Source: Thermoplasmata archaeon
Lineage (GTDB): Archaea > Thermoplasmatota > Thermoplasmata > Lutacidiplasmatales > UBA184
Assembly (NCBI GenBank): GCA_046704665.1
Contig: JBJKRJ010000025.1
Location: forward strand, 17,772 to 81,771
DNA: 64,000 bases
Direction: 5' to 3'
This document shows positions 1-64,000 of this stretch, one piece after another; positions within the stretch are counted from its first letter, which is position 1; each line of letters opens with the position of its first letter. A model generated the notes under the pieces. The model worked only from the letters and a program-made list of their open reading frames with translations, was not told the DNA's origin and did not search any database. Made by a program: the position numbers and the translations under genes.

Positions 1-165
1 ATCGGAGAACGGAAAGCCGAGCTCGAGCGCGTGGGCGCCAGCGTCCCGTAGCGCTTCCGCGGTCGGGACGAGCGCCCTGCGACGCCGCCGGTCGAGAAGG
101 AGGTACGGGACGACGATCGGTTCCTCCCGCGCCCGCGCGGTCCGAAGGGCGCTATCGAGCCGCAT
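1..165 (-). CDS. trpA: Tryptophan synthase alpha subunit, N-terminal fragment (gene runs off the window start)
   Basis: Manual translation of the minus strand from ATG at 165 gives [55 protein letters not shown]. It ends in the TrpA ELG(F/I)PFSD motif. It overlaps the trpB stop by 14 nt. It is not in the ORF track because it is truncated. Confidence 0.75.
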
Positions 166-1309
166 CCTGCACCACTCCGAGATCCTTGTCGCCCCGGCCC
201 GAGAGCGTCACGACCACGTGGTCGGTCGCCGGCCGCCGGCGCGCCTCCTCCACCGCGACGTAGAGCGCATGCGAGGCCTCGAGCGCCGGCAGGATCCCTT
301 CGTCCTCCGCGAGCCAGTGGAACGCCCGGAGCGCTTCGCGATCGTGCACCGAGCGGTACCGGACCCTGCCCGACGCCTTGAGCCAGGCGTGCTCGGGACC
401 GACCCCGGCATAGTCGAGACCGGCCGAAACGCTCTCGGTGTCGGCGATCTGGCCGTCCTTGTCCTGGAGGACGTAGGAGTAGGTGCCGTGCAGGATCCCG
501 GGGCGACCGTGGGAAAGAGAGGCCGCCCCCCGGGATCCCTTCGGTCCCCCGGCCTCCACACCGAGCAGCTCGACCTTCGTGCGGAGGAGGGGGTGGAACG
601 TTCCGATCGCGTTCGAGCCGCCTCCGACGCACGCGACGGCGAGGTCGGGGAGACGCCCAAAGGCGGGGGGCGACTGGCGCCGGATCTCCCGGCCGATGAC
701 GCTCTGGAAGTCGGCGACGATCGCGGGGAACGGGAACGGTCCGACGGCCGAGCCGAGGAGGTAGTGGGTGGTGCGCACGTTCGTGATCCAGTCGCGGAGC
801 GCGGCGTTGATGGCGTCCTTCAGGGTCTTGCGGCCCGTCGTGACCGGGACGACCTTCGCACCGAGGAGGCGCATCCGCTCGACGTTCGGCCGTTGGCGCG
901 CCATGTCGACGGTCCCCATGTAGACCTCGGTCTCGAGGCCGAGCGCCGCACCGACCATCGCGGTCGCCACGCCATGCTGTCCCGCACCGGTCTCGGCGAT
1001 CAGCCGGGGCTTGTCCATGCGGAGCGCGAGCAGCCCCTGGCCGAGGGCATTGTTGAACTTGTGCGCTCCCCCGTGGACGAGGTCCTCGCGCTTGAGCCAG
1101 ATCTCCGCCCCGCCGGCGCGCTCGCTCAATCGCCGGGCGTGGTAGAGCGGGGTCGGCCGTCCTCCGAGCGTGCGGGAGAGCCGCGCGTGCTCCTTCCGGA
1201 ACGCCGGGTCCTGCCGCGCCTCCTTCCAGACCCGCTCGAGCTCCTCGAGCGCCGGGACCAGCGTCTCGGGCACGAAGGCGCCACCGAACGGGCCGTAGCG
1301 TCTAGCCAT
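152..1309 (-). CDS. trpB: Tryptophan synthase beta subunit
   Basis: Internal ATG at 1309 of ORF 152..1861. The product starts [17 protein letters not shown] and contains [15 protein letters not shown] and GGGSNAIG (PLP-dependent TrpB motifs). The 5' part of the listed ORF is Arg/Ser-rich junk that overlaps trpF. Confidence 0.95.
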
Positions 1310-1949
1310 GTCCGTGCTCGAACTCCCCGACGGCGCGCAGGAACGCGCGCATCTTCTCGATGTCCTTGATGCCGGGTCGGCTCTCGATCCCCGAGGAGAC
1401 GTCGACCCCCCAGGGCCGCACGGTCGCGAGCGCCTCGGCGACGTTCTCCGGAGAGAGTCCGCCGGCGAGGATGAACTTCCGTCCCGGGTGTGCATCGACG
1501 ATCCCCGCGCAGACCGTCCAGTCCGGGCGGGTTCCGCTCCCGCCCGGGAGCGGCTGGCCGGCCGCGTCGAGATGGACCCGGGGGAAGTCCTCCGGCGCCG
1601 GGATCTTCGGTTCCGTGCCCCCCGGCCCCGGCGGGGCGATCGGCACCGAGGGAACGAGGTGGTGCACCTCGAGGAACTCGAGGCCCGTGGGGACCTCACC
1701 GTAGACCTGCACGCGGTCGACCCCGACCTCACCAAAGAGGCGGTGGATGAGCTCGGCGGACGGTCGCACGACGACCGCCCATGCCTCGGCGTCCGGAGGG
1801 ACGTTCGCGACGAGCTCCGCGGCGCGTTCGGTCGTGAGGTTCCGCGGCGAGGCGGGGACATCGATGACGAAACCGGCGGCCCCGCCGTCCGGGACCTCGG
1901 CGAGCGCGGCGGGGTCGGTGATCCCGCAGAACTTGACGAACGTCCTCAC
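1302..1949 (-). CDS. trpF: Phosphoribosylanthranilate isomerase
   Basis: GTG at 1949 forms a GTGA overlap with the trpC stop. The product starts [14 protein letters not shown] and ends ...GGLSPENV...GVDVSSGIE, typical of TrpF. The upstream part of ORF 1302..2369 is non-genic. Confidence 0.85.
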
Positions 1950-2752
1950 GAGCGCCTCCCGGCCGATGGCCGGCGGAGAGAGGCGAGGAAGCGCCCGGGG
2001 TCGGCCGCCCGCGCGACCGCCGTACCGATGAGGATACCGTCCGCTCCCGCGTCCCAGAACCACGCCGCGTCCTCCGGGGAGGCCACGCCGCTCAGCCCGA
2101 GGAGGGGCCGAAGGCCCGCGTCCCGGGCGGCCGCGATCGTGGCGAGCGCCGTGGGCCGGTCGATGCGGAGCGTATCGAGGTCCCGTACGTTGACGCCGAA
2201 CATGTCCGCATCGACCTCTACCGCGTCGGGTAGTTCTGTCTTCCGATGGAGCTCGAGGAGGACCTCGAGGCCCCGGTCGTGGGCCGCACGCGCCAGCGCG
2301 ACGAGGGGCCGCCGGAGGAGCCCTTCGGTCGCGAGCCGGGCGATGAGCAGCACCGCGCTCGCCCCGCACCGGGCCGCAACGTCGAGCGACCTAAGGTCCG
2401 TGATGAAGTCCTTGAACAGCACGGGACGGTCGGTGGCACGTACGAGTTCCGCGACATCGCCCGGGCACCCATCGAAGTGAGGTACGGTCGCGAGGCAGGA
2501 GAACCCGACGACCCCGGGGGCGTCGGCGCGCCGGACGAACTCCCGGGCCGCGTGCACGGGAAGCCGGGGCTCGGACTGCCCGGGCGAGACCCGCTTGAAC
2601 TCGACGAGCAGCGGTCCGTGACGCGCCCCGTGCTCGATCGCGCCTCGTAGGCTCGGCGGCCGAGCGCCCCTCTCGGTCGGAACGCCCTCGAGGTACCTCG
2701 GGTCCCGGGCCGCGACTTCGTTCTGCCGTACGACCTCGGCGAGGAACCCCAT
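1946..2752 (-). CDS. trpC: Indole-3-glycerol-phosphate synthase
   Basis: 268-aa ORF with LLVEFKRVSPG, KDFI and ELH motifs of IGPS. It sits between trpD and trpF. Confidence 0.9.
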   Translation of the reverse strand: MGFLAEVVRQNEVAARDPRYLEGVPTERGARPPSLRGAIEHGARHGPLLVEFKRVSPGQSEPRLPVHAAREFVRRADAPGVVGFSCLATVPHFDGCPGDVAELVRATDRPVLFKDFITDLRSLDVAARCGASAVLLIARLATEGLLRRPLVALARAAHDRGLEVLLELHRKTELPDAVEVDADMFGVNVRDLDTLRIDRPTALATIAAARDAGLRPLLGLSGVASPEDAAWFWDAGADGILIGTAVARAADPGRFLASLRRPSAGRRS

Positions 2753-2754
2753 GG

Positions 2755-3792
2755 TCAGCCCCCCGCCCCGCGAGGGAACCCGCGCGCGAGCTCGCGCAGC
2801 TCCCCGAGGAGCTCTTCCGCCGCTCCCGAGTCGATCGCTTCCCGCGCCCGCCGGATCCCTTTCTCGAGCGTCGCCGCACGGCCCGCGATCCAGATCGCAG
2901 CGCCGCTCGTCAGAAGGACCGAGCCCCGTCGTGCGCCGCCTCCCCCTGCGAGAAGCCGCTCGGCCTCCTCGGCCGCCTCACGGGACGGGAGCGCCCCCCA
3001 GTCGCCGCGCCGGTCCTCGGTCGGAAGGTACCTCTCGGGACGGACCAGGATCCGGCGGGACGAGCTCTCGTTCCAGCGGACCGCCGTGGTCGGTCCCCGC
3101 GGGGAGAACTCGTCGCATCCCTCGGGGGAGGTCATCGTGAGGCCCCCGAGCACCCCCAGCCGGGGCATCGCGACGGCGACCCGGCCCGCGGTCGAGAGGT
3201 CCGGGACCCCGACCACCTGGAACGGGACACGGGCCGGGTTCGACAGCGGCCCCAGCCGGTTGAAGATCGTCGGGATGCCGAGGAGCCTGCGCGCCGGTCC
3301 CACGACCGCCGTCGCTGGGTGGAAGAGCGGAGCATGCAGGAACGCAAGTCGGGTCCTCGCGTAGGAGGCCCGCGCAAAGTCGGCACGGGAAGTGACCGGG
3401 AGTCCGAGCGCCTCGAGAAGGTCGCTGGACCCGGAGGGCGCCCGAGCGCTGCGGTTGCCGTGCTTGACGACCGGTACGCCGGCGGCCGCGACCACGAAGG
3501 CGCTGACCGTGGAGACATTGTACGAGGGCCTCGGAGCACCGCCGGAGCCGCAGAGGTCGACGGGTCGGTCCTCGCGCGGCACAGGGAACGGCCGGGCGCG
3601 TCGCCGCATCTCGAGGGCGAACGCGGCGAGCTCGGTCGCGTCCTCGCGTCGCGACGCGAGCGCGACGAGGATCGCGGCACGATCGGCGTCGGAGGCCTCC
3701 GGTGCGAGGAGCGTGTCGAACGTATCGCGCGCTTCGGGCTGCGCGAGGCGCCGGGGGTCGAGCAGCCGCTGGAGTGTCGGCGCGAGGTTCAT
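2755..3792 (-). CDS. trpD: Anthranilate phosphoribosyltransferase
   Basis: ATG at 3792 forms an ATGA overlap with the trpG stop. The product starts MNLAPTLQRLLD and contains DLCGSGG, KHGNRS and SGSSDLLEALG (TrpD motifs). Confidence 0.93.
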   Translation of the reverse strand: MNLAPTLQRLLDPRRLAQPEARDTFDTLLAPEASDADRAAILVALASRREDATELAAFALEMRRRARPFPVPREDRPVDLCGSGGAPRPSYNVSTVSAFVVAAAGVPVVKHGNRSARAPSGSSDLLEALGLPVTSRADFARASYARTRLAFLHAPLFHPATAVVGPARRLLGIPTIFNRLGPLSNPARVPFQVVGVPDLSTAGRVAVAMPRLGVLGGLTMTSPEGCDEFSPRGPTTAVRWNESSSRRILVRPERYLPTEDRRGDWGALPSREAAEEAERLLAGGGGARRGSVLLTSGAAIWIAGRAATLEKGIRRAREAIDSGAAEELLGELRELARGFPRGAGG

Positions 3793-4370
3793 CGTCGGAC
3801 CTCCTCGACGAAGTTCTCGAGGATCTCGGGACCGTACCGGGTGAGGTACGACTCCGGATGGAACTGGACCGACGTGACCGGTCGACTCCGATGGCGAAGG
3901 GCCATCACGAGGCCGTCGGTCCCCCGGGCCGATACTTCGAGCGACGCGGGGACCGATGCCGGGTCCACCACGAGCGAGTGGTAGCGGGCGGCGACCATGG
4001 GCGACGGCACCCCCCGGAAGATCCCGCGACCGTCGTGGCGCAGCCGTGAGACCTCCCCATGGACCGGGGAAGGGGCCCGTACCACCCGGGCCCCGTAGTG
4101 CTCGGCGATCAGCTGGTGGCCGAGACAGATACCGAAGAACGGCCGCTCTCGGTCCCACCGTCGCAGGAGGGCCCGGGCCAGCCCGGTGAGCCGGGTGTCG
4201 CTCGGATGGCCCGGTCCCGGAGATAGGACCACCGCGTCCGGATCGACGGAGACCGCCTCGTTCCGCGGTACGGTCGCCCGAAGGCAGTGGACCTCGACAC
4301 CCCGCGCGGCGAGCGCCTGCCGCACGTTGTGCACGAACGAGTCCTCATGATCGATCAGCAGGAGCTTCAT
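3789..4370 (-). CDS. trpG: Anthranilate synthase component II (glutamine amidotransferase)
   Basis: ATG at 4370 forms an ATGA overlap with the trpE stop. The product starts MKLLLIDHEDSFVHN and contains the GICLGHQ catalytic Cys motif and FHPES. Confidence 0.93.
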   Translation of the reverse strand: MKLLLIDHEDSFVHNVRQALAARGVEVHCLRATVPRNEAVSVDPDAVVLSPGPGHPSDTRLTGLARALLRRWDRERPFFGICLGHQLIAEHYGARVVRAPSPVHGEVSRLRHDGRGIFRGVPSPMVAARYHSLVVDPASVPASLEVSARGTDGLVMALRHRSRPVTSVQFHPESYLTRYGPEILENFVEEVRR

Positions 4371-5560
4371 GCCGTCTCCCCGACCAAGGTCGCCTCGAGG
4401 TGCGAGAGCTTCGCGAGCGTCTCCCGGAACTCCTGGGCCGGGACCGAGCGGTGGACGATCCCCGCACCGGCGGCGGTGTACAGGCGCCGGCCGGCCGCGA
4501 ACGCGGTCCGTATCGCGAGCGCCCAGTCGCCGCGGCCGGCGCCATCGAGAAGCCCGACCGCGCCCGCATACGGCCCCCGCCAGCTGTCCTCCTCCCGACG
4601 GAGGAGCTGGGTCGCACGGATCTTCGGGGCCCCGCTCACGGTGCCGGCAGGGAACGTCGCGCGCAGGACGGACCAGGGATCGCACCCCTTCGGCAGGACC
4701 GCCGAGACCCGGCTCACCAGGTGATCGAGCCGGGCGTAATGGACGCGCCGCTCGCTCCAGAGGAGCCGGACCGTCCCCGGTCGGGCGAACTGGCCGAGGT
4801 CGTTGCGTGCGAGGTCGACCAGCATCCGGTGCTCGGCGAGCTCCTTCGGGTCGACCTCGAGCGCCGGCCGACGCGCGCGCCCGGGTTCGGCCCAGAACGT
4901 CCCGGCGATCGGGTTCACGAACGCTCGGCCGTCGCGCACCTCGCAGACCGATTCCGGAGTCGCCCCGACGATCTCCCGCTCGCCGAACCTGAGGTAATAG
5001 AAGTACGCATACCTCTCCGAGGCGCGGAGCCGGCCCGCACGGACGAGGAGATCGGTCGGCCGGGACCAGGTGCGTCGGTGGGAGAGGACCGCCTGGAACG
5101 CCTCGCCCTCGCGGATCGCACGCTGAAGCCGGCGGACGCCGGACTCGAACCGGCGTCTCGGCAGGGTGTCCGCCTCCGGCGCCGCGGGGTCGGACGGGAC
5201 GGGTGCGGCGAGCGGTCGGGGGGAGATCCGGCGGACCGTGGGGTCGCGGACGAAGGCGAACTCCCCGAGCGGAAACGGGCTCCCGGTCGCGAAGGTCGCG
5301 AGCGCCGGCTCGATCAGGCCGACCGCATCGAACCCGAGGTACCCGAGGACCGTACGGTGACCGGGTCCCGCGAGGAACCGGTGCGAGGCACGCGCCACCT
5401 CTTCGAAACCGGTAGAGCCATTGATCGGGAGGACCGCGTCGGCGCGGGTGAACGAGACCGCGAGGCCCGCGCCGCGGCCGGCGACGGCGCTCCGCTCAAA
5501 GTAGCCCGCGGTCTCCGACCGTTCGGCCCGGGCGACGAACTCCGACCAAGGGTCGCTCAT
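4367..5560 (-). CDS. trpE: Anthranilate synthase component I
   Basis: 397-aa ORF. The C-terminal chorismate-binding region has FPAGTVSGAPKIRA, RGPYAGAVG and AGAGIV motifs. The N-terminal domain is short. Confidence 0.9.
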   Translation of the reverse strand: MSDPWSEFVARAERSETAGYFERSAVAGRGAGLAVSFTRADAVLPINGSTGFEEVARASHRFLAGPGHRTVLGYLGFDAVGLIEPALATFATGSPFPLGEFAFVRDPTVRRISPRPLAAPVPSDPAAPEADTLPRRRFESGVRRLQRAIREGEAFQAVLSHRRTWSRPTDLLVRAGRLRASERYAYFYYLRFGEREIVGATPESVCEVRDGRAFVNPIAGTFWAEPGRARRPALEVDPKELAEHRMLVDLARNDLGQFARPGTVRLLWSERRVHYARLDHLVSRVSAVLPKGCDPWSVLRATFPAGTVSGAPKIRATQLLRREEDSWRGPYAGAVGLLDGAGRGDWALAIRTAFAAGRRLYTAAGAGIVHRSVPAQEFRETLAKLSHLEATLVGETA

Positions 5561-6876
5561 CGTCCTCCGTCCCGAACGAGGGCACGGTGCATCGCACGGA
5601 GGACCGCAGGCCCCCGGGTCTCGGGGACCGCGAGCGAGAGCGCGCGGGGGGTCGCGCTGAATCCTTCCGCGCCCGCCACCGCCGACGGGGGGACCCGGTC
5701 GAGGTCGGCGAGGATCCCGTCGCCGATCGCGATCACGAGCGTGACCGGGAACGGCCCCTCGACCGCCGCGGCGGCCTCGCGCGTCATCGGCTCGAGGGCG
5801 CGCAGGGTGCGCGCGACGTCCGCCGGTTCCAGCACGAGGCAGAGGAGCGCCGAGGACGTGTAGAGCTGGACCAGGTTCACGTCCGCGGCCGCGAGCCTTC
5901 GGGAGAGCTCGGCGACGATCCCGGGTCGCTGGCGACCGCCCGGTACCCTCAGGCGCAGGAGCCGGAGCCGCCGGATCCGCGTCAACGCCCGGTTGTGACG
6001 CCGTGCGTTCCCCGGGCCGATGGTCGTGACGACCGAAGGGTCCTCGAGGGAACGGACCTTGAGGAGGATCCCGTGGGCGCGCGCCGGCTCGATCGTGAGC
6101 GGATGGAGCACCTTCGCCCCGAACTGGGCAAGCTCCTCGGCCTCCTCGTAAGAGAGCTCGGAGATCGGTCGGGCCTCGGGGACCTCCCTCGGGTCGGCGG
6201 AGAGGACCGCGACGTCGTGCTTGACAAGCTCGACCCGGGCGGCGTCGAGGAGCGCCCCGATCCCGGCCGCGGCGTAGTCCGACCCTCCGCGTCCCAGGGT
6301 CGCGACCCGTCCCTCCAGGCTGCGACCGAAGTACCCCGTCACGACCGGGAGCTCGCCCCGTTGGAGCCGGCGGCGGAGCCCGTTCCGGACCGCCGCCCGG
6401 GACCGGTCGAACAGGATCAGCGAGGCGCCGTAGCTATTGTCCGTGATGAGACCGAGATGGTCGGCCTCGATCGGTACCGACGGGAACCCGGCGCGGCGTA
6501 GCTCCTCCGAGAGCCAGTGGACCGCGAGGCGCTCCCCCTGGCTCAGGAGCCGGTCGGACCGCGCGGGATCCGGGTCGTCGGCCCTCTCGAGCTCTCCGAA
6601 GAGGCGTCGCACCCGCTCGAGCTGCCGTCGGCCGGCGTCCGAGAGTCCCGGGTGCCGCTCCCGCAGTCGCTCGACGATCCTCCGGTGGAACGCGCTCGCC
6701 CTGGGGCGCGCGAGGCCCTGGAGCAGGAGATCGGTGACCCCCTGACGGGCAGAGACGACCACCACGACCGGCGCGCCCGCCGCCCGGACCCCCCGGAGGT
6801 CCTCCACGACCCGGAGCGGATCTTCGAGCGTGGCCCCGCCGAACTTCACGATCACGGGGGACGGACCCGACGGCAC
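5557..6876 (-). CDS. ask: Aspartate kinase with C-terminal ACT-like region
   Basis: GTG at 6876 lies 8 nt downstream of GGAGG (alternative GTG at 6855). The product has VIVKFGGATL, LGRGGSDYAA and FGAKVLHP motifs. The ATGA overlap of its stop with the trpE start is visible at 5557-5560. Confidence 0.88.
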   Translation of the reverse strand: MPSGPSPVIVKFGGATLEDPLRVVEDLRGVRAAGAPVVVVVSARQGVTDLLLQGLARPRASAFHRRIVERLRERHPGLSDAGRRQLERVRRLFGELERADDPDPARSDRLLSQGERLAVHWLSEELRRAGFPSVPIEADHLGLITDNSYGASLILFDRSRAAVRNGLRRRLQRGELPVVTGYFGRSLEGRVATLGRGGSDYAAAGIGALLDAARVELVKHDVAVLSADPREVPEARPISELSYEEAEELAQFGAKVLHPLTIEPARAHGILLKVRSLEDPSVVTTIGPGNARRHNRALTRIRRLRLLRLRVPGGRQRPGIVAELSRRLAAADVNLVQLYTSSALLCLVLEPADVARTLRALEPMTREAAAAVEGPFPVTLVIAIGDGILADLDRVPPSAVAGAEGFSATPRALSLAVPETRGPAVLRAMHRALVRDGGR

Positions 6877-6881
6877 CGGTG

Positions 6882-7955
6882 CTATCCTCCCTCGCGCGAA
6901 AGGAACCCTCGCGCCCGGAGCAGCTCGGCATTGAGGACGGACCCTCCCGCCCCACCGCGGACCGCATTGTGCGAGAGCACGAAGAACCGCAAGTACGGCG
7001 GCGACCACCGGACCCGTCCCACGACCACGGCCATGCCGCGCGCCCGGGGCGGGGCGCCGGCCCAGCGGTCCCGGAGCGGCTGGGGCCGGTCCGGCTCGTC
7101 CCGGACCTCGATGGGAGGACGGGGCGCGGTCGGCAGATCGAGCGGGCGCAGCGGATCGAACTCCTTCCACGCGCGAACGATCTCGGAGAGCGGCGCCCGC
7201 CGCCCGGCGTCGATCGTCACCGCCTCGAGGTGCCCCTCCCGTGTCCCCACGCGCGCGCAGTGGGCGAGGAACGGCACGTCGAGCTCCCGCACCCGGCCCG
7301 AACGGTAGCGCCCGAGGATACGGGCCGACTCGCGCGCGATCTTTTCCTCCTCCTCACGGATGAACGGGACGACGTTGTCGGTGATCGCGAGCGAGGGGAC
7401 GCCGGGGTAGCCGGCGCCCGAGAGCGCCTGGTAGGTTGCCACATGGACGCCCCGAGGACGCAGAACTCCGAGGAGGGGGGCGACCGGCAGGACCAGCCCG
7501 GTCGTCGAGCAGTTCGCGTTCGTGACCAGGAGGCCTGCACCCGAGCGCCGTCGTCGCAGGAGTTCGAGGTGATCGGCGTTCACTTCCGGAACGAGCAGCG
7601 GGAAACCGGGATCGAGACGGTGGTCGGCGGCGTTCGAGAAGACGGAGACCCCGCGGCGGACCAGCTCCGACTCGACCGGGCCCGCGGTCCCCGAAGGGAG
7701 CGCCGAGAAGGCGACCCGGACCCCGGCACGTACGAGCTCCGAAGGCGTCGCCGGTAGGAGCCGAGCTCCCGCGAGGTCCTTCGGTGGGTCCTCCGCGAGC
7801 TGCCAGAGCTCCTCGAGCCGCTTCCCTTCGGAACGTTCTCCCCCGACCAGCTTCGGCGCGTCGAAGTGCGGATGGTCCGCGAGCAGGCGCGCGAAGTGCT
7901 GGCCGATGTAGCCACCCGCCCCGAGGATCGCCGTAGGGATGCGCGGGTCGCTCAT
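6882..7955 (-). CDS. asd: Aspartate-semialdehyde dehydrogenase
   Basis: ATG at 7955 forms an ATGA overlap with the aroC stop. The product starts MSDPRIPTAILGAGGYIGQ (NAD(P)-binding) and contains the TNANCSTTGL active-site Cys motif. Confidence 0.9.
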   Translation of the reverse strand: MSDPRIPTAILGAGGYIGQHFARLLADHPHFDAPKLVGGERSEGKRLEELWQLAEDPPKDLAGARLLPATPSELVRAGVRVAFSALPSGTAGPVESELVRRGVSVFSNAADHRLDPGFPLLVPEVNADHLELLRRRRSGAGLLVTNANCSTTGLVLPVAPLLGVLRPRGVHVATYQALSGAGYPGVPSLAITDNVVPFIREEEEKIARESARILGRYRSGRVRELDVPFLAHCARVGTREGHLEAVTIDAGRRAPLSEIVRAWKEFDPLRPLDLPTAPRPPIEVRDEPDRPQPLRDRWAGAPPRARGMAVVVGRVRWSPPYLRFFVLSHNAVRGGAGGSVLNAELLRARGFLSREGG

Positions 7956-9040
7956 GCCAGGAACCCTCCGCGCAGGGCGAGGTCGGTCAGGGCGATCGCC
8001 GCGACCGATTCGAGCACGACCACCGCTCGGGGCACGATGCACGGGTCGTGCCGGCCCGTGACGACGAGCTCCGCCGGTTCCTGCGTGGCAAGATCGACGG
8101 TCCGCTGGGGGCGCGCGATCGAGCTCGTCGGCTTGACCGCCGCGCGGAAGACGATCGGCATCCCGTCCGCGAGTCCTCCGAGGACCCCGCCGGCATGGTT
8201 CGTCTCGGTCGCGACCCGTCCGCCCCTCCATACGAACGCGTCGTTGTGCTCGCTGCCTCTCATCCGCGCCCCCTCGAACCCGGCGCCGAACTCGATCGCC
8301 TTGATCGCCGGCACGGAAAAGGCGAGGTGGGCGATCGAGCTCTCGATGGAATCGAAGAACGGCTCGCCGAGCCCGACGGGAACCCCCGTGACACGGACCT
8401 CGACGACCCCTCCGAGGCTGTCCCCCGCACGTCGCGCCTCGGCGATCGCCTCCTCCATCTGCCGGGCGACCTCGGGGTCCGGCGTTCCGACCTCTTGGGC
8501 GGCGACGCGGTCCGCAAGGGTCGCGAGGTCGATCGACTCGGCGACCTCGGCGTCGACCGGACCGATCGACCGGGTGAAGGCGACGATGGCGACCCCCTTT
8601 TCGGCGAGGAGCGAGCGCGCGATCGAGCCCGCGATCACCAGGCCCACGGTCATCCGCCCGGAGAAGATCCCCCCTCCCGAGAGGTCGGCGTCGGCCCCGT
8701 ACCGTACCCGGGCCGGATAGTCGGCGTGCCCGGGTCGCGGAGTGTCCCGCATCCGGTCGTACGGCTCGCGACGCACGTCCTCGTTCGCCACGTGGGCCCG
8801 GAAGAGCGTGCCGTCCGTCCGATCCCCCTCGCCGACGCCCGCGTCGACGACGAGGCGGTCCTCCTCCTGGCGCTTCGTCGCGAGGCGCCGTCCGTACGGT
8901 CGGCGGCGATCGAGCTCGGATTGGATGCGTCGGACGTCGATCCGGGTCCCGGGCGGCACTCCCTGGATCGCCACCCCTACCTCGGGGCCGTGACTCGAGC
9001 CGATCAGCCGGATGCGGAACCGCTCTCCGAACTCCATCAT
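7952..9040 (-). CDS. aroC: Chorismate synthase
   Basis: 362-aa ORF with GSSHGPEVG, RRPGHADY and GGGIFSGR chorismate synthase signatures. Confidence 0.93.
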   Translation of the reverse strand: MMEFGERFRIRLIGSSHGPEVGVAIQGVPPGTRIDVRRIQSELDRRRPYGRRLATKRQEEDRLVVDAGVGEGDRTDGTLFRAHVANEDVRREPYDRMRDTPRPGHADYPARVRYGADADLSGGGIFSGRMTVGLVIAGSIARSLLAEKGVAIVAFTRSIGPVDAEVAESIDLATLADRVAAQEVGTPDPEVARQMEEAIAEARRAGDSLGGVVEVRVTGVPVGLGEPFFDSIESSIAHLAFSVPAIKAIEFGAGFEGARMRGSEHNDAFVWRGGRVATETNHAGGVLGGLADGMPIVFRAAVKPTSSIARPQRTVDLATQEPAELVVTGRHDPCIVPRAVVVLESVAAIALTDLALRGGFLA

Positions 9041-10314
9041 GCGGGCCCGTCCTGCCCGGTCACCGTCTCGAGCGCGTCCCAGAAGTTGGGGTAGGACTTC
9101 GCGACGACGTTCCGCTCGCCGAGCGTAGACCGTCCCCGGGCCACCAGTGCGCCGACCGCGGCGCTCATCAGCATCCGGTGGTCGGTGAGGTCCCTCAGCG
9201 TGAGCGGCTTCACCGACCGCGTCCCTTCGATGCGGAGCCGGTCGGGTGCGACCCGGACCCGCGCCCCGAGCGCGCGGGCGAGCCGGATCGTCCCGGCCCG
9301 CCGGTCGGACTCCTTGACCGCGACGTGGGCGGCGCCCCGGAGCTCGCTAGGGCCCGGGGTGACGGCTGCGAGCACCCCCAGGAGCGGGTAGAGATCCGGT
9401 GTGTCCGTGAGATCGGCCGAGAACGGTCGGAGCGGTCCGCCGCGGACACGGACTCGCTCCCGGTGGGTCCGGACCTCGGCCCCCTGCCGGCGGAGGATCG
9501 AGAGGATCCCGAAGTCGGCCTGCGGCCAGACCGCCGCCGGCGAGATCCCTCGTACCTCGACGTCGCCGCCCGTGATCGCCGCGGCGGCCCAGAAGTAGGC
9601 GGCGCTCGAAGCGTCCCCGGGGACCGCGAACCGGGAGCGACGGTATCGCTGGCCTCCGGGGATCGAAATGCGACGACCGCGCCGTCGGAGCCGGATCCCG
9701 TGGTGGGCCAGCAGCGCCATCGTCGCCTCGATGTAGGGCCGCGAGACGGGACGTCCCTCGAGGAAGAGCGCGGAGTCCTCGATGCGAGTCGGCAGCGCGA
9801 GAAGGAGCGCGGAGGCGAACTGCGAGCTTTCGGAAGTGTCGAGGTGCACGGGGCCTCCGTGCATCGGACCGGTGATCTCGACCGGGAGTCCCTCACCCGC
9901 GCGCCGGACCCGCGCGCCGAGTCCCTCGAGCGAGCGAAGCAGGCTCTCCAGCGGCCGCTCGGAAAGCCTCGGAGCACCTCGGAGGACCACCGGCGCGTCG
10001 TGGAGGGCGGCGAGCGCGGCGACGAACCGGAGCGTCGTTCCGGATTCGCCACAGTCGACGGTGACCGAGCGATGCGGGCCATGGGACCGGGCGGGCCGGA
10101 TCGTCCAGCTCGATCGTCCGCGCACGACCGGAGTCCCGAGACGGGAGACCGCGCGCAGGCTCGCCCGGGTGTCGCCCGCATCGAGAGGACGGTCGATCCG
10201 GTAGCGCCGGCCCGCGAGATGTCCCGCGACGACCGCGCGGTGCGTGTAGCTCTTGGACGGAGGCGCGACGAGTCGGCCGGAGACCGTCCCCGGACGAAGT
10301 GATACCACGGTCAT
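9037..10314 (-). CDS. aroA: 3-phosphoshikimate 1-carboxyvinyltransferase (EPSP synthase)
   Basis: ATG at 10314 shares 1 nt with the stop of the upstream kinase gene (TGATG). The product starts MTVVSLRPGTVSGRLVAPPSKSYTHRA and contains the LGNSGTT-like segment CGESGTTLRF. Confidence 0.92.
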   Translation of the reverse strand: MTVVSLRPGTVSGRLVAPPSKSYTHRAVVAGHLAGRRYRIDRPLDAGDTRASLRAVSRLGTPVVRGRSSWTIRPARSHGPHRSVTVDCGESGTTLRFVAALAALHDAPVVLRGAPRLSERPLESLLRSLEGLGARVRRAGEGLPVEITGPMHGGPVHLDTSESSQFASALLLALPTRIEDSALFLEGRPVSRPYIEATMALLAHHGIRLRRRGRRISIPGGQRYRRSRFAVPGDASSAAYFWAAAAITGGDVEVRGISPAAVWPQADFGILSILRRQGAEVRTHRERVRVRGGPLRPFSADLTDTPDLYPLLGVLAAVTPGPSELRGAAHVAVKESDRRAGTIRLARALGARVRVAPDRLRIEGTRSVKPLTLRDLTDHRMLMSAAVGALVARGRSTLGERNVVAKSYPNFWDALETVTGQDGPA

Positions 10315-11192
10315 CAAGCCTCCTCCGGGCTCCCCACTTGGGAGGAAGATGCGATCGGGAGCCGAAGTCGTTGGCCCGGTAGTCGCCCGAGAAGCTCGAG
10401 CATTCGATCGGTCCGGGCCCGGGGGGCCACCGCGACGAGCGCCGGACCGAGTCCGCTCACTCCGGCTCCGAGCGCTCCCTCCGCCCGAAGTTCGGCGCGC
10501 AGGGACCCATACTCGTAGCCCATCACGCGTTCGACCAGCTCCGAGTTCGCTCCCATCGCGCCCCAGAGATCCCCGCTCCGTGCGAGGTCGACGATCCGGG
10601 CCCCTTCGCGGGCCACACGTGCGAACTCCGGGGTCCACTTGGGCGACGGTCCGTGGGAACGGGCCGGAACGAGGACGGCCGCCTCCCAATCCGGGTCGGC
10701 CTCCACCGAACGAAGGAGCCGTCCCTCGCGGTTGTCGGTGAGACAGAAACCCGGACGCAGACCCGCCAAGGCATCATCGAACGCCCCGGTCGCACTGACC
10801 CCCGAGGCACGGCCGATCTCGGCGGAAAGGAGAGCGACCTCGACGGCCGAGGGGACGGCCCCAGCGGCGTGCGCGACCGCCGAGACGACCGCGCTGGCGA
10901 CCGCGCTCGAGCTCTTGAGCCCCCGGGCGACCGGGATCCCGGAACGTACGGTCAGCTCGGCCTCGGCCCATGCATCCGACAGGTAGCGAGCGAGAGCGAG
11001 CCGGGCGGCGGTCTCGACCAGCGTGGTTCGGCTCTCCGGCGCAATGCGGAGCTCCTGGGGCACGGACCCGTCGGTCCGGCGTACCTCCACCTCGGCTTCG
11101 GCCGAGAGACCGAGCCCCAGGGCGCAGCCGACTCCGGTAGGGAGGGCGTTGACGATCGTGAGGGCCGCCGTCGCCCTTCCTACGCCGTGCAT
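10314..11192 (-). CDS. aroK: Archaeal-type (GHMP superfamily) shikimate kinase
   Basis: ATG at 11192. The product starts MHGVGRATAALTIVNALPTG and contains the GHMP motif GIPVARGLKSSSAVASAV. It occupies the kinase slot between aroDE and aroA. No P-loop AroK-type motif is present. Confidence 0.85.
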   Translation of the reverse strand: MHGVGRATAALTIVNALPTGVGCALGLGLSAEAEVEVRRTDGSVPQELRIAPESRTTLVETAARLALARYLSDAWAEAELTVRSGIPVARGLKSSSAVASAVVSAVAHAAGAVPSAVEVALLSAEIGRASGVSATGAFDDALAGLRPGFCLTDNREGRLLRSVEADPDWEAAVLVPARSHGPSPKWTPEFARVAREGARIVDLARSGDLWGAMGANSELVERVMGYEYGSLRAELRAEGALGAGVSGLGPALVAVAPRARTDRMLELLGRLPGQRLRLPIASSSQVGSPEEA

Positions 11193-12691
11193 CCTTCCTC
11201 CTCGAGGGTCCGCACGAGCTCCTCCTCCTCGGGCTCCTCTCCCCACCAGATCCCGAAGGTCGCCGCGGCCTGGTAGACGAGCAGCCGGGTCCCCTCCTCG
11301 TAGGTGGCGTGGGCGCGATCGGCCTCCTCCCGGAGGTACGGAAGGTCGGGGGCGTAGACCCAGTCGATCAGATGCGTGCCCTCGCGGAGCAGCCGGGAGA
11401 GCGGGGCGACCAGCGGACCCGTACCGGCGCGGCCGACGTCCGTGGCGTGTACGACCAGTCCGTCTGGTTCGGCGTGCGCCGCCGAACGGGCCTCGGCACC
11501 GAAGTCGCGGGCGATCGCGTCGGCCCGTTCGGGGGACCGCCCGTAGACGCGGGCGGACGTTCCGAGGGCCCGGGCGGCGGCGAGGGTCGCGCGGGCGGCG
11601 CCTCCGGTGCCGATGACCGAGACGGAGCGTCCGTCCCACCGCCCCTCGCGGGAGAGCTCGCCGAGGCGGCGAAGGATCGCGCTCAGGTCGGTGTTCTCCG
11701 CCGCGACCTCGGAGGGTCGGAGCGTGAGACAGTTCGCGACGCCGACCGCACGGGCCCCCGGCCCCACCTCGCTCGCGACGGCAAGAGCCGCGGCCTTCCA
11801 CGGATGCGTCACGTTGAGTCCTCGGAATCCCCACTCGGCGAGCGCCGGCAGGCTGTCCACGAACTCTTTCTCGGATGCGAGGTCGAGACTGAGGTAGAGT
11901 CCTCCGAGTCCCGCGCGACGCATCCAGCGGGAGTGCAGGGAGGGACTCTTCGAGTGGGCAATGGGATGACCGACGACCGCGAAGAGGGACGCCCGGTCCC
12001 CGGCGGCGAGGTACCGGCGGAGCCGGTCGACGGGGATCTGGCTCGGTTCGACCGGCGGGCGGTCCTCCCGCCGATCCCCCCGCTCCGGGAGCGACGCATA
12101 GACCCACGGGAGCCCAAGGCGGGCAGACAGGACCCGCAGCAGCGGACCCGAGGGACCCGTCGTCAGAGCGACGACCGAGGACTCGCCCGGAGGAGGGAGC
12201 GAGGGAATGAGCGTGCGAAGCGCCTCTCCGACGCTGGCGGCCACGACAACCTTTCGGAGCCGTCCCGGAGGCACCGCCTCACGCACCCAGCGGGACCACT
12301 CCGCCGGGTCGGCTGGCCCGAGACGATGGGTGGAAAGAATCCGCCCCGGCGGTTCTCCCGGAGGGAGCCCGAGGTCGCTCTCGCGATCCCTCTCGACCTC
12401 GAGATCGATCCATCGGAACGGGAGACGGCCGAGCGCCTTCAGAACTCGGGAACGCACCTCCGGCGCGTCCGGGCCCTGCCCTCCTTCGCTGCGGGAACGG
12501 ACGGTCGCGATGAGCGGCAGCGGGGAAGGGAACAGGTCCATTGCCCGGTCGACCTCGGCCGCCTCCCACCGGTCGAACCGCACTTCGGCGAGGTCGGCCC
12601 CGGCCACGACCGCCTCGCGCGCTTCCTCCCGGGCCTCCGCGACGGTACGCGCCGGCAGGGTCACCACGACCGTCGGGAGGCGGCCGGTCAT
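11180..12691 (-). CDS. aroDE: Bifunctional 3-dehydroquinate dehydratase (type I) / shikimate dehydrogenase fusion
   Basis: 503-aa ORF. The N-terminal half has a type I DHQase-like AEVRFD...IATVRS pattern. The C-terminal half has VVGHPIAHSKSPSLH, LNVTHPWK and VIGTGGAARA motifs of AroE. Confidence 0.85.
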   Translation of the reverse strand: MTGRLPTVVVTLPARTVAEAREEAREAVVAGADLAEVRFDRWEAAEVDRAMDLFPSPLPLIATVRSRSEGGQGPDAPEVRSRVLKALGRLPFRWIDLEVERDRESDLGLPPGEPPGRILSTHRLGPADPAEWSRWVREAVPPGRLRKVVVAASVGEALRTLIPSLPPPGESSVVALTTGPSGPLLRVLSARLGLPWVYASLPERGDRREDRPPVEPSQIPVDRLRRYLAAGDRASLFAVVGHPIAHSKSPSLHSRWMRRAGLGGLYLSLDLASEKEFVDSLPALAEWGFRGLNVTHPWKAAALAVASEVGPGARAVGVANCLTLRPSEVAAENTDLSAILRRLGELSREGRWDGRSVSVIGTGGAARATLAAARALGTSARVYGRSPERADAIARDFGAEARSAAHAEPDGLVVHATDVGRAGTGPLVAPLSRLLREGTHLIDWVYAPDLPYLREEADRAHATYEEGTRLLVYQAAATFGIWWGEEPEEEELVRTLEEEGCTA

Positions 12692-13719
12692 CGCTCCTCG
12701 ATCGTCTCCTGTACGGCGCGTCCGAGATGTCGCGCGGCGGGAAGCCGCGCTCCCAGGAGCACCGCGCCCGGGAGGAGGTCGGTGGTGGCGATGCGGCCGG
12801 CCACGGTCGTCGCACGGACCGTTTCCGCCTCCTGGAGGAAGAGCGTACGTTCCCGGCCGTCGTCCTCTGCGACGAGAAGATCGAGCGGTCGCCGCTCCAC
12901 CTTGATGCGCCCGACGCGCACGGAACGGGCCGCCCCGCGAGGTTCGATAGCGAGGACCGCGTCGCCGGCGACGAGCTCAGAGAGGTACCGGGTCGATCCG
13001 TCCGCCATCAACACGTAGGAGTGAGCGGCCCCGGCATTGACCCGGAACGGTCGGGCCCGGCTGAACCGGGAGCCCTCGGCCTCGCTCGCGACATGGAAGA
13101 GGAACGCGGCGGCGCTCCCGACGAGCAAGCCTTCGGAGGGAGTGAGGACCGAGGTCGTGTCGACTAGGACCCGGTCCCCCAGCCCCGCCGGGCGCATCGC
13201 CGAGAGCGTGACCTCCTTCCACTCGAGGCCGGTCGGGAGCGGCCCGTCGACCACGGCCTCGAGCGCATCGACGTCCTCCGGGCCGGTGACCTCGACGAGG
13301 ACCCGGTCCGCGCCGTGCTCCAGAGCGCCGAGCGCCGCCGGGACCTCGCCCGCCGAGCGGGCGTACGCCCAGAGCTCGAAGGTGCGCCCTCGGGCCGCGA
13401 TCGCGTTCTCGAGCGGGATCACCCGGTCGCCCTCCCACTCGATCGCGAGGACACTTCCCGGGGCCATCCCACGGACGGCGCGTTCCAGCTCCGAAGGGGT
13501 CGCGACCGCCACGACCGGGATCGGCGTGGATTCCCCGCCCGGTCGGAAGAGATGGTTTCCCTCCCGGTGCAGCACCTCCTCGTCGGACGAGAAGGGGACG
13601 TCGGCGTCGGGCGGAGCGACGAACGAGCGGAAGCCCCGACGGCGCGCCCGATCGAGCGTCGCGGCGAAGCGAGGTAGGTCGATCCGGGTGAGAGCGATGG
13701 TCACCCGCTCGCGCGTCAT
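12688..13719 (-). CDS. aroB': 3-dehydroquinate synthase II (archaeal AroB-prime, MJ1249 family)
   Basis: 343-aa ORF containing an RPFRVNAGAAHSY-type motif I associate with DHQ synthase II. ATGA overlap with the aroDE start. It lies directly downstream of the aldolase-like gene. Confidence 0.8.
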   Translation of the reverse strand: MTRERVTIALTRIDLPRFAATLDRARRRGFRSFVAPPDADVPFSSDEEVLHREGNHLFRPGGESTPIPVVAVATPSELERAVRGMAPGSVLAIEWEGDRVIPLENAIAARGRTFELWAYARSAGEVPAALGALEHGADRVLVEVTGPEDVDALEAVVDGPLPTGLEWKEVTLSAMRPAGLGDRVLVDTTSVLTPSEGLLVGSAAAFLFHVASEAEGSRFSRARPFRVNAGAAHSYVLMADGSTRYLSELVAGDAVLAIEPRGAARSVRVGRIKVERRPLDLLVAEDDGRERTLFLQEAETVRATTVAGRIATTDLLPGAVLLGARLPAARHLGRAVQETIEER

Positions 13720-13730
13720 CGTGCTCCCCC

Positions 13731-14483
13731 TCAGGCGACCCCGTGGAGGACGTCCGCGATCCGATGGGCCAGTGGCGCGACCGGTGCGCGCTGGAAGAGG
13801 TTCCGCCCGATGCAGATCCCGGCGCCGCCCGCAGCCACGCTGTCGCGCACGATCTCGAGGAACGCCTGCTCGTCATCCAGACGGACGCCGCCGCCGATCA
13901 GGACGGGAACCGGCGTGGTGCGACAGAGCTTCTGGAACTCGCCGTGCGAGCCGGGGTAGCTCGTCTTGACGATGTCGGCGCCGGTATCGGCCGCCGCCCG
14001 GGCGGCATGCCGCAGCTCCTCCGGGCTCCCCCCGTTCGGCTTCTTCACGTAGGCCATGCACAGGAGCGGAAGGCCGAGCCGACGGCATTCGTCGGCCGCG
14101 ATCCCGAGGTCCCGGAGCATCTCGGGTTCCTCGGGGATGCCAAAGTTCACCTGGATCGAGAGGAGATCGGCCCCCAGGCCGACCGCCTCCTCGGCCGTCC
14201 CGACGAGGACCTTGCGGTTCGAGGTCGAACCGAGGCTCGTAGAGGCCGAGACGTGGACGCCGAGGAAGGTCGTCGGGGCGAGCACCGGCACGAGCTCGCG
14301 CACGGCTCCCTTCGTGACGATCAAGAGATCGGCCCCTCCCGCCTGCAGGTCGGCGGCGAGGGGAGCGAGCTCTTCGAGCCCGTCGATCGGTCCCATCGAC
14401 ACCGGATGGTCGAGCGGCACCGAGAACAGCCGTCGGCCGGGGTCGGGGAAGAGGCGTTTCAATCGGACCGTTTTTCCGTACAT
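13731..14483 (-). CDS. aroA': 2-amino-3,7-dideoxy-D-threo-hept-6-ulosonate (ADH) synthase, class I aldolase fold (MJ0400 family)
   Basis: 250-aa DhnA/FbaB-like aldolase (FSVPLDHPVSMGP, ADIVKTSYPG with the Schiff-base Lys context). It is the first gene of the aro/trp gene string, 11 nt upstream of DHQ synthase II. A plain FBP aldolase cannot be excluded from sequence alone. Confidence 0.75.
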   Translation of the reverse strand: MYGKTVRLKRLFPDPGRRLFSVPLDHPVSMGPIDGLEELAPLAADLQAGGADLLIVTKGAVRELVPVLAPTTFLGVHVSASTSLGSTSNRKVLVGTAEEAVGLGADLLSIQVNFGIPEEPEMLRDLGIAADECRRLGLPLLCMAYVKKPNGGSPEELRHAARAAADTGADIVKTSYPGSHGEFQKLCRTTPVPVLIGGGVRLDDEQAFLEIVRDSVAAGGAGICIGRNLFQRAPVAPLAHRIADVLHGVA

Positions 14484-14675
14484 TTACTCTCTCCGTGAGA
14501 TTTCGTTCGGGAGGACCCGTCGAGAGAGGTAGGCCCAACGCCTTCAAGGCACGATGGGCCGGCGCCCTCCCGGCGCCTCCCGTTCACCAGGGCCAGACCA
14601 TGGCCGCGCGGAGTCCCGGCCGTACCACTGGGCCGCCGGATCGCGCTGCCATCGGGTAGGGCAATCGGTCTCCCC

Positions 14676-15416
14676 CTATCTACCCTTCGGAGCCCCGTCC
14701 CCCCCGTTCGTGTCCCGGAGGACCCCATCGACGAGCAGGGCATGGATCGAGAAGCCGCGGAGCATCTGGTCCCACATCTGCTTGCGGACCTCGGGAGTGC
14801 GGGCGAAGCCGGCGACGATCTGCCCGATCCACTCCGAATGCTCGACGTCGGCGACGACATGGAGATTGTAGTATTCGAGGTGGGCCTCGTCCACGTGATA
14901 GTGCTGCCGAAACGCCGGGAGGAGCCGGGCGCAGAGCTCGACGTTCGGCGGCTCAGAGGAGCCGGCCGCGGAGACGTAGAAGGTGTTCACGCGGTTCGTG
15001 TACAGAAAATCGTCGATGGCCACCATCGTGCTCGGAAGGAGGGGAGCCGACTGGACTTCGGTCCGGGGTACGCCGATCCCTTCGGCGAACCGGAGCCAGA
15101 GCTCCGGATGGCCGGGCGCTTTCCCCTTCGGGTCGCCGGCCTCCTCGACCAGCTGGTCGAGGATCATGCGTCGGTAGCGGTCGTTCTCCGGGTCCCAGGA
15201 GCAGTTCGAGAACCGCTCCGCCATCGCGATCGGCACCGACGAGAGCCACGGATAGAACTGCTTCACCCACTCCTGGACCACCGGAAGAGGAACCTCCCCG
15301 CGTTCCAGGCGATGGAAGAACGGGTGCGTCTTGAACGGGTGGTGCGCCATCTTGTACCTCGTCAGCTCGTCGCGGAACGCTTCGCCCTCGAAGCGTACCC
15401 AGGGTGGTTCGACCAT
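14676..15416 (-). CDS. Heme-oxygenase-like fold protein of the TenA/PqqC/CADD type (putative di-iron oxidase)
   Basis: 246-aa ORF with HPFFHRL, a QLVEEAGD...GHPELWLRF pattern and a C-terminal VVADVEHSEW acidic/His motif, typical of PqqC/CADD-like proteins. Confidence 0.7.
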   Translation of the reverse strand: MVEPPWVRFEGEAFRDELTRYKMAHHPFKTHPFFHRLERGEVPLPVVQEWVKQFYPWLSSVPIAMAERFSNCSWDPENDRYRRMILDQLVEEAGDPKGKAPGHPELWLRFAEGIGVPRTEVQSAPLLPSTMVAIDDFLYTNRVNTFYVSAAGSSEPPNVELCARLLPAFRQHYHVDEAHLEYYNLHVVADVEHSEWIGQIVAGFARTPEVRKQMWDQMLRGFSIHALLVDGVLRDTNGGDGAPKGR

Positions 15417-15450
15417 CGGGCCGCCGAGCCGGGGGAGCGTATTTGGTGGC

Positions 15451-15472
15451 GGGGGTTTGCGCGTAAACCCCC
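15451..15472. repeat. Perfect 8-bp inverted repeat GGGGGTTT-N6-AAACCCCC in a divergent intergenic region
   Basis: Read directly at 15451-15458 and 15465-15472, between the divergent starts at 15416 (-) and 15506 (+). It is followed by GTTTAT. Confidence 0.6.
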
Positions 15473-15505
15473 CCGTTTATCGCACTACGTCCGACTGGAC
15501 GGGAC

Positions 15506-16819
15506 GTGTCCTCATCGCCGGGCGGCGAGCCGCTCGTGCCGCCGTACGGGCCGTTGGGCGGACTTCGGGTGCTCGAGTCGGCGCGGTTCGTCGCCGGCCC
15601 GTGGGCGAGCGCGTACCTCGCCGAGTTCGGGGCGCAGGTGGTCCACGTCGAGGGCCCGCCGTTCCGTCCTCCGTACGCGGACCCGACGCGGACCCTTCGG
15701 CCCCTGCTGGCGGGCGAAGCTTCGGCGGACGAGGTCTCGGAGTCGTGGGTCCAGTACGCCCGGAACAAGCTCTCGGTCGGTCTCGATGTGAAGAAGCCCG
15801 AAGGTCGTCGTCTGTTCCTCGACCTTCTCGGACGCTCCGACATCTGGATCGAGTCCTCGCGCCCGGGGACCTACGATCGTCTCGGGCTCTCCGACGGGCA
15901 GGTCTGGGAAGCGAACCCGCGCCTCACGATCGTCCATGTGTCGGGGTACGGGCGGACCGGCGAGGCGTCCCGCGTACGGTCCCCCTCCTACGATCTCATC
16001 GCGCAGGCGTACAGCGGCTATCTGTCGATCCAGGGCCGACCCGATCCCGAACCCCCGATGCGCGCGGGGACGGCGATCATCGACACCGTCACCGGCCTCG
16101 CCGCCGCGAGCGCAGGACTCATGGGCTACATACATTCCGAACGGACCGGAAAGGGCCAGGCGGTCGATGTCGCCCAGTACGAGGTGTTCTTCGTCCTCCT
16201 CGAGAACCTCGCCCTCGACTACTTCATGCGAGGGGTCGTCCGAGCTCGCTACGGTACGGGGCATGCCCGCCTCCACCCGTATGACGTGCACCGCGCGTCC
16301 GACGGCTGGGTCGTGGTCGCCGCGCCGACCGAAGAGTCGTGGGAGCCGCTGAAGAGGCTCATCGGATTCGCCGACCCGGCCTACGACGATCGGGACTACC
16401 GCCTCGCCCACCGCTCCAAGGTCGACCGCGCGATCGGAAAGTTCTGCCGCGCCCGATCCCGCGAGGAGCTCGAGCGCATCGGTCGCGAGCACGACGTCGC
16501 GATCTCCCGGATCTACGACATCGCCGACATCGCACGGGACGAACACTACCGGGCGCGGGAGATGTTCCTCGAGTGGGAGGACCCGATCGCCGGCCGCGTC
16601 AAAGGACCCGGGATCGCCCCGAAGTTCTCCGCCACGCCGGGGCGGGTCTGGCGAGGGGCGCCCTGGCTCGGACAGGACAACGACCGGGTCTTCGGGTCCT
16701 GGCTCGGGCGCTCTTCCGAAGAGCTGGCCCGCCTGCGTCGCGAACACGTCATCGGGGAGCATCCTCCGAAGGGGTCACCCTCTTCCTCGCGGCCGTTCTT
16801 CGCCCGCGAGGGCTTGTAG
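15506..16819 (+). CDS. Family III CoA-transferase (CaiB/BaiF/Frc type)
   Basis: 437-aa ORF (GTG start) with the LRVLESARFVAGPWAS N-terminal motif and overall CaiB-like pattern (VSGYGRTG, DTVTG). Confidence 0.85.
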   Translation: MSSSPGGEPLVPPYGPLGGLRVLESARFVAGPWASAYLAEFGAQVVHVEGPPFRPPYADPTRTLRPLLAGEASADEVSESWVQYARNKLSVGLDVKKPEGRRLFLDLLGRSDIWIESSRPGTYDRLGLSDGQVWEANPRLTIVHVSGYGRTGEASRVRSPSYDLIAQAYSGYLSIQGRPDPEPPMRAGTAIIDTVTGLAAASAGLMGYIHSERTGKGQAVDVAQYEVFFVLLENLALDYFMRGVVRARYGTGHARLHPYDVHRASDGWVVVAAPTEESWEPLKRLIGFADPAYDDRDYRLAHRSKVDRAIGKFCRARSREELERIGREHDVAISRIYDIADIARDEHYRAREMFLEWEDPIAGRVKGPGIAPKFSATPGRVWRGAPWLGQDNDRVFGSWLGRSSEELARLRREHVIGEHPPKGSPSSSRPFFAREGL

Positions 16820-17965
16820 ATGGCGCCGGGGTCCGGGCTGCCCGACGACCCGATCGTGGACGAAGTGCGGGCAATCTCCCGTCAGCTCGACCTTCCGCGC
16901 CGCTACCGCGAGCTCGACCGCGCGCCGGCGTTTCCCCGGACCGAATACCGAGGGCTCGGGGAAGCGCACCTGCTCGGCCTCCACTTCCCTCCGGCGCTCG
17001 GGGGCCGGGGACTGCCCCTCCCACGTGTCGGTGCCGTGCTCTTTCACCTCGCCTACCTCGCCGGCACCACGTTCGCGAAGCTTTCGCTTCAGCCGGAGTT
17101 CGGTTCGGTCATCGCCGAACGGGGCGCGCCGGAGCTCGTCGACCGCTGGTTCCGACCGATGCTACGGGGGGAGGTCCTCGTGGGAAACCAGGTGACCGAA
17201 CCCGGCGCCGGGTCGGACGCGCTCGCGCTCGCAGCGACCGCCACACCGGAGCCGGGGGGATACCGGCTCGACGGAGAGAAGAGCGAGATCGCCTTCGCGC
17301 AGGAGGCCGAAGCAGCGATCGTCTACGCCCGGGTCCCCGGAGCCGACCCTCGGAAAGGCGTGACCTCCTTCCTCGTGCCGCAGGACCTCCCGGGCATCGA
17401 GCGCCTCGGCCCCACCGGTGACCTTGGGGAGCGCTGGCAGCGACGCGGGAACGTGCGCTATCACGGCGTTCGGATCCCGTCCGGACTGCGGATCGGGGAG
17501 GAAGGTGCCGGCTACGAGTACCTGAGGACCGAGCTCGACCGGGAGCATGCGCTCCTGGCCGCGATCTACCTCGGCGTCGCCCGATCCTCCTGGGACGAGA
17601 CGGTCGAGTACGTCGGTCGGCGCGAGGCGTTCGGCCGACCGCTCTCGGCGCAGGAGGCGGTCGCCTTCCCGCTCGTCGTCGACGGGGCCGAGCTCGACGC
17701 GACGTGGCTCTACACCGCGCGGGTCCTGGGAGCGCTCGAGCGCGGCGAGCCCGCGGGCTCCGACGCGGCCCTCGCGAAGTGGATGGCGACCGAGGTCGCG
17801 CTCCGCACGATCGACCACGCGATCCAGTTTCACGGCGGCCGGGGGTACTCGCAGGCCCTCCCGCACGAACAGCGCTGGCGGGACGTCCGGAGCGGACGGA
17901 TCGCCCACGGCGCCTCCGAGATCATGCTGCGCGTCGCGGCCCGGGATCTCTGGAGGCGGGCGTAG
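16820..17965 (+). CDS. Acyl-CoA dehydrogenase family protein
   Basis: The ATG immediately follows the TAG of the CoA-transferase. The product has TEPGAGSD, DGEKSEIAF and QFHGGRGY ACAD motifs. Confidence 0.88.
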   Translation: MAPGSGLPDDPIVDEVRAISRQLDLPRRYRELDRAPAFPRTEYRGLGEAHLLGLHFPPALGGRGLPLPRVGAVLFHLAYLAGTTFAKLSLQPEFGSVIAERGAPELVDRWFRPMLRGEVLVGNQVTEPGAGSDALALAATATPEPGGYRLDGEKSEIAFAQEAEAAIVYARVPGADPRKGVTSFLVPQDLPGIERLGPTGDLGERWQRRGNVRYHGVRIPSGLRIGEEGAGYEYLRTELDREHALLAAIYLGVARSSWDETVEYVGRREAFGRPLSAQEAVAFPLVVDGAELDATWLYTARVLGALERGEPAGSDAALAKWMATEVALRTIDHAIQFHGGRGYSQALPHEQRWRDVRSGRIAHGASEIMLRVAARDLWRRA

Positions 17966-18121
17966 CCCTCCGGGGCACCCGCACGGTTCGGCTCGCCGCA
18001 CGGCACCGGGGGAACGGGCGACCCATCCCGGGAAGTAGACCCGGCCTCCGGGTCACACGAACGCCCCGACGACCGCCGCCGCGCCGAGCCGGGAGATCGG
18101 CGGCCGATCTCCGCGGGACCG

Positions 18122-19456
18122 TCAGGTCGCCTTCGACGCCGCCGACCGGCCCCGTCCGCCGCGCGAGGGGACGCCGTTCCGGCTCTTCGCGCGTTCCTGG
18201 AACTGTTCGGACTCGGTCGATCCGTCCATCGCGAGGGTGGACGTGAGGCCGCCCGAAAGCACCTGGGAGACATCGTCGTAGTAACCGGCTCCGACGAACG
18301 ACTGGTGCTTGACCGCGGAGTACCCTTCCTCCTCGGCCCGGAACTCCTCTTCCTGGAGCTCGGAATACGCCCGCATCCCGCTCTCGGAGTAGGCCCGCGC
18401 GAGCTGGTACATCGAGAGATTGACGGCGTGGAACCCCGCGAGCGTCACGAACTGGAACTTGTAGCCCATCCCGGCGATCGTCGACTGGAACTCCGCGATC
18501 GCCTCGGGGGAGAGCTTCTTCCGCCAGTTGAACGACGGGGAGCAGTTGTAGGCGAGGAGCTTTCCGGGGTACTCCTCGTGGATCTCCCGCGCGAACCGTT
18601 CGGCCTCTTCGAGGTCCGGCCCGGCCGTTTCGAACCAGAGAAGGTCCGCGTACGGAGCGAAGGCGAGCCCTCGGGCGATCGCCATGTCGAGGCCACCCGT
18701 GATCTCGAAGAACCCCTCCGTCGTTCGCTTACCGGTGAGGAACGGGGCGTCCCGCGGGTCGACATCGCTGGTCAGGAGCTTCGCGCTCAGCGCATCGGTA
18801 CGGGCGATGAGGACGGTCGGGACCCCCAACACGTCGGCGGCGAGGCGGGCCGCCCAGAGCTTCTGAGAGAACTCGCGGGTCGGGACGAGGACCTTGCCGC
18901 CCATGTGCCCGCACTTCTTCACCGAGGCGAGCTGGTCCTCGAGATGGAGCCCGGCGGTTCCGGCGTCGATCATGGCCTTCGTGAGTTCGAAGACGTTCAG
19001 GTTCCCGCCAAAGCCAGCCTCGCCGTCCGCCACGATCGGGGCGTACCAGTAGACCGCGGAACTTCCCGCCGCGTGCTGCTTCTCGTCCTCCCGGCGGAAC
19101 GCGTTGTTGATCCGACGGACGAGGTGCGGCATCGAGTCGGCCGGGTAGAGGCTCTGGTCGGGGTAGGTGGCGAGGGCGTCGTTGGCGTCCGCCGCCACCT
19201 GCCACCCGCTCGCGTAGATCGCCGAGAGGCCGCCCGCGACCATCTGGACCGCTTGGGTCCCGGTCATGGCGCCGAGGGTGGGGATGTATGGCTCGGTGTG
19301 CAAGAGCCGCCAGAGGCGCTGGGCGCCGAGCGTAGCAAGCGTGTGCTCGATCGAGATCGACCCCCGAAGGCGCTCCACATCCTCGGGTTTGTACGGTCGC
19401 ACGATCCCGTTCCATCGTTCGCTCGTCTTCCAGTCGTAACCCACGACCTCTCTCAC
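18122..19456 (-). CDS. aceA: Isocitrate lyase
   Basis: 444-aa ORF with [20 protein letters not shown] and the ICL signature [14 protein letters not shown]. Confidence 0.93.
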
Positions 19457-19650
19457 GGTAGGCCCCTCCCGGGCGGTTCGCCCATAGTAGGGTAGACGAG
19501 GTCCGTGATAAACTCTTCAAGAGCCGGTCTGCGGGGTCGAACACCGATTCAATGGAGCTCGAAGTCAGATCGACCTCCGGCGCCCACTTCGACCGGCCCG
19601 TCGTTCCTCCGGCATCCGTCGGAGCTGGATCGGGCCGAATGTCGTCCCCC

Positions 19651-22461
19651 CTACGGAGGAGAGGAGTTCGCGGTGCGCTTGCCCGGCACGGGTCCCGGGA
19701 AGATGTCGTAGACATAGTCGTGGGCCTCCAGTGCCGAGCGATGGAGCTCGCCCCGCGCGACCGCCTCGACGAGCTGGGCTCGCGATGGCCGTCCTCGCTC
19801 GTCCCGGAAGAGGGGAGCGCCGGCGCGGTCGACGTAGTAGATCGCGTCCAGGATCTGGGCGGCTTCCTCCGGCGAGCGGTCCGCGATGAGGAAGAGGACC
19901 CGGGGACTGTGCTGGACATAGAGGGAGGAGAGCAGCTGGCGGTGCAGCACGTCCATGATGATCGGGGCCTTCGAGCGCAGGAACCGTGGGGCCCCGGCCT
20001 CGATCTCGGCCCGGGCGATGGACGGCTCGATTCCCGCCGCCCGAGCGATCTGTTCGGCCGCCTCTTCGTACGTCAGCTCCTTTTCGAACGACCGACCTCC
20101 GCCGTAGGCCCTCGACAGGATCTGCTGCACCTGTTCCAGCTGACCTGAGAAGGTGGGGTCCGCCGGGAGATCGGGGGGCACCGCCGGGCCGGCGTGGGTC
20201 GTACCGGAAACCTGCCCGGAGGACGAGAGGTCCCGGCGCGCGGAAAGGAAGGTGCGAAGGCCCCTCTCGATCGACTCCTCGCGTGCGGACGGGTGGGAAG
20301 GGTGCTCTCCCTCTGGGTCGACCCGGGCCGAGATGACGATGCGCGCGGCGGCCAGCCGATCCCGATCCTCGAAGAACGCCTTGGTCCACTCTCCGTGCAG
20401 TCGCCAGAGTTCCTCGAAGAGCGGAGGCGTCAGGGCCGTGCCCGACGGGACCCGGACCGCGTTCTCGGCCGGGAAGACCCCGTCCTCCGTCTCACCGGGT
20501 CCCTGGAACCACCCGTCACGGGAGACCGGAGCTCGATGATGCAGCACCGCCCAGAGCCAGCCTACGAAGATCCGATACGTTGCGAGGTCGTTCATGAACC
20601 GCACGACTCGGCCGGGAACGCTCCCGTAGTCGTCGATCGCGGCGGCCAGGTTCCCGTTGAGAAGCTGATAGCCGTAGTTGGCCGCCATGTAGAATGCATG
20701 CTGGACGTTCTCCGCCGTGATCTCTCCCTCTTCTACGTCGTACAGGTGGTCCCAGAGCCCCCGACCATCCCCGAAGGTGTTCGCCAGGAACTCCTCGGGG
20801 GAGGTGAACTGGTCGGGCGAGATCACCCACGGAGTGATCCGCCCCTCCCCGTCCAGCAGCCCGAGTCCCGACAGGAGCTCCCGTTCCGCGTCGGTGAGCC
20901 CGCTGGTCACGCGGGGTGCCACCCGTTGCCCTTCGCTCTCCTCCCACACCACGGGGGCGTCGATCATCGCCTGGAGCTCCTCCCACGGGGCCCGAAGCGG
21001 TGCATTGCCGGCCCGCACGTACTCTTCCTCCGGGCTCGCCACCCAGCTCTGCCGGTAGGTGTCGTAGAGCCGACCCTCGACGGTCCCGCCCTCCACGTCG
21101 GCGAGGCTGATCCTCTGGCCGGGCTCCGGTGCGTGGGGAGCGACGAAGATCAGGCCGATCAGGCGCTCGCGCAGTTTGTCCGTGGCGATCGCCCGGAGCG
21201 CCACCGGGTTGTGGCGGTCGCGACGGTAGGGGTCGTTCTTCGGATAGAGCATCACCGCCGCCATTCCCCCGATCGGGGCGCCGTGGGTCTGCGCGCCGTC
21301 CTTCATCCCCGCCATCAGGTTCAGCAGGGCATTGTACCGCTGGTAGGCCATCATGTGGGGTGAGGTCATCCCCATCCGTGGTCCGCTCTGGGGATCGGGG
21401 AGCGCCCGTTCGTCCTTCCACATCTCGATGAGACTGCCCGTGTAGTCCCAGCGCCCCACGTTGGTACCGATAAGCCAGTACCGCCAGGTCCAGAGCACGA
21501 CCGGTAGGTACCGGCCGGCGTTGGCCTCTTCGTAGAGGGCTTTGAACTTGATGAGGGACCCGGGGACCGTCGCGCCGAGCAGTTGCTCGAGCCTCCAGAC
21601 AAGGCGCGCGACGAGGAGGGCCTCGAACGCGCTCTGGACCTTGGGCTGATAGAAATAGAGCCCACGGCCGGCGCGCGATAGGGAGCCCACATCGTTGAGG
21701 GCGTGGAGGACGAAGTCCACGATGGCGGCGCGGGCCGGCCGGCCATCGACGGTGACGTGTGTCGTGACGAGGTGGATCCCCGGGACCCGGTGAAAGCTGG
21801 TCGGCCAGTCCGACGGTGATCTCTGGATCCCGTAGGTTCGGGCCCGGCCCTTCTTGATGACGGTCGTTTCCCGGACCTCGCGGGCGAGGATGCGCCGTTC
21901 GTTCTCCCGGGAGAGGAAGAGTCCGACCGGGACATCTCCCGAAGTCCCGAACGGAACATAATCGGCGGGGGCAGCGTCCTCGTCATCGGGCCCCATGGTG
22001 GCGGCCACGTCGGCGTTGATCTGCTTGATCGCCATATCCAGCGGATGCCACGGACCGGTGAGCTCGAGGCCGGGATGGCGCAGGGGATGCGCATCGTCCG
22101 GGATCGGGACCCTGTCGTTGAGCCTCCAGGCCCTCTCGGTCGATCGGCCGAACAGATTGTCGATCAGGCCCTGAACGATCTCCCGGTAGCTGCGGAGCTC
22201 GCCGGTCACGGCATCTTCGAAGGTCTCCCCCCATCGGGGAAACGCGTACCGCTCCCGCGTGGGGATCTCGGAAGAGAGCAGCTCGCGACGCCGACGCAGG
22301 GCCTCGGTGATCGCGGGATCGAACTCCCGGGTGAGCTCCGCGATCGTCTCCTCCACGTTGATACGGCGATCGCCCACGACCTTGGTGCCGAAGAGCTCGG
22401 GAAACGCGTGAGCGACCTCGCGGGCCACGGTGGCGCGAGGTCGACTTTCCCCACCGGACAT
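19651..22461 (-). CDS. Divergent long malate-synthase-like protein (936 aa)
   Basis: It contains NVGRWDYTGSLIEM (compare the GRWDY motif of malate synthases) and FMNDLATYRIFVGWLW (compare EDAATAEISR..WQW). It lies immediately upstream of aceA on the same strand. About 250-300 C-terminal residues have no motif I recognise. Confidence 0.65.
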   Translation of the reverse strand: MSGGESRPRATVAREVAHAFPELFGTKVVGDRRINVEETIAELTREFDPAITEALRRRRELLSSEIPTRERYAFPRWGETFEDAVTGELRSYREIVQGLIDNLFGRSTERAWRLNDRVPIPDDAHPLRHPGLELTGPWHPLDMAIKQINADVAATMGPDDEDAAPADYVPFGTSGDVPVGLFLSRENERRILAREVRETTVIKKGRARTYGIQRSPSDWPTSFHRVPGIHLVTTHVTVDGRPARAAIVDFVLHALNDVGSLSRAGRGLYFYQPKVQSAFEALLVARLVWRLEQLLGATVPGSLIKFKALYEEANAGRYLPVVLWTWRYWLIGTNVGRWDYTGSLIEMWKDERALPDPQSGPRMGMTSPHMMAYQRYNALLNLMAGMKDGAQTHGAPIGGMAAVMLYPKNDPYRRDRHNPVALRAIATDKLRERLIGLIFVAPHAPEPGQRISLADVEGGTVEGRLYDTYRQSWVASPEEEYVRAGNAPLRAPWEELQAMIDAPVVWEESEGQRVAPRVTSGLTDAERELLSGLGLLDGEGRITPWVISPDQFTSPEEFLANTFGDGRGLWDHLYDVEEGEITAENVQHAFYMAANYGYQLLNGNLAAAIDDYGSVPGRVVRFMNDLATYRIFVGWLWAVLHHRAPVSRDGWFQGPGETEDGVFPAENAVRVPSGTALTPPLFEELWRLHGEWTKAFFEDRDRLAAARIVISARVDPEGEHPSHPSAREESIERGLRTFLSARRDLSSSGQVSGTTHAGPAVPPDLPADPTFSGQLEQVQQILSRAYGGGRSFEKELTYEEAAEQIARAAGIEPSIARAEIEAGAPRFLRSKAPIIMDVLHRQLLSSLYVQHSPRVLFLIADRSPEEAAQILDAIYYVDRAGAPLFRDERGRPSRAQLVEAVARGELHRSALEAHDYVYDIFPGPVPGKRTANSSPP

Positions 22462-22726
22462 CTCAGGAGACCCCTCTGCCGTCCAGCGTCCGTACCAACA
22501 TTAGCTGCGTGACGTCGCCTCGGTCCGTCGGTGGGCCCGTGCCGATCCGCGCGGACCCGTGCCCCGCGGTCCGCAGAACCCTCCCCAGAACCACGGCGTT
22601 CCTCCGGGAGCGGGCGGGCGGCCCGCTCCACGGGCTCGCTACCCGGCGAACACGGTCCGGGGACCGCCCGGGGACGCTCGAGAGCGCCCGACCCTCAGAC
22701 CTCCGGGGGTGTGTTCCAACTTGCGA

Positions 22727-22734
22727 CATATAAG
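22727..22734 (+). promoter_or_regulatory. TATA-like box (CATATAAG) for a leaderless transcript
   Basis: AT-rich octamer centred about 26 nt upstream of the GTG start at 22757, in otherwise GC-rich DNA. Confidence 0.5.
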
Positions 22735-22756
22735 CCGGTAGAGCAGCTATGCTCCC

Positions 22757-24091
22757 GTGTCGGAGCCGTCGCGGCTCGTTCGGACCTGGGACGTCCTGAC
22801 CCTCCGGGAGATCCGGGGGTACATCCGGCGTTCGCACGCGGTGATGATGTCGATCACCTTCGCCGTCCTCTATGCCCTGGGGGCGATGACGATCGGCGGA
22901 ATGCTGATCCTCGCTCCCGTTGGCGGGGGATACCAGTACCTGGTCCTCTGGGGGAACGCGCTCGGCATCGGATCGTGGAACTACCCCGCGTTCATCGTGA
23001 TGGCCCCCTGGGGCTACATCGAGCTGCCGTTCTTCGCGACGGTCTCCATGATCGTCGTCTCGATCGGCGTCGCCCTCGGGATGGCCGTGGCCGTCCTTCT
23101 CGGGATCTCGCTCGTCCGGTCCCGCCGGCAGGCGTCCGGGCGGGCCGCCTCGGTCGGCTCGATCGCCGGGCTCACGCCCGCGATGATCGGGCTGGTCACG
23201 ATCGGTGCGTGCTGTTCGACCACCGCGGCCTCGGTAGCGGGCATCGGTCTTGTGGCGGGGGCCACGGGGACGACCGTGGGTAGCCTTCTCTTCGAGAACT
23301 GGTATCTCGGAGTGTTCCAGATCGTGATCGTCTGGCTCGCCCTGTTCGCCCAGGAGATCGTGCTCCGGGTCTACGGTGGCCTGCTCGGACTCGGCGGGGA
23401 GCCCGTCCTTTCGGCCGGCGGGGTGCCCCCGATCGACCGACGCGCCCTCCTCGGTGGGGCGGTGCGGGCGCTGCTCATAGTCGGCGGGATTACCTGGTCG
23501 TTGACGACGCTGGCCGAGTGGACAGCGATCTCTCCGGGGAGCGTCTCGGCGGGACTCTGGTTCCACTGGATCGTCCAGCAGCAGGTACCCGGACTGCTCG
23601 CGATCTTTGCGGGCATGGTCCCGGCGGGGACGCTCGCGACGCTTGTCCCGAGGGTGCGCTCCTACTTCGTGACGGGGCTGCGGGGAGCCCTGGTCCTCGC
23701 CGGGGTCACTCTCGTGATCGGAGCACCCCCACCGCTCGCAGCGTGGGGGATCGAGGGACTGGGGAACGAGCTTCTGGCCGTCCTCGGAGCCCCGGCGGCC
23801 TGGGGGGCGGTCGCCCCGGTATTCGCGACCGGGCCGGACCTCTACTTCCGTTGGGGTGTTCAATATCTCCTCGCGGGCGGCTTCGCCCTCGTCGCGGGCC
23901 TGCGACCCGAGCGTGCGTTCATGCTTTGGGTCCGCCCTTCCCCCTCGACGGCCTCCGGAACAGGATCCCCTGACGGAACCGGCACCCAACGCCCGGCCAC
24001 CCCGCCGGCCGACGTGCGGGGGGCTACCGAGGGACGGCCGGGCCCGACGGATCTCCCCACCCCGCCCGTCTTCGCGACCGACGGACCATGA
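22757..24091 (+). CDS. Polytopic membrane protein of unknown function with an intramembrane GACCSTTAAS motif
   Basis: 444-aa ORF with about 10 or more hydrophobic segments, an adjacent Cys pair inside a predicted helix, and a Pro/Thr/Gly-rich tail. No family recognised. Confidence 0.7.
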   Translation: MSEPSRLVRTWDVLTLREIRGYIRRSHAVMMSITFAVLYALGAMTIGGMLILAPVGGGYQYLVLWGNALGIGSWNYPAFIVMAPWGYIELPFFATVSMIVVSIGVALGMAVAVLLGISLVRSRRQASGRAASVGSIAGLTPAMIGLVTIGACCSTTAASVAGIGLVAGATGTTVGSLLFENWYLGVFQIVIVWLALFAQEIVLRVYGGLLGLGGEPVLSAGGVPPIDRRALLGGAVRALLIVGGITWSLTTLAEWTAISPGSVSAGLWFHWIVQQQVPGLLAIFAGMVPAGTLATLVPRVRSYFVTGLRGALVLAGVTLVIGAPPPLAAWGIEGLGNELLAVLGAPAAWGAVAPVFATGPDLYFRWGVQYLLAGGFALVAGLRPERAFMLWVRPSPSTASGTGSPDGTGTQRPATPPADVRGATEGRPGPTDLPTPPVFATDGP

Positions 24092-24122
24092 GTTCCGGCC
24101 GATCCCGCGGGGGCCGCGCACC

Positions 24123-26285
24123 GTGCTAGCGACCGCGCTGGTGTTGGGGATCCTCGCGGCCGGTATGGCCGCCACGACGGCGGTCCTTGTCAAGTGGGGC
24201 GCCGAAGCCCGCACCCCGCTCCGTGCCTCGGTGGTCGTCTTCTTGCTCCTGATGATGGTCGCGATGGTCGCCGGAGCGGCGGTCTACTTCGCCCATCCCA
24301 GTTCCACCTCCCTCGTGGCGGGATTCTGGGCCGCGAGCGCGCTGATGTCGGTCAGCGTGCTCGTGGTGTTTGCCGGGTTCTTCGCCGAGCTCCGGGCGCG
24401 TTCGTCGGCCCCGGGGGACACGAACGGCCGGCCGCCTCGGTCGGTGTTCCGCGGGTACTTCGCCTCGGTGATCGCGATCGTCCTCGCGAACGAGTTCCTG
24501 ATGGGATGGACGTTCTCGGCGGCCGCGGGGGTCACGATCGGTGCCGCGGCGAACCTCGGTTCGGCCCTGGGTGCGTTCTCGAGCGTCGTCGATTCTCCGT
24601 GGTTCCTGTTCACGATGTCGGCCGAGATGCTGCTGACCGCCTACTACTTCCGCACGCGACTTCCCCGGCCCGTCCTCGTCGTGGTCGCAACCCAGTCGGT
24701 GATCATGCTCGCGTCCCCTCCCGCGCTCGGACTCGCCGCGTGGGTCGCGGTCTCGATCTACGTCGGGAGCGCGGTGATGATCGGGTTGTTCGTCTTTCTC
24801 TACGAGTACCTCTATCGGAACCGCGAGATCTCGCTCCCGTTCTCCGGCTACCTCGTGCGGCTCTTGGGCGTCTACGCGCTCATGATGGCCGGCCTGTTCT
24901 TCTGGCTCGTCTGGGGGGACGCGCTCGCCTTCGCCGTCGCCGTCGTGCTGGAGATGGTCTTCTACTTCGATCTCGTGCTCCGTCCCGAACGTGTCGAGGA
25001 CCCGCGCCGGGTCGACTGGCAGCTGCGACCGAACTGGACGTTCGCGGTCCTCCTCCTCGTGTTCGTCGCCGAACTGTTCATGGGCGCGCTCCTGAGCGCC
25101 CAGACCTTCGGGGCGAGCTTCACCTCGGCGATTCCCGCTCTTCCGCTCTCGGGAAGCCTCGCCGCGGTCCTCGACCACGCGTTCTACAACGGGTTCTGGT
25201 TCTTCGCGCTCGCCACCAACTCGACGTGGTTCCTCCTGATGATGGGCCTCGAGATGGGCGCGCTCGTCTTCTTCAAGTTCCGGGAGACGCGCCTCCGCGA
25301 AACCCGGGTGCGCCTCGCCCTCCTCATGGCATCCTACGGGGCGTTCGTCGTGTTCTACCCGAGCGAGTACTATACGTTCGTGTTCCCGGGTCTCGCCAGC
25401 GGGACGAGCGTACCCGTCCTGGGCTGGCAGATGGGAATCGGCTCGGGCCCCCTGGCGATCGGGGTGTTCGGTGCGGTCCTCGCGACCTACGCGATCATGG
25501 GAGGGGCCGCGGTCCTCTTCGGACGCCGGGCGGTCTGCTCGGTCTTCTGCATGGCGCCCCTGATGTTCCAGGGGACGACCGTCGACGCGATGAAGAGCTT
25601 CAACCGGTCCTCTCCGCTCGCCCGCAAGTATCTCTCGAGCCGGTTCTCGGGCCTCTACTCCGTGACCACCGGGCTGGTCCTGGTCTCGCTGGTCCTCGCG
25701 TCGCTGGCCTCCTACCTCGACCAGGCCGGTCTGTGGAGCCTCGAGATCCTCGGCGCCGACCCGACCGTCTTCCTCTACGCCTTCTATTTCAGCGTCCTCT
25801 GGTACGTGCTGTTCGTCACGATCCCGTACACGGGCAACTACAACTGCGTAACGATGGGCTGGTGCTACACGGGCACGATCACCCAGGCGTTCTCCCGCAT
25901 CGGGTTCTTCCGGCTCAAGGTCCGTGACCGAGAGGTCTGCCGACGGTGCACCACACTCGACTGCGCCAAGTCGTGCCCGGTCGGCCTCGTCGATATGCCG
26001 GGCCACTTCCGCCGGAAGGGAGAGTTCCGGAGCTCGAAATGCTGTGGGGTGGGCGACTGCGTCGAGTCCTGCCCGTACGGTAACATGTACTTCTTCGATG
26101 TCCGTCACTGGGTACGGGCCCACCTCGGCCGGGCGGCCCGCGCGCCACCGGTGCCTCTGCCGATGGTGCGCCCCCGAACTCGGCCCATCGGTGCGACAGA
26201 ATTCGTGTCCCGGGGACCCGCTCCCGCGACGGAGCGCCGGCCCGAGGCCCGGGGCGAGGAGATCTCCGGCGCTCGGGCCAGCTAG
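24123..26285 (+). CDS. Large polytopic membrane protein with a C-terminal NapH/NosR-like Cys motifs and a 2x[4Fe-4S] ferredoxin-like module
   Basis: In-frame GTG at 24123 lies just after the upstream stop (the ORF track starts at 23856, overlapping the previous gene). There are many TM segments, then CSVFCMAP, CVTMGWC, CRRCTTLDCAKSCP and CCGVGDCVESCP motifs. Confidence 0.7.
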   Translation: MLATALVLGILAAGMAATTAVLVKWGAEARTPLRASVVVFLLLMMVAMVAGAAVYFAHPSSTSLVAGFWAASALMSVSVLVVFAGFFAELRARSSAPGDTNGRPPRSVFRGYFASVIAIVLANEFLMGWTFSAAAGVTIGAAANLGSALGAFSSVVDSPWFLFTMSAEMLLTAYYFRTRLPRPVLVVVATQSVIMLASPPALGLAAWVAVSIYVGSAVMIGLFVFLYEYLYRNREISLPFSGYLVRLLGVYALMMAGLFFWLVWGDALAFAVAVVLEMVFYFDLVLRPERVEDPRRVDWQLRPNWTFAVLLLVFVAELFMGALLSAQTFGASFTSAIPALPLSGSLAAVLDHAFYNGFWFFALATNSTWFLLMMGLEMGALVFFKFRETRLRETRVRLALLMASYGAFVVFYPSEYYTFVFPGLASGTSVPVLGWQMGIGSGPLAIGVFGAVLATYAIMGGAAVLFGRRAVCSVFCMAPLMFQGTTVDAMKSFNRSSPLARKYLSSRFSGLYSVTTGLVLVSLVLASLASYLDQAGLWSLEILGADPTVFLYAFYFSVLWYVLFVTIPYTGNYNCVTMGWCYTGTITQAFSRIGFFRLKVRDREVCRRCTTLDCAKSCPVGLVDMPGHFRRKGEFRSSKCCGVGDCVESCPYGNMYFFDVRHWVRAHLGRAARAPPVPLPMVRPRTRPIGATEFVSRGPAPATERRPEARGEEISGARAS

Positions 26286-26337
26286 TCCCCCGGTCCTTGC
26301 CCCTCGGATCCTGGCTCCCCGACTCCCGAGCTCCGAG

Positions 26338-26342
26338 TTTTT
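26338..26342 (+). terminator. Oligo-T tract (T5), possible archaeal termination signal
   Basis: TTTTT lies about 50 nt downstream of the stop at 26285 in GC-rich sequence. This is weak evidence. Confidence 0.3.
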
Positions 26343-26482
26343 ACCGACCGTCCGCCGGGGACCGGGTTCGCCCGCGTGTCATGGGGGCCGGGCCTGTGCG
26401 GCCCATGGAATGCCACGGCTTCGAGACCGACATGGGTCCCCGCTCACCCGTCCTGGTACCGTCTACGCAAGGAGTCCCTCGC

Positions 26483-26914
26483 CTACGTTCTCCGCACGAA
26501 CGCCTCGATTCCGGCACGGTCCTGCTCGAACTCCGTCGCAAAGAACCGGTCGACCGCGGGCGCGAGCTCCTCCGTTTCGAGGGTCGGTGAGACGAACTCC
26601 CCGGCGACGACCACCTCGGTCTGCGCTCCCCGCGGGACGTAGTAAAGGAAGAACTTCGAGCCCGTGAACGGTCCTTCGAGGACCTCGTAGACGATCCCCA
26701 CCGGCGGGTACACGGTCCAGCGCATCGTGAATCGCACGTTCTGTCGGTCGAAGTCCTGCTCCCATGAGTACTCGCCCGAGTCGCCGGGTAGCCTCTTCCG
26801 TGAGGTATTGCGATGGCGGTGGGCCGTCGAGTGCGTCTCCCCCGAGCTCACGAACTCCCAGACGGTGTCGAGCGGGGCCTCGAAGACACTACCCGAGTCG
26901 TGGACGAAGACCAT
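26483..26914 (-). CDS. SRPBCC (START/Bet v1/polyketide-cyclase-like) family protein
   Basis: 143-aa ORF. The N-terminal FEAPLDTVWEFV pattern and size are typical of SRPBCC proteins. Confidence 0.6.
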   Translation of the reverse strand: MVFVHDSGSVFEAPLDTVWEFVSSGETHSTAHRHRNTSRKRLPGDSGEYSWEQDFDRQNVRFTMRWTVYPPVGIVYEVLEGPFTGSKFFLYYVPRGAQTEVVVAGEFVSPTLETEELAPAVDRFFATEFEQDRAGIEAFVRRT

Positions 26915-27082
26915 ACCGGTCTCTACCGAGGTCCCCTACTTATGGGTTCGACGCGGCGGAGTCTCTCGCACGGCATCGGAGCGACCGGACGGTCCCGGGC
27001 CCGCGACGTACTGGGTCCGCGGCACGACGGACTCGCCGCCCTTGCGCGCCCGCGAACCCAAGGGAGAGCACGCGACGGTCGG

Positions 27083-27601
27083 CTATCGACTCGCCTGAAG
27101 GTGCGCCTCGACGAACCAGAGCCACTTGTCGACGCCCCGTGAGATCTCGGTGAAAATGTCGGCGGTATCCTGGTCGCCGAGCCGGTCCGACTGGTCGATG
27201 GCCTCCCGGACCAATTTGCCAAAGGCGGCCAAGGCCGTCGTGACTCCTTGGACGTGTTCGTAGCCCTCTTTCGCCGGCGGGTATTCGGGCAGGCTCGAAC
27301 GGGAGGCTACCTGGCGCGCCGTGCCGTGCACCATGCCCCCGAGTTGTACGGCCCGTTCCGCGATCAGATCCACGTACTCCTGGGCACCCCCGTAGATCTG
27401 GTCGAACAGCTCGTGCAGCGAGATGAAGTTCGGCCCCTTGACGTTCCAGTGGGCCTGCTTCATCTGGGTCTGGAGGTCGATGGCGTCGGCCAGTCGCGCT
27501 TCGAGCAGTTCGATCAGCGAGCCGCGGGCCCCCTCGGCAAGGTCGTTGTGCACGGGGTACACGACGCTGCCCTTCGACTTCGTTCCGACGTGCGCGCTCA
27601 T
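27083..27601 (-). CDS. dps: Dps family DNA-protection/ferroxidase protein
   Basis: 172-aa ORF with QTQMKQAHWNVKGPNFISLHELFD and DLIAERAVQLGG, classic Dps ferroxidase-site motifs. Confidence 0.92.
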   Translation of the reverse strand: MSAHVGTKSKGSVVYPVHNDLAEGARGSLIELLEARLADAIDLQTQMKQAHWNVKGPNFISLHELFDQIYGGAQEYVDLIAERAVQLGGMVHGTARQVASRSSLPEYPPAKEGYEHVQGVTTALAAFGKLVREAIDQSDRLGDQDTADIFTEISRGVDKWLWFVEAHLQASR

Positions 27602-27810
27602 CGGGCCAGGAGAGTTTGCGATGGCGTATCAGGTTGGCCGCCGGGCATCGGTTTCCGACTCCCGTGCTCCGTGCGAGGGAATCGGACCTCCCCCTCCCCC
27701 TTTTTCGAAGGAGAGGAACGGTCAAGAGGTGAGGAATACCGGTCCCGCTCCCAGCATGGCGTTGGCCCTCGGGTGCCGAGAGCGCACGGGCCGAGTCCGG
27801 GCGCGGGAGG

Positions 27811-28512
27811 CTAGGGAGGCGATACGAGGTGGGAAGATAGGGCCCCGCCTCCGATCATGAGCGCGGCGATCGCTGACCCCGCGGCGAACAGAAGGAAGAA
27901 CAGGAACGTTCCCACCAGGACCTTGAGCTGGACGGGGGTGATGTTGCCCACGGCCGCCAGTTCCCCTGCCGTGACCGGGCCCTCTCCCGAACCCGTGGGA
28001 GCCGTGGAGGCGTCGAGTACGGGCGTCAGTACCATCCGGTCGATCCAAAGCGTGACCGGGAACGTGAAGACGGCCGTTCCGCCCATCGCGACGTAGAGAA
28101 GGAACATCGCGAGAGGCTCTTTCGTCAGTCCGAGATTGTAGGCGGAGGCTCCGTAATAGATACTGAGAAGTCCGGTCATGGCGGCGAGGAAGCCGACATA
28201 CTGGGTACGCCATCCGCGGTTCACGGAAATCGCGTACCCGATCAGGACGATGCCGAGCAGGGAGTACGGATCGAAGAACAGGATGTTGAAGGAGCCGGGC
28301 AGGGGCCAGACGATCTCGCCCCACAGGCCGATGGCGAAGACGATGAAGCCCATCCCGCCGAGCGGGACGGCCTGGCCCCGCAGATGCTCGAGGGTCCGGG
28401 CGGGTCCGAACCGTCGGAAGGTGACGTAGCCAATGATCCCTGAGTAGAACAGCAATCCAGAGATGAACGCCAGAGTAAACAGTTGGAACGCGAGGGTATC
28501 CACGAAGGTCAC
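27811..28512 (-). CDS. DUF981-like integral membrane protein
   Basis: GTG at 28512 (the listed ORF extends to 28686 through non-hydrophobic junk). There are 6-7 TM segments, and GEIVWPLPGSFNILFFDPY resembles archaeal DUF981 proteins. The start is uncertain. Confidence 0.6.
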   Translation of the reverse strand: MTFVDTLAFQLFTLAFISGLLFYSGIIGYVTFRRFGPARTLEHLRGQAVPLGGMGFIVFAIGLWGEIVWPLPGSFNILFFDPYSLLGIVLIGYAISVNRGWRTQYVGFLAAMTGLLSIYYGASAYNLGLTKEPLAMFLLYVAMGGTAVFTFPVTLWIDRMVLTPVLDASTAPTGSGEGPVTAGELAAVGNITPVQLKVLVGTFLFFLLFAAGSAIAALMIGGGALSSHLVSPP

Positions 28513-28700
28513 GATCCGGCCCCCCGGCGAACCACGACGGCACGCGGGATACTTTAGACTGCTGTTGGGCGACCGGTCGCGCCAAAGGAGAGCCTGAGTC
28601 CTGCGAACCGGTCGCAGGGGGTCCCCGTCGCCCGCTTCGCTCGGAGTCGCCCGTTGAGCGCAGGAAGGGTTTAACAACTGGGCCATGTCCTAGAACCGGA

Positions 28701-29381
28701 ATGGTACCCCGTGCCCTCCTCCTCGACTTTGGGGGAACGCTGGTAGGTTCCCGTGCCGCCTTTCTCCCTCTCTTCCAGGAGGCCGGTCGACGGACCGGGG
28801 TGCGCGTCGATTGGTCGAGGTTCTTGAGGGCCAACGAGGAGGTCTGGGAGGACCTCTGGCCGGAGGCTCCCCGGTTACTCGGCAGGACGCCTTCCTTTGC
28901 GGACATCGTTCACGCACGTGCACTCGAGAGGGCTGATGCGACCGGCCCGATCGAGAAGATGGTTCAGTGCATTCGAGAGGAGGCGTTATCCCCCCGCTGG
29001 TCCCCACCCTTCACCGAGTCCGAAGAGGTCCTCCGGCACCTTCGCACGGCCGGCCACCGCGTCCATCTCCTCTCGAACAACGTCGACTACCTCCCCATCC
29101 TTCTGAGGAATCTCGGCTGGTCGGAGCTGTTCGAGACCGTGACCTACTCCCAAGAGATCGGCATCTCCAAACCCGACGTGCGGCTGTTCCGTGAGGCTCT
29201 TCGAAGAGCCGGGTGTGAACCGCGAGACGCGATTCACGTGGGCGATTCATGGGAGGCGGACTACCTGGGTGCCAAGCGGGCGGGCCTGAGAGCAGTCTGG
29301 TTGAATCGCGGCGGGGTGGTTCCACCGGAACCGTGCGAGATGATCCGCGACCTTCGTGAGATCCCCCAACTGATGGAGTAG
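28701..29381 (+). CDS. HAD-superfamily hydrolase (subfamily IA-like)
   Basis: LLDFGGTL (DxG/DxT motif I variant), LLSNN (motif II), SKPD and HVGDSWEADYLGA (motifs III/IV). Confidence 0.85.
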   Translation: MVPRALLLDFGGTLVGSRAAFLPLFQEAGRRTGVRVDWSRFLRANEEVWEDLWPEAPRLLGRTPSFADIVHARALERADATGPIEKMVQCIREEALSPRWSPPFTESEEVLRHLRTAGHRVHLLSNNVDYLPILLRNLGWSELFETVTYSQEIGISKPDVRLFREALRRAGCEPRDAIHVGDSWEADYLGAKRAGLRAVWLNRGGVVPPEPCEMIRDLREIPQLME

Positions 29382-29574
29382 GAAGAGGCGGGCCGGTCTC
29401 GGAGCGGGCTCCTTTGGCCAGCTCTGCACGAGGAGCCCCCGCCCGTAACGGAAAGGAATCCGCGGCGATTACGAAGCGTCGCACTCGTCTTCGGAACTCC
29501 ACACAGGAGTCCGTCATGGGACGGACAGCTAGAGAAAGAATCGGCCTGCCGATGGGTCATGCGCCGATCGGGAA

Positions 29575-29649
29575 TGGGCCCAGCCGGATTTGAACCGGCG
29601 ACCTCCCGGTTATCAGCCGGGTGCTCCAGCCTAACTAAGCTATGGGCCC
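29575..29649 (-). tRNA. tRNA-Ile (anticodon GAU)
   Basis: The reverse complement reads GGGCCCATAGCTTAGTTAGGCTGGAGCACCCGGCTGATAACCGGGAGGTCGCCGGTTCAAATCCGGCTGGGCCCA. It has a 7-bp acceptor stem, a 5-bp anticodon stem with loop CTGATAA, a GTTCAAATC T-loop and discriminator A. No CCA is encoded. Confidence 0.93.
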
Positions 29650-29998
29650 ATCGGGGGGGTCTTTCGTTTCGGGGTGCCCAGCACAGCGGGCGTATTAGAG
29701 CAGCACCTCCACCACGCCGAACCGTCCACCGCTCGTTCCACCGTCAGCGAAACCACCTCGAAGGACGGACTCACCTTGAGATCAATCCGTCCCTTCGCGC
29801 GCCTGCATCGCACCGGGACCGGAACGGTAGGTCCCGCGGGATCTGACCCTGATCCTCACCCTGAATATTCGGATCGCACCGTGCGTGGGATCGCGGCGTG
29901 CTGGGCACCGTCCGCGACCGCGACGAGTTCTTCACCCTCCCGAAGGGCCCGTGTGGACTACGGTCCCGCGCTCCCGTGAGCGCTGATATGGAGTGTTT

Positions 29999-31066
29999 AT
30001 GTCTCCCAGCCCAGTTCGTACGCTGGTCGTGAGCGATCTAACGAGGGCGGCCGCACGGCGACGCACCGGAGAGCTCTCCGAGCCTCCCGTGCGCACGCTG
30101 CACGCAGCGTTCGCCGAGGATGTCCGCAAGGGCCTCACGTCGACACCGAAAGCGATCCCACCACGATGGCTCTACGACGCAGTCGGTTCCACGCTGTTCG
30201 AGGCGATCACCCTCCTTCCGGAGTACTATCTTACGAGGATCGAGGAGGAGATCCTTAGGCTGTACGCCTCAGACATCGCCGAGGCGACGATTCGCGTGAC
30301 GTGCGTGGTCGAGTTCGGCAGCGGCAGTGGACGCAAGACACGGCTCATTCTCGAGCCGCTTCTGGCGCGCGAGCCGGAACTGGTCTACCGACCGATCGAT
30401 ATCTCCGCCGACGCGGCGGCCCAGGCCACGCACGGTCTCACCGTGACGTTACCCCGGCTACGGGTAGAGCCCCTCGTGGGCACGTACGCCGAAGGTATCG
30501 CGGCGCTCGCCCGCGACCCTTCGCGAAAGCTGGTGATGTTCATCGGTTCCAGCCTCGGAAACCTCGATCCCGACGCGGCCTCCCGCTTCCTTCAGGCGGT
30601 CCGTTCGACCTTCGGCCCGGACGATCACCTTCTCCTCGGGGTTGACCTCGAGAAGGACGCTCCCACGATCGAGCGTGCGTACAACGACTCCATCGGCGTC
30701 ACGGCCGCCTTCGCCCGGAACGTCCTCGCGCGAATGAATCGCGAGCTCGGCGCGGATTTCGACCCGACCGCCTTCACGATGCGCGCCGTCTATCGCGCGG
30801 ACGCGCGTCGGGTCGAGATCCACCTCGTGAGCTTGCGCGCGCAACGTGCCCGCCTCCACGACCTTGACCTTGAAGTGTCGTTCGCGGAAGGCGAGACGAT
30901 CCACGTGGAGAATTCCTACAAATTCACCTCCGAGAGCATCGAGGCCCTCGCCCGGGCGTCCGGATTGGGTGTCGAACGGAAATGGACCGACGGAGATCGC
31001 TGGTTCGCGCTCTACCTCATGCGACCGGTCGAGGGGAGCCCCGCGGGGTCGAGCAGGGGAGGATGA
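29999..31066 (+). CDS. egtD: L-histidine N-alpha-methyltransferase (EgtD/EanA family)
   Basis: LYDAVGSTLFEAITLLPEYYLTRIEEEIL, VEFGSGSGRKTR, FIGSSLGNL, LLLGVDL, AYNDSIGVTAAF and ENSYKF all match EgtD-family motifs. The start is uncertain (GTG 29993, ATG 29999 or GTG 30029). Confidence 0.88.
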   Translation: MSPSPVRTLVVSDLTRAAARRRTGELSEPPVRTLHAAFAEDVRKGLTSTPKAIPPRWLYDAVGSTLFEAITLLPEYYLTRIEEEILRLYASDIAEATIRVTCVVEFGSGSGRKTRLILEPLLAREPELVYRPIDISADAAAQATHGLTVTLPRLRVEPLVGTYAEGIAALARDPSRKLVMFIGSSLGNLDPDAASRFLQAVRSTFGPDDHLLLGVDLEKDAPTIERAYNDSIGVTAAFARNVLARMNRELGADFDPTAFTMRAVYRADARRVEIHLVSLRAQRARLHDLDLEVSFAEGETIHVENSYKFTSESIEALARASGLGVERKWTDGDRWFALYLMRPVEGSPAGSSRGG

Positions 31067-31539
31067 CGCAGGAACTACGAGCCACCCACGGGCCGCGCAC
31101 AGTGGCCGAAGAGGCCGCGGCCCTTCGCCAGAGAGAAGAGGCCGTCGTTCGAGCCTTCGAGACACTGAAGGACCGGATGGACGCGTATCGATATCTCGTG
31201 CAGCTCGCGCACGCCCTGCCTCCCTTTCCCGAGAGCGACAAGACGGAAGAGACCCTGGTCCCCGGGTGCACGGCCGAGCTCTGGCTCAAGGCGAGCATGC
31301 GCCAAGGCCGGGTCCAGTTCGCGGTCGATAGCCCCTCCCTGGTCGTGAAGGGCCTCGCGGCGATCTTGATGGAGGTCCTCTCGGACAGCACGCCGGAAGC
31401 GATCGTCGGGGCGGACCTCGAGTTCATCAAGACGATCGGTCTCGAGCACCAGCTCTCGGCGAGCCGATCGAACGGGCTCGCCACGATGGTGCAGCGCATG
31501 CGCGGGTTTGCCGCGGCGCACGCGGGGCGGACAGAATGA
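31063..31539 (+). CDS. SufE/CsdE-like sulfur-acceptor protein
   Basis: ATG at 31063 (ATGA overlap with the egtD stop, GGGGAGG upstream). The product contains LVPGCTAELWL (the conserved persulfide-carrying Cys context of SufE) and the ...LSASRSNGL... tail. Confidence 0.8.
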   Translation: MTQELRATHGPRTVAEEAAALRQREEAVVRAFETLKDRMDAYRYLVQLAHALPPFPESDKTEETLVPGCTAELWLKASMRQGRVQFAVDSPSLVVKGLAAILMEVLSDSTPEAIVGADLEFIKTIGLEHQLSASRSNGLATMVQRMRGFAAAHAGRTE

Positions 31540-32810
31540 GCGGGATCCGAGAGGTCACGACGAACGAGGTGCGCGGAGCTATGGGCGACGGGAAGTCCGT
31601 GATCGTCGATACACGTTCGTCCGATACCTACAACGGCTGGGCGCTCTCCGGCGATCCTCGGGGCGGGCATATCCCTGCGGCGCGCAGCCTGCCGGCCCGG
31701 TGGACCGACTTCATCGACTGGCCCGAGATGGTCGAAGGGAAGGGTCTCGAACCGACCGCGCGCACGATCCTCTACGGGGAGGGTGCGGCCGCCGTCGCGC
31801 ACTACCTCGGACGTCTGGGGTTCGCGAATCTGAGCACGTATCCGGGCTTCGCCGACGAGTGGCTGCCGGACTCCACGCTACCGCTCGCTCGGCCCCTTCG
31901 CTTCGATCACCTGGTCCCCCCCGGGTGGCTGGCGGCGGCCCTCCGTCGGGAGAGAGGGGAGTTCCCGCCCGGCGCAAACGGGCTCGTCATCGGTCATTGC
32001 CACTATCGCAACGAGCACGACTATCGAATGGGGCACATCCCTGGCGCGGTCTCGCTCGACACGCTCCTGCTTGAGACGCCCACTACCTGGAACCGACGCA
32101 CGCCGGATGAACTCGGTCGCGCACTTCGGTCTCTCGGCATCACGAGCACGACGAGCGTGGTCCTCTACGGCCGGGACTCGGTCGCCGCGGTCGATGCCCC
32201 GTTTCCGGGGTCGAGCGCGGGGCAGCTCGCGGCGATGCGTGTCGCATTCATCCTGATGTACTCGGGAGTAGAGGACGTCCGGATTCTGAACGGCGGGCTC
32301 AAGGCGTGGGAGGACGCGGGCCACGCGACCAGCACCGACCCGTCGGCGCCCTCGGAGGCTAGCGACTTCGGAGTGCCCATCCCGGCCCGGCCGGGCATCT
32401 GTCACGACCTGACCGAAGTGAAGGAGCTGCTCGCCTCGAAACGGGGCGCGCTGGTCGACAGTCGCAGCCGACCCGAGCACGAGGGGCTCGTCAGCGGCTA
32501 TAACTACATCCAGAAGAAAGGCGCCATCCCGGGCGCCGTGTTCGTGGCGGGCGGGACCGATGCCTACCATATGGAGACCTACCGTAACCCGGACGGGACC
32601 GCGGCGGAACACGAGGGGATCGCCCGGGCATGGACCGCGCATGGCCTGCAACGGGACGCGCCCGCCTGGTTCTTCTGCGGCACCGGTTGGCGCGCGAGCG
32701 AGGCGTTCTGGAACGGCTGGCTCATGGGGTGGCCCGAGGTCGGCGTCTATGACGGAGGGTGGTTCGAGTGGAGCAACGACCGTGCGAACCCCGTCGTTCG
32801 GGGCCCCTAG
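31536..32810 (+). CDS. Multi-rhodanese-domain sulfurtransferase, EanB-like (candidate hercynine sulfurtransferase)
   Basis: ATGA overlap with the SufE-like stop. There are rhodanese repeats (GHIPAARSL, GHIPGAVSL, GAIPGAVF) and one catalytic loop, FFCGTGWRASE, about 40 residues from the C-terminus. The size (424 aa) and position next to the EgtD homolog match the EanA/EanB arrangement. Confidence 0.75.
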   Translation: MSGIREVTTNEVRGAMGDGKSVIVDTRSSDTYNGWALSGDPRGGHIPAARSLPARWTDFIDWPEMVEGKGLEPTARTILYGEGAAAVAHYLGRLGFANLSTYPGFADEWLPDSTLPLARPLRFDHLVPPGWLAAALRRERGEFPPGANGLVIGHCHYRNEHDYRMGHIPGAVSLDTLLLETPTTWNRRTPDELGRALRSLGITSTTSVVLYGRDSVAAVDAPFPGSSAGQLAAMRVAFILMYSGVEDVRILNGGLKAWEDAGHATSTDPSAPSEASDFGVPIPARPGICHDLTEVKELLASKRGALVDSRSRPEHEGLVSGYNYIQKKGAIPGAVFVAGGTDAYHMETYRNPDGTAAEHEGIARAWTAHGLQRDAPAWFFCGTGWRASEAFWNGWLMGWPEVGVYDGGWFEWSNDRANPVVRGP

Positions 32811-32935
32811 GGTCGCACCACGGAAGGTAGACGGTCGCTCGCCGTTCCCGTCCCAGCCGCTAAGCGCGGTGGCACCCTCGTCCCCTCCGGTCCCTCTTCC
32901 CTCAGTACCTCGCAGGAGCGAGCGCGCAGCGAATG

Positions 32936-32945
32936 TTCTCGAGAA
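32936..32945. repeat. Perfect 10-bp palindrome TTCTCGAGAA in the putative promoter region
   Basis: Read directly. It lies 28-37 nt upstream of the ATG at 32973. Confidence 0.5.
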
Positions 32946-32972
32946 TCGTCTCCGGGCTCTTCCTCAACCCTT

Positions 32973-33215
32973 ATGCGACACGAAGGGCTCCGACCGCCCG
33001 TGGATCCTCGGGAGCGGGAGCTGCTCACCGGCATGGGTAACTGCTACGAGGCGTGCGGCGAGGATTTCGAGGGCACCGTCGAGATGGTCGCGAACTCGCG
33101 GCACCGCACGGTGGACGACGTGAAGGCAACGCTCGAGGCGATGCGACTCCACTACGGCGCGGACGCAGAGTACCTGACCCTGCGCGGACGGCTCCCGGCG
33201 GAGTTCCCCCTGTGA
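32973..33215 (+). CDS. Small hypothetical protein (80 aa)
   Basis: ATG-initiated ORF with balanced, helix-like composition, 25 nt upstream of the next gene on the same strand. No family recognised. Confidence 0.45.
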   Translation: MRHEGLRPPVDPRERELLTGMGNCYEACGEDFEGTVEMVANSRHRTVDDVKATLEAMRLHYGADAEYLTLRGRLPAEFPL

Positions 33216-33240
33216 CGACCCGGCGGCCGACCGGGGGCCG

Positions 33241-34134
33241 ATGACGCAGTGTCCGGCGTGTCTCGAACGCATCGAGGGCGACTCGTACGAGGGGCTGGCG
33301 CGGCACCTCGTCGTCCGGGCGGGGGCGAGCGACTCCGACCACGTCCGCTGGCTGAACCAGAACCTGACCCGGAAGAAGGCACCGGCCGAGGAGCTCGCGG
33401 GACCTCTCGCGGAGTACTTCCGAATCGGCGACGGCGGTCTCTCCCACTGGATCAAGACGAGGTTCATCGCCAAGTTCTTCGGAAAGGTGCCGCACCCGTT
33501 CGTCGCGGCCCTCCAGCATCCGAGCCGGGCGACGCTGCTCGGCTACGTGATCGAGCACCAGCACTTCCTGCGGCAGTGGGTCCGATCGTGTGCGTACATT
33601 ACTGCACGGACCGACGCCCCCGAGGTGGCCCGCTACGAGCTCGAGAACCTCTCCACCGAGTTCCTAGGGTTCGGTCACGGCCAGCCGTCCCATTACGAGC
33701 TCCTCCTACGGATGGGGGAGGGCCTGGGTGTCGATCGGGCCCGCATCCTCGCGACCGAGCCGCTCCCGGCGACCGCCCGCGCGATTCGGGCGTGGAACGA
33801 GATCGCAAGGGACCAGCCGTGGGTCTCCGCCATGGCGGCGATGCATGGCCTCGAGCTGATCGCCCACCGGGACCTCGTCCGGGAGGGCGCGTCGGTGCAC
33901 TATTTCGACCCGACGATCCTTTCGGGCGAGGAGATCCCTCCCGCCGCCCGGGACTTCCTGCGTGAAGGCTACGAGGCCGACGTCGGCCATGCGGACGAGG
34001 CCCTCCGACTCGTGACGCGCTTCGCCGGCGCCCAGGGTGCGATCGAGGAGACCCAGAGCGTCTTTCTGCGGTCGATCGACCTCTTCGACGACTACCTGAT
34101 CGCCCGTCTCGAGCGGGCGAACGACTTCGCATGA
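33241..34134 (+). CDS. Heme-oxygenase-like (iron-containing redox enzyme / PqqC-CADD-like) protein with an N-terminal CxxC extension
   Basis: 297-aa ORF. The N-terminal CPAC is followed by helices carrying candidate di-metal ligands (IEHQHF, ELENLSTEF, SHYELL, MHGLELIAHRD, EGYEADVGH). Confidence 0.6.
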   Translation: MTQCPACLERIEGDSYEGLARHLVVRAGASDSDHVRWLNQNLTRKKAPAEELAGPLAEYFRIGDGGLSHWIKTRFIAKFFGKVPHPFVAALQHPSRATLLGYVIEHQHFLRQWVRSCAYITARTDAPEVARYELENLSTEFLGFGHGQPSHYELLLRMGEGLGVDRARILATEPLPATARAIRAWNEIARDQPWVSAMAAMHGLELIAHRDLVREGASVHYFDPTILSGEEIPPAARDFLREGYEADVGHADEALRLVTRFAGAQGAIEETQSVFLRSIDLFDDYLIARLERANDFA

Positions 34135-34427
34135 AGCGCAACTATACGGGCTGCGCCATCTGCGACTCGACCTGGGGTGACGTCTGGGCCGAGGTCGAGG
34201 GCGAACGGATGTTCTTCTGCTGCGAGCTCTGTGTCACTCAGTTCCGTGGGCTGATCGACCGCATCAAGCAGGAGACCGGCTGGCGCACCGTCGAAGGGAT
34301 CGAGATCGCGGGGGACCGACGCGGGAGGACGTGCGTCGCCTCAGGTCGGGGCGAGACGGCGAGGTTCGCGTTCGCGTTCAACTCGGACGGGGTCGTGCGT
34401 CGGTTCGAGCGTCTCTCCCCCGGCTGA
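34131..34427 (+). CDS. Cys-rich small metal-binding protein (CAIC...CCELC), reminiscent of the Thermoplasma Ta0938 family
   Basis: ATGA overlap with the upstream gene. 98 aa with CxxC and CCxxC motifs. The family assignment is from memory and uncertain. Confidence 0.55.
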   Translation: MKRNYTGCAICDSTWGDVWAEVEGERMFFCCELCVTQFRGLIDRIKQETGWRTVEGIEIAGDRRGRTCVASGRGETARFAFAFNSDGVVRRFERLSPG

Positions 34428-34720
34428 CCCGCGGGGCGGATCGGCTTCCCGGTCTGACCCTTCACGGCCACGCGCGGTGGGGGTTTCGGTCTCGCTGATG
34501 GGTCCGTTGAGCTCCGAGAACGGTGTCTCCTACGATCTCGGTCCGACGTAGGAACGGGGGAGGAATGGGTCCGTCGGGAAGAGCCCCCGACCTGGGGACC
34601 AGTGGCCCGGAGCGGGAAGAACGGCAGGCCGAAGAAGAGGGGCCCTCACGGCTCCGTCCTCGTGACCGTCTAGGGGGGAGGCACGAGACCCTCCAATCCT
34701 CGAGGAGCCTCTTCGCAGAT

Positions 34721-35161
34721 ATGAACCTTGGAGACCGTCTTCTTACGATGACAGGCCCGACGCGTCGGGCACTCTCCCGCATCTACACATTGCTCGCGAT
34801 CGGGGTGCTCGTCCTTGTGGCGCTCGTTGCCTTCCCTTGGCTCATTACACCGTACTACTCCGGCCCTACCACCTCCATAAACGGAACCGCGTACTGTTAC
34901 GAACCGGTATACCTAGACCCTCCAGGTCCGTGGCACTACCTGGCGTGGGGGTTTGCGTTCTCCATAACATCGAGTAGTCCGTCCCCGTCCTATGGGGGCG
35001 TCTACTGGAACATCTCGGTGACGGAACCACAAGGAGTGACCTATTCGGGCGGGACCGGGTGTACGGTCTGCCCGGTAAACCAGACGCTCGAGTGGTTTAC
35101 GCCCGACGGTCTGGCGGGCGTCTCGTTCTCGACCCTGACGACCCTCTACGTCGAGAAGTGA
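34721..35161 (+). CDS. Small membrane-anchored (signal-anchor) extracytoplasmic protein
   Basis: Internal ATG at 34721 of ORF 34523..35161. The product is MNLGDRLL...RRALSRIYTLLAIGVLVLVALVAFPWL followed by a Ser/Thr/Gly/Tyr-rich domain with 3 Cys. The DNA is lower in GC than its surroundings. Confidence 0.5.
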   Translation: MNLGDRLLTMTGPTRRALSRIYTLLAIGVLVLVALVAFPWLITPYYSGPTTSINGTAYCYEPVYLDPPGPWHYLAWGFAFSITSSSPSPSYGGVYWNISVTEPQGVTYSGGTGCTVCPVNQTLEWFTPDGLAGVSFSTLTTLYVEK

Positions 35162-35382
35162 CTCGTTTTCGTCTGCTCGATAAGGGACTGTTTCGACATG
35201 GTCCGAAGGGCAACCTTCCCTTCCATCGAACGGACGTTCGAACCGGAGAAATCACTCACCCTCGGCAAGTGGCCGAAGCGTGTGGATGCCCTTGTCGAAC
35301 CGGGACGGGCCTATAGGTAAGGCGCCGAGTACGTCAGCGCCACTCGGAGCGTGTAACTGACGCTTCCTGAGCCTCCCGAGGT

Positions 35383-35931
35383 CTACACGCCCAGACCATA
35401 GGTACCGCACGACGGGACTCCGAACGTCACGCTGCCACTGCTACCCTGATGACTCCAGAGAGTCGCCCCATCCGGAGCGGTCAGCGTGACGTTAGTTAAC
35501 GGGTAGCTGCTCGCGTACGAAACCGTGGCCGAACCCGACGGACACAGGAGAAAGGAATCGTTCTCCTGGCCCCCACTGCCCAACTGGGCCTCCTCGGTCT
35601 ACCCCTTGGTTTGAGGAAAGGGAACGGTTGCCAGCAGAACTACGACGGTGACCGCGACCGTTCCCGCGCCGGTCAATTCCCATAGCACTCTTCGATTTGG
35701 CTTCCGGGGGGCCTGCGTTGCGTACAGGGACTTCGGGCCCACGCTGTCCGGAACCATCCCCGGAAGGAGCCCCATCCCGAGGGCCACCGACTGTTGTCGT
35801 AATAACGGGACGGTCCGATCCGTCGTTTGGAAGTGGCACCGGAGCCTTCGGAGCGCACGGAACACCCTACCGTTTCCCGTGGCGAAGAGTCCCATCACGA
35901 CCAGCGGACCCGTGTCCGGAACCGCGACCAC
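35383..35931 (-). pseudogene. Small membrane-anchored protein gene interrupted by an in-frame TAG (or two adjacent small ORFs)
   Basis: ORFs 35599..35931 and 35383..35583 are in the same frame, separated only by TAG (35599-35601) plus 5 codons. The upstream part ends with a TM anchor (GAGTVAVTVVVLLATVPF; plausible ATG at 35775). The downstream part is a beta-rich ectodomain with 2 Cys. Confidence 0.35.
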
Positions 35932-36027
35932 CGCGATCCAGAGCGACGGCTGCCGACGCGGTCGCCCTTGGATAGGTCCAGAACGGATCAGTTCCGCCCA
36001 CCGGTAGGCGGACCACCTCGCCGAAGC

Positions 36028-37116
36028 CTATGCGGACTCGGGGGCTGTCGTGAGGGCCCGTGCGGTCGGTGGCGGCGAAGAAGGGACCGTGGGTTCTCCC
36101 GCGTTCCCGCCGTGAGTCCACGAGAACCCCCGCGGGAGGTCCGAACCGGCCGCCGCCGACGACTCGAGGAGCGAACCCATGTCCCGAAGGTTCTCCGGGT
36201 GAACGACCGTCCCGGAGAACGTCCGCACCCACTCGTCCACGGCGACCATCCATCCGGCGCCCTCCGTAGTCCCGGTCGGACGGAAACGGGTGTGCGAGCG
36301 CAGCCAACCCACGACCCTCTGGGGAAGTTGGTCGAGGGGCCGGTCGAAGACGACATGCAGTCCCATCGAGCGCGGCTCTTGCTCTTCCTCGAGGCCCCGA
36401 AGGAAGACCAGAAGCCCCTGGGGCGTGCTCGCGGTGGGGGTTCGGGGTCCGGGCAGGGAGCGACCGGATTCAATGTCGAGAAGGAATCCTGCCAGCGCCG
36501 GCGGCAAATGCGGTCCGTCGGTGCTCCCGTGGACCGCCGAGATCCAGTGCGGGGGCGTCGTTCGTCCCCCCCGGGGCTCGGACGGGGTCGCCCGGACCCC
36601 GAAGACGATCGCGTACGCCGGAGGCCCGACGTACATGCCGAGCAGGTCGATGCGCACGCGACGACCCGGCGCCGTCCGGGCGAACCAGACCGGCCGATCG
36701 CTTCCGGCGAGTCCGCGCGCTTTCCAGATGCGATGGATGACCATGTGATTGACCCCGAGCACGCGGGCGAGCGTTCGCGTGGTCCACGGGTTCCCGTTCG
36801 GCGCCGACTCCATCGCGGTCAGCTGAACGATCCGCTCGACGAGACCCTTCGAGACGCCCGACCGGCCGCCCGAGCGCGGCGCGTCCCGCCGGACCCCTTC
36901 GAGACGGTGCACCGCGAACCGGCGACGCCATCGACCCACGGTCTCGGGATGGATCCTGAGCGCCCTCGCGATCTCAGTATTGGTGCTCCCCGAGGAGGCC
37001 CCCAGGACCACGCGCGCCCGTACGGAGAGACGGTCCTCCGCCGGACGGTTCGTGGCCCAAGCTTCGAGCCATGCCCGCTCGAGCGGCGTCAGGGAGATCG
37101 ACGAGGCCCGGCGCAC
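36028..37116 (-). mobile_element. Degenerate IS630-family transposase homolog (HTH plus eroded DDE domain); no terminal inverted repeats found
   Basis: 362-aa ORF (GTG start). The N-terminus SLTPLERAWLE...NTEIARALRIHPETVGRWRRRF...APRSGGRS is a clear IS630 HTH region. The segment where relatives have LVLCVDEKSQ reads IVFGVRATPS (first catalytic Asp lost). HVVFDRP and WMVAVDEW retain the second Asp and the Glu. Confidence 0.7.
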
Positions 37117-37139
37117 GAGGCTCCGCCACCGGTTCCCGC

Positions 37140-37147
37140 TTTATAAA
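37140..37147 (-). promoter_or_regulatory. Palindromic TATA box TTTATAAA upstream of the IS630-like gene
   Basis: Centred about 27 nt upstream of the GTG at 37116. Confidence 0.5.
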
Positions 37148-37171
37148 CCGTCCGGCGCAAGGCCCCGGGAC

Positions 37172-37999
37172 TTAGAAGCGTGCGATGCTGCCGGTCGAGA
37201 GGGCGCGTCGCTCGAAGTACTCCCAGAGACCGATGGCGAGGCCGAACGACGCGAGGGCGGCGACGCCCACGATACCCCAGAGCGTCGCCATCGTCGAAAG
37301 GGAGGCCCCATCCAGGACGGCGCGGATCGCCGCCACCCCCCAGGTGAGCGGAAGCGCCTCCCCCATCCACTGGAGCGGGGTCGGTAGGCTCGCGAGCGGG
37401 AAGTTGACGCCGGACAGGAGCAGTCCGACGAAGAGGAAGATGTTCCCGAGGATGATCGAGGTGCGTAGGTAGAGCGCGACGCCGCCGAGGAGAAGGCCGA
37501 AGCCGACCATCGCGAAGCCGGTAAGGACGACCGAGACCGCGAGCGGGGCGATCGAGCTGACCGGGATCGTGACGCCGAAGAGCAGGACCGCGTAGACCAG
37601 ACCCACCGCGACCGTGGCGAACGAGAGCAGGATCGGGATCAGTCCGCGCCCGAAGTAGAGCGCGACCCGGTTCGCGGGGGAAACGAGGAGGTGCTCCATC
37701 GTCCCCTGGAACTTCTCGTGGTCGGTCGTCTGACAGACGGAGAAGACGCTCGAGTAGGTGACGGTCGCGACCGCGTTGCCGATCGCGGTGTAGGCGACCT
37801 CGCTGGGGCCGCCCCCACCGAGCTGCACGACGAAGGCGAAGAAGACCATCTGGGTGAGCGGGATGACGAAGACCGTCCCGAGGACGAAGTCGACCCGCAT
37901 GAACCCGAGCGTCGTCCGAGGCGCCATGATGGCGTTCGACCAGAGCGTCCGCCAGAACGAGGTCCGGTAGGGGGCGACGGACGCGAGGGCGGTCGACAA
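37172..37999 (-). CDS. ABC-2 type transporter permease
   Basis: 275-aa ORF with 6 TM segments in an ABC-2 pattern. The TTG start is preceded by GAGGAGG at a 7-nt spacing. Confidence 0.8.
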   Translation of the reverse strand: MSTALASVAPYRTSFWRTLWSNAIMAPRTTLGFMRVDFVLGTVFVIPLTQMVFFAFVVQLGGGGPSEVAYTAIGNAVATVTYSSVFSVCQTTDHEKFQGTMEHLLVSPANRVALYFGRGLIPILLSFATVAVGLVYAVLLFGVTIPVSSIAPLAVSVVLTGFAMVGFGLLLGGVALYLRTSIILGNIFLFVGLLLSGVNFPLASLPTPLQWMGEALPLTWGVAAIRAVLDGASLSTMATLWGIVGVAALASFGLAIGLWEYFERRALSTGSIARF

Positions 38000-38011
38000 A
38001 TCCGGTCCTCC

Positions 38012-38818
38012 TCAGTACCAGCCGAGGCTTCCCTCGTCGAGGACGTGGCGTTCGACCCGTCGGAAGACGGTGCCCGCGATGAGCAGGTAGACGGCGGTCG
38101 TTCCGACCGCCCCGGCGAGGTCTCCCCAGAAGCCCCAGGCGAACCCGTGGTAGCCGGGGATCGAAAGGTAGCGCAGTGCGTCGAGACCCCATGTCGGCGG
38201 AAACACGAGCGAGATCGGGTCCACGAAGAACGGAAGGAGGACCACCGGGAACATGCAACCGGTACCGATGTAGAAGGCGAACTCGCCGATGTTCTGGATG
38301 AAGCCTGCGTACCGGGTGTACACGTAGAACGCGGCGAACACCACCCCGACGCTCGCAAGGGTGAGCATGACGAAGACGAAGAGGAGCGCGAACCCGAGCG
38401 GGTCGATCACCGCCGGCGGCCCGCCCGCGACGCCGAGGATCACGACGTAGACGATCAGCCCTCCGAGGAGGCCCGAGACGACGTTCCAGAGGATACGGCC
38501 GAGGATGACGTAGAGGTAGGGGGTCGGAGACTGAATGGTCGGCTCGAGGGTCCCGTAGTCCCGGTCCTGTCCGGTAGCCCAACCGCTCCCGTACAGGGTC
38601 TGGCCCCACATGCTCATCATCCCCGCCCCCAGGATCGCGTAGGTGAGGAAGTAGGGGCCGGCCCCCCGAAAGAGCTCGAACGAGACGACCGCGAAGATCA
38701 CCGGGGCGATCATCGACGGGATCAACCATTGCGGGTCCGCGAGGAACTGGAGGACGGCGAGCCGCAGCGAGGCGTACGTGGCGCGCCCGCGCGAGTACTG
38801 GTGCACGACGGTCGCCAA
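38012..38818 (-). CDS. ABC-2 type transporter permease (second subunit)
   Basis: 268-aa hydrophobic ORF. The TTG start directly abuts the TAG of the ATPase gene and is preceded by GAGGAGG at an 8-nt spacing. Confidence 0.8.
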   Translation of the reverse strand: MATVVHQYSRGRATYASLRLAVLQFLADPQWLIPSMIAPVIFAVVSFELFRGAGPYFLTYAILGAGMMSMWGQTLYGSGWATGQDRDYGTLEPTIQSPTPYLYVILGRILWNVVSGLLGGLIVYVVILGVAGGPPAVIDPLGFALLFVFVMLTLASVGVVFAAFYVYTRYAGFIQNIGEFAFYIGTGCMFPVVLLPFFVDPISLVFPPTWGLDALRYLSIPGYHGFAWGFWGDLAGAVGTTAVYLLIAGTVFRRVERHVLDEGSLGWY

Positions 38819-39805
38819 CTACCTCGCCTCCTCCTCGACCAGGTCCAGGTAGACGTCCTCGAGGGAGGTCCGTCGTTCCCGCACCATCAGCTCCGGGTGG
38901 TTCGGGAGAGCCGCACGGACCGCCTCCGGGCGGGTCTCGTCTGTGCGGATCCGGAGCGTGAGGCGGGATACGGGACCGAACTCCTCTGTCAGGATGCGAG
39001 AGACCCCGGGGAGGCCGCGGAGCCCCTCGACCTCGCGGTCGTCGAACCCGTACGCCTCCGCCTCGATCGTACGGTCCCCGCCGACCAGATGGCGGAGCTG
39101 CGCGATCGTGTCCCGGGCGACGATCTGGCCCCTCGAGAGGATGGCGATCTCGGGACAGAGCTCCTCCGCCTCGAACATGTAGTGCGTCGTGAGGAAGATC
39201 GTGACCCCGTCGGCGACGAGCGAGCGGACCAGCTTGCGGGTCTCGCGCGCGCTCTTCGGGTCGAGCCCGATCGTCGGCTCGTCCAGGAAGAGGATCTCGG
39301 GCCGGTGGAGGATCCCCCGTGCGATGTGGAGCTTCTGCTTCATCCCGCGCGAGTACTCCTCCACGCGCCGCTCGCCGGCCCACTCGAGGCCGACCCGCGC
39401 GATCACCTCCCGGATCCGGTGCTCCCGCTCGTAGAGGGGCACTCCGTAGAGGTCGGCGAAGTACCGCAGGTTCTCCTTCCCGCTGATCCGGTTGTAGAGA
39501 CCCCGTTCACCCCCCAGCACCAGGCCCATGCGCGGTCGGAGCCAGTCGGAGTCCAGGACAACGTCGTGGCCCAGGACGCGGGCGGTCCCCGACGTCGGCA
39601 AAAGGAGCGTGGAGAGGATCTTCGTCAGCGTCGTCTTTCCGGCACCGTTCGGCCCCAAGAGTCCGAAGATCGCCCCGCGCTCGACCGTAAGGTCGACCCC
39701 GCGAAGTGCTTCCGTGTGGGTGATTTCGCGGAACAGGAACCCCTTGCGAGTATCAAACGCCCGCGTGATCCCGTGAATCTCGATGGCGTGGTCTGAGATC
39801 GACAT
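38819..39805 (-). CDS. ABC transporter ATP-binding protein (DrrA/ABC-2 exporter type)
   Basis: ATG at 39805 (MSISDHAIEIHGITRAF). Walker A is GPNGAGKTT, the signature is YSRGMKQKL and Walker B is ILFLDEPT. Confidence 0.92.
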   Translation of the reverse strand: MSISDHAIEIHGITRAFDTRKGFLFREITHTEALRGVDLTVERGAIFGLLGPNGAGKTTLTKILSTLLLPTSGTARVLGHDVVLDSDWLRPRMGLVLGGERGLYNRISGKENLRYFADLYGVPLYEREHRIREVIARVGLEWAGERRVEEYSRGMKQKLHIARGILHRPEILFLDEPTIGLDPKSARETRKLVRSLVADGVTIFLTTHYMFEAEELCPEIAILSRGQIVARDTIAQLRHLVGGDRTIEAEAYGFDDREVEGLRGLPGVSRILTEEFGPVSRLTLRIRTDETRPEAVRAALPNHPELMVRERRTSLEDVYLDLVEEEAR

Positions 39806-39919
39806 GGAGGTCCTGCAAGGCGGCCGAGCACCCCACGGATGGTACAAATAGCTAGTCGTTCACTCCGCCGGGGGGTGCAACGGTCCCTCGCGGGGCGTTC
39901 CCCCTGGGAGCAACGCTCG

Positions 39920-40456
39920 ATGTCACGGGAAGAAGGGACCTCCTCGGAGCCCTCCGGGCGGGAGTCGTTGCCCGGCACGGTCCACCGACTGCACCGCAAA
40001 CCGGAGACCGGGGAAGAGCATGGCCTGCCGAAGTCGCCCGTTCCGGAGGCGATCCTGACCCGTGCGGGTGTGGAGGGCGACTTCAATCGGTACCGACACG
40101 AATCGAAGCACGACGACCCGGACATGGCGGTCCTCCTCGTGCCGCTCGAGACCCTGGAGGAGCTCCGTCGCGAAGGGTGGCCCGTCGCGCCGGGCGACCT
40201 CGGGGAGAACATCACGACCCACGGGATCGCCTACGACGAGTTCCGCCCGGGCCGAACGTTCGTGGTCGGCGAGGCGGAGCTGACGGTGGCGAAGGCCTGC
40301 ACCCCGTGCGAGAATCTCTATCTGCTCCCGTACGTGGGCGAGACGCGGGGCCCGGAGTTCCTCAAGACGATGCTGGGCCGACGCGGATGGTTCGCCCGCG
40401 TCGAACGGCCCGGAAGGGTCAGGGTCGGAGACCCGGTGCGGCCGCGGCCGACCTAG
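39920..40456 (+). CDS. MOSC domain-containing protein (YiiM-like)
   Basis: GVEGD, the PGDLGENIT segment and a conserved Cys in KACTPCENL are typical of MOSC domains. The start is uncertain (ATG 39920 or upstream ATG 39839). Confidence 0.75.
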   Translation: MSREEGTSSEPSGRESLPGTVHRLHRKPETGEEHGLPKSPVPEAILTRAGVEGDFNRYRHESKHDDPDMAVLLVPLETLEELRREGWPVAPGDLGENITTHGIAYDEFRPGRTFVVGEAELTVAKACTPCENLYLLPYVGETRGPEFLKTMLGRRGWFARVERPGRVRVGDPVRPRPT

Positions 40457-40536
40457 CCTGTGAGATCGGCGGCCGAACGGACCGTCTCTCGAGGATCCTC
40501 CCCGAGCGCCCCCCCCCGATCGGCGTGCACTGCGCT

Positions 40537-40544
40537 CTTATATC
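40537..40544 (+). promoter_or_regulatory. TATA-like box (CTTATATC) for the OADH operon
   Basis: Centred about 27 nt upstream of the ATG at 40568. Confidence 0.5.
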
Positions 40545-40567
40545 GGTGGGTCGAATCGACTCGACGA

Positions 40568-41647
40568 ATGAACGAGACCGAGACTGCTACGCACGGGACC
40601 GCGCCGGCCGAGCCGGGCGGGCTATCGGGCGAGCGGCTCCGGGAGGCGTACCGCTGGATGGTCCTTGCCCGGGTCGTGGACGAGCGGAGCCTTTCGTTGC
40701 AGCGGCAAGGGAGGATCGGGTTCTACGCTCCCCTCGCCGGCCAGGAGGCCGCGCAGGTGGGGGCGGCGCTCGCCCTCTCGCCCGACGACTGGGTCTTCCC
40801 CGCCTACCGGGAGCTTGCGGTCGCCCTCGTCCGGGGGATCTCGCTCCGTGAGATGTTCGACCAGTTGATCGGCAACTCGGCCGACGCGAGCAAGGGCCGT
40901 CAGATGCCGAACCACTTCGCCTGGCGCCACCTTCGCTATGTCAGCGCATCGAGCCCGATCGGCACCCAGATCCCTCAGGCGGTCGGGGCGGCCATGGCCG
41001 CCCAGCGACGCGGCGACCGGGCCGTCACCATCGCCTTCTTCGGCGATGGCGCCACCAGTTCGAACGACTTCCACGCCGGCATGAACTTCGCGGGGGTCTT
41101 CCGGGCTCCGACCATCTTCTTCTGTCAGAACAACCAGTGGGCGATCTCCCTTCCCCGGGACCGACAGACGCGCAGCCCGACCCTCGCCGAAAAGGCCGCC
41201 GCGTACGGGTTCCCCGGCCTGGAGGTCGATGGCAACGACGTGCGGGCGGTCTATCGAGCGGTCTCCGAGGCACGCGACCGGGCCCTGGCGGGCGGAGGGC
41301 CGACGCTGATCGAGGCGCAGGTCTACCGGTTCGGCCCGCATTCCACATCCGACGATCCCCGACGCTACCGTTCCGACGAACAGGTCGCCGGGGCGCGGAC
41401 GAGGGATCCGATCTCCCTTCTGAACACCGTCCTGCGGGACGAGAAGCTCTGGGACGATGCCGCGGAGGCGGCACTCTGGGAGGAGAGCCGGTCGCACGTG
41501 ACCCACGCCTTCGAGGAGGCCGAGAGCGCTCCACCGGTCGACCGCGGAAGCTTCTTCGAGGACGTCTTCGCCTCCCCGACCCCGCGCCTCATCGAGGAGC
41601 GGGCCGCGTACGAGTCGATGGAGCGCGACGGATCGGGGGCGAGATGA
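40568..41647 (+). CDS. 2-oxoacid dehydrogenase E1 component alpha subunit (ThDP-dependent)
   Basis: ATG at 40568. The product has RQGRIGFY, the GDGATSSNDFHAGMNFA ThDP motif and RFGPHSTSDDP. Confidence 0.92.
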   Translation: MNETETATHGTAPAEPGGLSGERLREAYRWMVLARVVDERSLSLQRQGRIGFYAPLAGQEAAQVGAALALSPDDWVFPAYRELAVALVRGISLREMFDQLIGNSADASKGRQMPNHFAWRHLRYVSASSPIGTQIPQAVGAAMAAQRRGDRAVTIAFFGDGATSSNDFHAGMNFAGVFRAPTIFFCQNNQWAISLPRDRQTRSPTLAEKAAAYGFPGLEVDGNDVRAVYRAVSEARDRALAGGGPTLIEAQVYRFGPHSTSDDPRRYRSDEQVAGARTRDPISLLNTVLRDEKLWDDAAEAALWEESRSHVTHAFEEAESAPPVDRGSFFEDVFASPTPRLIEERAAYESMERDGSGAR

Positions 41648-42621
41648 CCGAGCTGACGCTGGTCCAGGCGGTCAACCGCGGCCTGCATGAGGCGATGGCC
41701 CAGGACCCGGACGTTCTGGTCCTCGGGGAGGACGTCGGAGTCAACGGGGGCGTCTTCCGTGCGACGGAGGGCCTCTACAAGGAGTTCGGGGCGGACCGTG
41801 TCATCGACACCCCGCTCTCAGAGACGGGGATCGTCGGCACCGCCATCGGGATGGCGCTCTACGGGCTGAAGCCGGTCGCGGAGATCCAGTTCCTCGACTT
41901 CATCTACCCCGCGTTCGATCAGATCGTCAGCGAGCTCGCGAAGTTCCGCTATCGCTCCGGGGGGCAGTACCCCTGCCATGTCGTCCTCAGAGCTCCGTAC
42001 GGCGGGGGTGTGAAAGGCGGGCTCTACCATTCTCAGAGCACCGAGGCCTACTTCGCCCACACGGCGGGCCTCAAGGTGGTGATCCCCTCCACTCCCGCGG
42101 ACGCGAAGGGGCTCTTGCTGACGGCGATCCACGACCCGGACCCGGTGATCTTCCTCGAACCGAAGCGGATCTACCGGGCGGTCACCGGAGAGGTCCCGGA
42201 GGGGGACCACCGGGTCCCGTTCGGCGAGGCGCGTACGGTCCGCGAGGGCACCGACCTCTCGATCTTCGCCTACGGGGCGATGATCCCTCCCTCCGTCGAT
42301 GCCGCCGACCAGCTTGCCGAGGACGGCGTTTCGGCCGAGGTGATCGACCTTAGGACGCTCGTCCCGCTCGACGAGGCGACGGTCGTCGCGTCCGTGGAGA
42401 AGACCGGGCGAGCGCTCATCGTGCATGAGGCGGCCCGTTTCTGCGGGTTCGGGGCGGAGCTCGGCGCGATCCTCGCCGAGAAGGCGTTCTACTCGCTCCG
42501 GGCGCCGGTCGCGCGGGTCACCGGATACGACACCCCGTTCCCCTACGCTCTTGAGCACGAGTACCTTCCCAGCCCCGAACGGATCGCCCACGCCGCGCGT
42601 GATGCGATGCGGGCGGGCTGA
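41644..42621 (+). CDS. 2-oxoacid dehydrogenase E1 component beta subunit
   Basis: ATGA overlap with E1-alpha. The product starts MTELTLVQAVNRGL...LGEDVG and contains RVIDTPLSE and the transketolase-like C-terminal domain. Confidence 0.92.
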   Translation: MTELTLVQAVNRGLHEAMAQDPDVLVLGEDVGVNGGVFRATEGLYKEFGADRVIDTPLSETGIVGTAIGMALYGLKPVAEIQFLDFIYPAFDQIVSELAKFRYRSGGQYPCHVVLRAPYGGGVKGGLYHSQSTEAYFAHTAGLKVVIPSTPADAKGLLLTAIHDPDPVIFLEPKRIYRAVTGEVPEGDHRVPFGEARTVREGTDLSIFAYGAMIPPSVDAADQLAEDGVSAEVIDLRTLVPLDEATVVASVEKTGRALIVHEAARFCGFGAELGAILAEKAFYSLRAPVARVTGYDTPFPYALEHEYLPSPERIAHAARDAMRAG

Positions 42622-42630
42622 GGGTCGCAC

Positions 42631-43986
42631 ATGGCGTACGAGTTCCGGCTGCCGGACATCGGGGAGGGAGTCGCCGAGGGTGAGGTCGTCCAGTGGTTCG
42701 TGCGGGAGGGCGACCCGATCCAGGAGGACCAGACGCTCGTCAGCGTCCTGACCGACAAGGCGAACGTGGAGATCCCCTCGCCGAAGACCGGTCGCATCGC
42801 GAAGATCCACGCCGCGGCCGGCGAGAAGGTCAAGGTCGGCGGCCTGCTCGTCACGATCGAGACGGAAGGCGCTCCGCCCTCGAAGAGCCCGCCCCCGATC
42901 GCGAGCTCCCCCGCGGCCGCTCCCGCCGCGTCGAGCCCGCCGACCCCCGGCTCGGGGTCGCACGCCGTTCCGCCGGGACCCGCCAAGTCCCCCGCAGCCA
43001 CCGGCCGCGTGCTCGCCTCGCCGTACCTCCGTCGGCGCGCGGCCGAGAAAGGGGTCGATCTCGCGTCCGTCCGGGGGTCGGGCCCGGCCGGCCGGATCAC
43101 GGAGGCCGACCTCGAGGCAACCTTGGCCGGGAGGCGCCAGGGAACGGCGTCCTCCGCGGCGGCTGCGGGAGCCATGTCGGAGGCCCCGGCCATGATCCCC
43201 TCCCCGTCCCACCACCCCGCCCCGACGCCCTCGGACCTCGCGGGGTCGGCCGCCCCACCCCTCACGGTCCCCGCCTCCGAGGTCAGGGAGCGGATCCCGA
43301 TCCGGGGGATTCGGCGGGTGATCTCCGAGCACATGTCGGAGGCGACCCATCGTGCGGCGCACTACACCTACGTCGAGGAGGTGGACGTCACCGAGCTCGT
43401 CCGGCTCCGCGACCGGATGGCGAAGCACGTCGAGAAGCAGGGGACGCGCCTCAGCTACCTCCCGTTCATCGTCAAGGCGGTCGTCGCCGGACTGAAGGCG
43501 CATCCGCGCCTGAACGCGACGATGGACGATGCGAACCAGGAGCTCGTGGTCCGCACCGGCTACCACATCGGGATCGCGGCCGCTACGGCCGAGGGTCTCA
43601 TCGTCCCGGTCGTGAAGAACGCCGACCAGAAGAGCGTCGCTCGCCTGGCCCGGGAGATCCAGGACCTCGCCGAGCGGGGACGGGCCGGCAAGCTCTCCCG
43701 CGCCGAGCTCACGGGCAGCACGTTCACCATCTCGAGCCTCGGGCCCCTCGGAGGGCTCCTCGCGACGCCGATCCTCAACTATCCCGAGGTCGCGATCCTC
43801 GGCGTCCACAAGATCCAGCGACGGCCGGTCTACCGTTCGGATGGCTCGGTCGGTCCCGCGGACCTCATGAACCTCTCGATCTCCCTCGACCACCGCGTGG
43901 TCGATGGGTTCGAGGGGGCACAGTTCCTCGCGACGGTGAAGGGGTATCTCGAAGACCCTCACCAGCTGTTCGCCGAGCTCGCATGA
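42631..43986 (+). CDS. Dihydrolipoamide acyltransferase (E2) with one lipoyl domain
   Basis: The lipoyl-Lys motif is VLTDKANVEIPSP. A Pro/Ala-rich linker and a peripheral-subunit-binding segment (ASPYLRRRAAEKGVDL) follow, then the catalytic DHRVVDG motif. Confidence 0.93.
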   Translation: MAYEFRLPDIGEGVAEGEVVQWFVREGDPIQEDQTLVSVLTDKANVEIPSPKTGRIAKIHAAAGEKVKVGGLLVTIETEGAPPSKSPPPIASSPAAAPAASSPPTPGSGSHAVPPGPAKSPAATGRVLASPYLRRRAAEKGVDLASVRGSGPAGRITEADLEATLAGRRQGTASSAAAAGAMSEAPAMIPSPSHHPAPTPSDLAGSAAPPLTVPASEVRERIPIRGIRRVISEHMSEATHRAAHYTYVEEVDVTELVRLRDRMAKHVEKQGTRLSYLPFIVKAVVAGLKAHPRLNATMDDANQELVVRTGYHIGIAAATAEGLIVPVVKNADQKSVARLAREIQDLAERGRAGKLSRAELTGSTFTISSLGPLGGLLATPILNYPEVAILGVHKIQRRPVYRSDGSVGPADLMNLSISLDHRVVDGFEGAQFLATVKGYLEDPHQLFAELA

Positions 43987-45038
43987 GCGGACCCGCGGCG
44001 GTCGAGCCCCTCCCGTACTCCGAGGAGGAGGCACGGGACGCGCTCGGCGCGGATTGGAAGGAGACCGTTCGCTCGGCCTACCGCTGGATGACGCTCGGCC
44101 GCACCTTCGATGCGCGCATGCAGGCCCTTCAGCGGCAGGGCCGGATCGGGTTCTACGGTGCCGCGACCGGTCAGGAGGCGGTCAACGTCGCGGCGGGTCT
44201 CGCGAGCCTCCCCGCGGACTGGGTCTTCCCTGGGTTGCGGGAGCAACTGGTCGCGCTCGTGCGGGGCCACTCGCTCACCACGTACGCCCACTCGATCTTC
44301 GCCGACGCGCGGGACCCGGCCCGAGGGCGCCAGATGCCGTGCCACCCGACCGCCCGCGAGGTCCACTACGTATCGATGTCCTCGGTCATCGGCACCCAGA
44401 TCTCCCAGGCGGTCGGGGTCGCCCATGCGCTCAAGCTGCGCCGGGAGCGTGCCGCGGTCCTCGCGTTCTTCGGGGACGGCGCGACGAGCTCGAACGACTT
44501 CCACGCGGGGCTCAACTTCGCGGGCGTCGGGCGCCTTCCGGTCGTCTTTGGCTGCGCGAACAACCAGTACGCGATCTCGCTCCCGGTCGAACGCCAGACC
44601 GCGGCGGAGACCCTGGCGTCCAAGGCGAAGGCCTACGGGTTCGATGGCCGGCGCGTGGACGGCACGGACTTCGTGGCGGCGTACCGGGAGCTCTTCACCG
44701 CGCTCGAGGCGGCGCGAAACGGCGAGGGTCCCGTGCTGCTCGAGTTCCTCACGTTCCGACTCACGCCGCACTCAAGCTCCGATGACCCAACGCGCTACCA
44801 GCCGGCCGGTTGGTCCGAGCGCGCCCACCGTCACGACCCGTTCCTCCGGCTCGAGGCGTGGATGGTCGGCCACGACCTGCTCTCCGAGGAGTTCCGAGCG
44901 AAGCTTCGAGCGGAGGCCGACGCGACCGTACGGGCCGCGGTGCGGGAGGCCGAAGAAACCCCCCCTCCGCCCGCCGAATCTCTGACCGAAGACGTCTTCG
45001 CTCCGGGACCTTCGGTCCCCGGCGGAGGGCCGGACTGA
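43983..45038 (+). CDS. Second, divergent E1-alpha paralog (no cognate beta gene next to it)
   Basis: ATGA overlap with the E2 stop. The product has RQGRIGFY, GDGATSSNDFHAGLNFA and RLTPHSSSDDP. It is clearly homologous to 40568..41647 but diverged. Confidence 0.88.
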   Translation: MSGPAAVEPLPYSEEEARDALGADWKETVRSAYRWMTLGRTFDARMQALQRQGRIGFYGAATGQEAVNVAAGLASLPADWVFPGLREQLVALVRGHSLTTYAHSIFADARDPARGRQMPCHPTAREVHYVSMSSVIGTQISQAVGVAHALKLRRERAAVLAFFGDGATSSNDFHAGLNFAGVGRLPVVFGCANNQYAISLPVERQTAAETLASKAKAYGFDGRRVDGTDFVAAYRELFTALEAARNGEGPVLLEFLTFRLTPHSSSDDPTRYQPAGWSERAHRHDPFLRLEAWMVGHDLLSEEFRAKLRAEADATVRAAVREAEETPPPPAESLTEDVFAPGPSVPGGGPD

Positions 45039-45049
45039 GCCGGAGGGAC

Positions 45050-46492
45050 ATGGCCGGAACCTACTCGCGGTCGACGGAGCTTCTGGTCATCGGCGGCGGA
45101 CCGGGCGGCTACATGGCCGCGATCCGTGCGGGGCAGCTCGGAAAGAAGGTCCTGCTCGTCGAGCAGCGCGACCTGGGCGGCGAGTGTCTGAACCGGGGCT
45201 GCATCCCTTCGAAGGCGTTGATCCACGCCTCGCTCCTCTACCACGCGCTCCGCACCGAGGGACCCGAGGTCGGTGTCGTCGCCCCGAACGCGTCGTTCGA
45301 CCTGTCGGCGACGATGCGCTGGAAGGATTCGGTGGTGGCGAAGGAGCGAGGCGGCGTCGCGACGCTGCTCAAGTCCGCCGGAGTGACGGTCCTTTCGGGA
45401 CGGGCCCGGTTCACCGGCCCCCGTTCGGCCGACCTCACCGCGCCCGACGGCGGCCACGAGCGGATCGACTTCGCCCAGGCGGTGATCGCCACCGGGGCGC
45501 TCCACCTTGCGTTGCCGGGCTTCGAGATCGATGGGGAGCGGGTGATCAATGCGGACGACCTCCTCTCGTTGAAGTCGCTACCGGCCTCTCTGTTGATCCT
45601 GGGGGGAGGCGTCTCGGGCTGCGAGCTCGGGGAGTTCCTCGCTCGGCTCGGGGTCCGCGTCACCATCGTGGAGATGCTGCCGCAGCTCCTCCCCGGGGTC
45701 GAGGTGGACCTCTCCCGCGAGCTCACGCGGACGTTCGATGCGCTCGGGATCACGGTTCGGGTCGGCACGAAGGCGCTCGAGCTCCGCCGGGAGTCCGAGC
45801 GCCTGACGATGGTCGTCGAGGGTCCGAACGGTCGGGAGGAGCTCTCGGGAGAGCGGCTCTTCGTCACGGTCGGTAAGCGACCCGACAGCCGGGAGCTCGG
45901 CCTCGAGGAAGCCGGCGTTGCGTTCGACGCGAAGAGCGGGTTCGTCACGGTCGACGACCAGCTGCGGACGAACCAGACGCACATCTTCGCGGTCGGGGAC
46001 GTCGCGCGACCGCCGATGATGGCGCACAAGGCCTACCGCGAGGGGATCGTCGCGGCCGAGGCCCTGGCCGGCCGCGCGACACGCTTCGACTTCCAGGCGA
46101 TGCCGTCGGTCGTCTTCACCGCGCCCGAGCTCGCCTCGGTAGGCCTCACAAAGCCCGAGGCCGAGCTGAAGGGATACCGCGCACGGGAGGCGCGCTTCTC
46201 CTACGCGGCCCTCGGCCGGGCGCACGCCAGTCACGCGACGCAGGGCTGGGTCAAGATCGTGGGGGACGATGCGACCGGGCTCGTTCTCGGTGTCCACGCC
46301 GCGGGCGAGGACGTCGGCGACTTCATTGCAGAAGCCGGCCTCGCGATCGAGATGGGAGCGACCGTGCGCGACCTCGCCGGGACGGTCCATCCTCACCCGA
46401 CGTTCTCCGAGGCGCTGGGGGAGGCCGCCTCCCTCTGGCTCGGAGAACCGATGCACGTCGCCCGGAGGCGGACCGATGCCGGCGGTCGTTGA
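45050..46492 (+). CDS. lpdA: Dihydrolipoamide dehydrogenase (E3)
   Basis: ATG at 45050. The product has GGGPGGY, the redox-active GGECLNRGCIPSK motif and C-terminal HPHPTFSE. Confidence 0.93.
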   Translation: MAGTYSRSTELLVIGGGPGGYMAAIRAGQLGKKVLLVEQRDLGGECLNRGCIPSKALIHASLLYHALRTEGPEVGVVAPNASFDLSATMRWKDSVVAKERGGVATLLKSAGVTVLSGRARFTGPRSADLTAPDGGHERIDFAQAVIATGALHLALPGFEIDGERVINADDLLSLKSLPASLLILGGGVSGCELGEFLARLGVRVTIVEMLPQLLPGVEVDLSRELTRTFDALGITVRVGTKALELRRESERLTMVVEGPNGREELSGERLFVTVGKRPDSRELGLEEAGVAFDAKSGFVTVDDQLRTNQTHIFAVGDVARPPMMAHKAYREGIVAAEALAGRATRFDFQAMPSVVFTAPELASVGLTKPEAELKGYRAREARFSYAALGRAHASHATQGWVKIVGDDATGLVLGVHAAGEDVGDFIAEAGLAIEMGATVRDLAGTVHPHPTFSEALGEAASLWLGEPMHVARRRTDAGGR

Positions 46493-47177
46493 CTGGGGTA
46501 CCCGGGAGTACGCGGAGTCGCTCGAGGCGATGCGCGCCCTCGTGCGCGCCCGGCGAGAGGGATCGATCGACGACACGCTGATCCTCGTCGAGCACCCTTC
46601 CGTGGTCACCGTAGGGGTCGAGGGGGACGACGGGAGCGCAGAGCGTAGCGGGCTCCCGGTCGTGCACGTCGAGCGAGGGGGCCACGCGACCTACCACGGA
46701 CCGGGCCAGCTCGTAGCCTATCCGATCGTCGACCTCGCCCGACGGGGTCGGGACGTCCGCCGGTTCGTCCACGACGTCGAGGAGATCGCGATCCGCTCCG
46801 CCGGCGCGTTCGGTCTTCGGGCCGAGCATGTCCATGGTCGCCGCGGGGTCTGGGTCGACGGGAGCCGCAAGATCGCCTCGGTGGGGATCGCCGTCGACCA
46901 CTGGATCACCTTCCACGGCCTCGCGCTCAACGTCGATGTCGATCTCGCCGAGTTCCGTCGATTCCGACCGTGCGGCTTCGACGGTGCGGTCATGACCTCC
47001 GTTTCCCGAGAGGTCGGCCACCGGGTCTCGCTGGCCGAGGTCCGGCCCCTCTTCCGAGCGACCTGGAACGAGATCTTCACCGAGTCTTCCCGCGTCCCTA
47101 CGCGCGAAGTGTCGGCGCCTGCGGCGCCGGGTACGGGGAGAGCGGGGGCGCCACCTATCGGCTCCGCACCTAGGTGA
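46476..47177 (+). CDS. lipB: Octanoyltransferase (lipoyl(octanoyl) transferase)
   Basis: ATG at 46476 overlaps the E3 end by 17 nt. The product has RGGHATYHGPGQLVAYPI, KIASVGI and a PCG motif. Confidence 0.88.
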   Translation: MPAVVDWGTREYAESLEAMRALVRARREGSIDDTLILVEHPSVVTVGVEGDDGSAERSGLPVVHVERGGHATYHGPGQLVAYPIVDLARRGRDVRRFVHDVEEIAIRSAGAFGLRAEHVHGRRGVWVDGSRKIASVGIAVDHWITFHGLALNVDVDLAEFRRFRPCGFDGAVMTSVSREVGHRVSLAEVRPLFRATWNEIFTESSRVPTREVSAPAAPGTGRAGAPPIGSAPR

Positions 47178-47408
47178 CCGCGCAGCGGCCCCTCCTTCGA
47201 CCGGACATCCCCGGTCCAGGAGTGGCACGCGCCCAGCCGGGGCTTGCCCATCATCGAGGACAAGAGAAGCCAGCGAGGTCGTGGAGGCAGCCCGGGCGTC
47301 CGGTACTACGGGGAGGGATCCGGAAGAACGCTCCGCGGCCGACCGGTCGCATCCGGGAGCACCGTCCGCGTACGGTAAGTGCCCGACCGCTCCGGGCCAG
47401 CGATCCGC

Positions 47409-48311
47409 ATGAGCACGGACCTCCCTCGGCCCCGGGTGTTGCTGGTCGGGGGCGCCGGGGGCCTCGTGGGCCGGCACCTGTTGGCCGAGTTCGGAGAGGA
47501 CTGGAGCGTCCGCTCCCTGCACCGGCACGCGACCCCACAAGAACGAGCGGCGGGGACCGAGTGGATCTACGGCGACGCGGCGACCGTTACCGATTGGAAG
47601 CCTCTCCTCGAGCACATCGATCTCGTGGTCAATCTGGCGTGGTACCGTTACGGGAACGAACGCCGGTTCGCGCCGCTCGCGGAAGGTATCCTCCGCCTGA
47701 TCCGGGCCGCGGAGGAGATGGAGGTCCCCCGGTTCGTCCACCTGAGTGTCCCGGACGCTCCCCGGTCGCTCGAGACCGGTCTCCCGTACCTCGTCCAGAA
47801 GCGAAGGGTCGATCGGGCCCTCGAAGCGAGCCAACTCTCGTACCTGATCCTGCGGCCGACGATGCTGTTTGCGCCGCGGGACGTCCTTCTGACCGTGATG
47901 ACCCGTTCGATCGCGCGCTACCACATCTTCCCGATGTTCGGGGACGGAGAGTATCACGTGAGCCCGATCGCCGCGCGCGACGTGGCACGGGCCCTCCGAT
48001 GCGAGATCGATCGGCCGGGCCGACGGAACATCACAGTCGGCGGTCCCGAGCGCTGGAAGTACCGGGACCTCACCGACCGGATCTTCCACGCGCTCGGTCT
48101 AAGGCCCCGGTACGTCCGTCTCTCTCCCGGGAATGCGATCCGCCTCGCCCGTTTCCTCGAGACCGTAGGATCCTCTCTGCTCTATGCCTACGAGGTCGAG
48201 TGGCTCCTCTCGGACATGCTGGGGCTTCCTCCGTACGAGGGCCTCTCCGCTCCGCTCGAACGAGTGGGGCCGTTCCTGGAGAGCGAGGTCGCTCGGCGCC
48301 GACGTGCCTGA
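47409..48311 (+). CDS. NAD(P)-binding Rossmann protein (atypical SDR / NmrA / epimerase-like)
   Basis: ATG at 47409. The product has VLLVGGAGGLVGRHL (GxxGxxG) and an extended-SDR-like length of 300 aa. Confidence 0.7.
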   Translation: MSTDLPRPRVLLVGGAGGLVGRHLLAEFGEDWSVRSLHRHATPQERAAGTEWIYGDAATVTDWKPLLEHIDLVVNLAWYRYGNERRFAPLAEGILRLIRAAEEMEVPRFVHLSVPDAPRSLETGLPYLVQKRRVDRALEASQLSYLILRPTMLFAPRDVLLTVMTRSIARYHIFPMFGDGEYHVSPIAARDVARALRCEIDRPGRRNITVGGPERWKYRDLTDRIFHALGLRPRYVRLSPGNAIRLARFLETVGSSLLYAYEVEWLLSDMLGLPPYEGLSAPLERVGPFLESEVARRRRA

Positions 48312-48382
48312 GGAGCTCGTCGCCGTCGGGCCCGGCTCGCCGTGCCTCGGGACCCCGAAGCTCTCTGACCCCGTCGGGTTAC

Positions 48383-48389
48383 TTTTAAA
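48383..48389 (+). promoter_or_regulatory. TATA box (TTTTAAA) for a leaderless transcript
   Basis: The only AT-rich heptamer in this intergenic region, centred about 30 nt upstream of the ATG at 48416. Confidence 0.55.
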
Positions 48390-48415
48390 CCACCATCCCT
48401 CCATCGCTACAGTCA

Positions 48416-49342
48416 ATGGAAGCGGTCGATCTCTCCACGCGTCTGACCGAGTTCTCCCAGGTCGCGGGGGAGGTACTTCGCGACGTGGAGGACGTGACCG
48501 AACAACAGATCCGGCACTGGATCGTGAACCCGTTCCTGGTGGCCCTCGGGTGGGACCCCCACGACAAGAAGCAGGTCTTCCTCGACTTCCCTGCGAAGTC
48601 CGGCGACGGGCCGGTCGACTACGCGCTCCTGAACTCCGAGAGCGAGCCCCGGCTCTTCCTCGATGTCCGCGAGCGCACGGCGAACGTCTCGGAGGCCGGC
48701 GAGGTCGTCGACCAGGCCAAGGAGGCGCGCGTTCCGCTCGCCCTCATCACCAACGGCCGCGAGTTCTCGCTCTGGTACGTCACCGCGAGCGAGTCGCCGG
48801 TACCGCTCTTCCTCCTTCCGCTGAAGGAGCTTCCGAACAACTCCGAAAGCCTGCTCGGACTGACCGCCGAGTACCGCCTGAGCGACAGTGGCATCGAGCA
48901 GCTGCGCCGCAGCGCGATCCGGCTCGCGGTCCTGGTCATGCTCGAGGAGAACGCCGAGAAGACGTTCGATGCGCTTGTCGACTGGGTCCAGGGCCAGGTC
49001 GCTCCGGGAGCCTTGGACGACGCCACGAGCCAGGCGATCCGGGACGCGACCCTGATCTGGCTCACGGAAGAGCATCTTACGTTGCCCGCGTTCCAGCCCC
49101 AGGAGGGAAAGCGCCACCACGAACTCCGTCCGACGACCGCGAAGGACTGGGAGCCGTTCCCGCGGGGCCCCGCCGGCACCTTCCAGTACCGCTTCGACTC
49201 CACGAAGACGCTCGACCTTCGCCAGAGCCCGAAGGAGGTCCGCGAACAGCTGCGGCTCCAGGGGCTCCGGACCCCGACCGCCACCGCCTACGGCGGGTTC
49301 TACCACTCGCTCCGCGCGCGGGCAGGCTTGGGCGCAAGGTAG
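48416..49342 (+). CDS. Orphan HSDR_N-like (type I restriction R-subunit N-terminal, PD-(D/E)xK-fold) protein with an unknown C-terminal half
   Basis: TEQQIRHWIVNPFLVALGWD...GPVDYALL...RLFLDVRER...ALITNGREFSLWY matches the HSDR_N pattern (E...D...(D/E)x(K/R)). There is no adjacent methylase, specificity or helicase gene. Confidence 0.6.
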   Translation: MEAVDLSTRLTEFSQVAGEVLRDVEDVTEQQIRHWIVNPFLVALGWDPHDKKQVFLDFPAKSGDGPVDYALLNSESEPRLFLDVRERTANVSEAGEVVDQAKEARVPLALITNGREFSLWYVTASESPVPLFLLPLKELPNNSESLLGLTAEYRLSDSGIEQLRRSAIRLAVLVMLEENAEKTFDALVDWVQGQVAPGALDDATSQAIRDATLIWLTEEHLTLPAFQPQEGKRHHELRPTTAKDWEPFPRGPAGTFQYRFDSTKTLDLRQSPKEVREQLRLQGLRTPTATAYGGFYHSLRARAGLGAR

Positions 49343-49460
49343 CCGCGTCCGCGGCACGGTGGCGGCTGCCACCCTTCTTGGGCCGGCCCCTCCGGCCGAT
49401 CGAAGGCCCGGGCGACGGCCGGGAGGAGGACCTACGGGTCGGTGTCCCGGGATGCCCGGC

Positions 49461-50495
49461 TCAGCGGAGCCAGATCAGATGGCTGTCCCCGAACTCGTGC
49501 CATAGGTAGCCTGCATCGACCGCCGCTCGGTACGCCCTCCGCACCCGCTCGATCCCCGCGAAACCGGCGAGGAGTGCGAGATGGGTCGAGACCTCCTCGT
49601 GGAAGCCGGTCAGGAGGCCGTCCAGCGACCGGACGGGTCGATCCGGTGCGATGTAGAGTCGCGTGAACCCGCGGCTCGGCCGAAGACCGCCGTCGTCGGT
49701 CGCCGACTCGAGCGCCCGCACGACGGTCGTCCCGACCCCGACGACGCGCCCGCCCCGCTCCCGGGCCGCGCGGATCTCGGCAACGGTCGTCGCCGGCACC
49801 TCGAACGGTTCGGGAAATACGGGCGGGTTCCACGGGCCGGCGTCCCCGACCTCGAGGCTCGAGACCCCCGCGTGCAGGAGGATGGGCGCCACGCGCACTC
49901 CGGCGGGCGCGAGCCGGTCGACCACGCGTCGCGTGAACGGCCGCCCCGCGCTCGGCATCTCGGCGCTCCCCGGCACCCGGCCGAAGACCGTCTGATATGC
50001 GGGGAGAGGATACTCCGACGCGAGGTAGCCGTACCGGATCGGACGGCCGAGGTGCGCCATCGCCGGTCCTAGGTCGCGATCGGCGCGGAAGAATCCGAGG
50101 CGGGGGATCCCGGGGAACTCGGCGACGTACCGGCCGGGGACCCCTCCGAGCTCGACCTCGTCGCCCGGGGAAAGCGGGAGCGGCCCGGGCCGCGCGAAGT
50201 CCCAGCGAGGTTCGATCAACCACAGCTCCCGGCCGTACGCGGTGGAGATGCTCGCGCGGAAGTCGCCGAAGTCGCACCGCGCCGGGAGGCTCGCGGCCAC
50301 GGTCGCGCTCTCGTTGACGACGAGCAGGTCCCCGGCGCGCAGGAGCTCGGGGAGTTCGGAGAATCGATGGTGGTGCTCCCCCGTGGCGTCGCTCACCAGG
50401 AGGCGAATCCCATCGCGTGGAACCCCCCGGTCCTCGGGCGTATTGGTGGCTCCGAGCTCCCGAGGCACCGGGAAGCCGAGGGTTGGCCCCTTCAC
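49461..50495 (-). CDS. QueA-like protein (S-adenosylmethionine:tRNA ribosyltransferase-isomerase family)
   Basis: GTG at 50495 forms a GTGA overlap with the SDR stop (alternative ATG at 50510). The product has LLVVNES, QTVFGRVPGSAEMPSAGRPFT, ILLHAGVSS, GTTVVRALES and HEFGDSHLI-type QueA motifs. Confidence 0.8.
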   Translation of the reverse strand: MKGPTLGFPVPRELGATNTPEDRGVPRDGIRLLVSDATGEHHHRFSELPELLRAGDLLVVNESATVAASLPARCDFGDFRASISTAYGRELWLIEPRWDFARPGPLPLSPGDEVELGGVPGRYVAEFPGIPRLGFFRADRDLGPAMAHLGRPIRYGYLASEYPLPAYQTVFGRVPGSAEMPSAGRPFTRRVVDRLAPAGVRVAPILLHAGVSSLEVGDAGPWNPPVFPEPFEVPATTVAEIRAARERGGRVVGVGTTVVRALESATDDGGLRPSRGFTRLYIAPDRPVRSLDGLLTGFHEEVSTHLALLAGFAGIERVRRAYRAAVDAGYLWHEFGDSHLIWLR

Positions 50496-51232
50496 GCCCG
50501 GACCTCCCATCGGTCGGCCTGAGCGCGGAACCTCTGGCCCGAGACGGCCTCCCGAGGCTGGTTCAGGAGCCATGCCCAGAACGGAACGGTCACCTCGGGG
50601 AGCGGCCGATCGGAGATGTCCTCCCCGGGGTAGGCCGCCTGATGCATCGCGGTCCTCAGGTCGCCGGGGTCGACCGTGACGACCGAGATCCCGAGCTCTT
50701 GGAGCTCGTTCGCGAGGGTCCGGCTGACGAGGTCGAGCGCCGCCTTGCTCGCGCCATAGCCCCCCCAGCCCGGGTAGCCACCCACGGCGGCATCGCTCGA
50801 GATGTTCACCACGAGTCCCCGACGACGGGAGAGCGCGGGGGCGAGCTCCTGGACCAGGGCCACCGGGGCGGCGACGTTCGTCCGGTAGATCCTCTCGAGC
50901 TCCGGGACCGGGAGGTCGAGCAGTCGCTTAAGGGGGCTCGGGCCGAGCTCGCTCGCGTTGTTTACGAGCAGGTCGAGGCCCCCGACGCCCTCGACGAGAG
51001 CGCGGAGCTCCTGGCGATGACGCGGGTCGGTGACGTCCCCGGGCACGGTCCGCACTGCGGACCCGAACACCCGTACCGACTCGGAGACCCCGAGCAGGCC
51101 GGGCCCGCCCCGGGCGGTCAGGAGGAGGTCGAATCCCTCACCGGCGAGGAACCGTGCGATCGTTCGGCCGAGACCCCGGCTCCCTCCCGTGACGAGGGCG
51201 AGCGGGCGGCCCGCGGCATCCCGTCCGCTCAT
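50492..51232 (-). CDS. Short-chain dehydrogenase/reductase
   Basis: ATG at 51232 (ATGA overlap with the regulator stop). The product has VTGGSRGLGR, NNAS and the YGASKAAL catalytic motif. Confidence 0.9.
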   Translation of the reverse strand: MSGRDAAGRPLALVTGGSRGLGRTIARFLAGEGFDLLLTARGGPGLLGVSESVRVFGSAVRTVPGDVTDPRHRQELRALVEGVGGLDLLVNNASELGPSPLKRLLDLPVPELERIYRTNVAAPVALVQELAPALSRRRGLVVNISSDAAVGGYPGWGGYGASKAALDLVSRTLANELQELGISVVTVDPGDLRTAMHQAAYPGEDISDRPLPEVTVPFWAWLLNQPREAVSGQRFRAQADRWEVRA

Positions 51233-51891
51233 GGGGGCGACCTTCGGTCTCGGACCAGGAAACGGCACACCGGGTCGCCGGCGACGACGCGATGGGCGAC
51301 GTCGATCCGCGCATGGAGGAGCGACTCGAACATGCGGCGCTCGGTCTCGCAGGCCTCCGGGAACCGCTGGGCGATCGCGAGGATCGGACAGTTGTGCTCG
51401 ACCATCTCGACCGTTCCCCCGTGCCGGCCCGCGAGCTCGGCCATGTAGCCGGACTCGGTACGGATGCGGACGAGCTCTTCGACCCGCCGGGGGAGCGCCC
51501 CCTCGACGAGCCGGTGCCGGCTCTTGTCGGCGACCTCGCGGGCGCGCTGAGCCAGGAGCTCGGCGACGGCAGGACGCCCGAGCCTCCGTTCGATGAACTC
51601 GAGCGCGCACAGCGACATCTCCGAGTATCCCTGAGGAAAGAGGGCGGAGGCACCCGAAGAGAGCCGGAACTGCACCCGGGGCCGGCCGACCTTTCCGGCA
51701 CGGTACGAGCGCTCGATGAGTCCGCCGGCCTCGAGCCGGGTCAAGTGACCGAGCGCCGCGACCTTCGAGATCCGGAGCTCCTGCGCGATCTCTTCGAGGG
51801 ACGTGTCGGGCCGCCGCTTCAGCAACAGGAGGATGCCCCGCTTCGGCGAAGAGTATCCGGTCGCGTCGCTCACGGCTTCCGGTGTCGCCAT
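51229..51891 (-). CDS. ArsR-type winged-helix regulator with a C-terminal 4-Cys domain (SufR-like)
   Basis: ATG at 51891 (MATPEAV) is favoured by TATA spacing; the ORF track start is 51930. The HTH is LEEIAQELRISKVAALGHLTRLEAGGLI. The C-terminus has SLCALEF, EHNCPILAIAQRFPEACETE and DPVCRF, resembling the Fe-S-binding SufR layout. Confidence 0.7.
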   Translation of the reverse strand: MATPEAVSDATGYSSPKRGILLLLKRRPDTSLEEIAQELRISKVAALGHLTRLEAGGLIERSYRAGKVGRPRVQFRLSSGASALFPQGYSEMSLCALEFIERRLGRPAVAELLAQRAREVADKSRHRLVEGALPRRVEELVRIRTESGYMAELAGRHGGTVEMVEHNCPILAIAQRFPEACETERRMFESLLHARIDVAHRVVAGDPVCRFLVRDRRSPP

Positions 51892-51913
51892 CGAACGGGA
51901 CACGCCGTTCCCA

Positions 51914-51919
51914 TTTATA
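51914..51919 (-). promoter_or_regulatory. TATA box (TATAAA on the minus strand)
   Basis: Forward TTTATA at 51914-51919, centred about 25 nt upstream of the ATG at 51891, within the AT-rich stretch 51911-51945. Confidence 0.5.
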
Positions 51920-52083
51920 CACTGATTCATTTACAAACTGAAACAAGCCGTACGAGCCGTACCGCGAACCGCACTCGGCGGGATCGGAGCGCGGAGGGAG
52001 TCGTGTCCTCCGGTACGACGGGGCGCTCCGTTCCGTGAGGAGCGACCAAGGGGACCGGGCTCTCCGGCGAACCGAGGGATGCG

Positions 52084-53025
52084 TCACCCCGGCGGCCGCA
52101 GGAACGTGAGCGCTCCCGGGAGCACCTCGTACCGCGCCGGGAGACGACCCACGATGTCCCCGTCGGCCTCTACGAGCGCCGACGGGTCGTCCGTTCGGAC
52201 CGTGAGGTTCCGCACGGTCCAAGAGCGGAGCTCGGGCAGCGAGAGGTGGGTCCCGGAACGGAACCGTCGGAGGCCCGAAAGGAGACGCAGCCGACCGACG
52301 GGACCGACCCGCAGGACCTCGAGCAGACCGTCGGTTGGATCGGCCCGCGGAGAGCTCAGCATCCCGCTCCCCGAGTACCTCCCGTTCGTCACGAGGAGGT
52401 TCATGGCGTCGGCCTCATCCGCGGGACCCGAGTCGCGCTCGAGAGTGTAGCGGTGGGGACGCGCACGAACGATCTCCCGGAACACCGCCCGGGTGTACGC
52501 CCGCTGGTCGGCGGGCCGATGACCAAGGGCGACCCGCCGTACGACGGTGGCGCCGAAGCCAAGGTACGACTGGTTGATCCAGTGGGTCGAACGGGCGGGG
52601 CGCTCGTCCTCAAAGGTGATCCGTCCGGCGTCGACCGAAACCGGCCGGGCGGAACGTAGCGCACGGAGGGCGGCGAACGGATCCAGAGGGATCCCGAGCC
52701 CGCGAGCGAAGTCATTGCCGCTCCCGAGAGGCAGGACCCCGAGGGACGGCCGTTGGACCCCGGAGGCGCCGGCCGTGAGGAGGGCATCGGCCACCTGGTG
52801 GAGGGTGCCGTCGCCACCGACGACCACGATGCGATCGACCCCGGAGCGAAGCAGCTCCCCCACCGCGGCCCGCTCGTCTCCGGCGCGGGTCGTGGTCCGG
52901 AAGACGGCGTCGGGGAACTCGCGACGGACCTCGATCACTAGACGGTCCCATCGCGCGCGACCCTCGCTGCGGCCGGCGACCGGGTTCGCGATCACACCGG
53001 TACGGCCCGGCGGCCGGTCAGTCAT
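52084..53025 (-). CDS. Diacylglycerol/lipid kinase family protein (YegS/LCB5-like)
   Basis: VIANPVAGR, VVVGGDGTLHQV and LPLGSGNDFAR motifs. Confidence 0.88.
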   Translation of the reverse strand: MTDRPPGRTGVIANPVAGRSEGRARWDRLVIEVRREFPDAVFRTTTRAGDERAAVGELLRSGVDRIVVVGGDGTLHQVADALLTAGASGVQRPSLGVLPLGSGNDFARGLGIPLDPFAALRALRSARPVSVDAGRITFEDERPARSTHWINQSYLGFGATVVRRVALGHRPADQRAYTRAVFREIVRARPHRYTLERDSGPADEADAMNLLVTNGRYSGSGMLSSPRADPTDGLLEVLRVGPVGRLRLLSGLRRFRSGTHLSLPELRSWTVRNLTVRTDDPSALVEADGDIVGRLPARYEVLPGALTFLRPPG

Positions 53026-54616
53026 CGTGAGACCCCTCGAGCGCCCGATGATCGCTTCTCAGGTGTGTGCGGTACTTCTCCGCGAGCGCTTCGGCGTGGG
53101 CCGGCGCGCCCTCGGGAGTGGGGGAGGCCATCATCCGGGCTACGGCCGCAAGCACCGCATCGAAGCCGGGCTCGCGTCGCGTCAGGGCGTGCAGGCGGCG
53201 ATCGACCAAGTCCTCGAGCGTCTCCGCGAGCAGCTGTTCTTTCGCCTCCCGGACCCGACGCTCGAGTTCGGCCCAGTCCTCGAGGGCCGGGGTGCGACTC
53301 AGCCGGGCTACGAGTTCTGAGGCCGGGGCCCACCCCGCGCGGGCCGCCGGGACCGCCGGGGGCTCGGTGCCTTTCCTCGCGAACGCAGGGCCGGCGACCG
53401 ACCGCGGTCGCGGTGGTAGGGGAAAGAGGGAGAGGACCCGCTCCGCCATCCTCTGATGGGTGGTCAGCTTCCCTCCGGCGACCGCGACCGCTCCCCGAGG
53501 GTCGTAGACCTCGACGTCCTCCCGGGAGAGCTCGGAGGGAGTCGAGGCGCTCGCCTCGAGCAAGGGGCGCACACCGGCATACGTGTCGACGACATCCGGC
53601 CGATCGAACGGGACGCGGGGGAAGCCGCGTCGAAGGGTGCCGAGGAGATAGTCGATGTCCGAGATCTCAGGAACCGCGGATCCCGGGTCCCCTCGATAGA
53701 CCGTGTCGGTGGTGCCTACCACGAGGAGCGAGCCGTACGGGAGCACAAAGGTCGGCCGCCGGTCGGGTCCCTCGAGCACCACGGCGACGTCCAGTGGGAG
53801 CTTCTCCCTTCGAAAGACCAGGTGGATCCCCTTGGAGGGGGCGAGGCGGGGGCTCGAGGGCGCGACACGGCGCCGTCCCATCCATGCACCCGTCGCTTCG
53901 ACGAGACAGCGAGCCACCACTCGGTATTCCCTGCCCCCGATACGATCGGTCACTTCGACCGAGAACCCTCCCTCCGGGCGTGCCTCGGCCGCCGTGACCT
54001 CGGCATGGTTCAGCACGACCGCTCCGTCCTGGAGCGCCGACGCGACACGGAGCCAGGTCAGGGCGACGTCGTCGACGATCGCCTCGGTGTAGAGCACCGC
54101 ACCCCGCAGTCCTTCCGGGTCGAGCGCCGGGACCCGGGCGAGCGTCTCGGAGCGGGTCAGAACCCGTCGAGGGCCGAGGTGGTGGCCCCACGCCAGTCGC
54201 TCGTACAGCCACGTCCCGAAACGGTTGCGCAGGACCTCGGTCGTGCTTCCTCGGAGTGGCAGGAGGAACGGTTCGAGCTGCGCCCAGGCGGGACCGGCCT
54301 CGTGGAACACGCGGGCCCGCTCGCGCAACGCTTCCCGGACCAGACGAACGTGGCCTTGGGCCAGGTAGCGGAGCCCTCCGTGCAGGAGCTTCGAAGTGTG
54401 GCCGGAGGCCCCGCATCCGAAGTCCTCGCGTTCGAGGAGTGCGACCGAAAGGCCCCGATGGGCCGCCTCGGCGGCGATCGCCGATCCCGTGATCCCTCCG
54501 CCGACCACGACCAGGTCGAACGAGACGGTCCCGAGGTGGTGCAGCCGCTCTGCGCGCGTTGGGACCGGCGGACCGGTACGATCGTGCAGGGGGTGCGCCG
54601 GGTCGCTTGGGGACAT
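53018..54616 (-). CDS. glpD: FAD-dependent glycerol-3-phosphate dehydrogenase
   Basis: DLVVVGGGITGSAIA (FAD-binding), SGHTSKLLHGGLRYL and a C-terminal GlpD-type domain. It overlaps the downstream kinase gene by 8 nt. Confidence 0.88.
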   Translation of the reverse strand: MSPSDPAHPLHDRTGPPVPTRAERLHHLGTVSFDLVVVGGGITGSAIAAEAAHRGLSVALLEREDFGCGASGHTSKLLHGGLRYLAQGHVRLVREALRERARVFHEAGPAWAQLEPFLLPLRGSTTEVLRNRFGTWLYERLAWGHHLGPRRVLTRSETLARVPALDPEGLRGAVLYTEAIVDDVALTWLRVASALQDGAVVLNHAEVTAAEARPEGGFSVEVTDRIGGREYRVVARCLVEATGAWMGRRRVAPSSPRLAPSKGIHLVFRREKLPLDVAVVLEGPDRRPTFVLPYGSLLVVGTTDTVYRGDPGSAVPEISDIDYLLGTLRRGFPRVPFDRPDVVDTYAGVRPLLEASASTPSELSREDVEVYDPRGAVAVAGGKLTTHQRMAERVLSLFPLPPRPRSVAGPAFARKGTEPPAVPAARAGWAPASELVARLSRTPALEDWAELERRVREAKEQLLAETLEDLVDRRLHALTRREPGFDAVLAAVARMMASPTPEGAPAHAEALAEKYRTHLRSDHRALEGSHDD

Positions 54617-54619
54617 GTC

Positions 54620-56290
54620 TCACCCCAAGGGGAGCGTCTTCCCCGGGTTCATGATCCCGTTCGGGTCCCACCGTGCCTTGAGCGTCCCGAGGCCCTGGAC
54701 CCATTCCGGGGGGAACGAGCGTTCGACCCAGGGCCGATGGTACGTGCCGATCCCATGGTGGTGGGTGACGGTTCCGCCGGCGTCGACGACCGCATCGGCC
54801 GTGGTCTCCTTGAAGGCCCGGGCGGCCGATTCGACGGGCCCGGGCGGACGGACTGCCATCACCGTGAAGTACGCCGCCGTTCCGTCAGGGACGGGATGGG
54901 AGAGGTGGGTCCCCACGAGCGCGGGGATACCATGGTCCTCGGCCCAGCTTGCGACCGAAGACCGAGCGGCCCGCACCACGCCGCCGAGCCGCTCCCAACC
55001 CGCGAACGTCTCGAACGTCTCGGCGAACCACCCTGTCTCGATGAGATCGTCCCTCAGGTACGGTGGGCGGAACCGTCCGCGTTCCCAGGCACGGCCGACG
55101 GCCGCGGGGAGCGAAACGGCCCCGCTCGCGCGCAGCACCGAGCGCGCCTCGGCGGATCCCGATGCGACCTCCCCGGCCGGACCTTCGTAGGAACCGATGA
55201 GCAGGCAGGTATCCCCACCGGGCCGCCGGCGGAACCCGAGACCCCGTGCTGCGATCCGACGCCAGAGCTCTCGGCGGCCTCCCTCTTCCCATCCGCTCTC
55301 CGCGAGGGTAAGGTCCGTCTCCGGTCCGTCGGAAAGACGTAGTACGGCCGGTCGCGGCGTGGCGGTCGCGAGCCGTCGTGTCGCCTCCACGCCGACCTCC
55401 CAATCCGGAAAGACCGCGGAGATGAATCTCGTGCGCTGAGGAATGCGCTCGACCCGGAGCGTGGCCGAAACTAGGATGCCAAGGGTCCCTTCGCTGCCCG
55501 GCACAATCTCTCCCGGATCCGGGTCAATGGTCGACCGTTCCCCGCGATGCCACTCGATCCGTCCCGCGGGGGTGACGAGCACGAACCCTTCGAGTCGGTC
55601 GGCGGGGGTAGAGTAGAGGGTCGAGGCCTGTCCGTACGAACGGGTGAGGATCCAACCCCCGAGCGACGACTGCTCGAACGATTGGGGGAAGTGTCCGAGG
55701 GTCCAGCCGTGAGGGCGCAGGGCGGCCTCGAGGTCGGGTCCGCGGATCCCCGCCCCGAAGGTGGCGAGCCGCCGGCCGGGGTCGAACGGGCCGGCGTGGT
55801 CGAGGTGGCGGAGCGAGACCGAGACCGCGGCCCGTAGCCCGTTCCGACACGGCTCGAGCCCCCCGACCACCGAGGTCCCCCCTCCGCGGGGAACGAGCGC
55901 GACTCTGCGCTCGTCGGCCCAGCGCACGATCGACTCGACCTCTCCGGTCGAGGTCGGCTCGACCACGGCATCGACCGCGTCGGTGACGGACCCCGCGCGC
56001 GATCGAGCGACGTCCTGGTACGACCCTCCGAGGGAGGCAAGGAAGCGCGAGGCATCGTCCCGGAGGAGGGCGTGGGGCCCGAGGCGTGCCGCGAGGATCG
56101 ATAGGTCCTCGTCGGAGAGCCGGGGTACCGGGAGGCGGGGGAGCGTCCCGGGAGCAGGAGGAGGCGGCGGACGCCCGCCCAGATGCCCGGCGAGGTAGCG
56201 AAGCAGCCGCTCCCGCCCTCGGTTCGGATAGCGGACCCGGGGATCTCCCCACCGCCAAGGGATCGAACGGCTGCCCTGCGGGCCGTTCAC
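54620..56290 (-). CDS. FAD-linked oxidase of the alkyl-dihydroxyacetonephosphate-synthase-like (PCMH/VAO) type
   Basis: GTG start at 56290. The product has an N-terminal WRWG segment, an FAD-binding PCMH region (VVEPTSTGEVESIVRWA...ALVPRGGGTSVVGG) and a C-terminal HHHGIG motif. Confidence 0.75.
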   Translation of the reverse strand: MNGPQGSRSIPWRWGDPRVRYPNRGRERLLRYLAGHLGGRPPPPPAPGTLPRLPVPRLSDEDLSILAARLGPHALLRDDASRFLASLGGSYQDVARSRAGSVTDAVDAVVEPTSTGEVESIVRWADERRVALVPRGGGTSVVGGLEPCRNGLRAAVSVSLRHLDHAGPFDPGRRLATFGAGIRGPDLEAALRPHGWTLGHFPQSFEQSSLGGWILTRSYGQASTLYSTPADRLEGFVLVTPAGRIEWHRGERSTIDPDPGEIVPGSEGTLGILVSATLRVERIPQRTRFISAVFPDWEVGVEATRRLATATPRPAVLRLSDGPETDLTLAESGWEEGGRRELWRRIAARGLGFRRRPGGDTCLLIGSYEGPAGEVASGSAEARSVLRASGAVSLPAAVGRAWERGRFRPPYLRDDLIETGWFAETFETFAGWERLGGVVRAARSSVASWAEDHGIPALVGTHLSHPVPDGTAAYFTVMAVRPPGPVESAARAFKETTADAVVDAGGTVTHHHGIGTYHRPWVERSFPPEWVQGLGTLKARWDPNGIMNPGKTLPLG

Positions 56291-56416
56291 CTCGGGACGA
56301 GCGACGCGTTCCGCATAACGGCTTGGGACGCTTCGCCTCTTGGCCCGCGGGCCCCGCTTCCGACGCGCCTCCGTCCCGCTCTTCTACGCGTGCCGCCTCG
56401 TGAGGGAGGATTAATA

Positions 56417-56426
56417 CGTATATACG
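56417..56426 (+). promoter_or_regulatory. Palindromic AT-rich box CGTATATACG (TATA-like)
   Basis: Perfect 10-bp palindrome within TTAATACGTATATACG, centred about 22 nt upstream of the ATG at 56443 in a divergent intergenic region. Confidence 0.45.
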
Positions 56427-56442
56427 CGCATAACTCACCACC

Positions 56443-56667
56443 ATGAGTTCTCCCGGTCCGCGTGACTCCCCCTGGTGTCTTGGACGTAATTGTGGCCACT
56501 CCCTCGCCGACCACGTATCCACCCCTGAACTGGCCGGTCCTGACGAAGACGTCGTCTGGTGCGCTCGATGCCGGCAGCACGAGGTCCGCCGCCAGTGGGC
56601 GTGGTGGAAGCTGGGTCGAAGGAGTCCGGCCCCCAAGTCGCCGGGGCGCACCTTGCGTCCGAACTAG
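56443..56667 (+). CDS. Small putative zinc-ribbon protein (74 aa)
   Basis: The two Cys pairs (WCLGRNCGH ... WCARCRQHE) form a CxxxxC...CxxC arrangement. The ATG is appropriately spaced from a TATA-like box. No family recognised. Confidence 0.4.
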   Translation: MSSPGPRDSPWCLGRNCGHSLADHVSTPELAGPDEDVVWCARCRQHEVRRQWAWWKLGRRSPAPKSPGRTLRPN

Positions 56668-56814
56668 CGCCGGTCCGAGCGCCTTGCCCGGCCGACCGGC
56701 ATGCCTGGGGCCTTCCTCGCCCCGCGGACCCGGTGGAGTCTGTCATCACGTTCCTCCCGATTCTCGGTCCCGGGTCCGACTCGGCCCGAGGGTACGAACT
56801 AGACGGTCTTAGAC

Positions 56815-57474
56815 GTGCCCACGCGTCGCTCGACCGAGATGGGGGCGGACAGGGAAGAGCTCCTTCTCGACCGCCCCGTCCCCCAGGTCCGCACTCACAC
56901 GAGTCCTGCCTCCGCCTCGCCCCCGATCGTCACATGGCGGGCGCTACCGTTGGTGCTGGTTCCGGTGGGGGCGCTCCTCGTCGCCCTGGCCCTCGGGACG
57001 TTCGTCCCCCTCGACTACGTGCACGTCATCTCCGGGGGTCTCTGGACCGGCATCGACCTCTTCATGGGCCTCGTCATCGGACCGATCCTGGGTCGGATGT
57101 CGGGGCCGGCCCGCGCCGATTTCGTCCAGCGCCTTGTCCCGACCATGCTCTTCCTGATGCCCACCATCGCGACCGTGACGATCACCGCGGGCGTCTACCT
57201 GGCCGTGTACGAGGGCTACTTCTCGCTCGGGTACCTCGCGATCCAGGTCGCGGGGCTCCTCGTGATCGCGCTCCTGGTCCAGGGCTTGGGGATCTTCCTT
57301 CCCAACGAGGTCCGGATCGTCCTGGAACTGAGGAAGCCGCGGCCGGACGTCCCGAAGATCGGACGGCTCGGGCTGCTGAACGCGCGGCTCGCCGGCCTGC
57401 AAGCGGTGTTCCAGATCTCGCTGATCTTCGTGATGGCCAATCTCGCCGCCGGGAACGTGCATCTCTCGCCCTGA
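56815..57474 (+). CDS. Four-TM membrane protein with an HxxSGGLWTG motif (CopD/DUF2269-like, tentative)
   Basis: Hydrophobic ORF. The start is either GTG 56815 or ATG 56839. VHVISGGLWTGIDLF resembles the His-x3-Ser/Ala-x3-Trp-x-Gly helix of CopD-like proteins. The family call is weak. Confidence 0.55.
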   Translation: MPTRRSTEMGADREELLLDRPVPQVRTHTSPASASPPIVTWRALPLVLVPVGALLVALALGTFVPLDYVHVISGGLWTGIDLFMGLVIGPILGRMSGPARADFVQRLVPTMLFLMPTIATVTITAGVYLAVYEGYFSLGYLAIQVAGLLVIALLVQGLGIFLPNEVRIVLELRKPRPDVPKIGRLGLLNARLAGLQAVFQISLIFVMANLAAGNVHLSP

Positions 57475-57532
57475 AAATTCGGGGACGGGCGCACGGCGGC
57501 CCCTGGTTCAGTAAAGCAGGTTTTACGAATCG

Positions 57533-57540
57533 CTTTAAAA
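57533..57540 (+). promoter_or_regulatory. TATA box CTTTAAAA embedded in the 7-bp inverted repeat GGTTTTA-N10-TAAAACC
   Basis: The inverted-repeat arms are at 57519-57525 and 57536-57542. A GGAGAGG ribosome-binding site lies about 12 nt before the ATG at 57589. Confidence 0.45.
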
Positions 57541-57588
57541 CCGTCCTGCGGACTCTGTAATCTCCTTACGGAGAGGAAAATACCACCG

Positions 57589-58197
57589 ATGGTCTCTGCC
57601 CGCACCGATTCGCCCGCCCCCGCCCGCTCCCAAGAGAACCGTTCCGAGGGCCCTCGGGGCCCTTTTCCGCGACTGGCGGCCATCATCCTGGCCATCGGGC
57701 TCATCGCGGCGGCGGTCGTCTTCAGCTACCAGCTCGGGGCCGGCTCCACCTCCGGCAGCTCCCCCAGCACGCCGGCGACGATCGTGAGCTACGTGAACCT
57801 GACCGTAGTGATCAATGCCACCAACGGGGCGCCCCAGTACGTCCCGGCGAACTTCTCGGTCCCGGCGGGACGGGTCGCGATCACCATAGCCGATCAGGAC
57901 GACGCCGTGAGCTGGGCCCAGTGCGGTTGCAACGTCTCCGGGACCGTGGGCGGGGTGGAGTGGTTGAACGGCACCCCCTACCACGTCATGCCCACCTCGA
58001 ACGTCGCTCACACGTTCACCATCGGCGCGCTCGGACTCAATGTCCTGAGCCCCGGCGGACAGACGGTCTTCTTCGAGGCGGACTTCCCGGCCGGCACCTA
58101 CACGTGGACGTGCCTTGCACCGTGTGGGTCGGACGGGTACACCGGATTCCCGATGGGGACGCCGGGATGGATGGAAGGAACGATCACCGTAGGGTGA
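57589..58197 (+). CDS. Membrane-anchored cupredoxin-fold protein with a COX2/CuA-like motif
   Basis: N-terminal TM anchor. NVAHTFTI...(34 aa)...CLAPCG parallels COX2 DV(I/L)HS(F/W)...C-x3-C-G. The expected second His is Gly. There is an extra CGC motif upstream and a GTITV ending. Confidence 0.65.
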   Translation: MVSARTDSPAPARSQENRSEGPRGPFPRLAAIILAIGLIAAAVVFSYQLGAGSTSGSSPSTPATIVSYVNLTVVINATNGAPQYVPANFSVPAGRVAITIADQDDAVSWAQCGCNVSGTVGGVEWLNGTPYHVMPTSNVAHTFTIGALGLNVLSPGGQTVFFEADFPAGTYTWTCLAPCGSDGYTGFPMGTPGWMEGTITVG

Positions 58198-58237
58198 ACC
58201 GAAGGGAAGGTCAGAGGGTCGAGGAGGAACGATAAGG

Positions 58238-58912
58238 ATGGTAGCGTTGACAATCTCATTGGCAGTCTCTGCGATCGCGATGGTCGTGTTCGGCGCAGCC
58301 CTGGCGCTGCTCATGCTGGAGTACCGGGGGACGGAGTTCCTCGGCTGGTTCTCCTACGGGCGTCGGACTCGCCCCACCTACCCCTCGACCTCCGTGGCGG
58401 AGTTCCCGGGTCATGAGCCTACCCCATCGAACCACCGTGCGCTCGGGGCCGTCCTCGCCCCGCGAGGCAACGCGGCCCGAGGGGTGGAGCTGCTCCGGGT
58501 AGGGATCGGACTCGTCTGGGGTGCCAGCCTGGTGTTCCTCGCGCTCCCCTCTACGGGGTACTGGGCGAGCCTGGTCGCGGCGCACTCCGTCTTCTTCGCG
58601 TGGGTGATCGCACTCACGACCGCCTATCTGGCCGCGGCGTTCCTCGTCGGCGTCACGACCCGTCTCGCCTGCGTGGTGGGGGCGGCCCTCTCGGTCGCCT
58701 ACTTCGCCACCCAGTTCGGCACGACGTTCGCGTTCCTGGGAGCGACGGGGATCGGCCCGCAACCCCTCTACCTCGCCATCTATGCCGCGATCTGGGTCGG
58801 TGGGGCGGGGCGGTTCTGGTCGATCGATGGATCACTCTGGAAGCGCGGGTGGGGCGACCGCGTGCCCCAGGCGCGTTGGTTCGCGTCCCTCCCCCCCGCC
58901 GGCGCCGCGTAG
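58238..58912 (+). CDS. DoxX-family membrane protein
   Basis: GAGGAGG lies 10 nt upstream. There are four TM segments and a C-terminal GGAGRFWSIDG motif typical of DoxX/DoxD. Confidence 0.65.
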   Translation: MVALTISLAVSAIAMVVFGAALALLMLEYRGTEFLGWFSYGRRTRPTYPSTSVAEFPGHEPTPSNHRALGAVLAPRGNAARGVELLRVGIGLVWGASLVFLALPSTGYWASLVAAHSVFFAWVIALTTAYLAAAFLVGVTTRLACVVGAALSVAYFATQFGTTFAFLGATGIGPQPLYLAIYAAIWVGGAGRFWSIDGSLWKRGWGDRVPQARWFASLPPAGAA

Positions 58913-59153
58913 GGAAGGGTGGGGCCGGGCCACCGACCGGGACGACCGGGTCGCGCCTGCGCCGCCCGGACAGGAAGAGACCCGCGGAAAGGCAGGGGTC
59001 TGCACGATCCCATGTCGCCGGGGGACCCGAGGCGGCTCGAGCCATCGTCGTGCCGGTCCCAGGGGAGACGCGCTCGGGCTTCCGCCCGCCCGGAAGGTTC
59101 CACCTCGGCTCCCGCCGGTCCGTACGCAGGGCCCGTAGGGTTCCCGGGCGGGC

Positions 59154-59879
59154 TCAGCCACCGACGAACTTCTGGACAGCGAGGCCGATCACGAAGCCCG
59201 CGACGCCGGATCCAAGGCCGATGATCAGCATCCGGACCCCGCTCTTCCAGAGCGAACCGATCGTGAGCTTCGCTTCGTACCAGCCGATCAGGTAGAGCGT
59301 GATCCCGCTCACGATGACCGCCGCGATCGCCGCACCGATCGGGTCGGCCGGGATCACGAAGAACGGCACGAGAGGGATCGCGTGGCCCAATAGCGTCGCC
59401 GCTCCGACGATACCGGCGCTCCGGCGGGGTGCCTCCTCGGGCACCGGGGAGAGGTTCAGCTCGAAGGCCATCATGAGGTCGAGCCAAGCCTTCGGCTTGC
59501 TCTCGATGCGGCGGAGCATGTCGTCGAGCTCGTCCCCCTCGTAGCCCCAGCGCCGGAGGATGACACGGACCTCCTCCCGCTCGAGCTCGGGGACCTCCCG
59601 CATCTCCTGCTGTTCGCGCGCGACCTCGGCATGGAAGAGCTTGCGGCGGGACTCGGTCGAGGTGTAGGCGACCGCCGCCATCGCGAGCGACTCCGCCGCG
59701 AGCGCGGCGAGGCCGGCGACGATGATCAGGTGGACCGGCGCGCCGGCGGCGACCAGGCCGAGCAGGATCCCGAGGACGTTGACGAGGCCGTCCTGGCCCC
59801 CGAGGATGAAGTCGGAAAGGAGCGTCGGGCGCGGGTGCTGCTCTCGAAGGGCAGACTGCGCCATCGGCCGGGCGACCAC
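59154..59879 (-). CDS. VIT1/CCC1-family iron/manganese transporter
   Basis: FILGGQDGLVNVLGILLG and AESLAMAAVAY, followed by a cytoplasmic acidic helix region (EVAREQQEMREVPELEREE) and C-terminal TM helices. Confidence 0.88.
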   Translation of the reverse strand: MVARPMAQSALREQHPRPTLLSDFILGGQDGLVNVLGILLGLVAAGAPVHLIIVAGLAALAAESLAMAAVAYTSTESRRKLFHAEVAREQQEMREVPELEREEVRVILRRWGYEGDELDDMLRRIESKPKAWLDLMMAFELNLSPVPEEAPRRSAGIVGAATLLGHAIPLVPFFVIPADPIGAAIAAVIVSGITLYLIGWYEAKLTIGSLWKSGVRMLIIGLGSGVAGFVIGLAVQKFVGG

Positions 59880-59940
59880 CGAGCTGGTCGATATGAGGCT
59901 GACGGCGAAGCGACCCTCGACCGGTGGCGCGACGGCGGCC

Positions 59941-61098
59941 TTACTGCGCGAGGGCCGCCCCTTCGGCGAGGGCGCGCAGCTTCCGGAGCGCCACCGAGTG
60001 CGTGCACCCGTTCATCCCGGCGAACGTCTCGAACCCGCAGTCGGTCCCGCCCCACGTGTTCCGCTTGCCGACGATCTTCGCGAGCTCGTCCAGCCGGAAC
60101 TTGATGGTCTCGGGGGACTCGACGATCGGGGTCTTGACGTCGACCACCCCCCCGACGAACCCGAGATGGGAGGGCCAGCCGTGCTCTTTCACGAACCGCT
60201 TCAGGATCCGAAGGTCCCCCTCGTGTCGGGGGTTCGCGAGCTCGCCGACCAGGGCCCGCACCTTGAGCCGGGTGATCTCGGGAAGGATCCGCCCGAAGTC
60301 GGCGTCCGACTCGTGCGACGCGGCGTAGTTGCCGTAGCAGTAGTGGACGCGGATCCGTTCCGCCGGCAGTCCTTCGATCGCCGTGTTGATCGCGTCGACG
60401 TGCTCCGGCAGGACGGAGTAGAAGTCGCCCCCCCAGTCGCTCGCGATCTGCTTTCCCATCGCGAGGTCGGGGGCGTCGATCTGGAGGACCGTTCTCGGGA
60501 CGTCGAGGATCGCGCGGTACTCCTTCGCGAGCTCTCGGGCGAGCGCGCGCAGGTACTCCCCGTGCGTCGGGTAGACCTCGGTGTTGTTCGGGTAGAAGAT
60601 CGTGATGACCCCGGGCGACGGGGCGGGCAAGAAGACGCTCTTCGCCTTCTCCTCTCGCGCGAGGCCGACCGCCTCCCGGGCCTCGCGGGCCGCGTGCTCT
60701 GCCCCCACGTACTCAAGCGGGCTCGTGATCTTCGGAAGCTGGAACGCCGCTTGCCCCGACTGCTGCAGCGCCGCGGCCATCGCCGGATTCGATTCCGCGA
60801 TGTCCTGGAGGAGGTCGGGCGACATCGGGAGCGTCGTGCGTTCGGTGGACGAGAAACCGCGGAAGCGGTTCGGCAGGTAGCTCGTGTACCCCGAGACGCG
60901 CTGTTGGCCGTTCGACACCTCGTAGAGCCCGATCGGGCTTCCGAGCGGATGCAACTGCTCACGGATCGTCTCGCGCTCGGCCGCGAGGTACGTCGCCGAG
61001 TGGGAGGGATCGATCTCCCCGGTCGGGCTCTGGCCCAGAAGTCCCAGGATCTCCTTCGACCGGAACCAGCTCCCCGTCATCGTCGTGCGGTACGCCAT
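59941..61098 (-). CDS. MetE-like (cobalamin-independent methionine synthase catalytic-domain) protein
   Basis: ATG at 61098 inside ORF 59941..62433. The product has MTGSWFR, IDAPDLAM, VHYCYGN and a C-terminal TDCGF Zn-ligand context typical of single-domain MetE homologs. Confidence 0.78.
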   Translation of the reverse strand: MAYRTTMTGSWFRSKEILGLLGQSPTGEIDPSHSATYLAAERETIREQLHPLGSPIGLYEVSNGQQRVSGYTSYLPNRFRGFSSTERTTLPMSPDLLQDIAESNPAMAAALQQSGQAAFQLPKITSPLEYVGAEHAAREAREAVGLAREEKAKSVFLPAPSPGVITIFYPNNTEVYPTHGEYLRALARELAKEYRAILDVPRTVLQIDAPDLAMGKQIASDWGGDFYSVLPEHVDAINTAIEGLPAERIRVHYCYGNYAASHESDADFGRILPEITRLKVRALVGELANPRHEGDLRILKRFVKEHGWPSHLGFVGGVVDVKTPIVESPETIKFRLDELAKIVGKRNTWGGTDCGFETFAGMNGCTHSVALRKLRALAEGAALAQ

Positions 61099-61253
61099 CT
61101 CAGAACCCCGTGTCGGCACCCCGTGCCAACGCCTTGAGCCTTTGGACCGGGACGGTGTTGCTCGGAGCGAAACCGCATGGCGCACCGAGCAACCGGGAAG
61201 ATGCGCCGTCGAGGGATCGGACGCGAAGTGGCGACGCCCGGTGCGCAGGACCT

Positions 61254-61721
61254 CTAGCGGTCCCGACGCCGCCGGGCGACGGGGCGCCGCCGGCCACCCA
61301 TCCGTCGGCGGGCGCCTCGCCAAACCCGAATCGCATCTCGCAGGATCCGCTCGTGATCGAAGGCGAGGGGATGGGCGCGGGAGAGCGGGACCCACTCCGC
61401 CAGGGCCGCGTCGTCCCCGCCGGTGGGCCGGCCCGGCCTCCCTCGCATCAGGAACGCGACGGTCGTCGTCGGCTTTCTCGGGTCGCGGTCCGGACCGGAG
61501 TAGACACCGATCAAGGGACCGGGCCGGCCGACGAGCCCGGTCTCCTCCCGGAGCTCGCGAACGACCGTTGCCTCGACCGTCTCCATGAGCTCGACGAACC
61601 CGCCGGGGAGGGCCCACATCCCTTGGAAGGGCGGTCGGGCCCGTCGGACGAGGAGCACCCGACCCCGATGGATCCATACCGCATCCGTGGTGAGTGCCGG
61701 GTTCTCGTACTGTGGGGCCAA
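61254..61721 (-). CDS. Nudix hydrolase
   Basis: The TTG start has GGAGGT 7 nt upstream. The Nudix box is GGFVELMETVEATVVRELREETGL. Confidence 0.85.
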   Translation of the reverse strand: MAPQYENPALTTDAVWIHRGRVLLVRRARPPFQGMWALPGGFVELMETVEATVVRELREETGLVGRPGPLIGVYSGPDRDPRKPTTTVAFLMRGRPGRPTGGDDAALAEWVPLSRAHPLAFDHERILRDAIRVWRGARRRMGGRRRPVARRRRDR

Positions 61722-61760
61722 GCTCCGACCTCCGCCTGCCGCCGACCCCCGACCCTCCGT

Positions 61761-63326
61761 TCAGGAGAACAGGTCCGGCACCGTCCGGTCCATCTCGATG
61801 TTGAGGAGCCCCGGTCCGGCCTCCTCCCGGAGCTCGACGAGCGCCCGATCGAGATGCTCGGGGCGGTCGATCGTCCTCGCCTCGAGGCCGTAGGCGTTCG
61901 CGAGGGCCTCCACCTCGATCCCAGGGACGCTCAGGTACTCCGCGTTCACGATCCTCGGATGGTTCGCCTTCGAGTAGCTCTTCAGGATGTTGTAGCCCCC
62001 GTTGTTCACGACCACGACCTTCACGGGCAGGCGGTACCGGGCCAGCGTCCAGAGCGCCTGGACGGAGTACTGGAGCGCCCCGTCCCCCACGACCACCACG
62101 GTCTTCGGGCGTTCGAGCACGATCCCGATGGAGGCCGCCAGGCCCCAGCCGAGCTGCTGGCTGCGAGAGGAGAAGTAGCTGTCCTTCCCCGCGTAGAAGC
62201 CGAACGACTTGAGGGTCGGGATGAGCGAGACCGACTCGTCGACCAACGTGTAGCCCGTGAACGCTCGGCGGACGGCGTCCATGATGAACTCCCCTCCCAG
62301 TCTCGGCGCGGCCCGGGCGACGCGATTGGCCCGAGCGAAGTCGGGCGGCCGACGAAAGCTCCGGCCCGAGTCCGGAACTTCCGAGAGCAGCGCCTCGAGT
62401 ACCGATCGGAGCGGTCCGAGGATATGATCGCATCGGAACTTCGCGGCGACCGAGGGGTCGCTGCCCAGGTAGACGATCCGCTCGCCGGGGACGAGCGGTG
62501 CCGAGCTGTACGGGTAGAGCGTGAGGTCGGCGCCGACCAGGACGACGAGGTCGTGATCGCCCAGGACGGAGCCGATCATCGCGCTCTGGGGCAACAGGTC
62601 CCCCGCGAAGTTCGGCAGGTCGGCCGACACCGGCGCCCGCGAGCAGATCGGTTCCGCGTAGACGGGGGCGCCGAGCCGGGCCGCGAGCTTCTCGACCTCG
62701 GCGAACGCGTCGAAGAGGTCGACCTCGTATCCGACCACCAGCACCGGCGAGGAGGCCGAACGGATCCGCTCCGCGACGGTGCCGAGACCTTCCCGGGGGG
62801 AAGGGGGCTCCGACGCCGGGTGCCCGGGTTCGACCTCCGCGTCGGCCTCCATGACGTTCATCGGCAGGCTCAGAAGGACCGGTCCCATCGGAGGTTCGAG
62901 GGCGTGTCGGACCGCGCGTCGAACGGACTCGGCGAGCTCGCCGGGCGCGTGGACCTCGTGGGAGTACTTCACGATCCCGGCGACCATCGACTCGAAGTCA
63001 CCGGCAAGGAGCGGACCTTGGTCGAGATGCCGCAGGTCCTGCTGGCCCACCGTCACGATCACAGGAGAGTGGTTCCGGCGGGCCGTGTCGATAAAGGCGA
63101 TCGAGTTGCCGAGGCCCGGGGCCGCGTGGAGGTTCGCGACCGCGACCGAGCGTCGGACCTGGGCGTGTCCGTCGGCCGCGCCGACGGCGAGGGCGTCGTG
63201 CAGGGTGAGATAGTAGCGCTGGGCGAGGTGCTCCAGGAACGGAAGCTCGGTCGTTCCGGGGTTCCCGAACACCTCCCGGATCCCGAGGGTCCCGAAGAGC
63301 TGGGAGAGCGTCTCCGCGGCCTTCAT
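61761..63326 (-). CDS. Thiamine-diphosphate-dependent enzyme (benzoylformate decarboxylase / acetolactate synthase-like)
   Basis: 521-aa ORF with GNPGTTELPF, HAAPGLGN and C-terminal GDGALQYS...VVNNGGY ThDP-binding motifs. Confidence 0.85.
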   Translation of the reverse strand: MKAAETLSQLFGTLGIREVFGNPGTTELPFLEHLAQRYYLTLHDALAVGAADGHAQVRRSVAVANLHAAPGLGNSIAFIDTARRNHSPVIVTVGQQDLRHLDQGPLLAGDFESMVAGIVKYSHEVHAPGELAESVRRAVRHALEPPMGPVLLSLPMNVMEADAEVEPGHPASEPPSPREGLGTVAERIRSASSPVLVVGYEVDLFDAFAEVEKLAARLGAPVYAEPICSRAPVSADLPNFAGDLLPQSAMIGSVLGDHDLVVLVGADLTLYPYSSAPLVPGERIVYLGSDPSVAAKFRCDHILGPLRSVLEALLSEVPDSGRSFRRPPDFARANRVARAAPRLGGEFIMDAVRRAFTGYTLVDESVSLIPTLKSFGFYAGKDSYFSSRSQQLGWGLAASIGIVLERPKTVVVVGDGALQYSVQALWTLARYRLPVKVVVVNNGGYNILKSYSKANHPRIVNAEYLSVPGIEVEALANAYGLEARTIDRPEHLDRALVELREEAGPGLLNIEMDRTVPDLFS

Positions 63327-63348
63327 CGAACCTTCCGCCCCCGCCTTC

Positions 63349-64000
63349 CTAGGAGGTGCCGGGAAGATCGTCGACCCGGTAGAGCGGCTCCTTCCCCTGG
63401 ACGACGCGCAGCACGTTCTTCACGGTCTCCTGGAGGAACCTCTGCTGCGCCTCGAAGGTGACGCCGGCGATGTGAGGCGTGAACACCGCGTTCGGAGCGC
63501 GGAAGACCGGATCGGTGAAGTCGGGGGGCTCGGACCCGTAGACATCGAGCCCCACCCGGAGCTTCCCGTCGGACACGGCTTTTCCGAGCGCCTCCGGGTC
63601 GACGAGCTCGGCCCGGGCCGTGTTGATCAGGATCGCCTGGTCCTTGAGCAGCGCGATCTCGTCCGGTCCGACGATCCCCCGGGTGTGTTCGGTCAGCGGG
63701 AGGTGGAGCGAAAGGATGTCGGAGGCGGAGAGGAGCTCGCGCCACTCGACCCGTGTCAGGCCGAGACGGCGCTCTTCCTCCGGGGCCAGCGGAACGAGGT
63801 CGGTGTAGATCGCCGAAACCTCGAAGGGAACGAGGCGAGCGGCGAGCTCGCGTCCGATCCGTCCCATGCCCGCGATCCCGAAGACCTTCCCCGCGAGGTC
63901 GTGTGCGCCGGTGAGCATCGGCCACTCTCCTTTCCGCAGGTCGGTGTCGAGGCCCCGCAGGTCCCTCAGGAGCGCGAGCGCCATCAGGATCACGTGCTCG
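63349..64000 (-). CDS. D-isomer-specific 2-hydroxyacid dehydrogenase, C-terminal part (5' end beyond the window)
   Basis: GIAGMGRIGRELA (NAD-binding), LINTARAELVD and TPHIAG catalytic His motif. The reading frame stays open to position 64000. Confidence 0.85.
   Translation of the reverse strand, partial: EHVILMALALLRDLRGLDTDLRKGEWPMLTGAHDLAGKVFGIAGMGRIGRELAARLVPFEVSAIYTDLVPLAPEEERRLGLTRVEWRELLSASDILSLHLPLTEHTRGIVGPDEIALLKDQAILINTARAELVDPEALGKAVSDGKLRVGLDVYGSEPPDFTDPVFRAPNAVFTPHIAGVTFEAQQRFLQETVKNVLRVVQGKEPLYRVDDLPGTS

Follow-up and report, generated by a model that had tools for sequence, protein, structure and literature searches.

A Thermoplasmata aromatic supraoperon that contains the genes for aspartate-semialdehyde synthesis and a candidate tryptophan-codon leader

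What are the genes for aspartate kinase (ask) and aspartate-semialdehyde (ASA) dehydrogenase (asd) doing in the middle of an aromatic gene cluster? In a soil archaeon of the class Thermoplasmata, ORF listing and start-codon mapping place 15 genes on the minus strand of the 64,000-nucleotide window analysed here, running from position 14483 down to position 1. The first nine are adhS, DHQS-II, aroD-aroE, GHMP-type aroK, aroA, aroC, asd, ask, and trpE, followed by trpG, trpD, trpC, trpF, trpB, and trpA. The first-pass annotation had given the same order, strand, and identities, and Pfam and NCBIfam matches back every assignment. We consider it reasonably probable, for the locus as a whole, that it is one unit in which the source of ASA lies inside the operon of its main consumer and which is controlled through a leader with Trp codons.

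The genes abut tightly, with junctions exactly as first annotated. An 11-nt gap separates adhS from DHQS-II, DHQS-II and aroD-aroE share ATGA, aroD-aroE overlaps aroK by 13 nt, aroK overlaps aroA by 1 nt (4 nt if aroA uses an alternative TTG start at 10317), and aroA/aroC and aroC/asd again share ATGA. The gene for aspartate kinase begins after a 5-nt gap and shares ATGA with trpE. From trpE to trpA the junctions are ATGA, ATGA, a 2-nt gap, GTGA, an 8-nt overlap, and a 14-nt overlap. The accompanying claim that internal promoters are lacking is also supported, as no internal TATA box is seen upstream of any internal gene and no TATA-like hexamer was found within 150 nt upstream of any of them (45–79 loci per gene). 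Judged from the sequence, the supraoperon would be one transcription unit with one promoter. With co-transcription and the start/stop overlaps, the enzymes that make ASA would rise and fall together with the aromatic enzymes that use it. The unit is predicted to encode an ASA-dependent (DKFP) entry to the shikimate pathway, the five steps to chorismate, the sole ask and asd, and seven tryptophan activities.

The genes downstream of the entry pair are assigned as follows, all on the minus strand. The aroD-aroE fusion (11180..12691, 503 aa) joins a type I dehydroquinase (PF01487, residues 10–226) to a shikimate dehydrogenase (PF08501 and aroE models, residues 235–498), and full-length matches to it occur in other families. 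The archaeal GHMP-type shikimate kinase (10314..11192, 292 aa; TIGR01920, 182.6 bits, cut-off 126.85), EPSP synthase, encoded by aroA (9037..10314, 425 aa; TIGR01356, 351.7 bits, cut-off 287), and chorismate synthase, encoded by aroC (7952..9040, 362 aa; NF003793, 386.8 bits, cut-off 321), all exceed their cut-offs. Anthranilate synthase component I, encoded by trpE (4367..5560), is a short form of 397 aa (PF00425, 225 bits); its best NCBIfam match, a TrpE-arch model at 246 bits, is under the cut-off, and the matches are confined to residues 135–389. The products of trpG (3789..4370, 193 aa; TIGR00566, 159 bits, cut-off 121), trpD (2755..3792, 345 aa; TIGR01245, 266 bits, cut-off 199), and trpB (152..1309, 385 aa; TIGR00263, 549.5 bits, cut-off 392) pass their cut-offs as well. 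For trpC (1946..2752, 268 aa; PF00218, 118 bits) and trpF (1302..1949, 215 aa, GTG start; PF00697, 99.5 bits), the top NCBIfam models are TrpC and TrpF models, respectively, all under cut-off. Of trpA, the window includes the first 55 codons only (1..165; PF00290, 28.7 bits on the fragment); the gene continues for 648 nt beyond it, to contig position 17124, and encodes 270 aa. The next gene after trpA is a convergent gene for tRNA-intron endonuclease.

A promoter and an ORF with Trp codons lie in the 192 nt that precede adhS, a region just outside the coordinates of the first-pass annotation and not mentioned there. The TATA-box-like element TAGATAG (14676..14682, minus strand) overlaps the stop codon of the HO-like gene that lies upstream. 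The window's own copy is degenerate; a YTAAATA(G/T/C) box whose end lies 22 nt before the ATG of the ORF is present in 44 of 45 related loci. Transcription from this TATA box probably yields a leaderless mRNA that opens with a 22-codon leader frame, and about 100 nt of structured RNA would separate this leader from the 15 genes.

The candidate leaderless leader-peptide ORF (14584..14652, minus strand; MAARSGGPVVRPGLRAAMVWPW) has 22 codons and ends in Trp-Pro-Trp-stop, with Trp codons at 14595–14593 and 14589–14587 and a TGA stop at 14586–14584. An ORF in the same place that ends in W-x-W-TGA occurs once each in 46 of 80 related loci, with a frame of 22–23 codons, and the motif is unique in the genome. 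Across 42 aligned sequences, W-x-W-TGA is invariant and the remainder of the peptide variable. The distances from the ATG to the first Trp codon are 60, 57, 63, and 48 nt, every one a multiple of three, and none of the aligned sequences in these four length classes has an in-frame stop. A sister clade lacks the leader motif and also lacks trpEGDC; since this co-absence is confined to a single clade, it represents one evolutionary event. As in an attenuator, Trp codons are clustered upstream of an operon that makes tryptophan and are kept while the interior of the peptide drifts. The small frame is best read as a leaderless leader peptide that would be translated.

The same conservation could arise if the small frame were untranslated and TGG-NNN-TGG-TGA, together with the GGCGCC palindromes, formed an RNA element or a DNA operator, for example for a Trp-responsive repressor acting downstream of the start site. 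The segment with the Trp codons and stop can pair with the 5' arm of the hairpin described below in 98% of cells, GGCGCC, present two or three times, is palindromic as DNA, and the archaeal trp control that is known, TrpY, is a DNA-binding repressor. An element of this kind would not readily account for the fixed 22-nt spacing between TATA box and ATG, for a reading frame kept in all length classes, for the identity of the conserved codons, which specify the amino acid that the operon makes, or for a peptide interior that drifts as freely as in bacterial leader peptides; in addition, no Rfam family matches. We regard this explanation as unlikely, though a serious contender, and prefer the leader peptide.

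Several competing helices can form between the leader and adhS. Hairpin P1 (14556..14581, minus strand; GGG-a-GGCGCC, loop GGGAG, GGCGCC-gg-CCC) starts 3 nt past the leader stop and is nearly invariant in 42 sequences, with a compensatory GGCACC/GGTGCC change in two. Two other pairing partners are open to its 5' arm: the Trp-codon/stop segment and, in the majority of relatives, a distal CCCGGCGCC segment. A helix between the leader start and the segment before the Trp codons shows double changes in 12 and 17 sequences, and a long-range helix that competes with P1 contains three covarying pairs; together, these two helices have 44 double-change cells versus 15.6 ± 4.3 in shuffles. The window's sequence does not form the long-range helix, which is present in most relatives. 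Compensatory changes were found neither in the helix between the Trp codons and P1 nor in that between the P1 3' arm and the distal segment.

Closer to adhS, the pyrimidine tract CTCTCTC (14528–14522) can pair with the Shine-Dalgarno (SD)-like GAGAGAG of adhS (14493–14487) in the minimum-energy fold (14487..14528, minus strand). Among 42 relatives, anti-SD:SD duplexes have a mean z of −0.92 versus shuffles, with 18 of the 42 below −1, which is weakly suggestive of an SD-sequestering helix in front of adhS. When the sequences were folded at equilibrium, placing a ribosome at the first Trp codon rather than at the stop codon left the adhS ribosome-binding site more accessible in 27 sequences and less accessible in 5. 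The modelled change in access is small (0.50 versus 0.41), and a first footprint model gave an outcome opposite to expectation. Attenuators carry an intrinsic terminator (a hairpin followed by a U tract, or oligo-T in archaea) ahead of the first structural gene; none is seen here, as no helix is followed by a U tract and no T run occurs from the leader to adhS.

Tryptophan control might work as follows. When charged tRNA-Trp is scarce, the ribosome would slow at the two Trp codons, which lie 3–11 nt before the conserved hairpin, and its position would pick which of the competing helices forms and, with it, the extent to which the operon is transcribed or translated. Both the direction of this control and its level, transcription or translation, are proposed here on top of the observed gene identities, layout, conservation, leader frame, promoter box, and helices. 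We tentatively suggest, at somewhat short of an even chance, that the leaderless 22–23-codon Trp-x-Trp-stop leader of Thermoplasmata is a ribosome-based tryptophan sensor, working without a U-tract terminator, for the whole supraoperon, including the only ASA-forming enzymes.

Those enzymes are encoded by single genes. The archaeal-type asd (6882..7955, minus strand, 357 aa) scores 336.9 bits with TIGR00978 (cut-off 301.2) and 355 bits with NF006416, and both of its domains, PF01118 and PF02774, match. The product of ask (5557..6876, minus strand, 439 aa, GTG start) scores 220.6 bits with TIGR00657 (cut-off 208.7); monofunctional equivalog models are under cut-off. A tblastn search of the 94%-complete genome gave no further copy of either gene. 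The first-pass description of an ASA supply of the operon's own, which implies a dedicated pair, is therefore not supported as it stands. Other users of ASA in the genome are DapB, above cut-off, and a DapA-like candidate. Homoserine dehydrogenase was not found in the genome, with 14 of 14 control genomes matched, and tblastn of the genome found no HcyBio homologue. The pair would be the cell's general source of ASA, placed inside the operon of the main consumer, rather than a private duplicate. Because ask and asd must also feed DapA and DapB, strong shut-off by Trp alone would leave lysine synthesis short of ASA; therefore, control may be mild, or weak unseen internal promoters may exist.

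The arrangement is not confined to this genome; many Thermoplasmata families share it. Nearly all of 80 species-level relatives have these genes in the same order, which is therefore not due to chance. In a 301-genome sample of the class, asd is present in every DHQS-II-bearing family and lies 2–7 kb from DHQS-II in nine of the 11 families with both genes (f1, f3, f6, f10, f26, f27, f28, f31, and f33). The link is not obligatory, since f8 and f5 have both genes unlinked. A chorismate mutase/prephenate dehydrogenase gene usually lies between aroC and asd in the linked families. The window's family has none at this site, and the cluster contains no chorismate mutase, PheA, or TyrA, as first annotated. 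In f6, HcyBio directly follows asd. By this survey, the link between asd and the aro genes is old and shared by many families of Thermoplasmata.

An old trait might still be a historical accident: ask and asd could sit in a general amino-acid "superoperon", serve lysine and other pathways, and gain no specific benefit from co-expression. The sole pair in the genome, the presence of DapB and a DapA-like gene, the two unlinked families, and relatives in which ask has been lost from the cluster or has moved within it would all fit. Nevertheless, asd stays beside the aro block in nine families that differ by up to ~55% in Asd sequence, no DHQS-II-bearing family is without it, and its neighbor in f6 is another ASA consumer. 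Furthermore, according to White 2004 (cited in PMC8305020), the first enzyme of the operon takes ASA as a direct substrate. An accidental position therefore appears decidedly unlikely, and a link between ASA supply and aromatic synthesis remains the preferred reading.

The first gene encodes a putative ADH synthase (AroA', MJ0400 family; 13731..14483, minus strand, 250 aa), which has NF005556 (237.9 bits, cut-off 241) and TIGR01949 (218.3 bits, cut-off 299.45) as its top-scoring models, both under cut-off. The possibility that this aldolase-like gene encodes a fructose-bisphosphate (FBP) aldolase, raised in the first-pass annotation, fits less well, as the archaeal class I FBP aldolase model scores 130 bits and the LsrF-type model 114.6 bits. 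The closest solved relative is MJ0400 (184.6 bits), versus 72 bits for the Thermoproteus FBP aldolase, and residues D33, Y153, and K184 of MJ0400 align with identical residues in a phmmer alignment to 2qjg. K184 is reported to be the Schiff-base lysine and D33 and Y153 the acid/base residues in the 2007 structure paper. The second gene, as first proposed, encodes a 3-dehydroquinate synthase II (DHQS-II; AroB', MJ1249 family; 12688..13719, minus strand, 343 aa), with 246.6 bits to PF01959 (gathering score 22.2) over model positions 47–344. Its N-terminal ~45 residues are divergent, and because all NCBIfam equivalogs score under cut-off, it is a divergent member of the family. The gene is single in the genome. 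DAHP synthase (PF00793, PF01474) and AroB (PF01761) were not found in the 94%-complete genome, in line with the first-pass prediction, while control genomes matched; as this is a draft, absent genes are not proven absent. These matches partly support the prediction that the first two genes provide an archaeal-type DKFP/ASA entry to the shikimate pathway. That pathway, with MJ0400 as ADH synthase and MJ1249 as DHQS-II, is known from Methanocaldococcus jannaschii (White 2004, cited in PMC8305020 and PMC4162585); in haloarchaea, the substrate may be either DKFP or fructose bisphosphate (PMC4162585). The reaction expected of an ADH synthase converts ASA and DKFP to 2-amino-3,7-dideoxy-hept-6-ulosonate. 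A GriI/GriH-type pair, which belongs to the same two superfamilies and also uses ASA (PMC10179220), combining it with triose phosphate to form 3-amino-4-hydroxybenzoate for a secondary metabolite rather than dehydroquinate, is highly improbable, as the BagB/FevI and BagC/FevH models, though secondary matches to the two genes, rank under the ADH synthase and DHQS-II models and far under cut-off (185.6 bits versus 500 and 137 versus 750), no tailoring genes are present, and the five following enzymes require dehydroquinate, for which no other source was found.

The predicted DKFP/ASA entry resembles that of M. jannaschii in that enzymes of these two families use ASA to begin the shikimate pathway and canonical enzymes act after dehydroquinate. 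Here, however, the predicted entry genes head one operon with asd, ask, and the trp genes; to our knowledge, the DKFP-pathway genes of M. jannaschii are scattered and unlinked to asd or ask. Bacterial aromatic supraoperons, such as aro-trp-his-tyr of Bacillus subtilis and the archaeal-type aro genes with trpEGDCFBA of Desulfovibrio, likewise combine common-pathway and trp genes in one co-directional, overlapping unit. The Thermoplasmata operon differs in its archaeal host, in the lack of DAHP synthase, and in holding ask and asd; we know of no aspartate kinase or ASA dehydrogenase gene in those bacterial supraoperons. The ectoine operons ectABC-ask also place an aspartate kinase gene with a pathway that uses ASA, but their kinase is a specialised extra paralogue, whereas ask and asd here are the only copies.

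Leader-peptide attenuation is a textbook bacterial mechanism. As in enterobacterial trpL and the actinobacterial trp leaders, which are ribosome-mediated attenuators (PMC1262725), a short frame with two near-terminal Trp codons precedes Trp genes, and in one of the competing helices the Trp-codon segment is paired with the segment that follows it. The candidate leader differs in being archaeal and apparently leaderless, with one codon between the Trp codons and Trp-x-Trp as the last sense codons. It has neither a hairpin-plus-U-tract terminator nor an Rfam match, and its output may be translational. Leaderless poly-cysteine short ORFs of mycobacteria, described as cysteine-responsive attenuators in a preprint (bioRxiv 10.1101/834739), are similar in that they stand as the first cistron of a biosynthetic operon, in a high-GC host, and have regulatory codons that match the operon's product, but they are bacterial and sense cysteine rather than tryptophan. 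Our literature search found no paper on the asd/ask-aro-trp arrangement or on the Trp leader, and no published archaeal leader-peptide attenuation.

The operon provides genomic support, from many uncultured lineages, for the idea that ASA is the real aromatic precursor wherever ADH synthase and DHQS-II stand in for DAHP synthase and AroB. The DHQS-II-bearing families sampled all keep asd, most of them inside the aro cluster, which helps annotation of the DKFP pathway, itself poorly tested. The operon also draws attention to an aspartate kinase for which feedback control may have moved towards aromatic amino acids. The leader frame weighs more in importance than the gene arrangement. A clean, deeply conserved leader with its mapped promoter box offers a directly testable system to establish whether archaeal ribosomes sense tRNA charging to regulate genes, and how.

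The ORF listing and the candidate-start map reproduce the 15 minus-strand genes of the aromatic operon, from adhS to trpA, and every junction between them as described in the first-pass annotation. The window covers positions 17772-81771 of a 103-kb contig (C25) of a draft genome of 2.37 Mb (69 contigs, 93.85% complete, ~72% G+C), and the nearest public relatives of its Asd all come from genomes that are labelled Thermoplasmata archaeon and derive from soil, peat and mine drainage. The window holds just 55 codons of trpA; the frame runs to contig position 17124 (270 aa in total), and a convergent tRNA-intron endonuclease gene comes next. Outside the window, at contig C25:17065-17123, a GACGGG/CCCGTC hairpin follows the trpA stop codon, with the end of the endonuclease gene 55 nt off; no T-run terminator is present in this interval. 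All 15 gene names are backed by Pfam and NCBIfam. Archaeal shikimate kinase, AroA, AroC, archaeal-type Asd, aspartate kinase, TrpG, TrpD and TrpB score above curated cut-offs. ADH synthase, DHQS-II, AroE, TrpE, TrpC and TrpF are best matches yet fall below the NCBIfam cut-offs, and by the scores of these six proteins the lineage is divergent.

The first gene had been called an ADH synthase rather than an FBP aldolase, and the scores favour that call. The aldolase-like protein scores 237.9 bits with the ADH synthase subfamily model, below its cut-off, versus 130 bits with the archaeal class I FBP aldolase model. Among solved structures, the best relative is MJ0400 (184.6 bits), followed by LsrF (85 bits) and the Thermoproteus FBP aldolase (72 bits), and residues D33, Y153, and K184 of MJ0400 are identical in the aligned window protein. 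The second gene encodes the sole DHQS-II of the genome. The competing entry through DAHP synthase and AroB, which the first-pass annotation had considered might be encoded elsewhere, finds no counterpart: a search of the whole 93.85%-complete genome detects neither DAHP synthase family nor AroB, and the control genomes are matched. A GriI/GriH-type pair is very unlikely, as the corresponding models score far below their own cut-offs.

Two paralogous aldolases are found elsewhere in the genome, one FBP-aldolase-like and one LsrF-like. The latter, an LsrF-type aldolase/thiolase (NF006081, 380 bits, above the cut-off), is located on contig C48:2901-3722, corresponding to L108:1402-2223 (-), and adjoins an Lrp-family regulator; it is a possible link to DKFP supply. 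In family f27, a second ADH-synthase-like aldolase (NF005556, 224 bits) is positioned between ask and trpE (L091:12040-12825 (+); L090:7215-7922 (-)). It is a candidate DKFP-forming enzyme, or a simple duplicate.

The operon had been proposed to carry its own ASA supply. The coupling of ask and asd to the DKFP-type pathway is real in gene order and ancient, but the pair is the general supply of the cell and no dedicated duplicate. A second ask/asd pair, which the first-pass annotation had allowed for, is not found: tblastn of the genome with the window Ask and Asd finds only the genes of the operon. The genome has genes for DapB (above the cut-off) and for a DapA-like protein. Homoserine dehydrogenase is not found in the 94%-complete genome, whereas 14 of 14 control genomes are matched, and no homologue of the enzyme that converts ASA and sulfide to homocysteine is detected in the genome. 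Therefore, ASA appears to supply the synthesis of both lysine and aromatic rings, with its sole source inside the aromatic operon. For phenylalanine and tyrosine, only a stand-alone chorismate mutase domain is found; prephenate dehydratase is not found in the 94%-complete genome, and a weak PDH_N match, tried as prephenate dehydrogenase, is ProC. Homoserine dehydrogenase and the two prephenate enzymes are thus all among the genes not found; an external supply of Thr, Met, Phe, and Tyr may be needed.

The survey of synteny proposed in the first-pass annotation finds the gene order of the operon kept in nearly all of 80 species-level loci. For the class as a whole, we searched 301 Thermoplasmata genomes for Asd and DHQS-II and determined linkage from coordinates and 21 fetched regions. 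Every family (f numbers) bearing DHQS-II also has asd, among them f1 (37/37 genomes for both genes), f6 (37/39 and 38/39), f8 (35/35 for both), and f10 (10/10 for both); asd occurs without DHQS-II in f15, f16, f17, f20, and f29. The two genes are 2-7 kb apart in nine families (f1, f3, f6, f10, f26, f27, f28, f31, and f33), while both are present and unlinked in f8 and f5. Given this distribution of distances, the asd-aro linkage is ancestral and widespread and no peculiarity of the window's genome. The usual order in linked families is adhS, DHQS-II, aroDE, aroK, aroA, aroC, a chorismate mutase/prephenate dehydrogenase fusion, and asd; in f27 and in f10, which takes in Candidatus Sysuiplasma, the cluster extends into ask and trp genes. 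In the window's family the aroC-asd site no longer holds the mutase/dehydrogenase gene; in one relative it stands upstream of adhS. In f6, a HcyBio gene (PF01837, 492 bits), of the enzyme family that forms homocysteine out of ASA and sulfide, directly follows asd (at L088:10542-11753 (+) and at the corresponding position of other f6 loci), so that asd is placed between two ASA consumers. A literature search of incomplete coverage found no paper on asd/ask linkage to archaeal aro genes.

Upstream of adhS, in the same orientation, is a gene for a heme-oxygenase-like protein of the CADD/PqqC group (14676-15416, -), which scores 75 bits with the CADD family model versus a cut-off of 200. Its identity to the copies of 49 relatives is 68-89%; it is the best conserved gene of the neighbourhood and always stands directly upstream of the leader in the same orientation, with its stop codon overlapping the operon TATA box.

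The 192-nt gap between this gene and adhS holds a 22-codon frame, 14652-14584 (-), encoding the peptide MAARSGGPVVRPGLRAAMVWPW. Relatives have a frame of 18-24 codons, mostly 23, in the same place, always ending W-x-W-TGA; outside this end the peptide is unconserved. Exactly one copy of the motif is present in each of 46 of the 80 loci, in every case ahead of adhS, and the window's genome has a single copy. The aligned ATG precedes the first Trp codon by 60, 57, 63, or 48 nt, always in frame. A YTAAATA box ends 22 nt before the leader ATG in 44 of 45 loci; the window's own box is degenerate (TAGATAG) and overlies the stop codon of the heme-oxygenase-like gene. Archaeal TATA boxes are centred ~26 nt before the start site, which would put the 5' end of the mRNA at the leader ATG or immediately beside it. 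At no locus do the 150 nt preceding any of the 14 internal genes contain a TATA-like hexamer, which fits a single promoter for the whole operon.

We infer from these features a candidate leaderless Trp-codon leader with a putative regulatory role, the most interesting element of the locus. No W-x-W leader is found upstream of adhS or trpE in loci of other families, and no Rfam model matches the leader region. A genome scan for other TATA-plus-short-ORF leaders with clustered codons gave four candidates (HHH, TATTT, WIW, and WW), all dropped because the downstream frames have no Pfam match. An incompletely covering literature search retrieved only bacterial work on leader-peptide attenuation and none in archaea. 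The closest parallel comes from mycobacteria, in leaderless short ORFs with cysteine codons, as outlined in a preprint (bioRxiv 10.1101/834739).

A hairpin (P1) starts 3 nt after the leader stop codon and is almost invariant, with a compensatory change in two sequences. A helix between the first bases of the leader and the stretch immediately ahead of the Trp codons shows double changes in 12 and 17 sequences. A possible alternative partner for the P1 5' arm in most relatives is a distal CCCGGCGCC segment, which adjoins a pyrimidine tract able to cover the adhS ribosome-binding site; the window's own leader lacks this distal pairing. Taken jointly, the leader-start helix and the distal P1-arm helix have 44 double-change cells versus 15.6 ± 4.3 in shuffles, and pair in 89.7% versus 41-63% in slid controls. 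A pairing between the Trp-codon/stop segment and the P1 5' arm is also possible in 98% of cells, in columns that never vary and thus give no covariation signal. The layout recalls the 1:2, 2:3, and 3:4 helices of bacterial trp attenuators; unlike these, the leader region has no T-run terminator.

As to output, pairing with the anti-Shine-Dalgarno sequence is weakly better than in shuffles (mean z -0.92), and the whole-leader fold is no stabler than shuffled sequence (z -0.67). A model in which a ribosome reaching into P1 opens the adhS ribosome-binding site was rejected, as the mean unpaired probability drops from 0.49 to 0.40 and rises in only 5 of 42 sequences. When footprints are placed according to the position of the A site, an equilibrium model gives a shift at the adhS site that is in the expected direction but small.

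Among loci whose upstream sequence is long enough, eight have no leader, and in none of these eight is ask followed by trpE, trpG, trpD, and trpC. TrpE is found nowhere in five of these genomes, and a search there for a moved trpE with a leader gave none at E <= 1e-20. Because the eight loci group as one clade in a tree built from Asd, AroC, and AroA, the joint absence is one evolutionary event, consistent with the Trp-leader reading and no independent proof of it. This sister clade (L053, L054, L057, L074, L078, L081, L043, and L042) keeps the aro genes, asd, and trpF, and some of its loci also lack ask at the operon site. Its species probably retain chorismate synthesis while being auxotrophic for Trp.

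The window TrpE (4367-5560, -) is short, at 397 aa, and TrpE/PabB models match residues 135-389 only, leaving its N-terminal part unrecognisable. Since this part is the site of Trp feedback in known enzymes, Trp control in this organism may rest more on expression.

Follow-up and report, generated by a model that had tools for sequence, protein, structure and literature searches.

We report a three-gene operon in an uncultured Thermoplasmata archaeon of soil or peat that, with a probability we put at roughly 0.6, serves oxygen-independent ergothioneine biosynthesis, the SufE-like protein encoded in its middle acting as a dedicated sulfur shuttle from a cysteine desulfurase to EanB. The operon lies on the + strand at 29999-32810 of the window (the whole 64 kb stretch of DNA analysed here) and consists of eanA, a sufE-like gene and eanB, linked by two ATGA start/stop overlaps (Table 1). 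Beyond this archaeon, the genomic linkage of SufE and SufS genes to eanB is wide and non-random.

Results

Gene layout of the locus

Table 1. Features of the eanA-sufE-eanB locus, by position in the window
Feature	Position	Strand	Description
tRNA-Ile(GAT)	29574-29650	minus	flanks the eanA upstream region
upstream intergenic region	29651..29998	+	tRNA-Ile(GAT) to eanA; presumably promoter-bearing
eanA	29999..31066	+	355 aa from ATG; predicted EgtD-family SAM-dependent L-histidine N-alpha-methyltransferase, hercynine (trimethylhistidine)-forming
sufE-like	31063..31539	+	158 aa; contains a SufE/CsdE domain; Cys69 as putative persulfide-carrying residue
eanB	31536..32810	+	424-aa three-domain rhodanese-like ergothioneine synthase homologue; catalytic Cys381 by alignment

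The initial annotation had named these three genes and their overlaps from the letters of the DNA, and both points stand: the identities are borne out by matches to TIGR03438 and PF02657 and by full-length EanB matches, and start and stop codons overlap at both junctions (ATG 31063-65 with TGA 31064-66 between eanA and sufE, ATG 31536-38 with TGA 31537-39 between sufE and eanB). A GTG is found 6 nt upstream of the eanA ATG at 29999, and the 158-aa start of the sufE-like gene is supported because five homologues are exactly 158 aa long, with the N-terminus MT in all. An Rfam scan of 29300-33300 returned no RNA family besides the tRNA.

The window has 46 predicted ORFs. In keeping with the initial annotation, none of them matched the EgtB, EgtC or EgtE/aminotransferase-V families, nor FGE-sulfatase/DinB, amidotransferase or aminotransferase-V, the signature of the aerobic EgtABCDE and Egt1-2 routes. 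Judged by its neighbouring genes, the host looks aerobic or facultative, so "oxygen-independent", as the locus had been labelled, holds for the chemistry and not for the lifestyle.

EanA

The first ORF is confirmed by its similarities as a predicted EgtD/EanA histidine N-alpha-methyltransferase. It scores 347 bits against the NCBIfam EgtD equivalog TIGR03438 (cut-off 290.9), 354 bits against PF10017 and 236 bits against the M. smegmatis EgtD structures, and the EasF model, at 178 bits, falls under its cut-off of 205. When it is aligned to 4UY7, the residues that we take to bind histidine in M. smegmatis EgtD (F47, Y56, N166, Y206, T213, M252, E282 and S284) are all kept with the exception of M252, which is His.

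The SufE-like protein

The product of the second gene matches PF02657 at 136.5 bits (cut-off 27) over positions 2-119 of the 121-position domain. In its motif LVPGCTAELW, Cys69 falls on the persulfide cysteine (Cys51) of E. coli SufE, GCQSQVW (1MZG, 62 bits), in an alignment that the initial annotation had proposed, and this cysteine is invariant within the window clade. The protein stays under both the SufE (NF006792, 80.2 vs 160) and the CsdE (TIGR03391, 87.5 vs 136.4) equivalog cut-offs, and its persulfide loop reads GCTAELW with DSP (GC[TS]AELW across the clade, with Pro at the position of E. coli D74), as compared to GCQSxVW with DSD in about 140 other SufEs; we therefore regard it as a SufE-domain protein that is neither a canonical SufE nor a CsdE. 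Modelled with AlphaFold2 from six aligned sequences, the protein reached a mean pLDDT of 47, too low for a reading of the fold.

The EanB homologue

The third protein has three rhodanese stretches (PF00581) and a single CGTGWR loop, at Cys381. Its match to 6KTV pairs residues 5-422 with 37-456 at about 428 bits and 47% identity (6KTV/6H98, C. limicola EanB), as against 235 bits and 37% identity for E. coli YnjE and at most 79 bits for TST/MST; the NCBIfam MST model gives 69.8 bits, its cut-off being 250. A grouping with the ordinary thiosulfate/3-mercaptopyruvate sulfurtransferases, which would have undone the initial assignment, is thus not what the scores indicate.

The active-site residues of C. 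limicola EanB have their equivalents in the window protein (C381 for C412, Y322 for Y353, E314 for E345, T383 for T414, R386 for R417). The catalytic Cys and Tyr353 had been put forward as the discriminating test for EanB, but they do not serve as one: together with Glu345, Thr414 and Arg417 they are necessary but not discriminating, because E. coli YnjE has all of them. YnjE, which is loaded by IscS, is the closest non-EanB homologue and shares the active-site loop with the window protein, but it has Thr at the position of Tyr375, which the window protein keeps (Y344), has no linked EgtD and is annotated for molybdopterin synthesis. Assignment to EanB is based, at the level of sequence, on overall similarity, Tyr375 and the EgtD link, and the conversion of hercynine to ergothioneine is the predicted activity.

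The window protein also departs from C. limicola EanB. The non-catalytic cysteines C116, C184, C339 and C370 are missing, the last of them from the whole window clade though kept in about 95% of the EanBs sampled (best 80 genome and best 80 metagenome loci), and Y411, a Tyr in 157 of those 160, is Phe in the window clade.

SufE genes at eanB loci

A survey of eanAB loci for an intervening SufE-like gene had been proposed, and we looked for SufE genes in the best 80 of more than 546 eanB loci in GTDB representatives and, as an independent replication sample, in the best 80 metagenome loci. A SufE gene lies beside eanB in 50 of these 160 sampled loci, from many phyla, often with SufS (a SufS partner is found in 21/160). 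Among the best 80 genome loci, 29 have SufE adjoining eanB with or without SufS: eanB then sufE (14), eanB-eanA-sufS-sufE (7, including the archaeal Thermoplasmata-group MAGs L022 and L075), a convergent eanB/sufE pair (4), eanB-sufS-sufE (3) and eanB with minus-strand sufS and sufE (1); one further locus reads eanB-eanA-sufS and is ended by the contig end. The best 80 metagenome loci gave SufE in 21 and SufS in 8. In L075 and L022 both SufS and EgtD were confirmed by NCBIfam (TIGR01979 589 and 539 bits, cut-off 475). The reverse control, in 79 ordinary SufE loci, returned neither eanB nor egtD (0/79).

SUFBD_core matched only 2 of 138 neighbouring ORFs of the SufE/SufS-positive eanB loci, from which it follows that these SufE and SufS genes stand outside Fe-S assembly operons. 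Gemmatimonadota carry eanB-sufE pairs with unrelated flanks and no egtD within 6 kb, which ties SufE to EanB and not to EanA. On the other hand, the flanks of 110/160 sampled eanB loci hold no SufE, so SufE is not obligatory.

A neighbour-joining tree of SufE domains appeared to place the eanB-linked SufEs in a single clade. We put this down to sampling, since ordinary Bacteroidota SufEs come as near to the L075 copy (50-59%) as other eanB-linked ones do.

A rare clade with its own gene order

L001, L002 and L003, the sole close relatives among the matches listed, carry the same eanA-sufE-eanB unit, with SufEs 77-96% identical. The genes flanking these units are unrelated, which marks the three genes as a conserved module. 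In most of the sampled loci eanB precedes eanA, and the order found in the window belongs, among the loci sampled, to its own small clade only. No further window-clade SufE was found in 185,579 GTDB species representatives, where the best match (41%) was an ordinary proteobacterial or cyanobacterial SufE without eanB, nor in JGI metagenomes; the clade amounts to only five 90%-identity clusters among 5.8 billion. A metagenome scan with EanB likewise gave no window-clade member (maximum 54%). The divergent-loop SufE was found only in the eanA-sufE-eanB context.

The initial annotation knew of no description of the arrangement; the gene order does appear peculiar to this clade among the loci sampled, but SufE beside eanB is common, though apparently unremarked. 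In the open-access literature searched, a scope to which the primary EanB papers do not belong, there was no SufE-EanB link. What is unusual here is, on the sequences compared, the gene order and the divergent SufE loop.

Discussion

A putative persulfide relay to EanB

In the proposed pathway every chemical step is our inference, as are the way the sulfur travels and which desulfurase supplies it. EanA would trimethylate histidine to hercynine. Cys69 of the SufE-like protein would accept a persulfide from a cysteine desulfurase whose gene lies in another part of the genome, and hand the sulfur over to EanB either directly or via a short-lived low-molecular-weight persulfide; EanB would hold it as a persulfide on Cys381 and insert it at C2 of the imidazole ring. 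Such a relay would couple ergothioneine synthesis to cysteine and not to free polysulfide. The suggestion of the initial annotation that SufE is a candidate sulfur relay for EanB gains support from comparative genomics (50/160 against 0/79). The SufS profile found no match anywhere in the 64 kb window, nor on L001 or L003, and with no desulfurase nearby the relay is incomplete within the window.

Several features count against the relay, namely the many sampled eanB loci without SufE (110/160), the divergent SufE loop, the equivalog scores below cut-off, the lack of Cys370 in EanB and its Y411F replacement. There is also a structural objection. The first EanB reconstitution used IscS, and later work, as summarised in PMC9103826, reinterpreted the donor as polysulfide, a competent direct donor to EanB in vitro, Cys412 being argued to end a 13 A tunnel out of reach of the IscS cysteine. 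That objection, raised for IscS, could apply to SufE too.

We hold a broader version of the proposal more tentatively, at somewhat less than even odds. In roughly one in three lineages with EanB, its physiological sulfur supply may be a persulfide relay from cysteine desulfurase to SufE, and the SufE of the window clade (GC[TS]AELW, Asp74 to Pro) may have been re-tooled, in an archaeon, as a dedicated EanB partner with a non-SufS donor, beside an EanB without Cys370.

Other readings of the locus

The alternative that survives best, though we think it unlikely, is an indirect one, in which SufE drains persulfide from the desulfurase and so raises a local pool of polysulfide or low-molecular-weight persulfide that loads EanB via the tunnel, SufE and EanB never making contact. 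In E. coli SufE enhances SufS turnover, which speaks for such a role, as does the finding that no EanB Cys position shows a clear association with SufE linkage among the sampled EanBs (with SufE or without, about 95% of them keep C370). The in vitro competence of polysulfide and the reportedly buried active-site Cys point the same way (PMC9103826). However, the tight translational coupling of sufE with eanB, like the eanB-sufE pairs that lack sufS, is what one would sooner expect of proteins that bind each other, and a freely diffusing product would have no need of a dedicated carrier that co-evolves and whose loop is altered.

Considerably less probable is that the EanB homologue is a YnjE-like sulfurtransferase that feeds some other thio-cofactor pathway; SufE would then be its usual partner, and the betaine made by the EgtD homologue would have a different purpose. 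The residues common to E. coli YnjE are no proof of EanB chemistry, Y411F and the lack of C370 mark the window clade, and in many cases no egtD lies within 6 kb of an eanB-like gene. Against this stand the bit scores (about 428 to EanB vs 235 to YnjE), the Tyr375 that YnjE replaces by Thr, the translational coupling, within the operon, to an EgtD equivalog that keeps its histidine-binding residues, and a natural EanB-EanA fusion in L039.

It is very improbable that the gene between eanA and eanB is the cell's housekeeping SufE of Fe-S (SUF) assembly, placed there by chance. The eanB-linked SufEs do not form a separate subfamily by similarity, as the Bacteroidota sequences 50-59% identical to the L075 copy illustrate, and sufBD may neighbour one locus, L081, or as many as two in all; but chance does not sit well with the one-sided counts from the eanB and SufE loci, with a window devoid of sufS and, in its 46 ORFs, of sufB, sufC and sufD, with a three-gene unit conserved despite different flanks, or with the restriction of the divergent-loop SufE to that unit. 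Least probable of all is a reverse or salvage role, in which EanB and SufE withdraw sulfur from ergothioneine or act as a buffer for the EanB persulfide, SufE receiving the sulfur for other uses: the operon contains a committed biosynthetic methyltransferase, and no ergothionase-type catabolic genes were seen among the 46 ORFs.

Comparison with known systems

The nearest characterized counterpart of the proposed shuttle-fed pathway is the EanA/EanB pair of C. limicola, with which the window shares an EgtD-type methyltransferase and a three-domain rhodanese-like synthase, 47% identical over its full length. The window differs in the translationally coupled SufE-like gene in between and in its host, an apparently aerobic soil archaeon. 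The eanB-eanA-sufS-sufE and eanB-sufE loci (for example L075, Thermoplasmatales; L022, Methanomethylophilaceae; Fibrobacter; Spirochaetia; Gemmatimonadota) resemble the window in having, outside any sufBCD operon, a SufE gene close to eanB and in the same orientation, but theirs is a canonical GCQSxVW/DSD SufE downstream of eanB, often with its own SufS, whereas the window clade has a GC[TS]AELW/DSP SufE between eanA and eanB and no SufS nearby. The SufS-SufE and CsdA-CsdE systems of E. coli have the same SufE domain, with the persulfide cysteine aligned; the window, unlike these, lacks a neighbouring desulfurase and offers neither SufBCD nor TcdA as acceptor, the proposed acceptor being rhodanese-like.

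A parallel in logic is offered by MES, the third ergothioneine synthase, of Caldithrix abyssi, in which cysteine-derived persulfide reaches the hercynine-thiolating enzyme by an internal relay from a cysteine desulfurase fused to it (PMC9516567). The catalytic module of MES is, however, unrelated (metallopterin-dependent, of the DMSO-reductase family), and its desulfurase is fused and is not a separate carrier.

Implications

The presence of SufE/SufS genes in about a third of sampled eanB loci hints at the source of EanB sulfur in cells, and the eanB-sufS-sufE linkage points to cysteine as that source in vivo. With a coupled carrier gene in the window clade, and recurrent eanB-(eanA)-sufS-sufE operons in bacteria and archaea, the question of how EanB is loaded becomes testable with defined proteins. 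EanB-based ergothioneine production relies on added polysulfide or host desulfurases (PMC11767532), and co-expressing SufS and SufE as a matched pair is an evident way to engineer it. The "anaerobic" ergothioneine route is present in a soil Thermoplasmata archaeon with aerobic-looking neighbour genes, and if the broader version of the proposed relay is true, the view of free polysulfide as the EanB donor would need revising.

Results

Three forward-strand ORFs joined by two ATGA start/stop overlaps were described at 29999-32810 in the initial annotation, and both overlaps, at the eanA/sufE and sufE/eanB junctions, are genuine (see table). The first ORF had been taken for an EgtD-family histidine methyltransferase, an assignment upheld by scores of 347 bits against the NCBIfam equivalog TIGR03438 (cut-off 290.9) and 354 bits against PF10017; it matches M. 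smegmatis EgtD at 236 bits and keeps the histidine-binding residues F47, Y56, N166, Y206, T213, E282 and S284, with His at the M252 position.

The third ORF aligns along its entire length with the C. limicola EanB of known structure (428 bits, 47% identity), as compared to 235 bits for YnjE and at most 79 bits for classical rhodaneses and 3-mercaptopyruvate sulfurtransferases. When C. limicola numbering was mapped by alignment onto the window protein, 83 homologues and E. coli YnjE (NC_000913), the window protein proved to have equivalents of C412, G413, T414, R417, Y353, E345 and Y375. The catalytic Cys and Tyr proposed as a check are thus both present, but YnjE also has them, together with E345, T414 and R417, and the check is therefore necessary rather than discriminating; Y375, a Thr in YnjE, is the only one of these residues to set EanB apart. 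The probable EanB membership of this ORF rests on overall similarity, on Y375 and on its place in one operon with an EgtD equivalog, and the EanB-EgtD link is reinforced by a natural fusion of the EanB and EgtD/EanA domains in one 749-aa ORF (L039:881-3127, Porphyromonadaceae MAG contig CAYXQX010000554.1). The EanBs of the window and its close relatives are atypical in carrying Y411F and in lacking all four non-catalytic cysteines of C. limicola EanB, among them C370, which is kept in about 95% of 160 sampled EanBs and is Gly here (G339 in the window).

The middle ORF contains a full-length SufE domain (PF02657, 136.5 bits) and its Cys69, named in the initial annotation as the conserved persulfide Cys, aligns onto the persulfide cysteine of E. 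coli SufE; its score lies under the curated equivalog cut-offs for both SufE and CsdE. The persulfide loop of this clade reads GC[TS]AELW, with Pro at the position of E. coli SufE Asp74, as compared to GCQSxVW and DSD in about 140 other SufEs, with or without eanB linkage, and the clade forms a separate long branch in a neighbour-joining tree. A collection of 5.8 billion protein clusters contains no more than five close relatives, each 158 aa long and 77-96% identical, the next-best SufEs being ordinary bacterial ones of at most 42% identity in unrelated contexts. No member was found in the JGI metagenomes or among 185,579 GTDB species representatives, despite the many related Thermoplasmata among the latter. 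An apparent single clade of eanB-linked SufEs in the tree was rejected as a sampling artefact, the SufEs resembling that of the Thermoplasmatales locus L075 being ordinary Bacteroidota genes.

The eanA-sufE-eanB arrangement is present, between differing flanking genes, in every relative with a readable contig (L001 and L002 from soil metagenome, and L003, GCA_046704505.1), and this order occurs in none of 160 sampled eanB loci (80 GTDB, 80 metagenome). Both surveys are samples and not censuses. GTDB representatives were scanned with an EanB alignment, and six-frame ORFs of eanB loci were searched with profiles for SufE, SufS, EgtD and EanB; among the best 80 GTDB loci (46-55% identity), SufE is encoded in 29 and SufS in 12. 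These genes are arranged as eanB then sufE (14 loci, chiefly in Gemmatimonadota but also in Ignavibacteria, Acidobacteriota and Bacteroidota), convergent eanB and sufE (4), eanB-eanA-sufS-sufE (7, in Omnitrophota, Fibrobacter, Spirochaetia and the archaeal L022, Methanomethylophilaceae, and L075), eanB-sufS-sufE (3), eanB with sufS and sufE on the minus strand (1), and eanB-eanA-sufS where the contig ends (1). NCBIfam confirms EgtD in L075 and L022, and likewise SufS (TIGR01979, 589 and 539 bits, respectively; cut-off 475). In the independent metagenome sample of 80 loci, SufE was found in 21 and SufS in 8. As a reverse control we took the 80 SufE loci closest to the L075 SufE, which are ordinary Bacteroidota SufE genes; with the L075 contig itself set aside, none of 79 has eanB or egtD within 6 kb. 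SUFBD_core was matched by only 2 of 138 neighbour ORFs in the 30 SufE/SufS-positive eanB loci, and the eanB-linked SufE/SufS genes lie outside Fe-S assembly operons.

Ten Gemmatimonadota eanB-sufE pairs (L008, L014, L031, L035, L041, L043, L046, L069, L073, L074) lie between unrelated genes (in L008 those for TetR, PAS, M1 peptidase and SNF-family transporter proteins) and lack an egtD within about 6 kb; SufE therefore travels with EanB, not EanA. For these EanBs, either EanA is encoded elsewhere, or hercynine is imported, or the substrate is another one.

In six loci (L075:9942-11339; L282, L048, L273, L024, L298) a pyridine-nucleotide disulfide oxidoreductase adjoins the eanB cluster. Its best NCBIfam match is dihydrolipoyl dehydrogenase, with mycothione reductase also similar, and the enzyme may serve to reduce a disulfide or persulfide.

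Features of the window in and around the eanA-sufE-eanB unit
Feature	Position	Strand	Remarks
Chorismate synthase	7952-9040	-	Identity of 66-75% to some 30 Thermoplasmata MAGs from soil, peat and permafrost
Second Haem_oxygenase_2/TenA-like gene	14676-15416	-	
Isocitrate lyase beside 936-aa protein	18122-22461	-	Malate-synthase TIM-barrel domain in the latter
tRNA-Ile(GAT)	29574-29650	-	348 nt upstream of operon, opposite strand
eanA (ORF1)	29999-31066	+	EgtD-family methyltransferase; PF10017, TIGR03438
sufE-like (ORF2)	31063-31539	+	SufE domain, PF02657
eanB (ORF3)	31536-32810	+	Three rhodanese stretches; C. limicola EanB match
TENA/THI-4/PQQC-family protein	33241-34134	+	N-terminal C2H2 zinc finger; just downstream of eanB
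Ta0938/TRASH-like small metal-binding protein	34131-34427	+	ATGA overlap with preceding gene
HTH_23/HTH_32 homeodomain-like ORF	36028-37116	-	Domains transposase-typical
MOSC-domain protein	39839-40456	+	Divergent from ABC-2 transporter operon; about 7 kb from eanB
QueA-type protein	49461-50573	-	Queuosine_synth, 218 bits

To judge by its chorismate synthase, the window belongs to an uncultured Thermoplasmata archaeon. Its G+C content is about 68-73%, with a local dip to 0.635 at 34001-36000, and the HTH_23/HTH_32 ORF may be an insertion element near the cluster. The pairing of the TENA/THI-4/PQQC and Ta0938/TRASH-like genes is not kept in L001 or L003. The QueA-type gene may be a horizontal acquisition, because queuosine synthesis is mainly bacterial. 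The MOSC family is linked to sulfur handling on the molybdenum cofactor. A sub-threshold Rfam match to Plastid-ycf2 (+ strand, 29574-29650) merely reflects the strand complementary to the tRNA.

Discussion

The three genes very probably constitute an ergothioneine (EanA/EanB) operon. The linkage of eanB to SufE and SufS genes, with its controls, supports on genomic grounds the proposal in the initial annotation that the SufE-like protein may be the sulfur relay to EanB, and we put the probability of such a function, direct or indirect, at about 0.8. From gene identities and linkage we infer a pathway in which EanA would produce hercynine, a desulfurase encoded elsewhere would persulfidate Cys69 of SufE, and SufE would load Cys381 of EanB; EanB would then thiolate hercynine with Tyr322 in the acid/base role that PMC10903977 gives to Y353.

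Direct transfer from SufE to EanB is reasonably likely. A substantial alternative is that SufE merely boosts desulfurase turnover and that EanB receives its sulfur from a small persulfide or polysulfide; we retain it because, in published work summarised in PMC9103826, polysulfide can donate directly to EanB in vitro, and a 13 A tunnel ending at Cys412 is judged to keep IscS from reaching that residue. A precedent for cysteine-fed sulfur delivery is offered by MES, the third ergothioneine synthase, with its fused desulfurase and internal persulfide relay (PMC9516567).

The EanA/EanB pathway is already known, and recent reviews give IscS or polysulfide as the only donors described for EanB. Neither the embedded carrier nor the wider SufS/SufE-eanB linkage seems to have been described before: among about 8.3 million open full-text papers and preprints, a body with the original EanB papers outside its scope, none names EanB together with SufE, and nothing relevant was found on ergothioneine with SufE or SufS, in keeping with the earlier view of the three-gene arrangement as undescribed.

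None of EgtB, EgtC, EgtE, SufB/C/D or a class-V aminotransferase was found among the 46 predicted window ORFs, which agrees with the initial annotation as to the Egt genes, and a profile search of the 64-kb window gave no SufS match. Among the neighbouring genes are two of the glyoxylate shunt, here in a Thermoplasmata archaeon, for isocitrate lyase and a malate-synthase-like protein; others encode the E1-beta/E2/E3 components of a 2-oxoacid dehydrogenase complex, an acyl-CoA dehydrogenase and Dps. This repertoire is aerobic-looking, so "oxygen-independent" names the chemistry and not the organism. C370 of EanB has been reported dispensable in vitro, and a relay role in vivo is possible. The window thus brings together a divergent carrier, marked by its clade-specific loop, and an EanB that lacks C370, and it has no desulfurase gene nearby.
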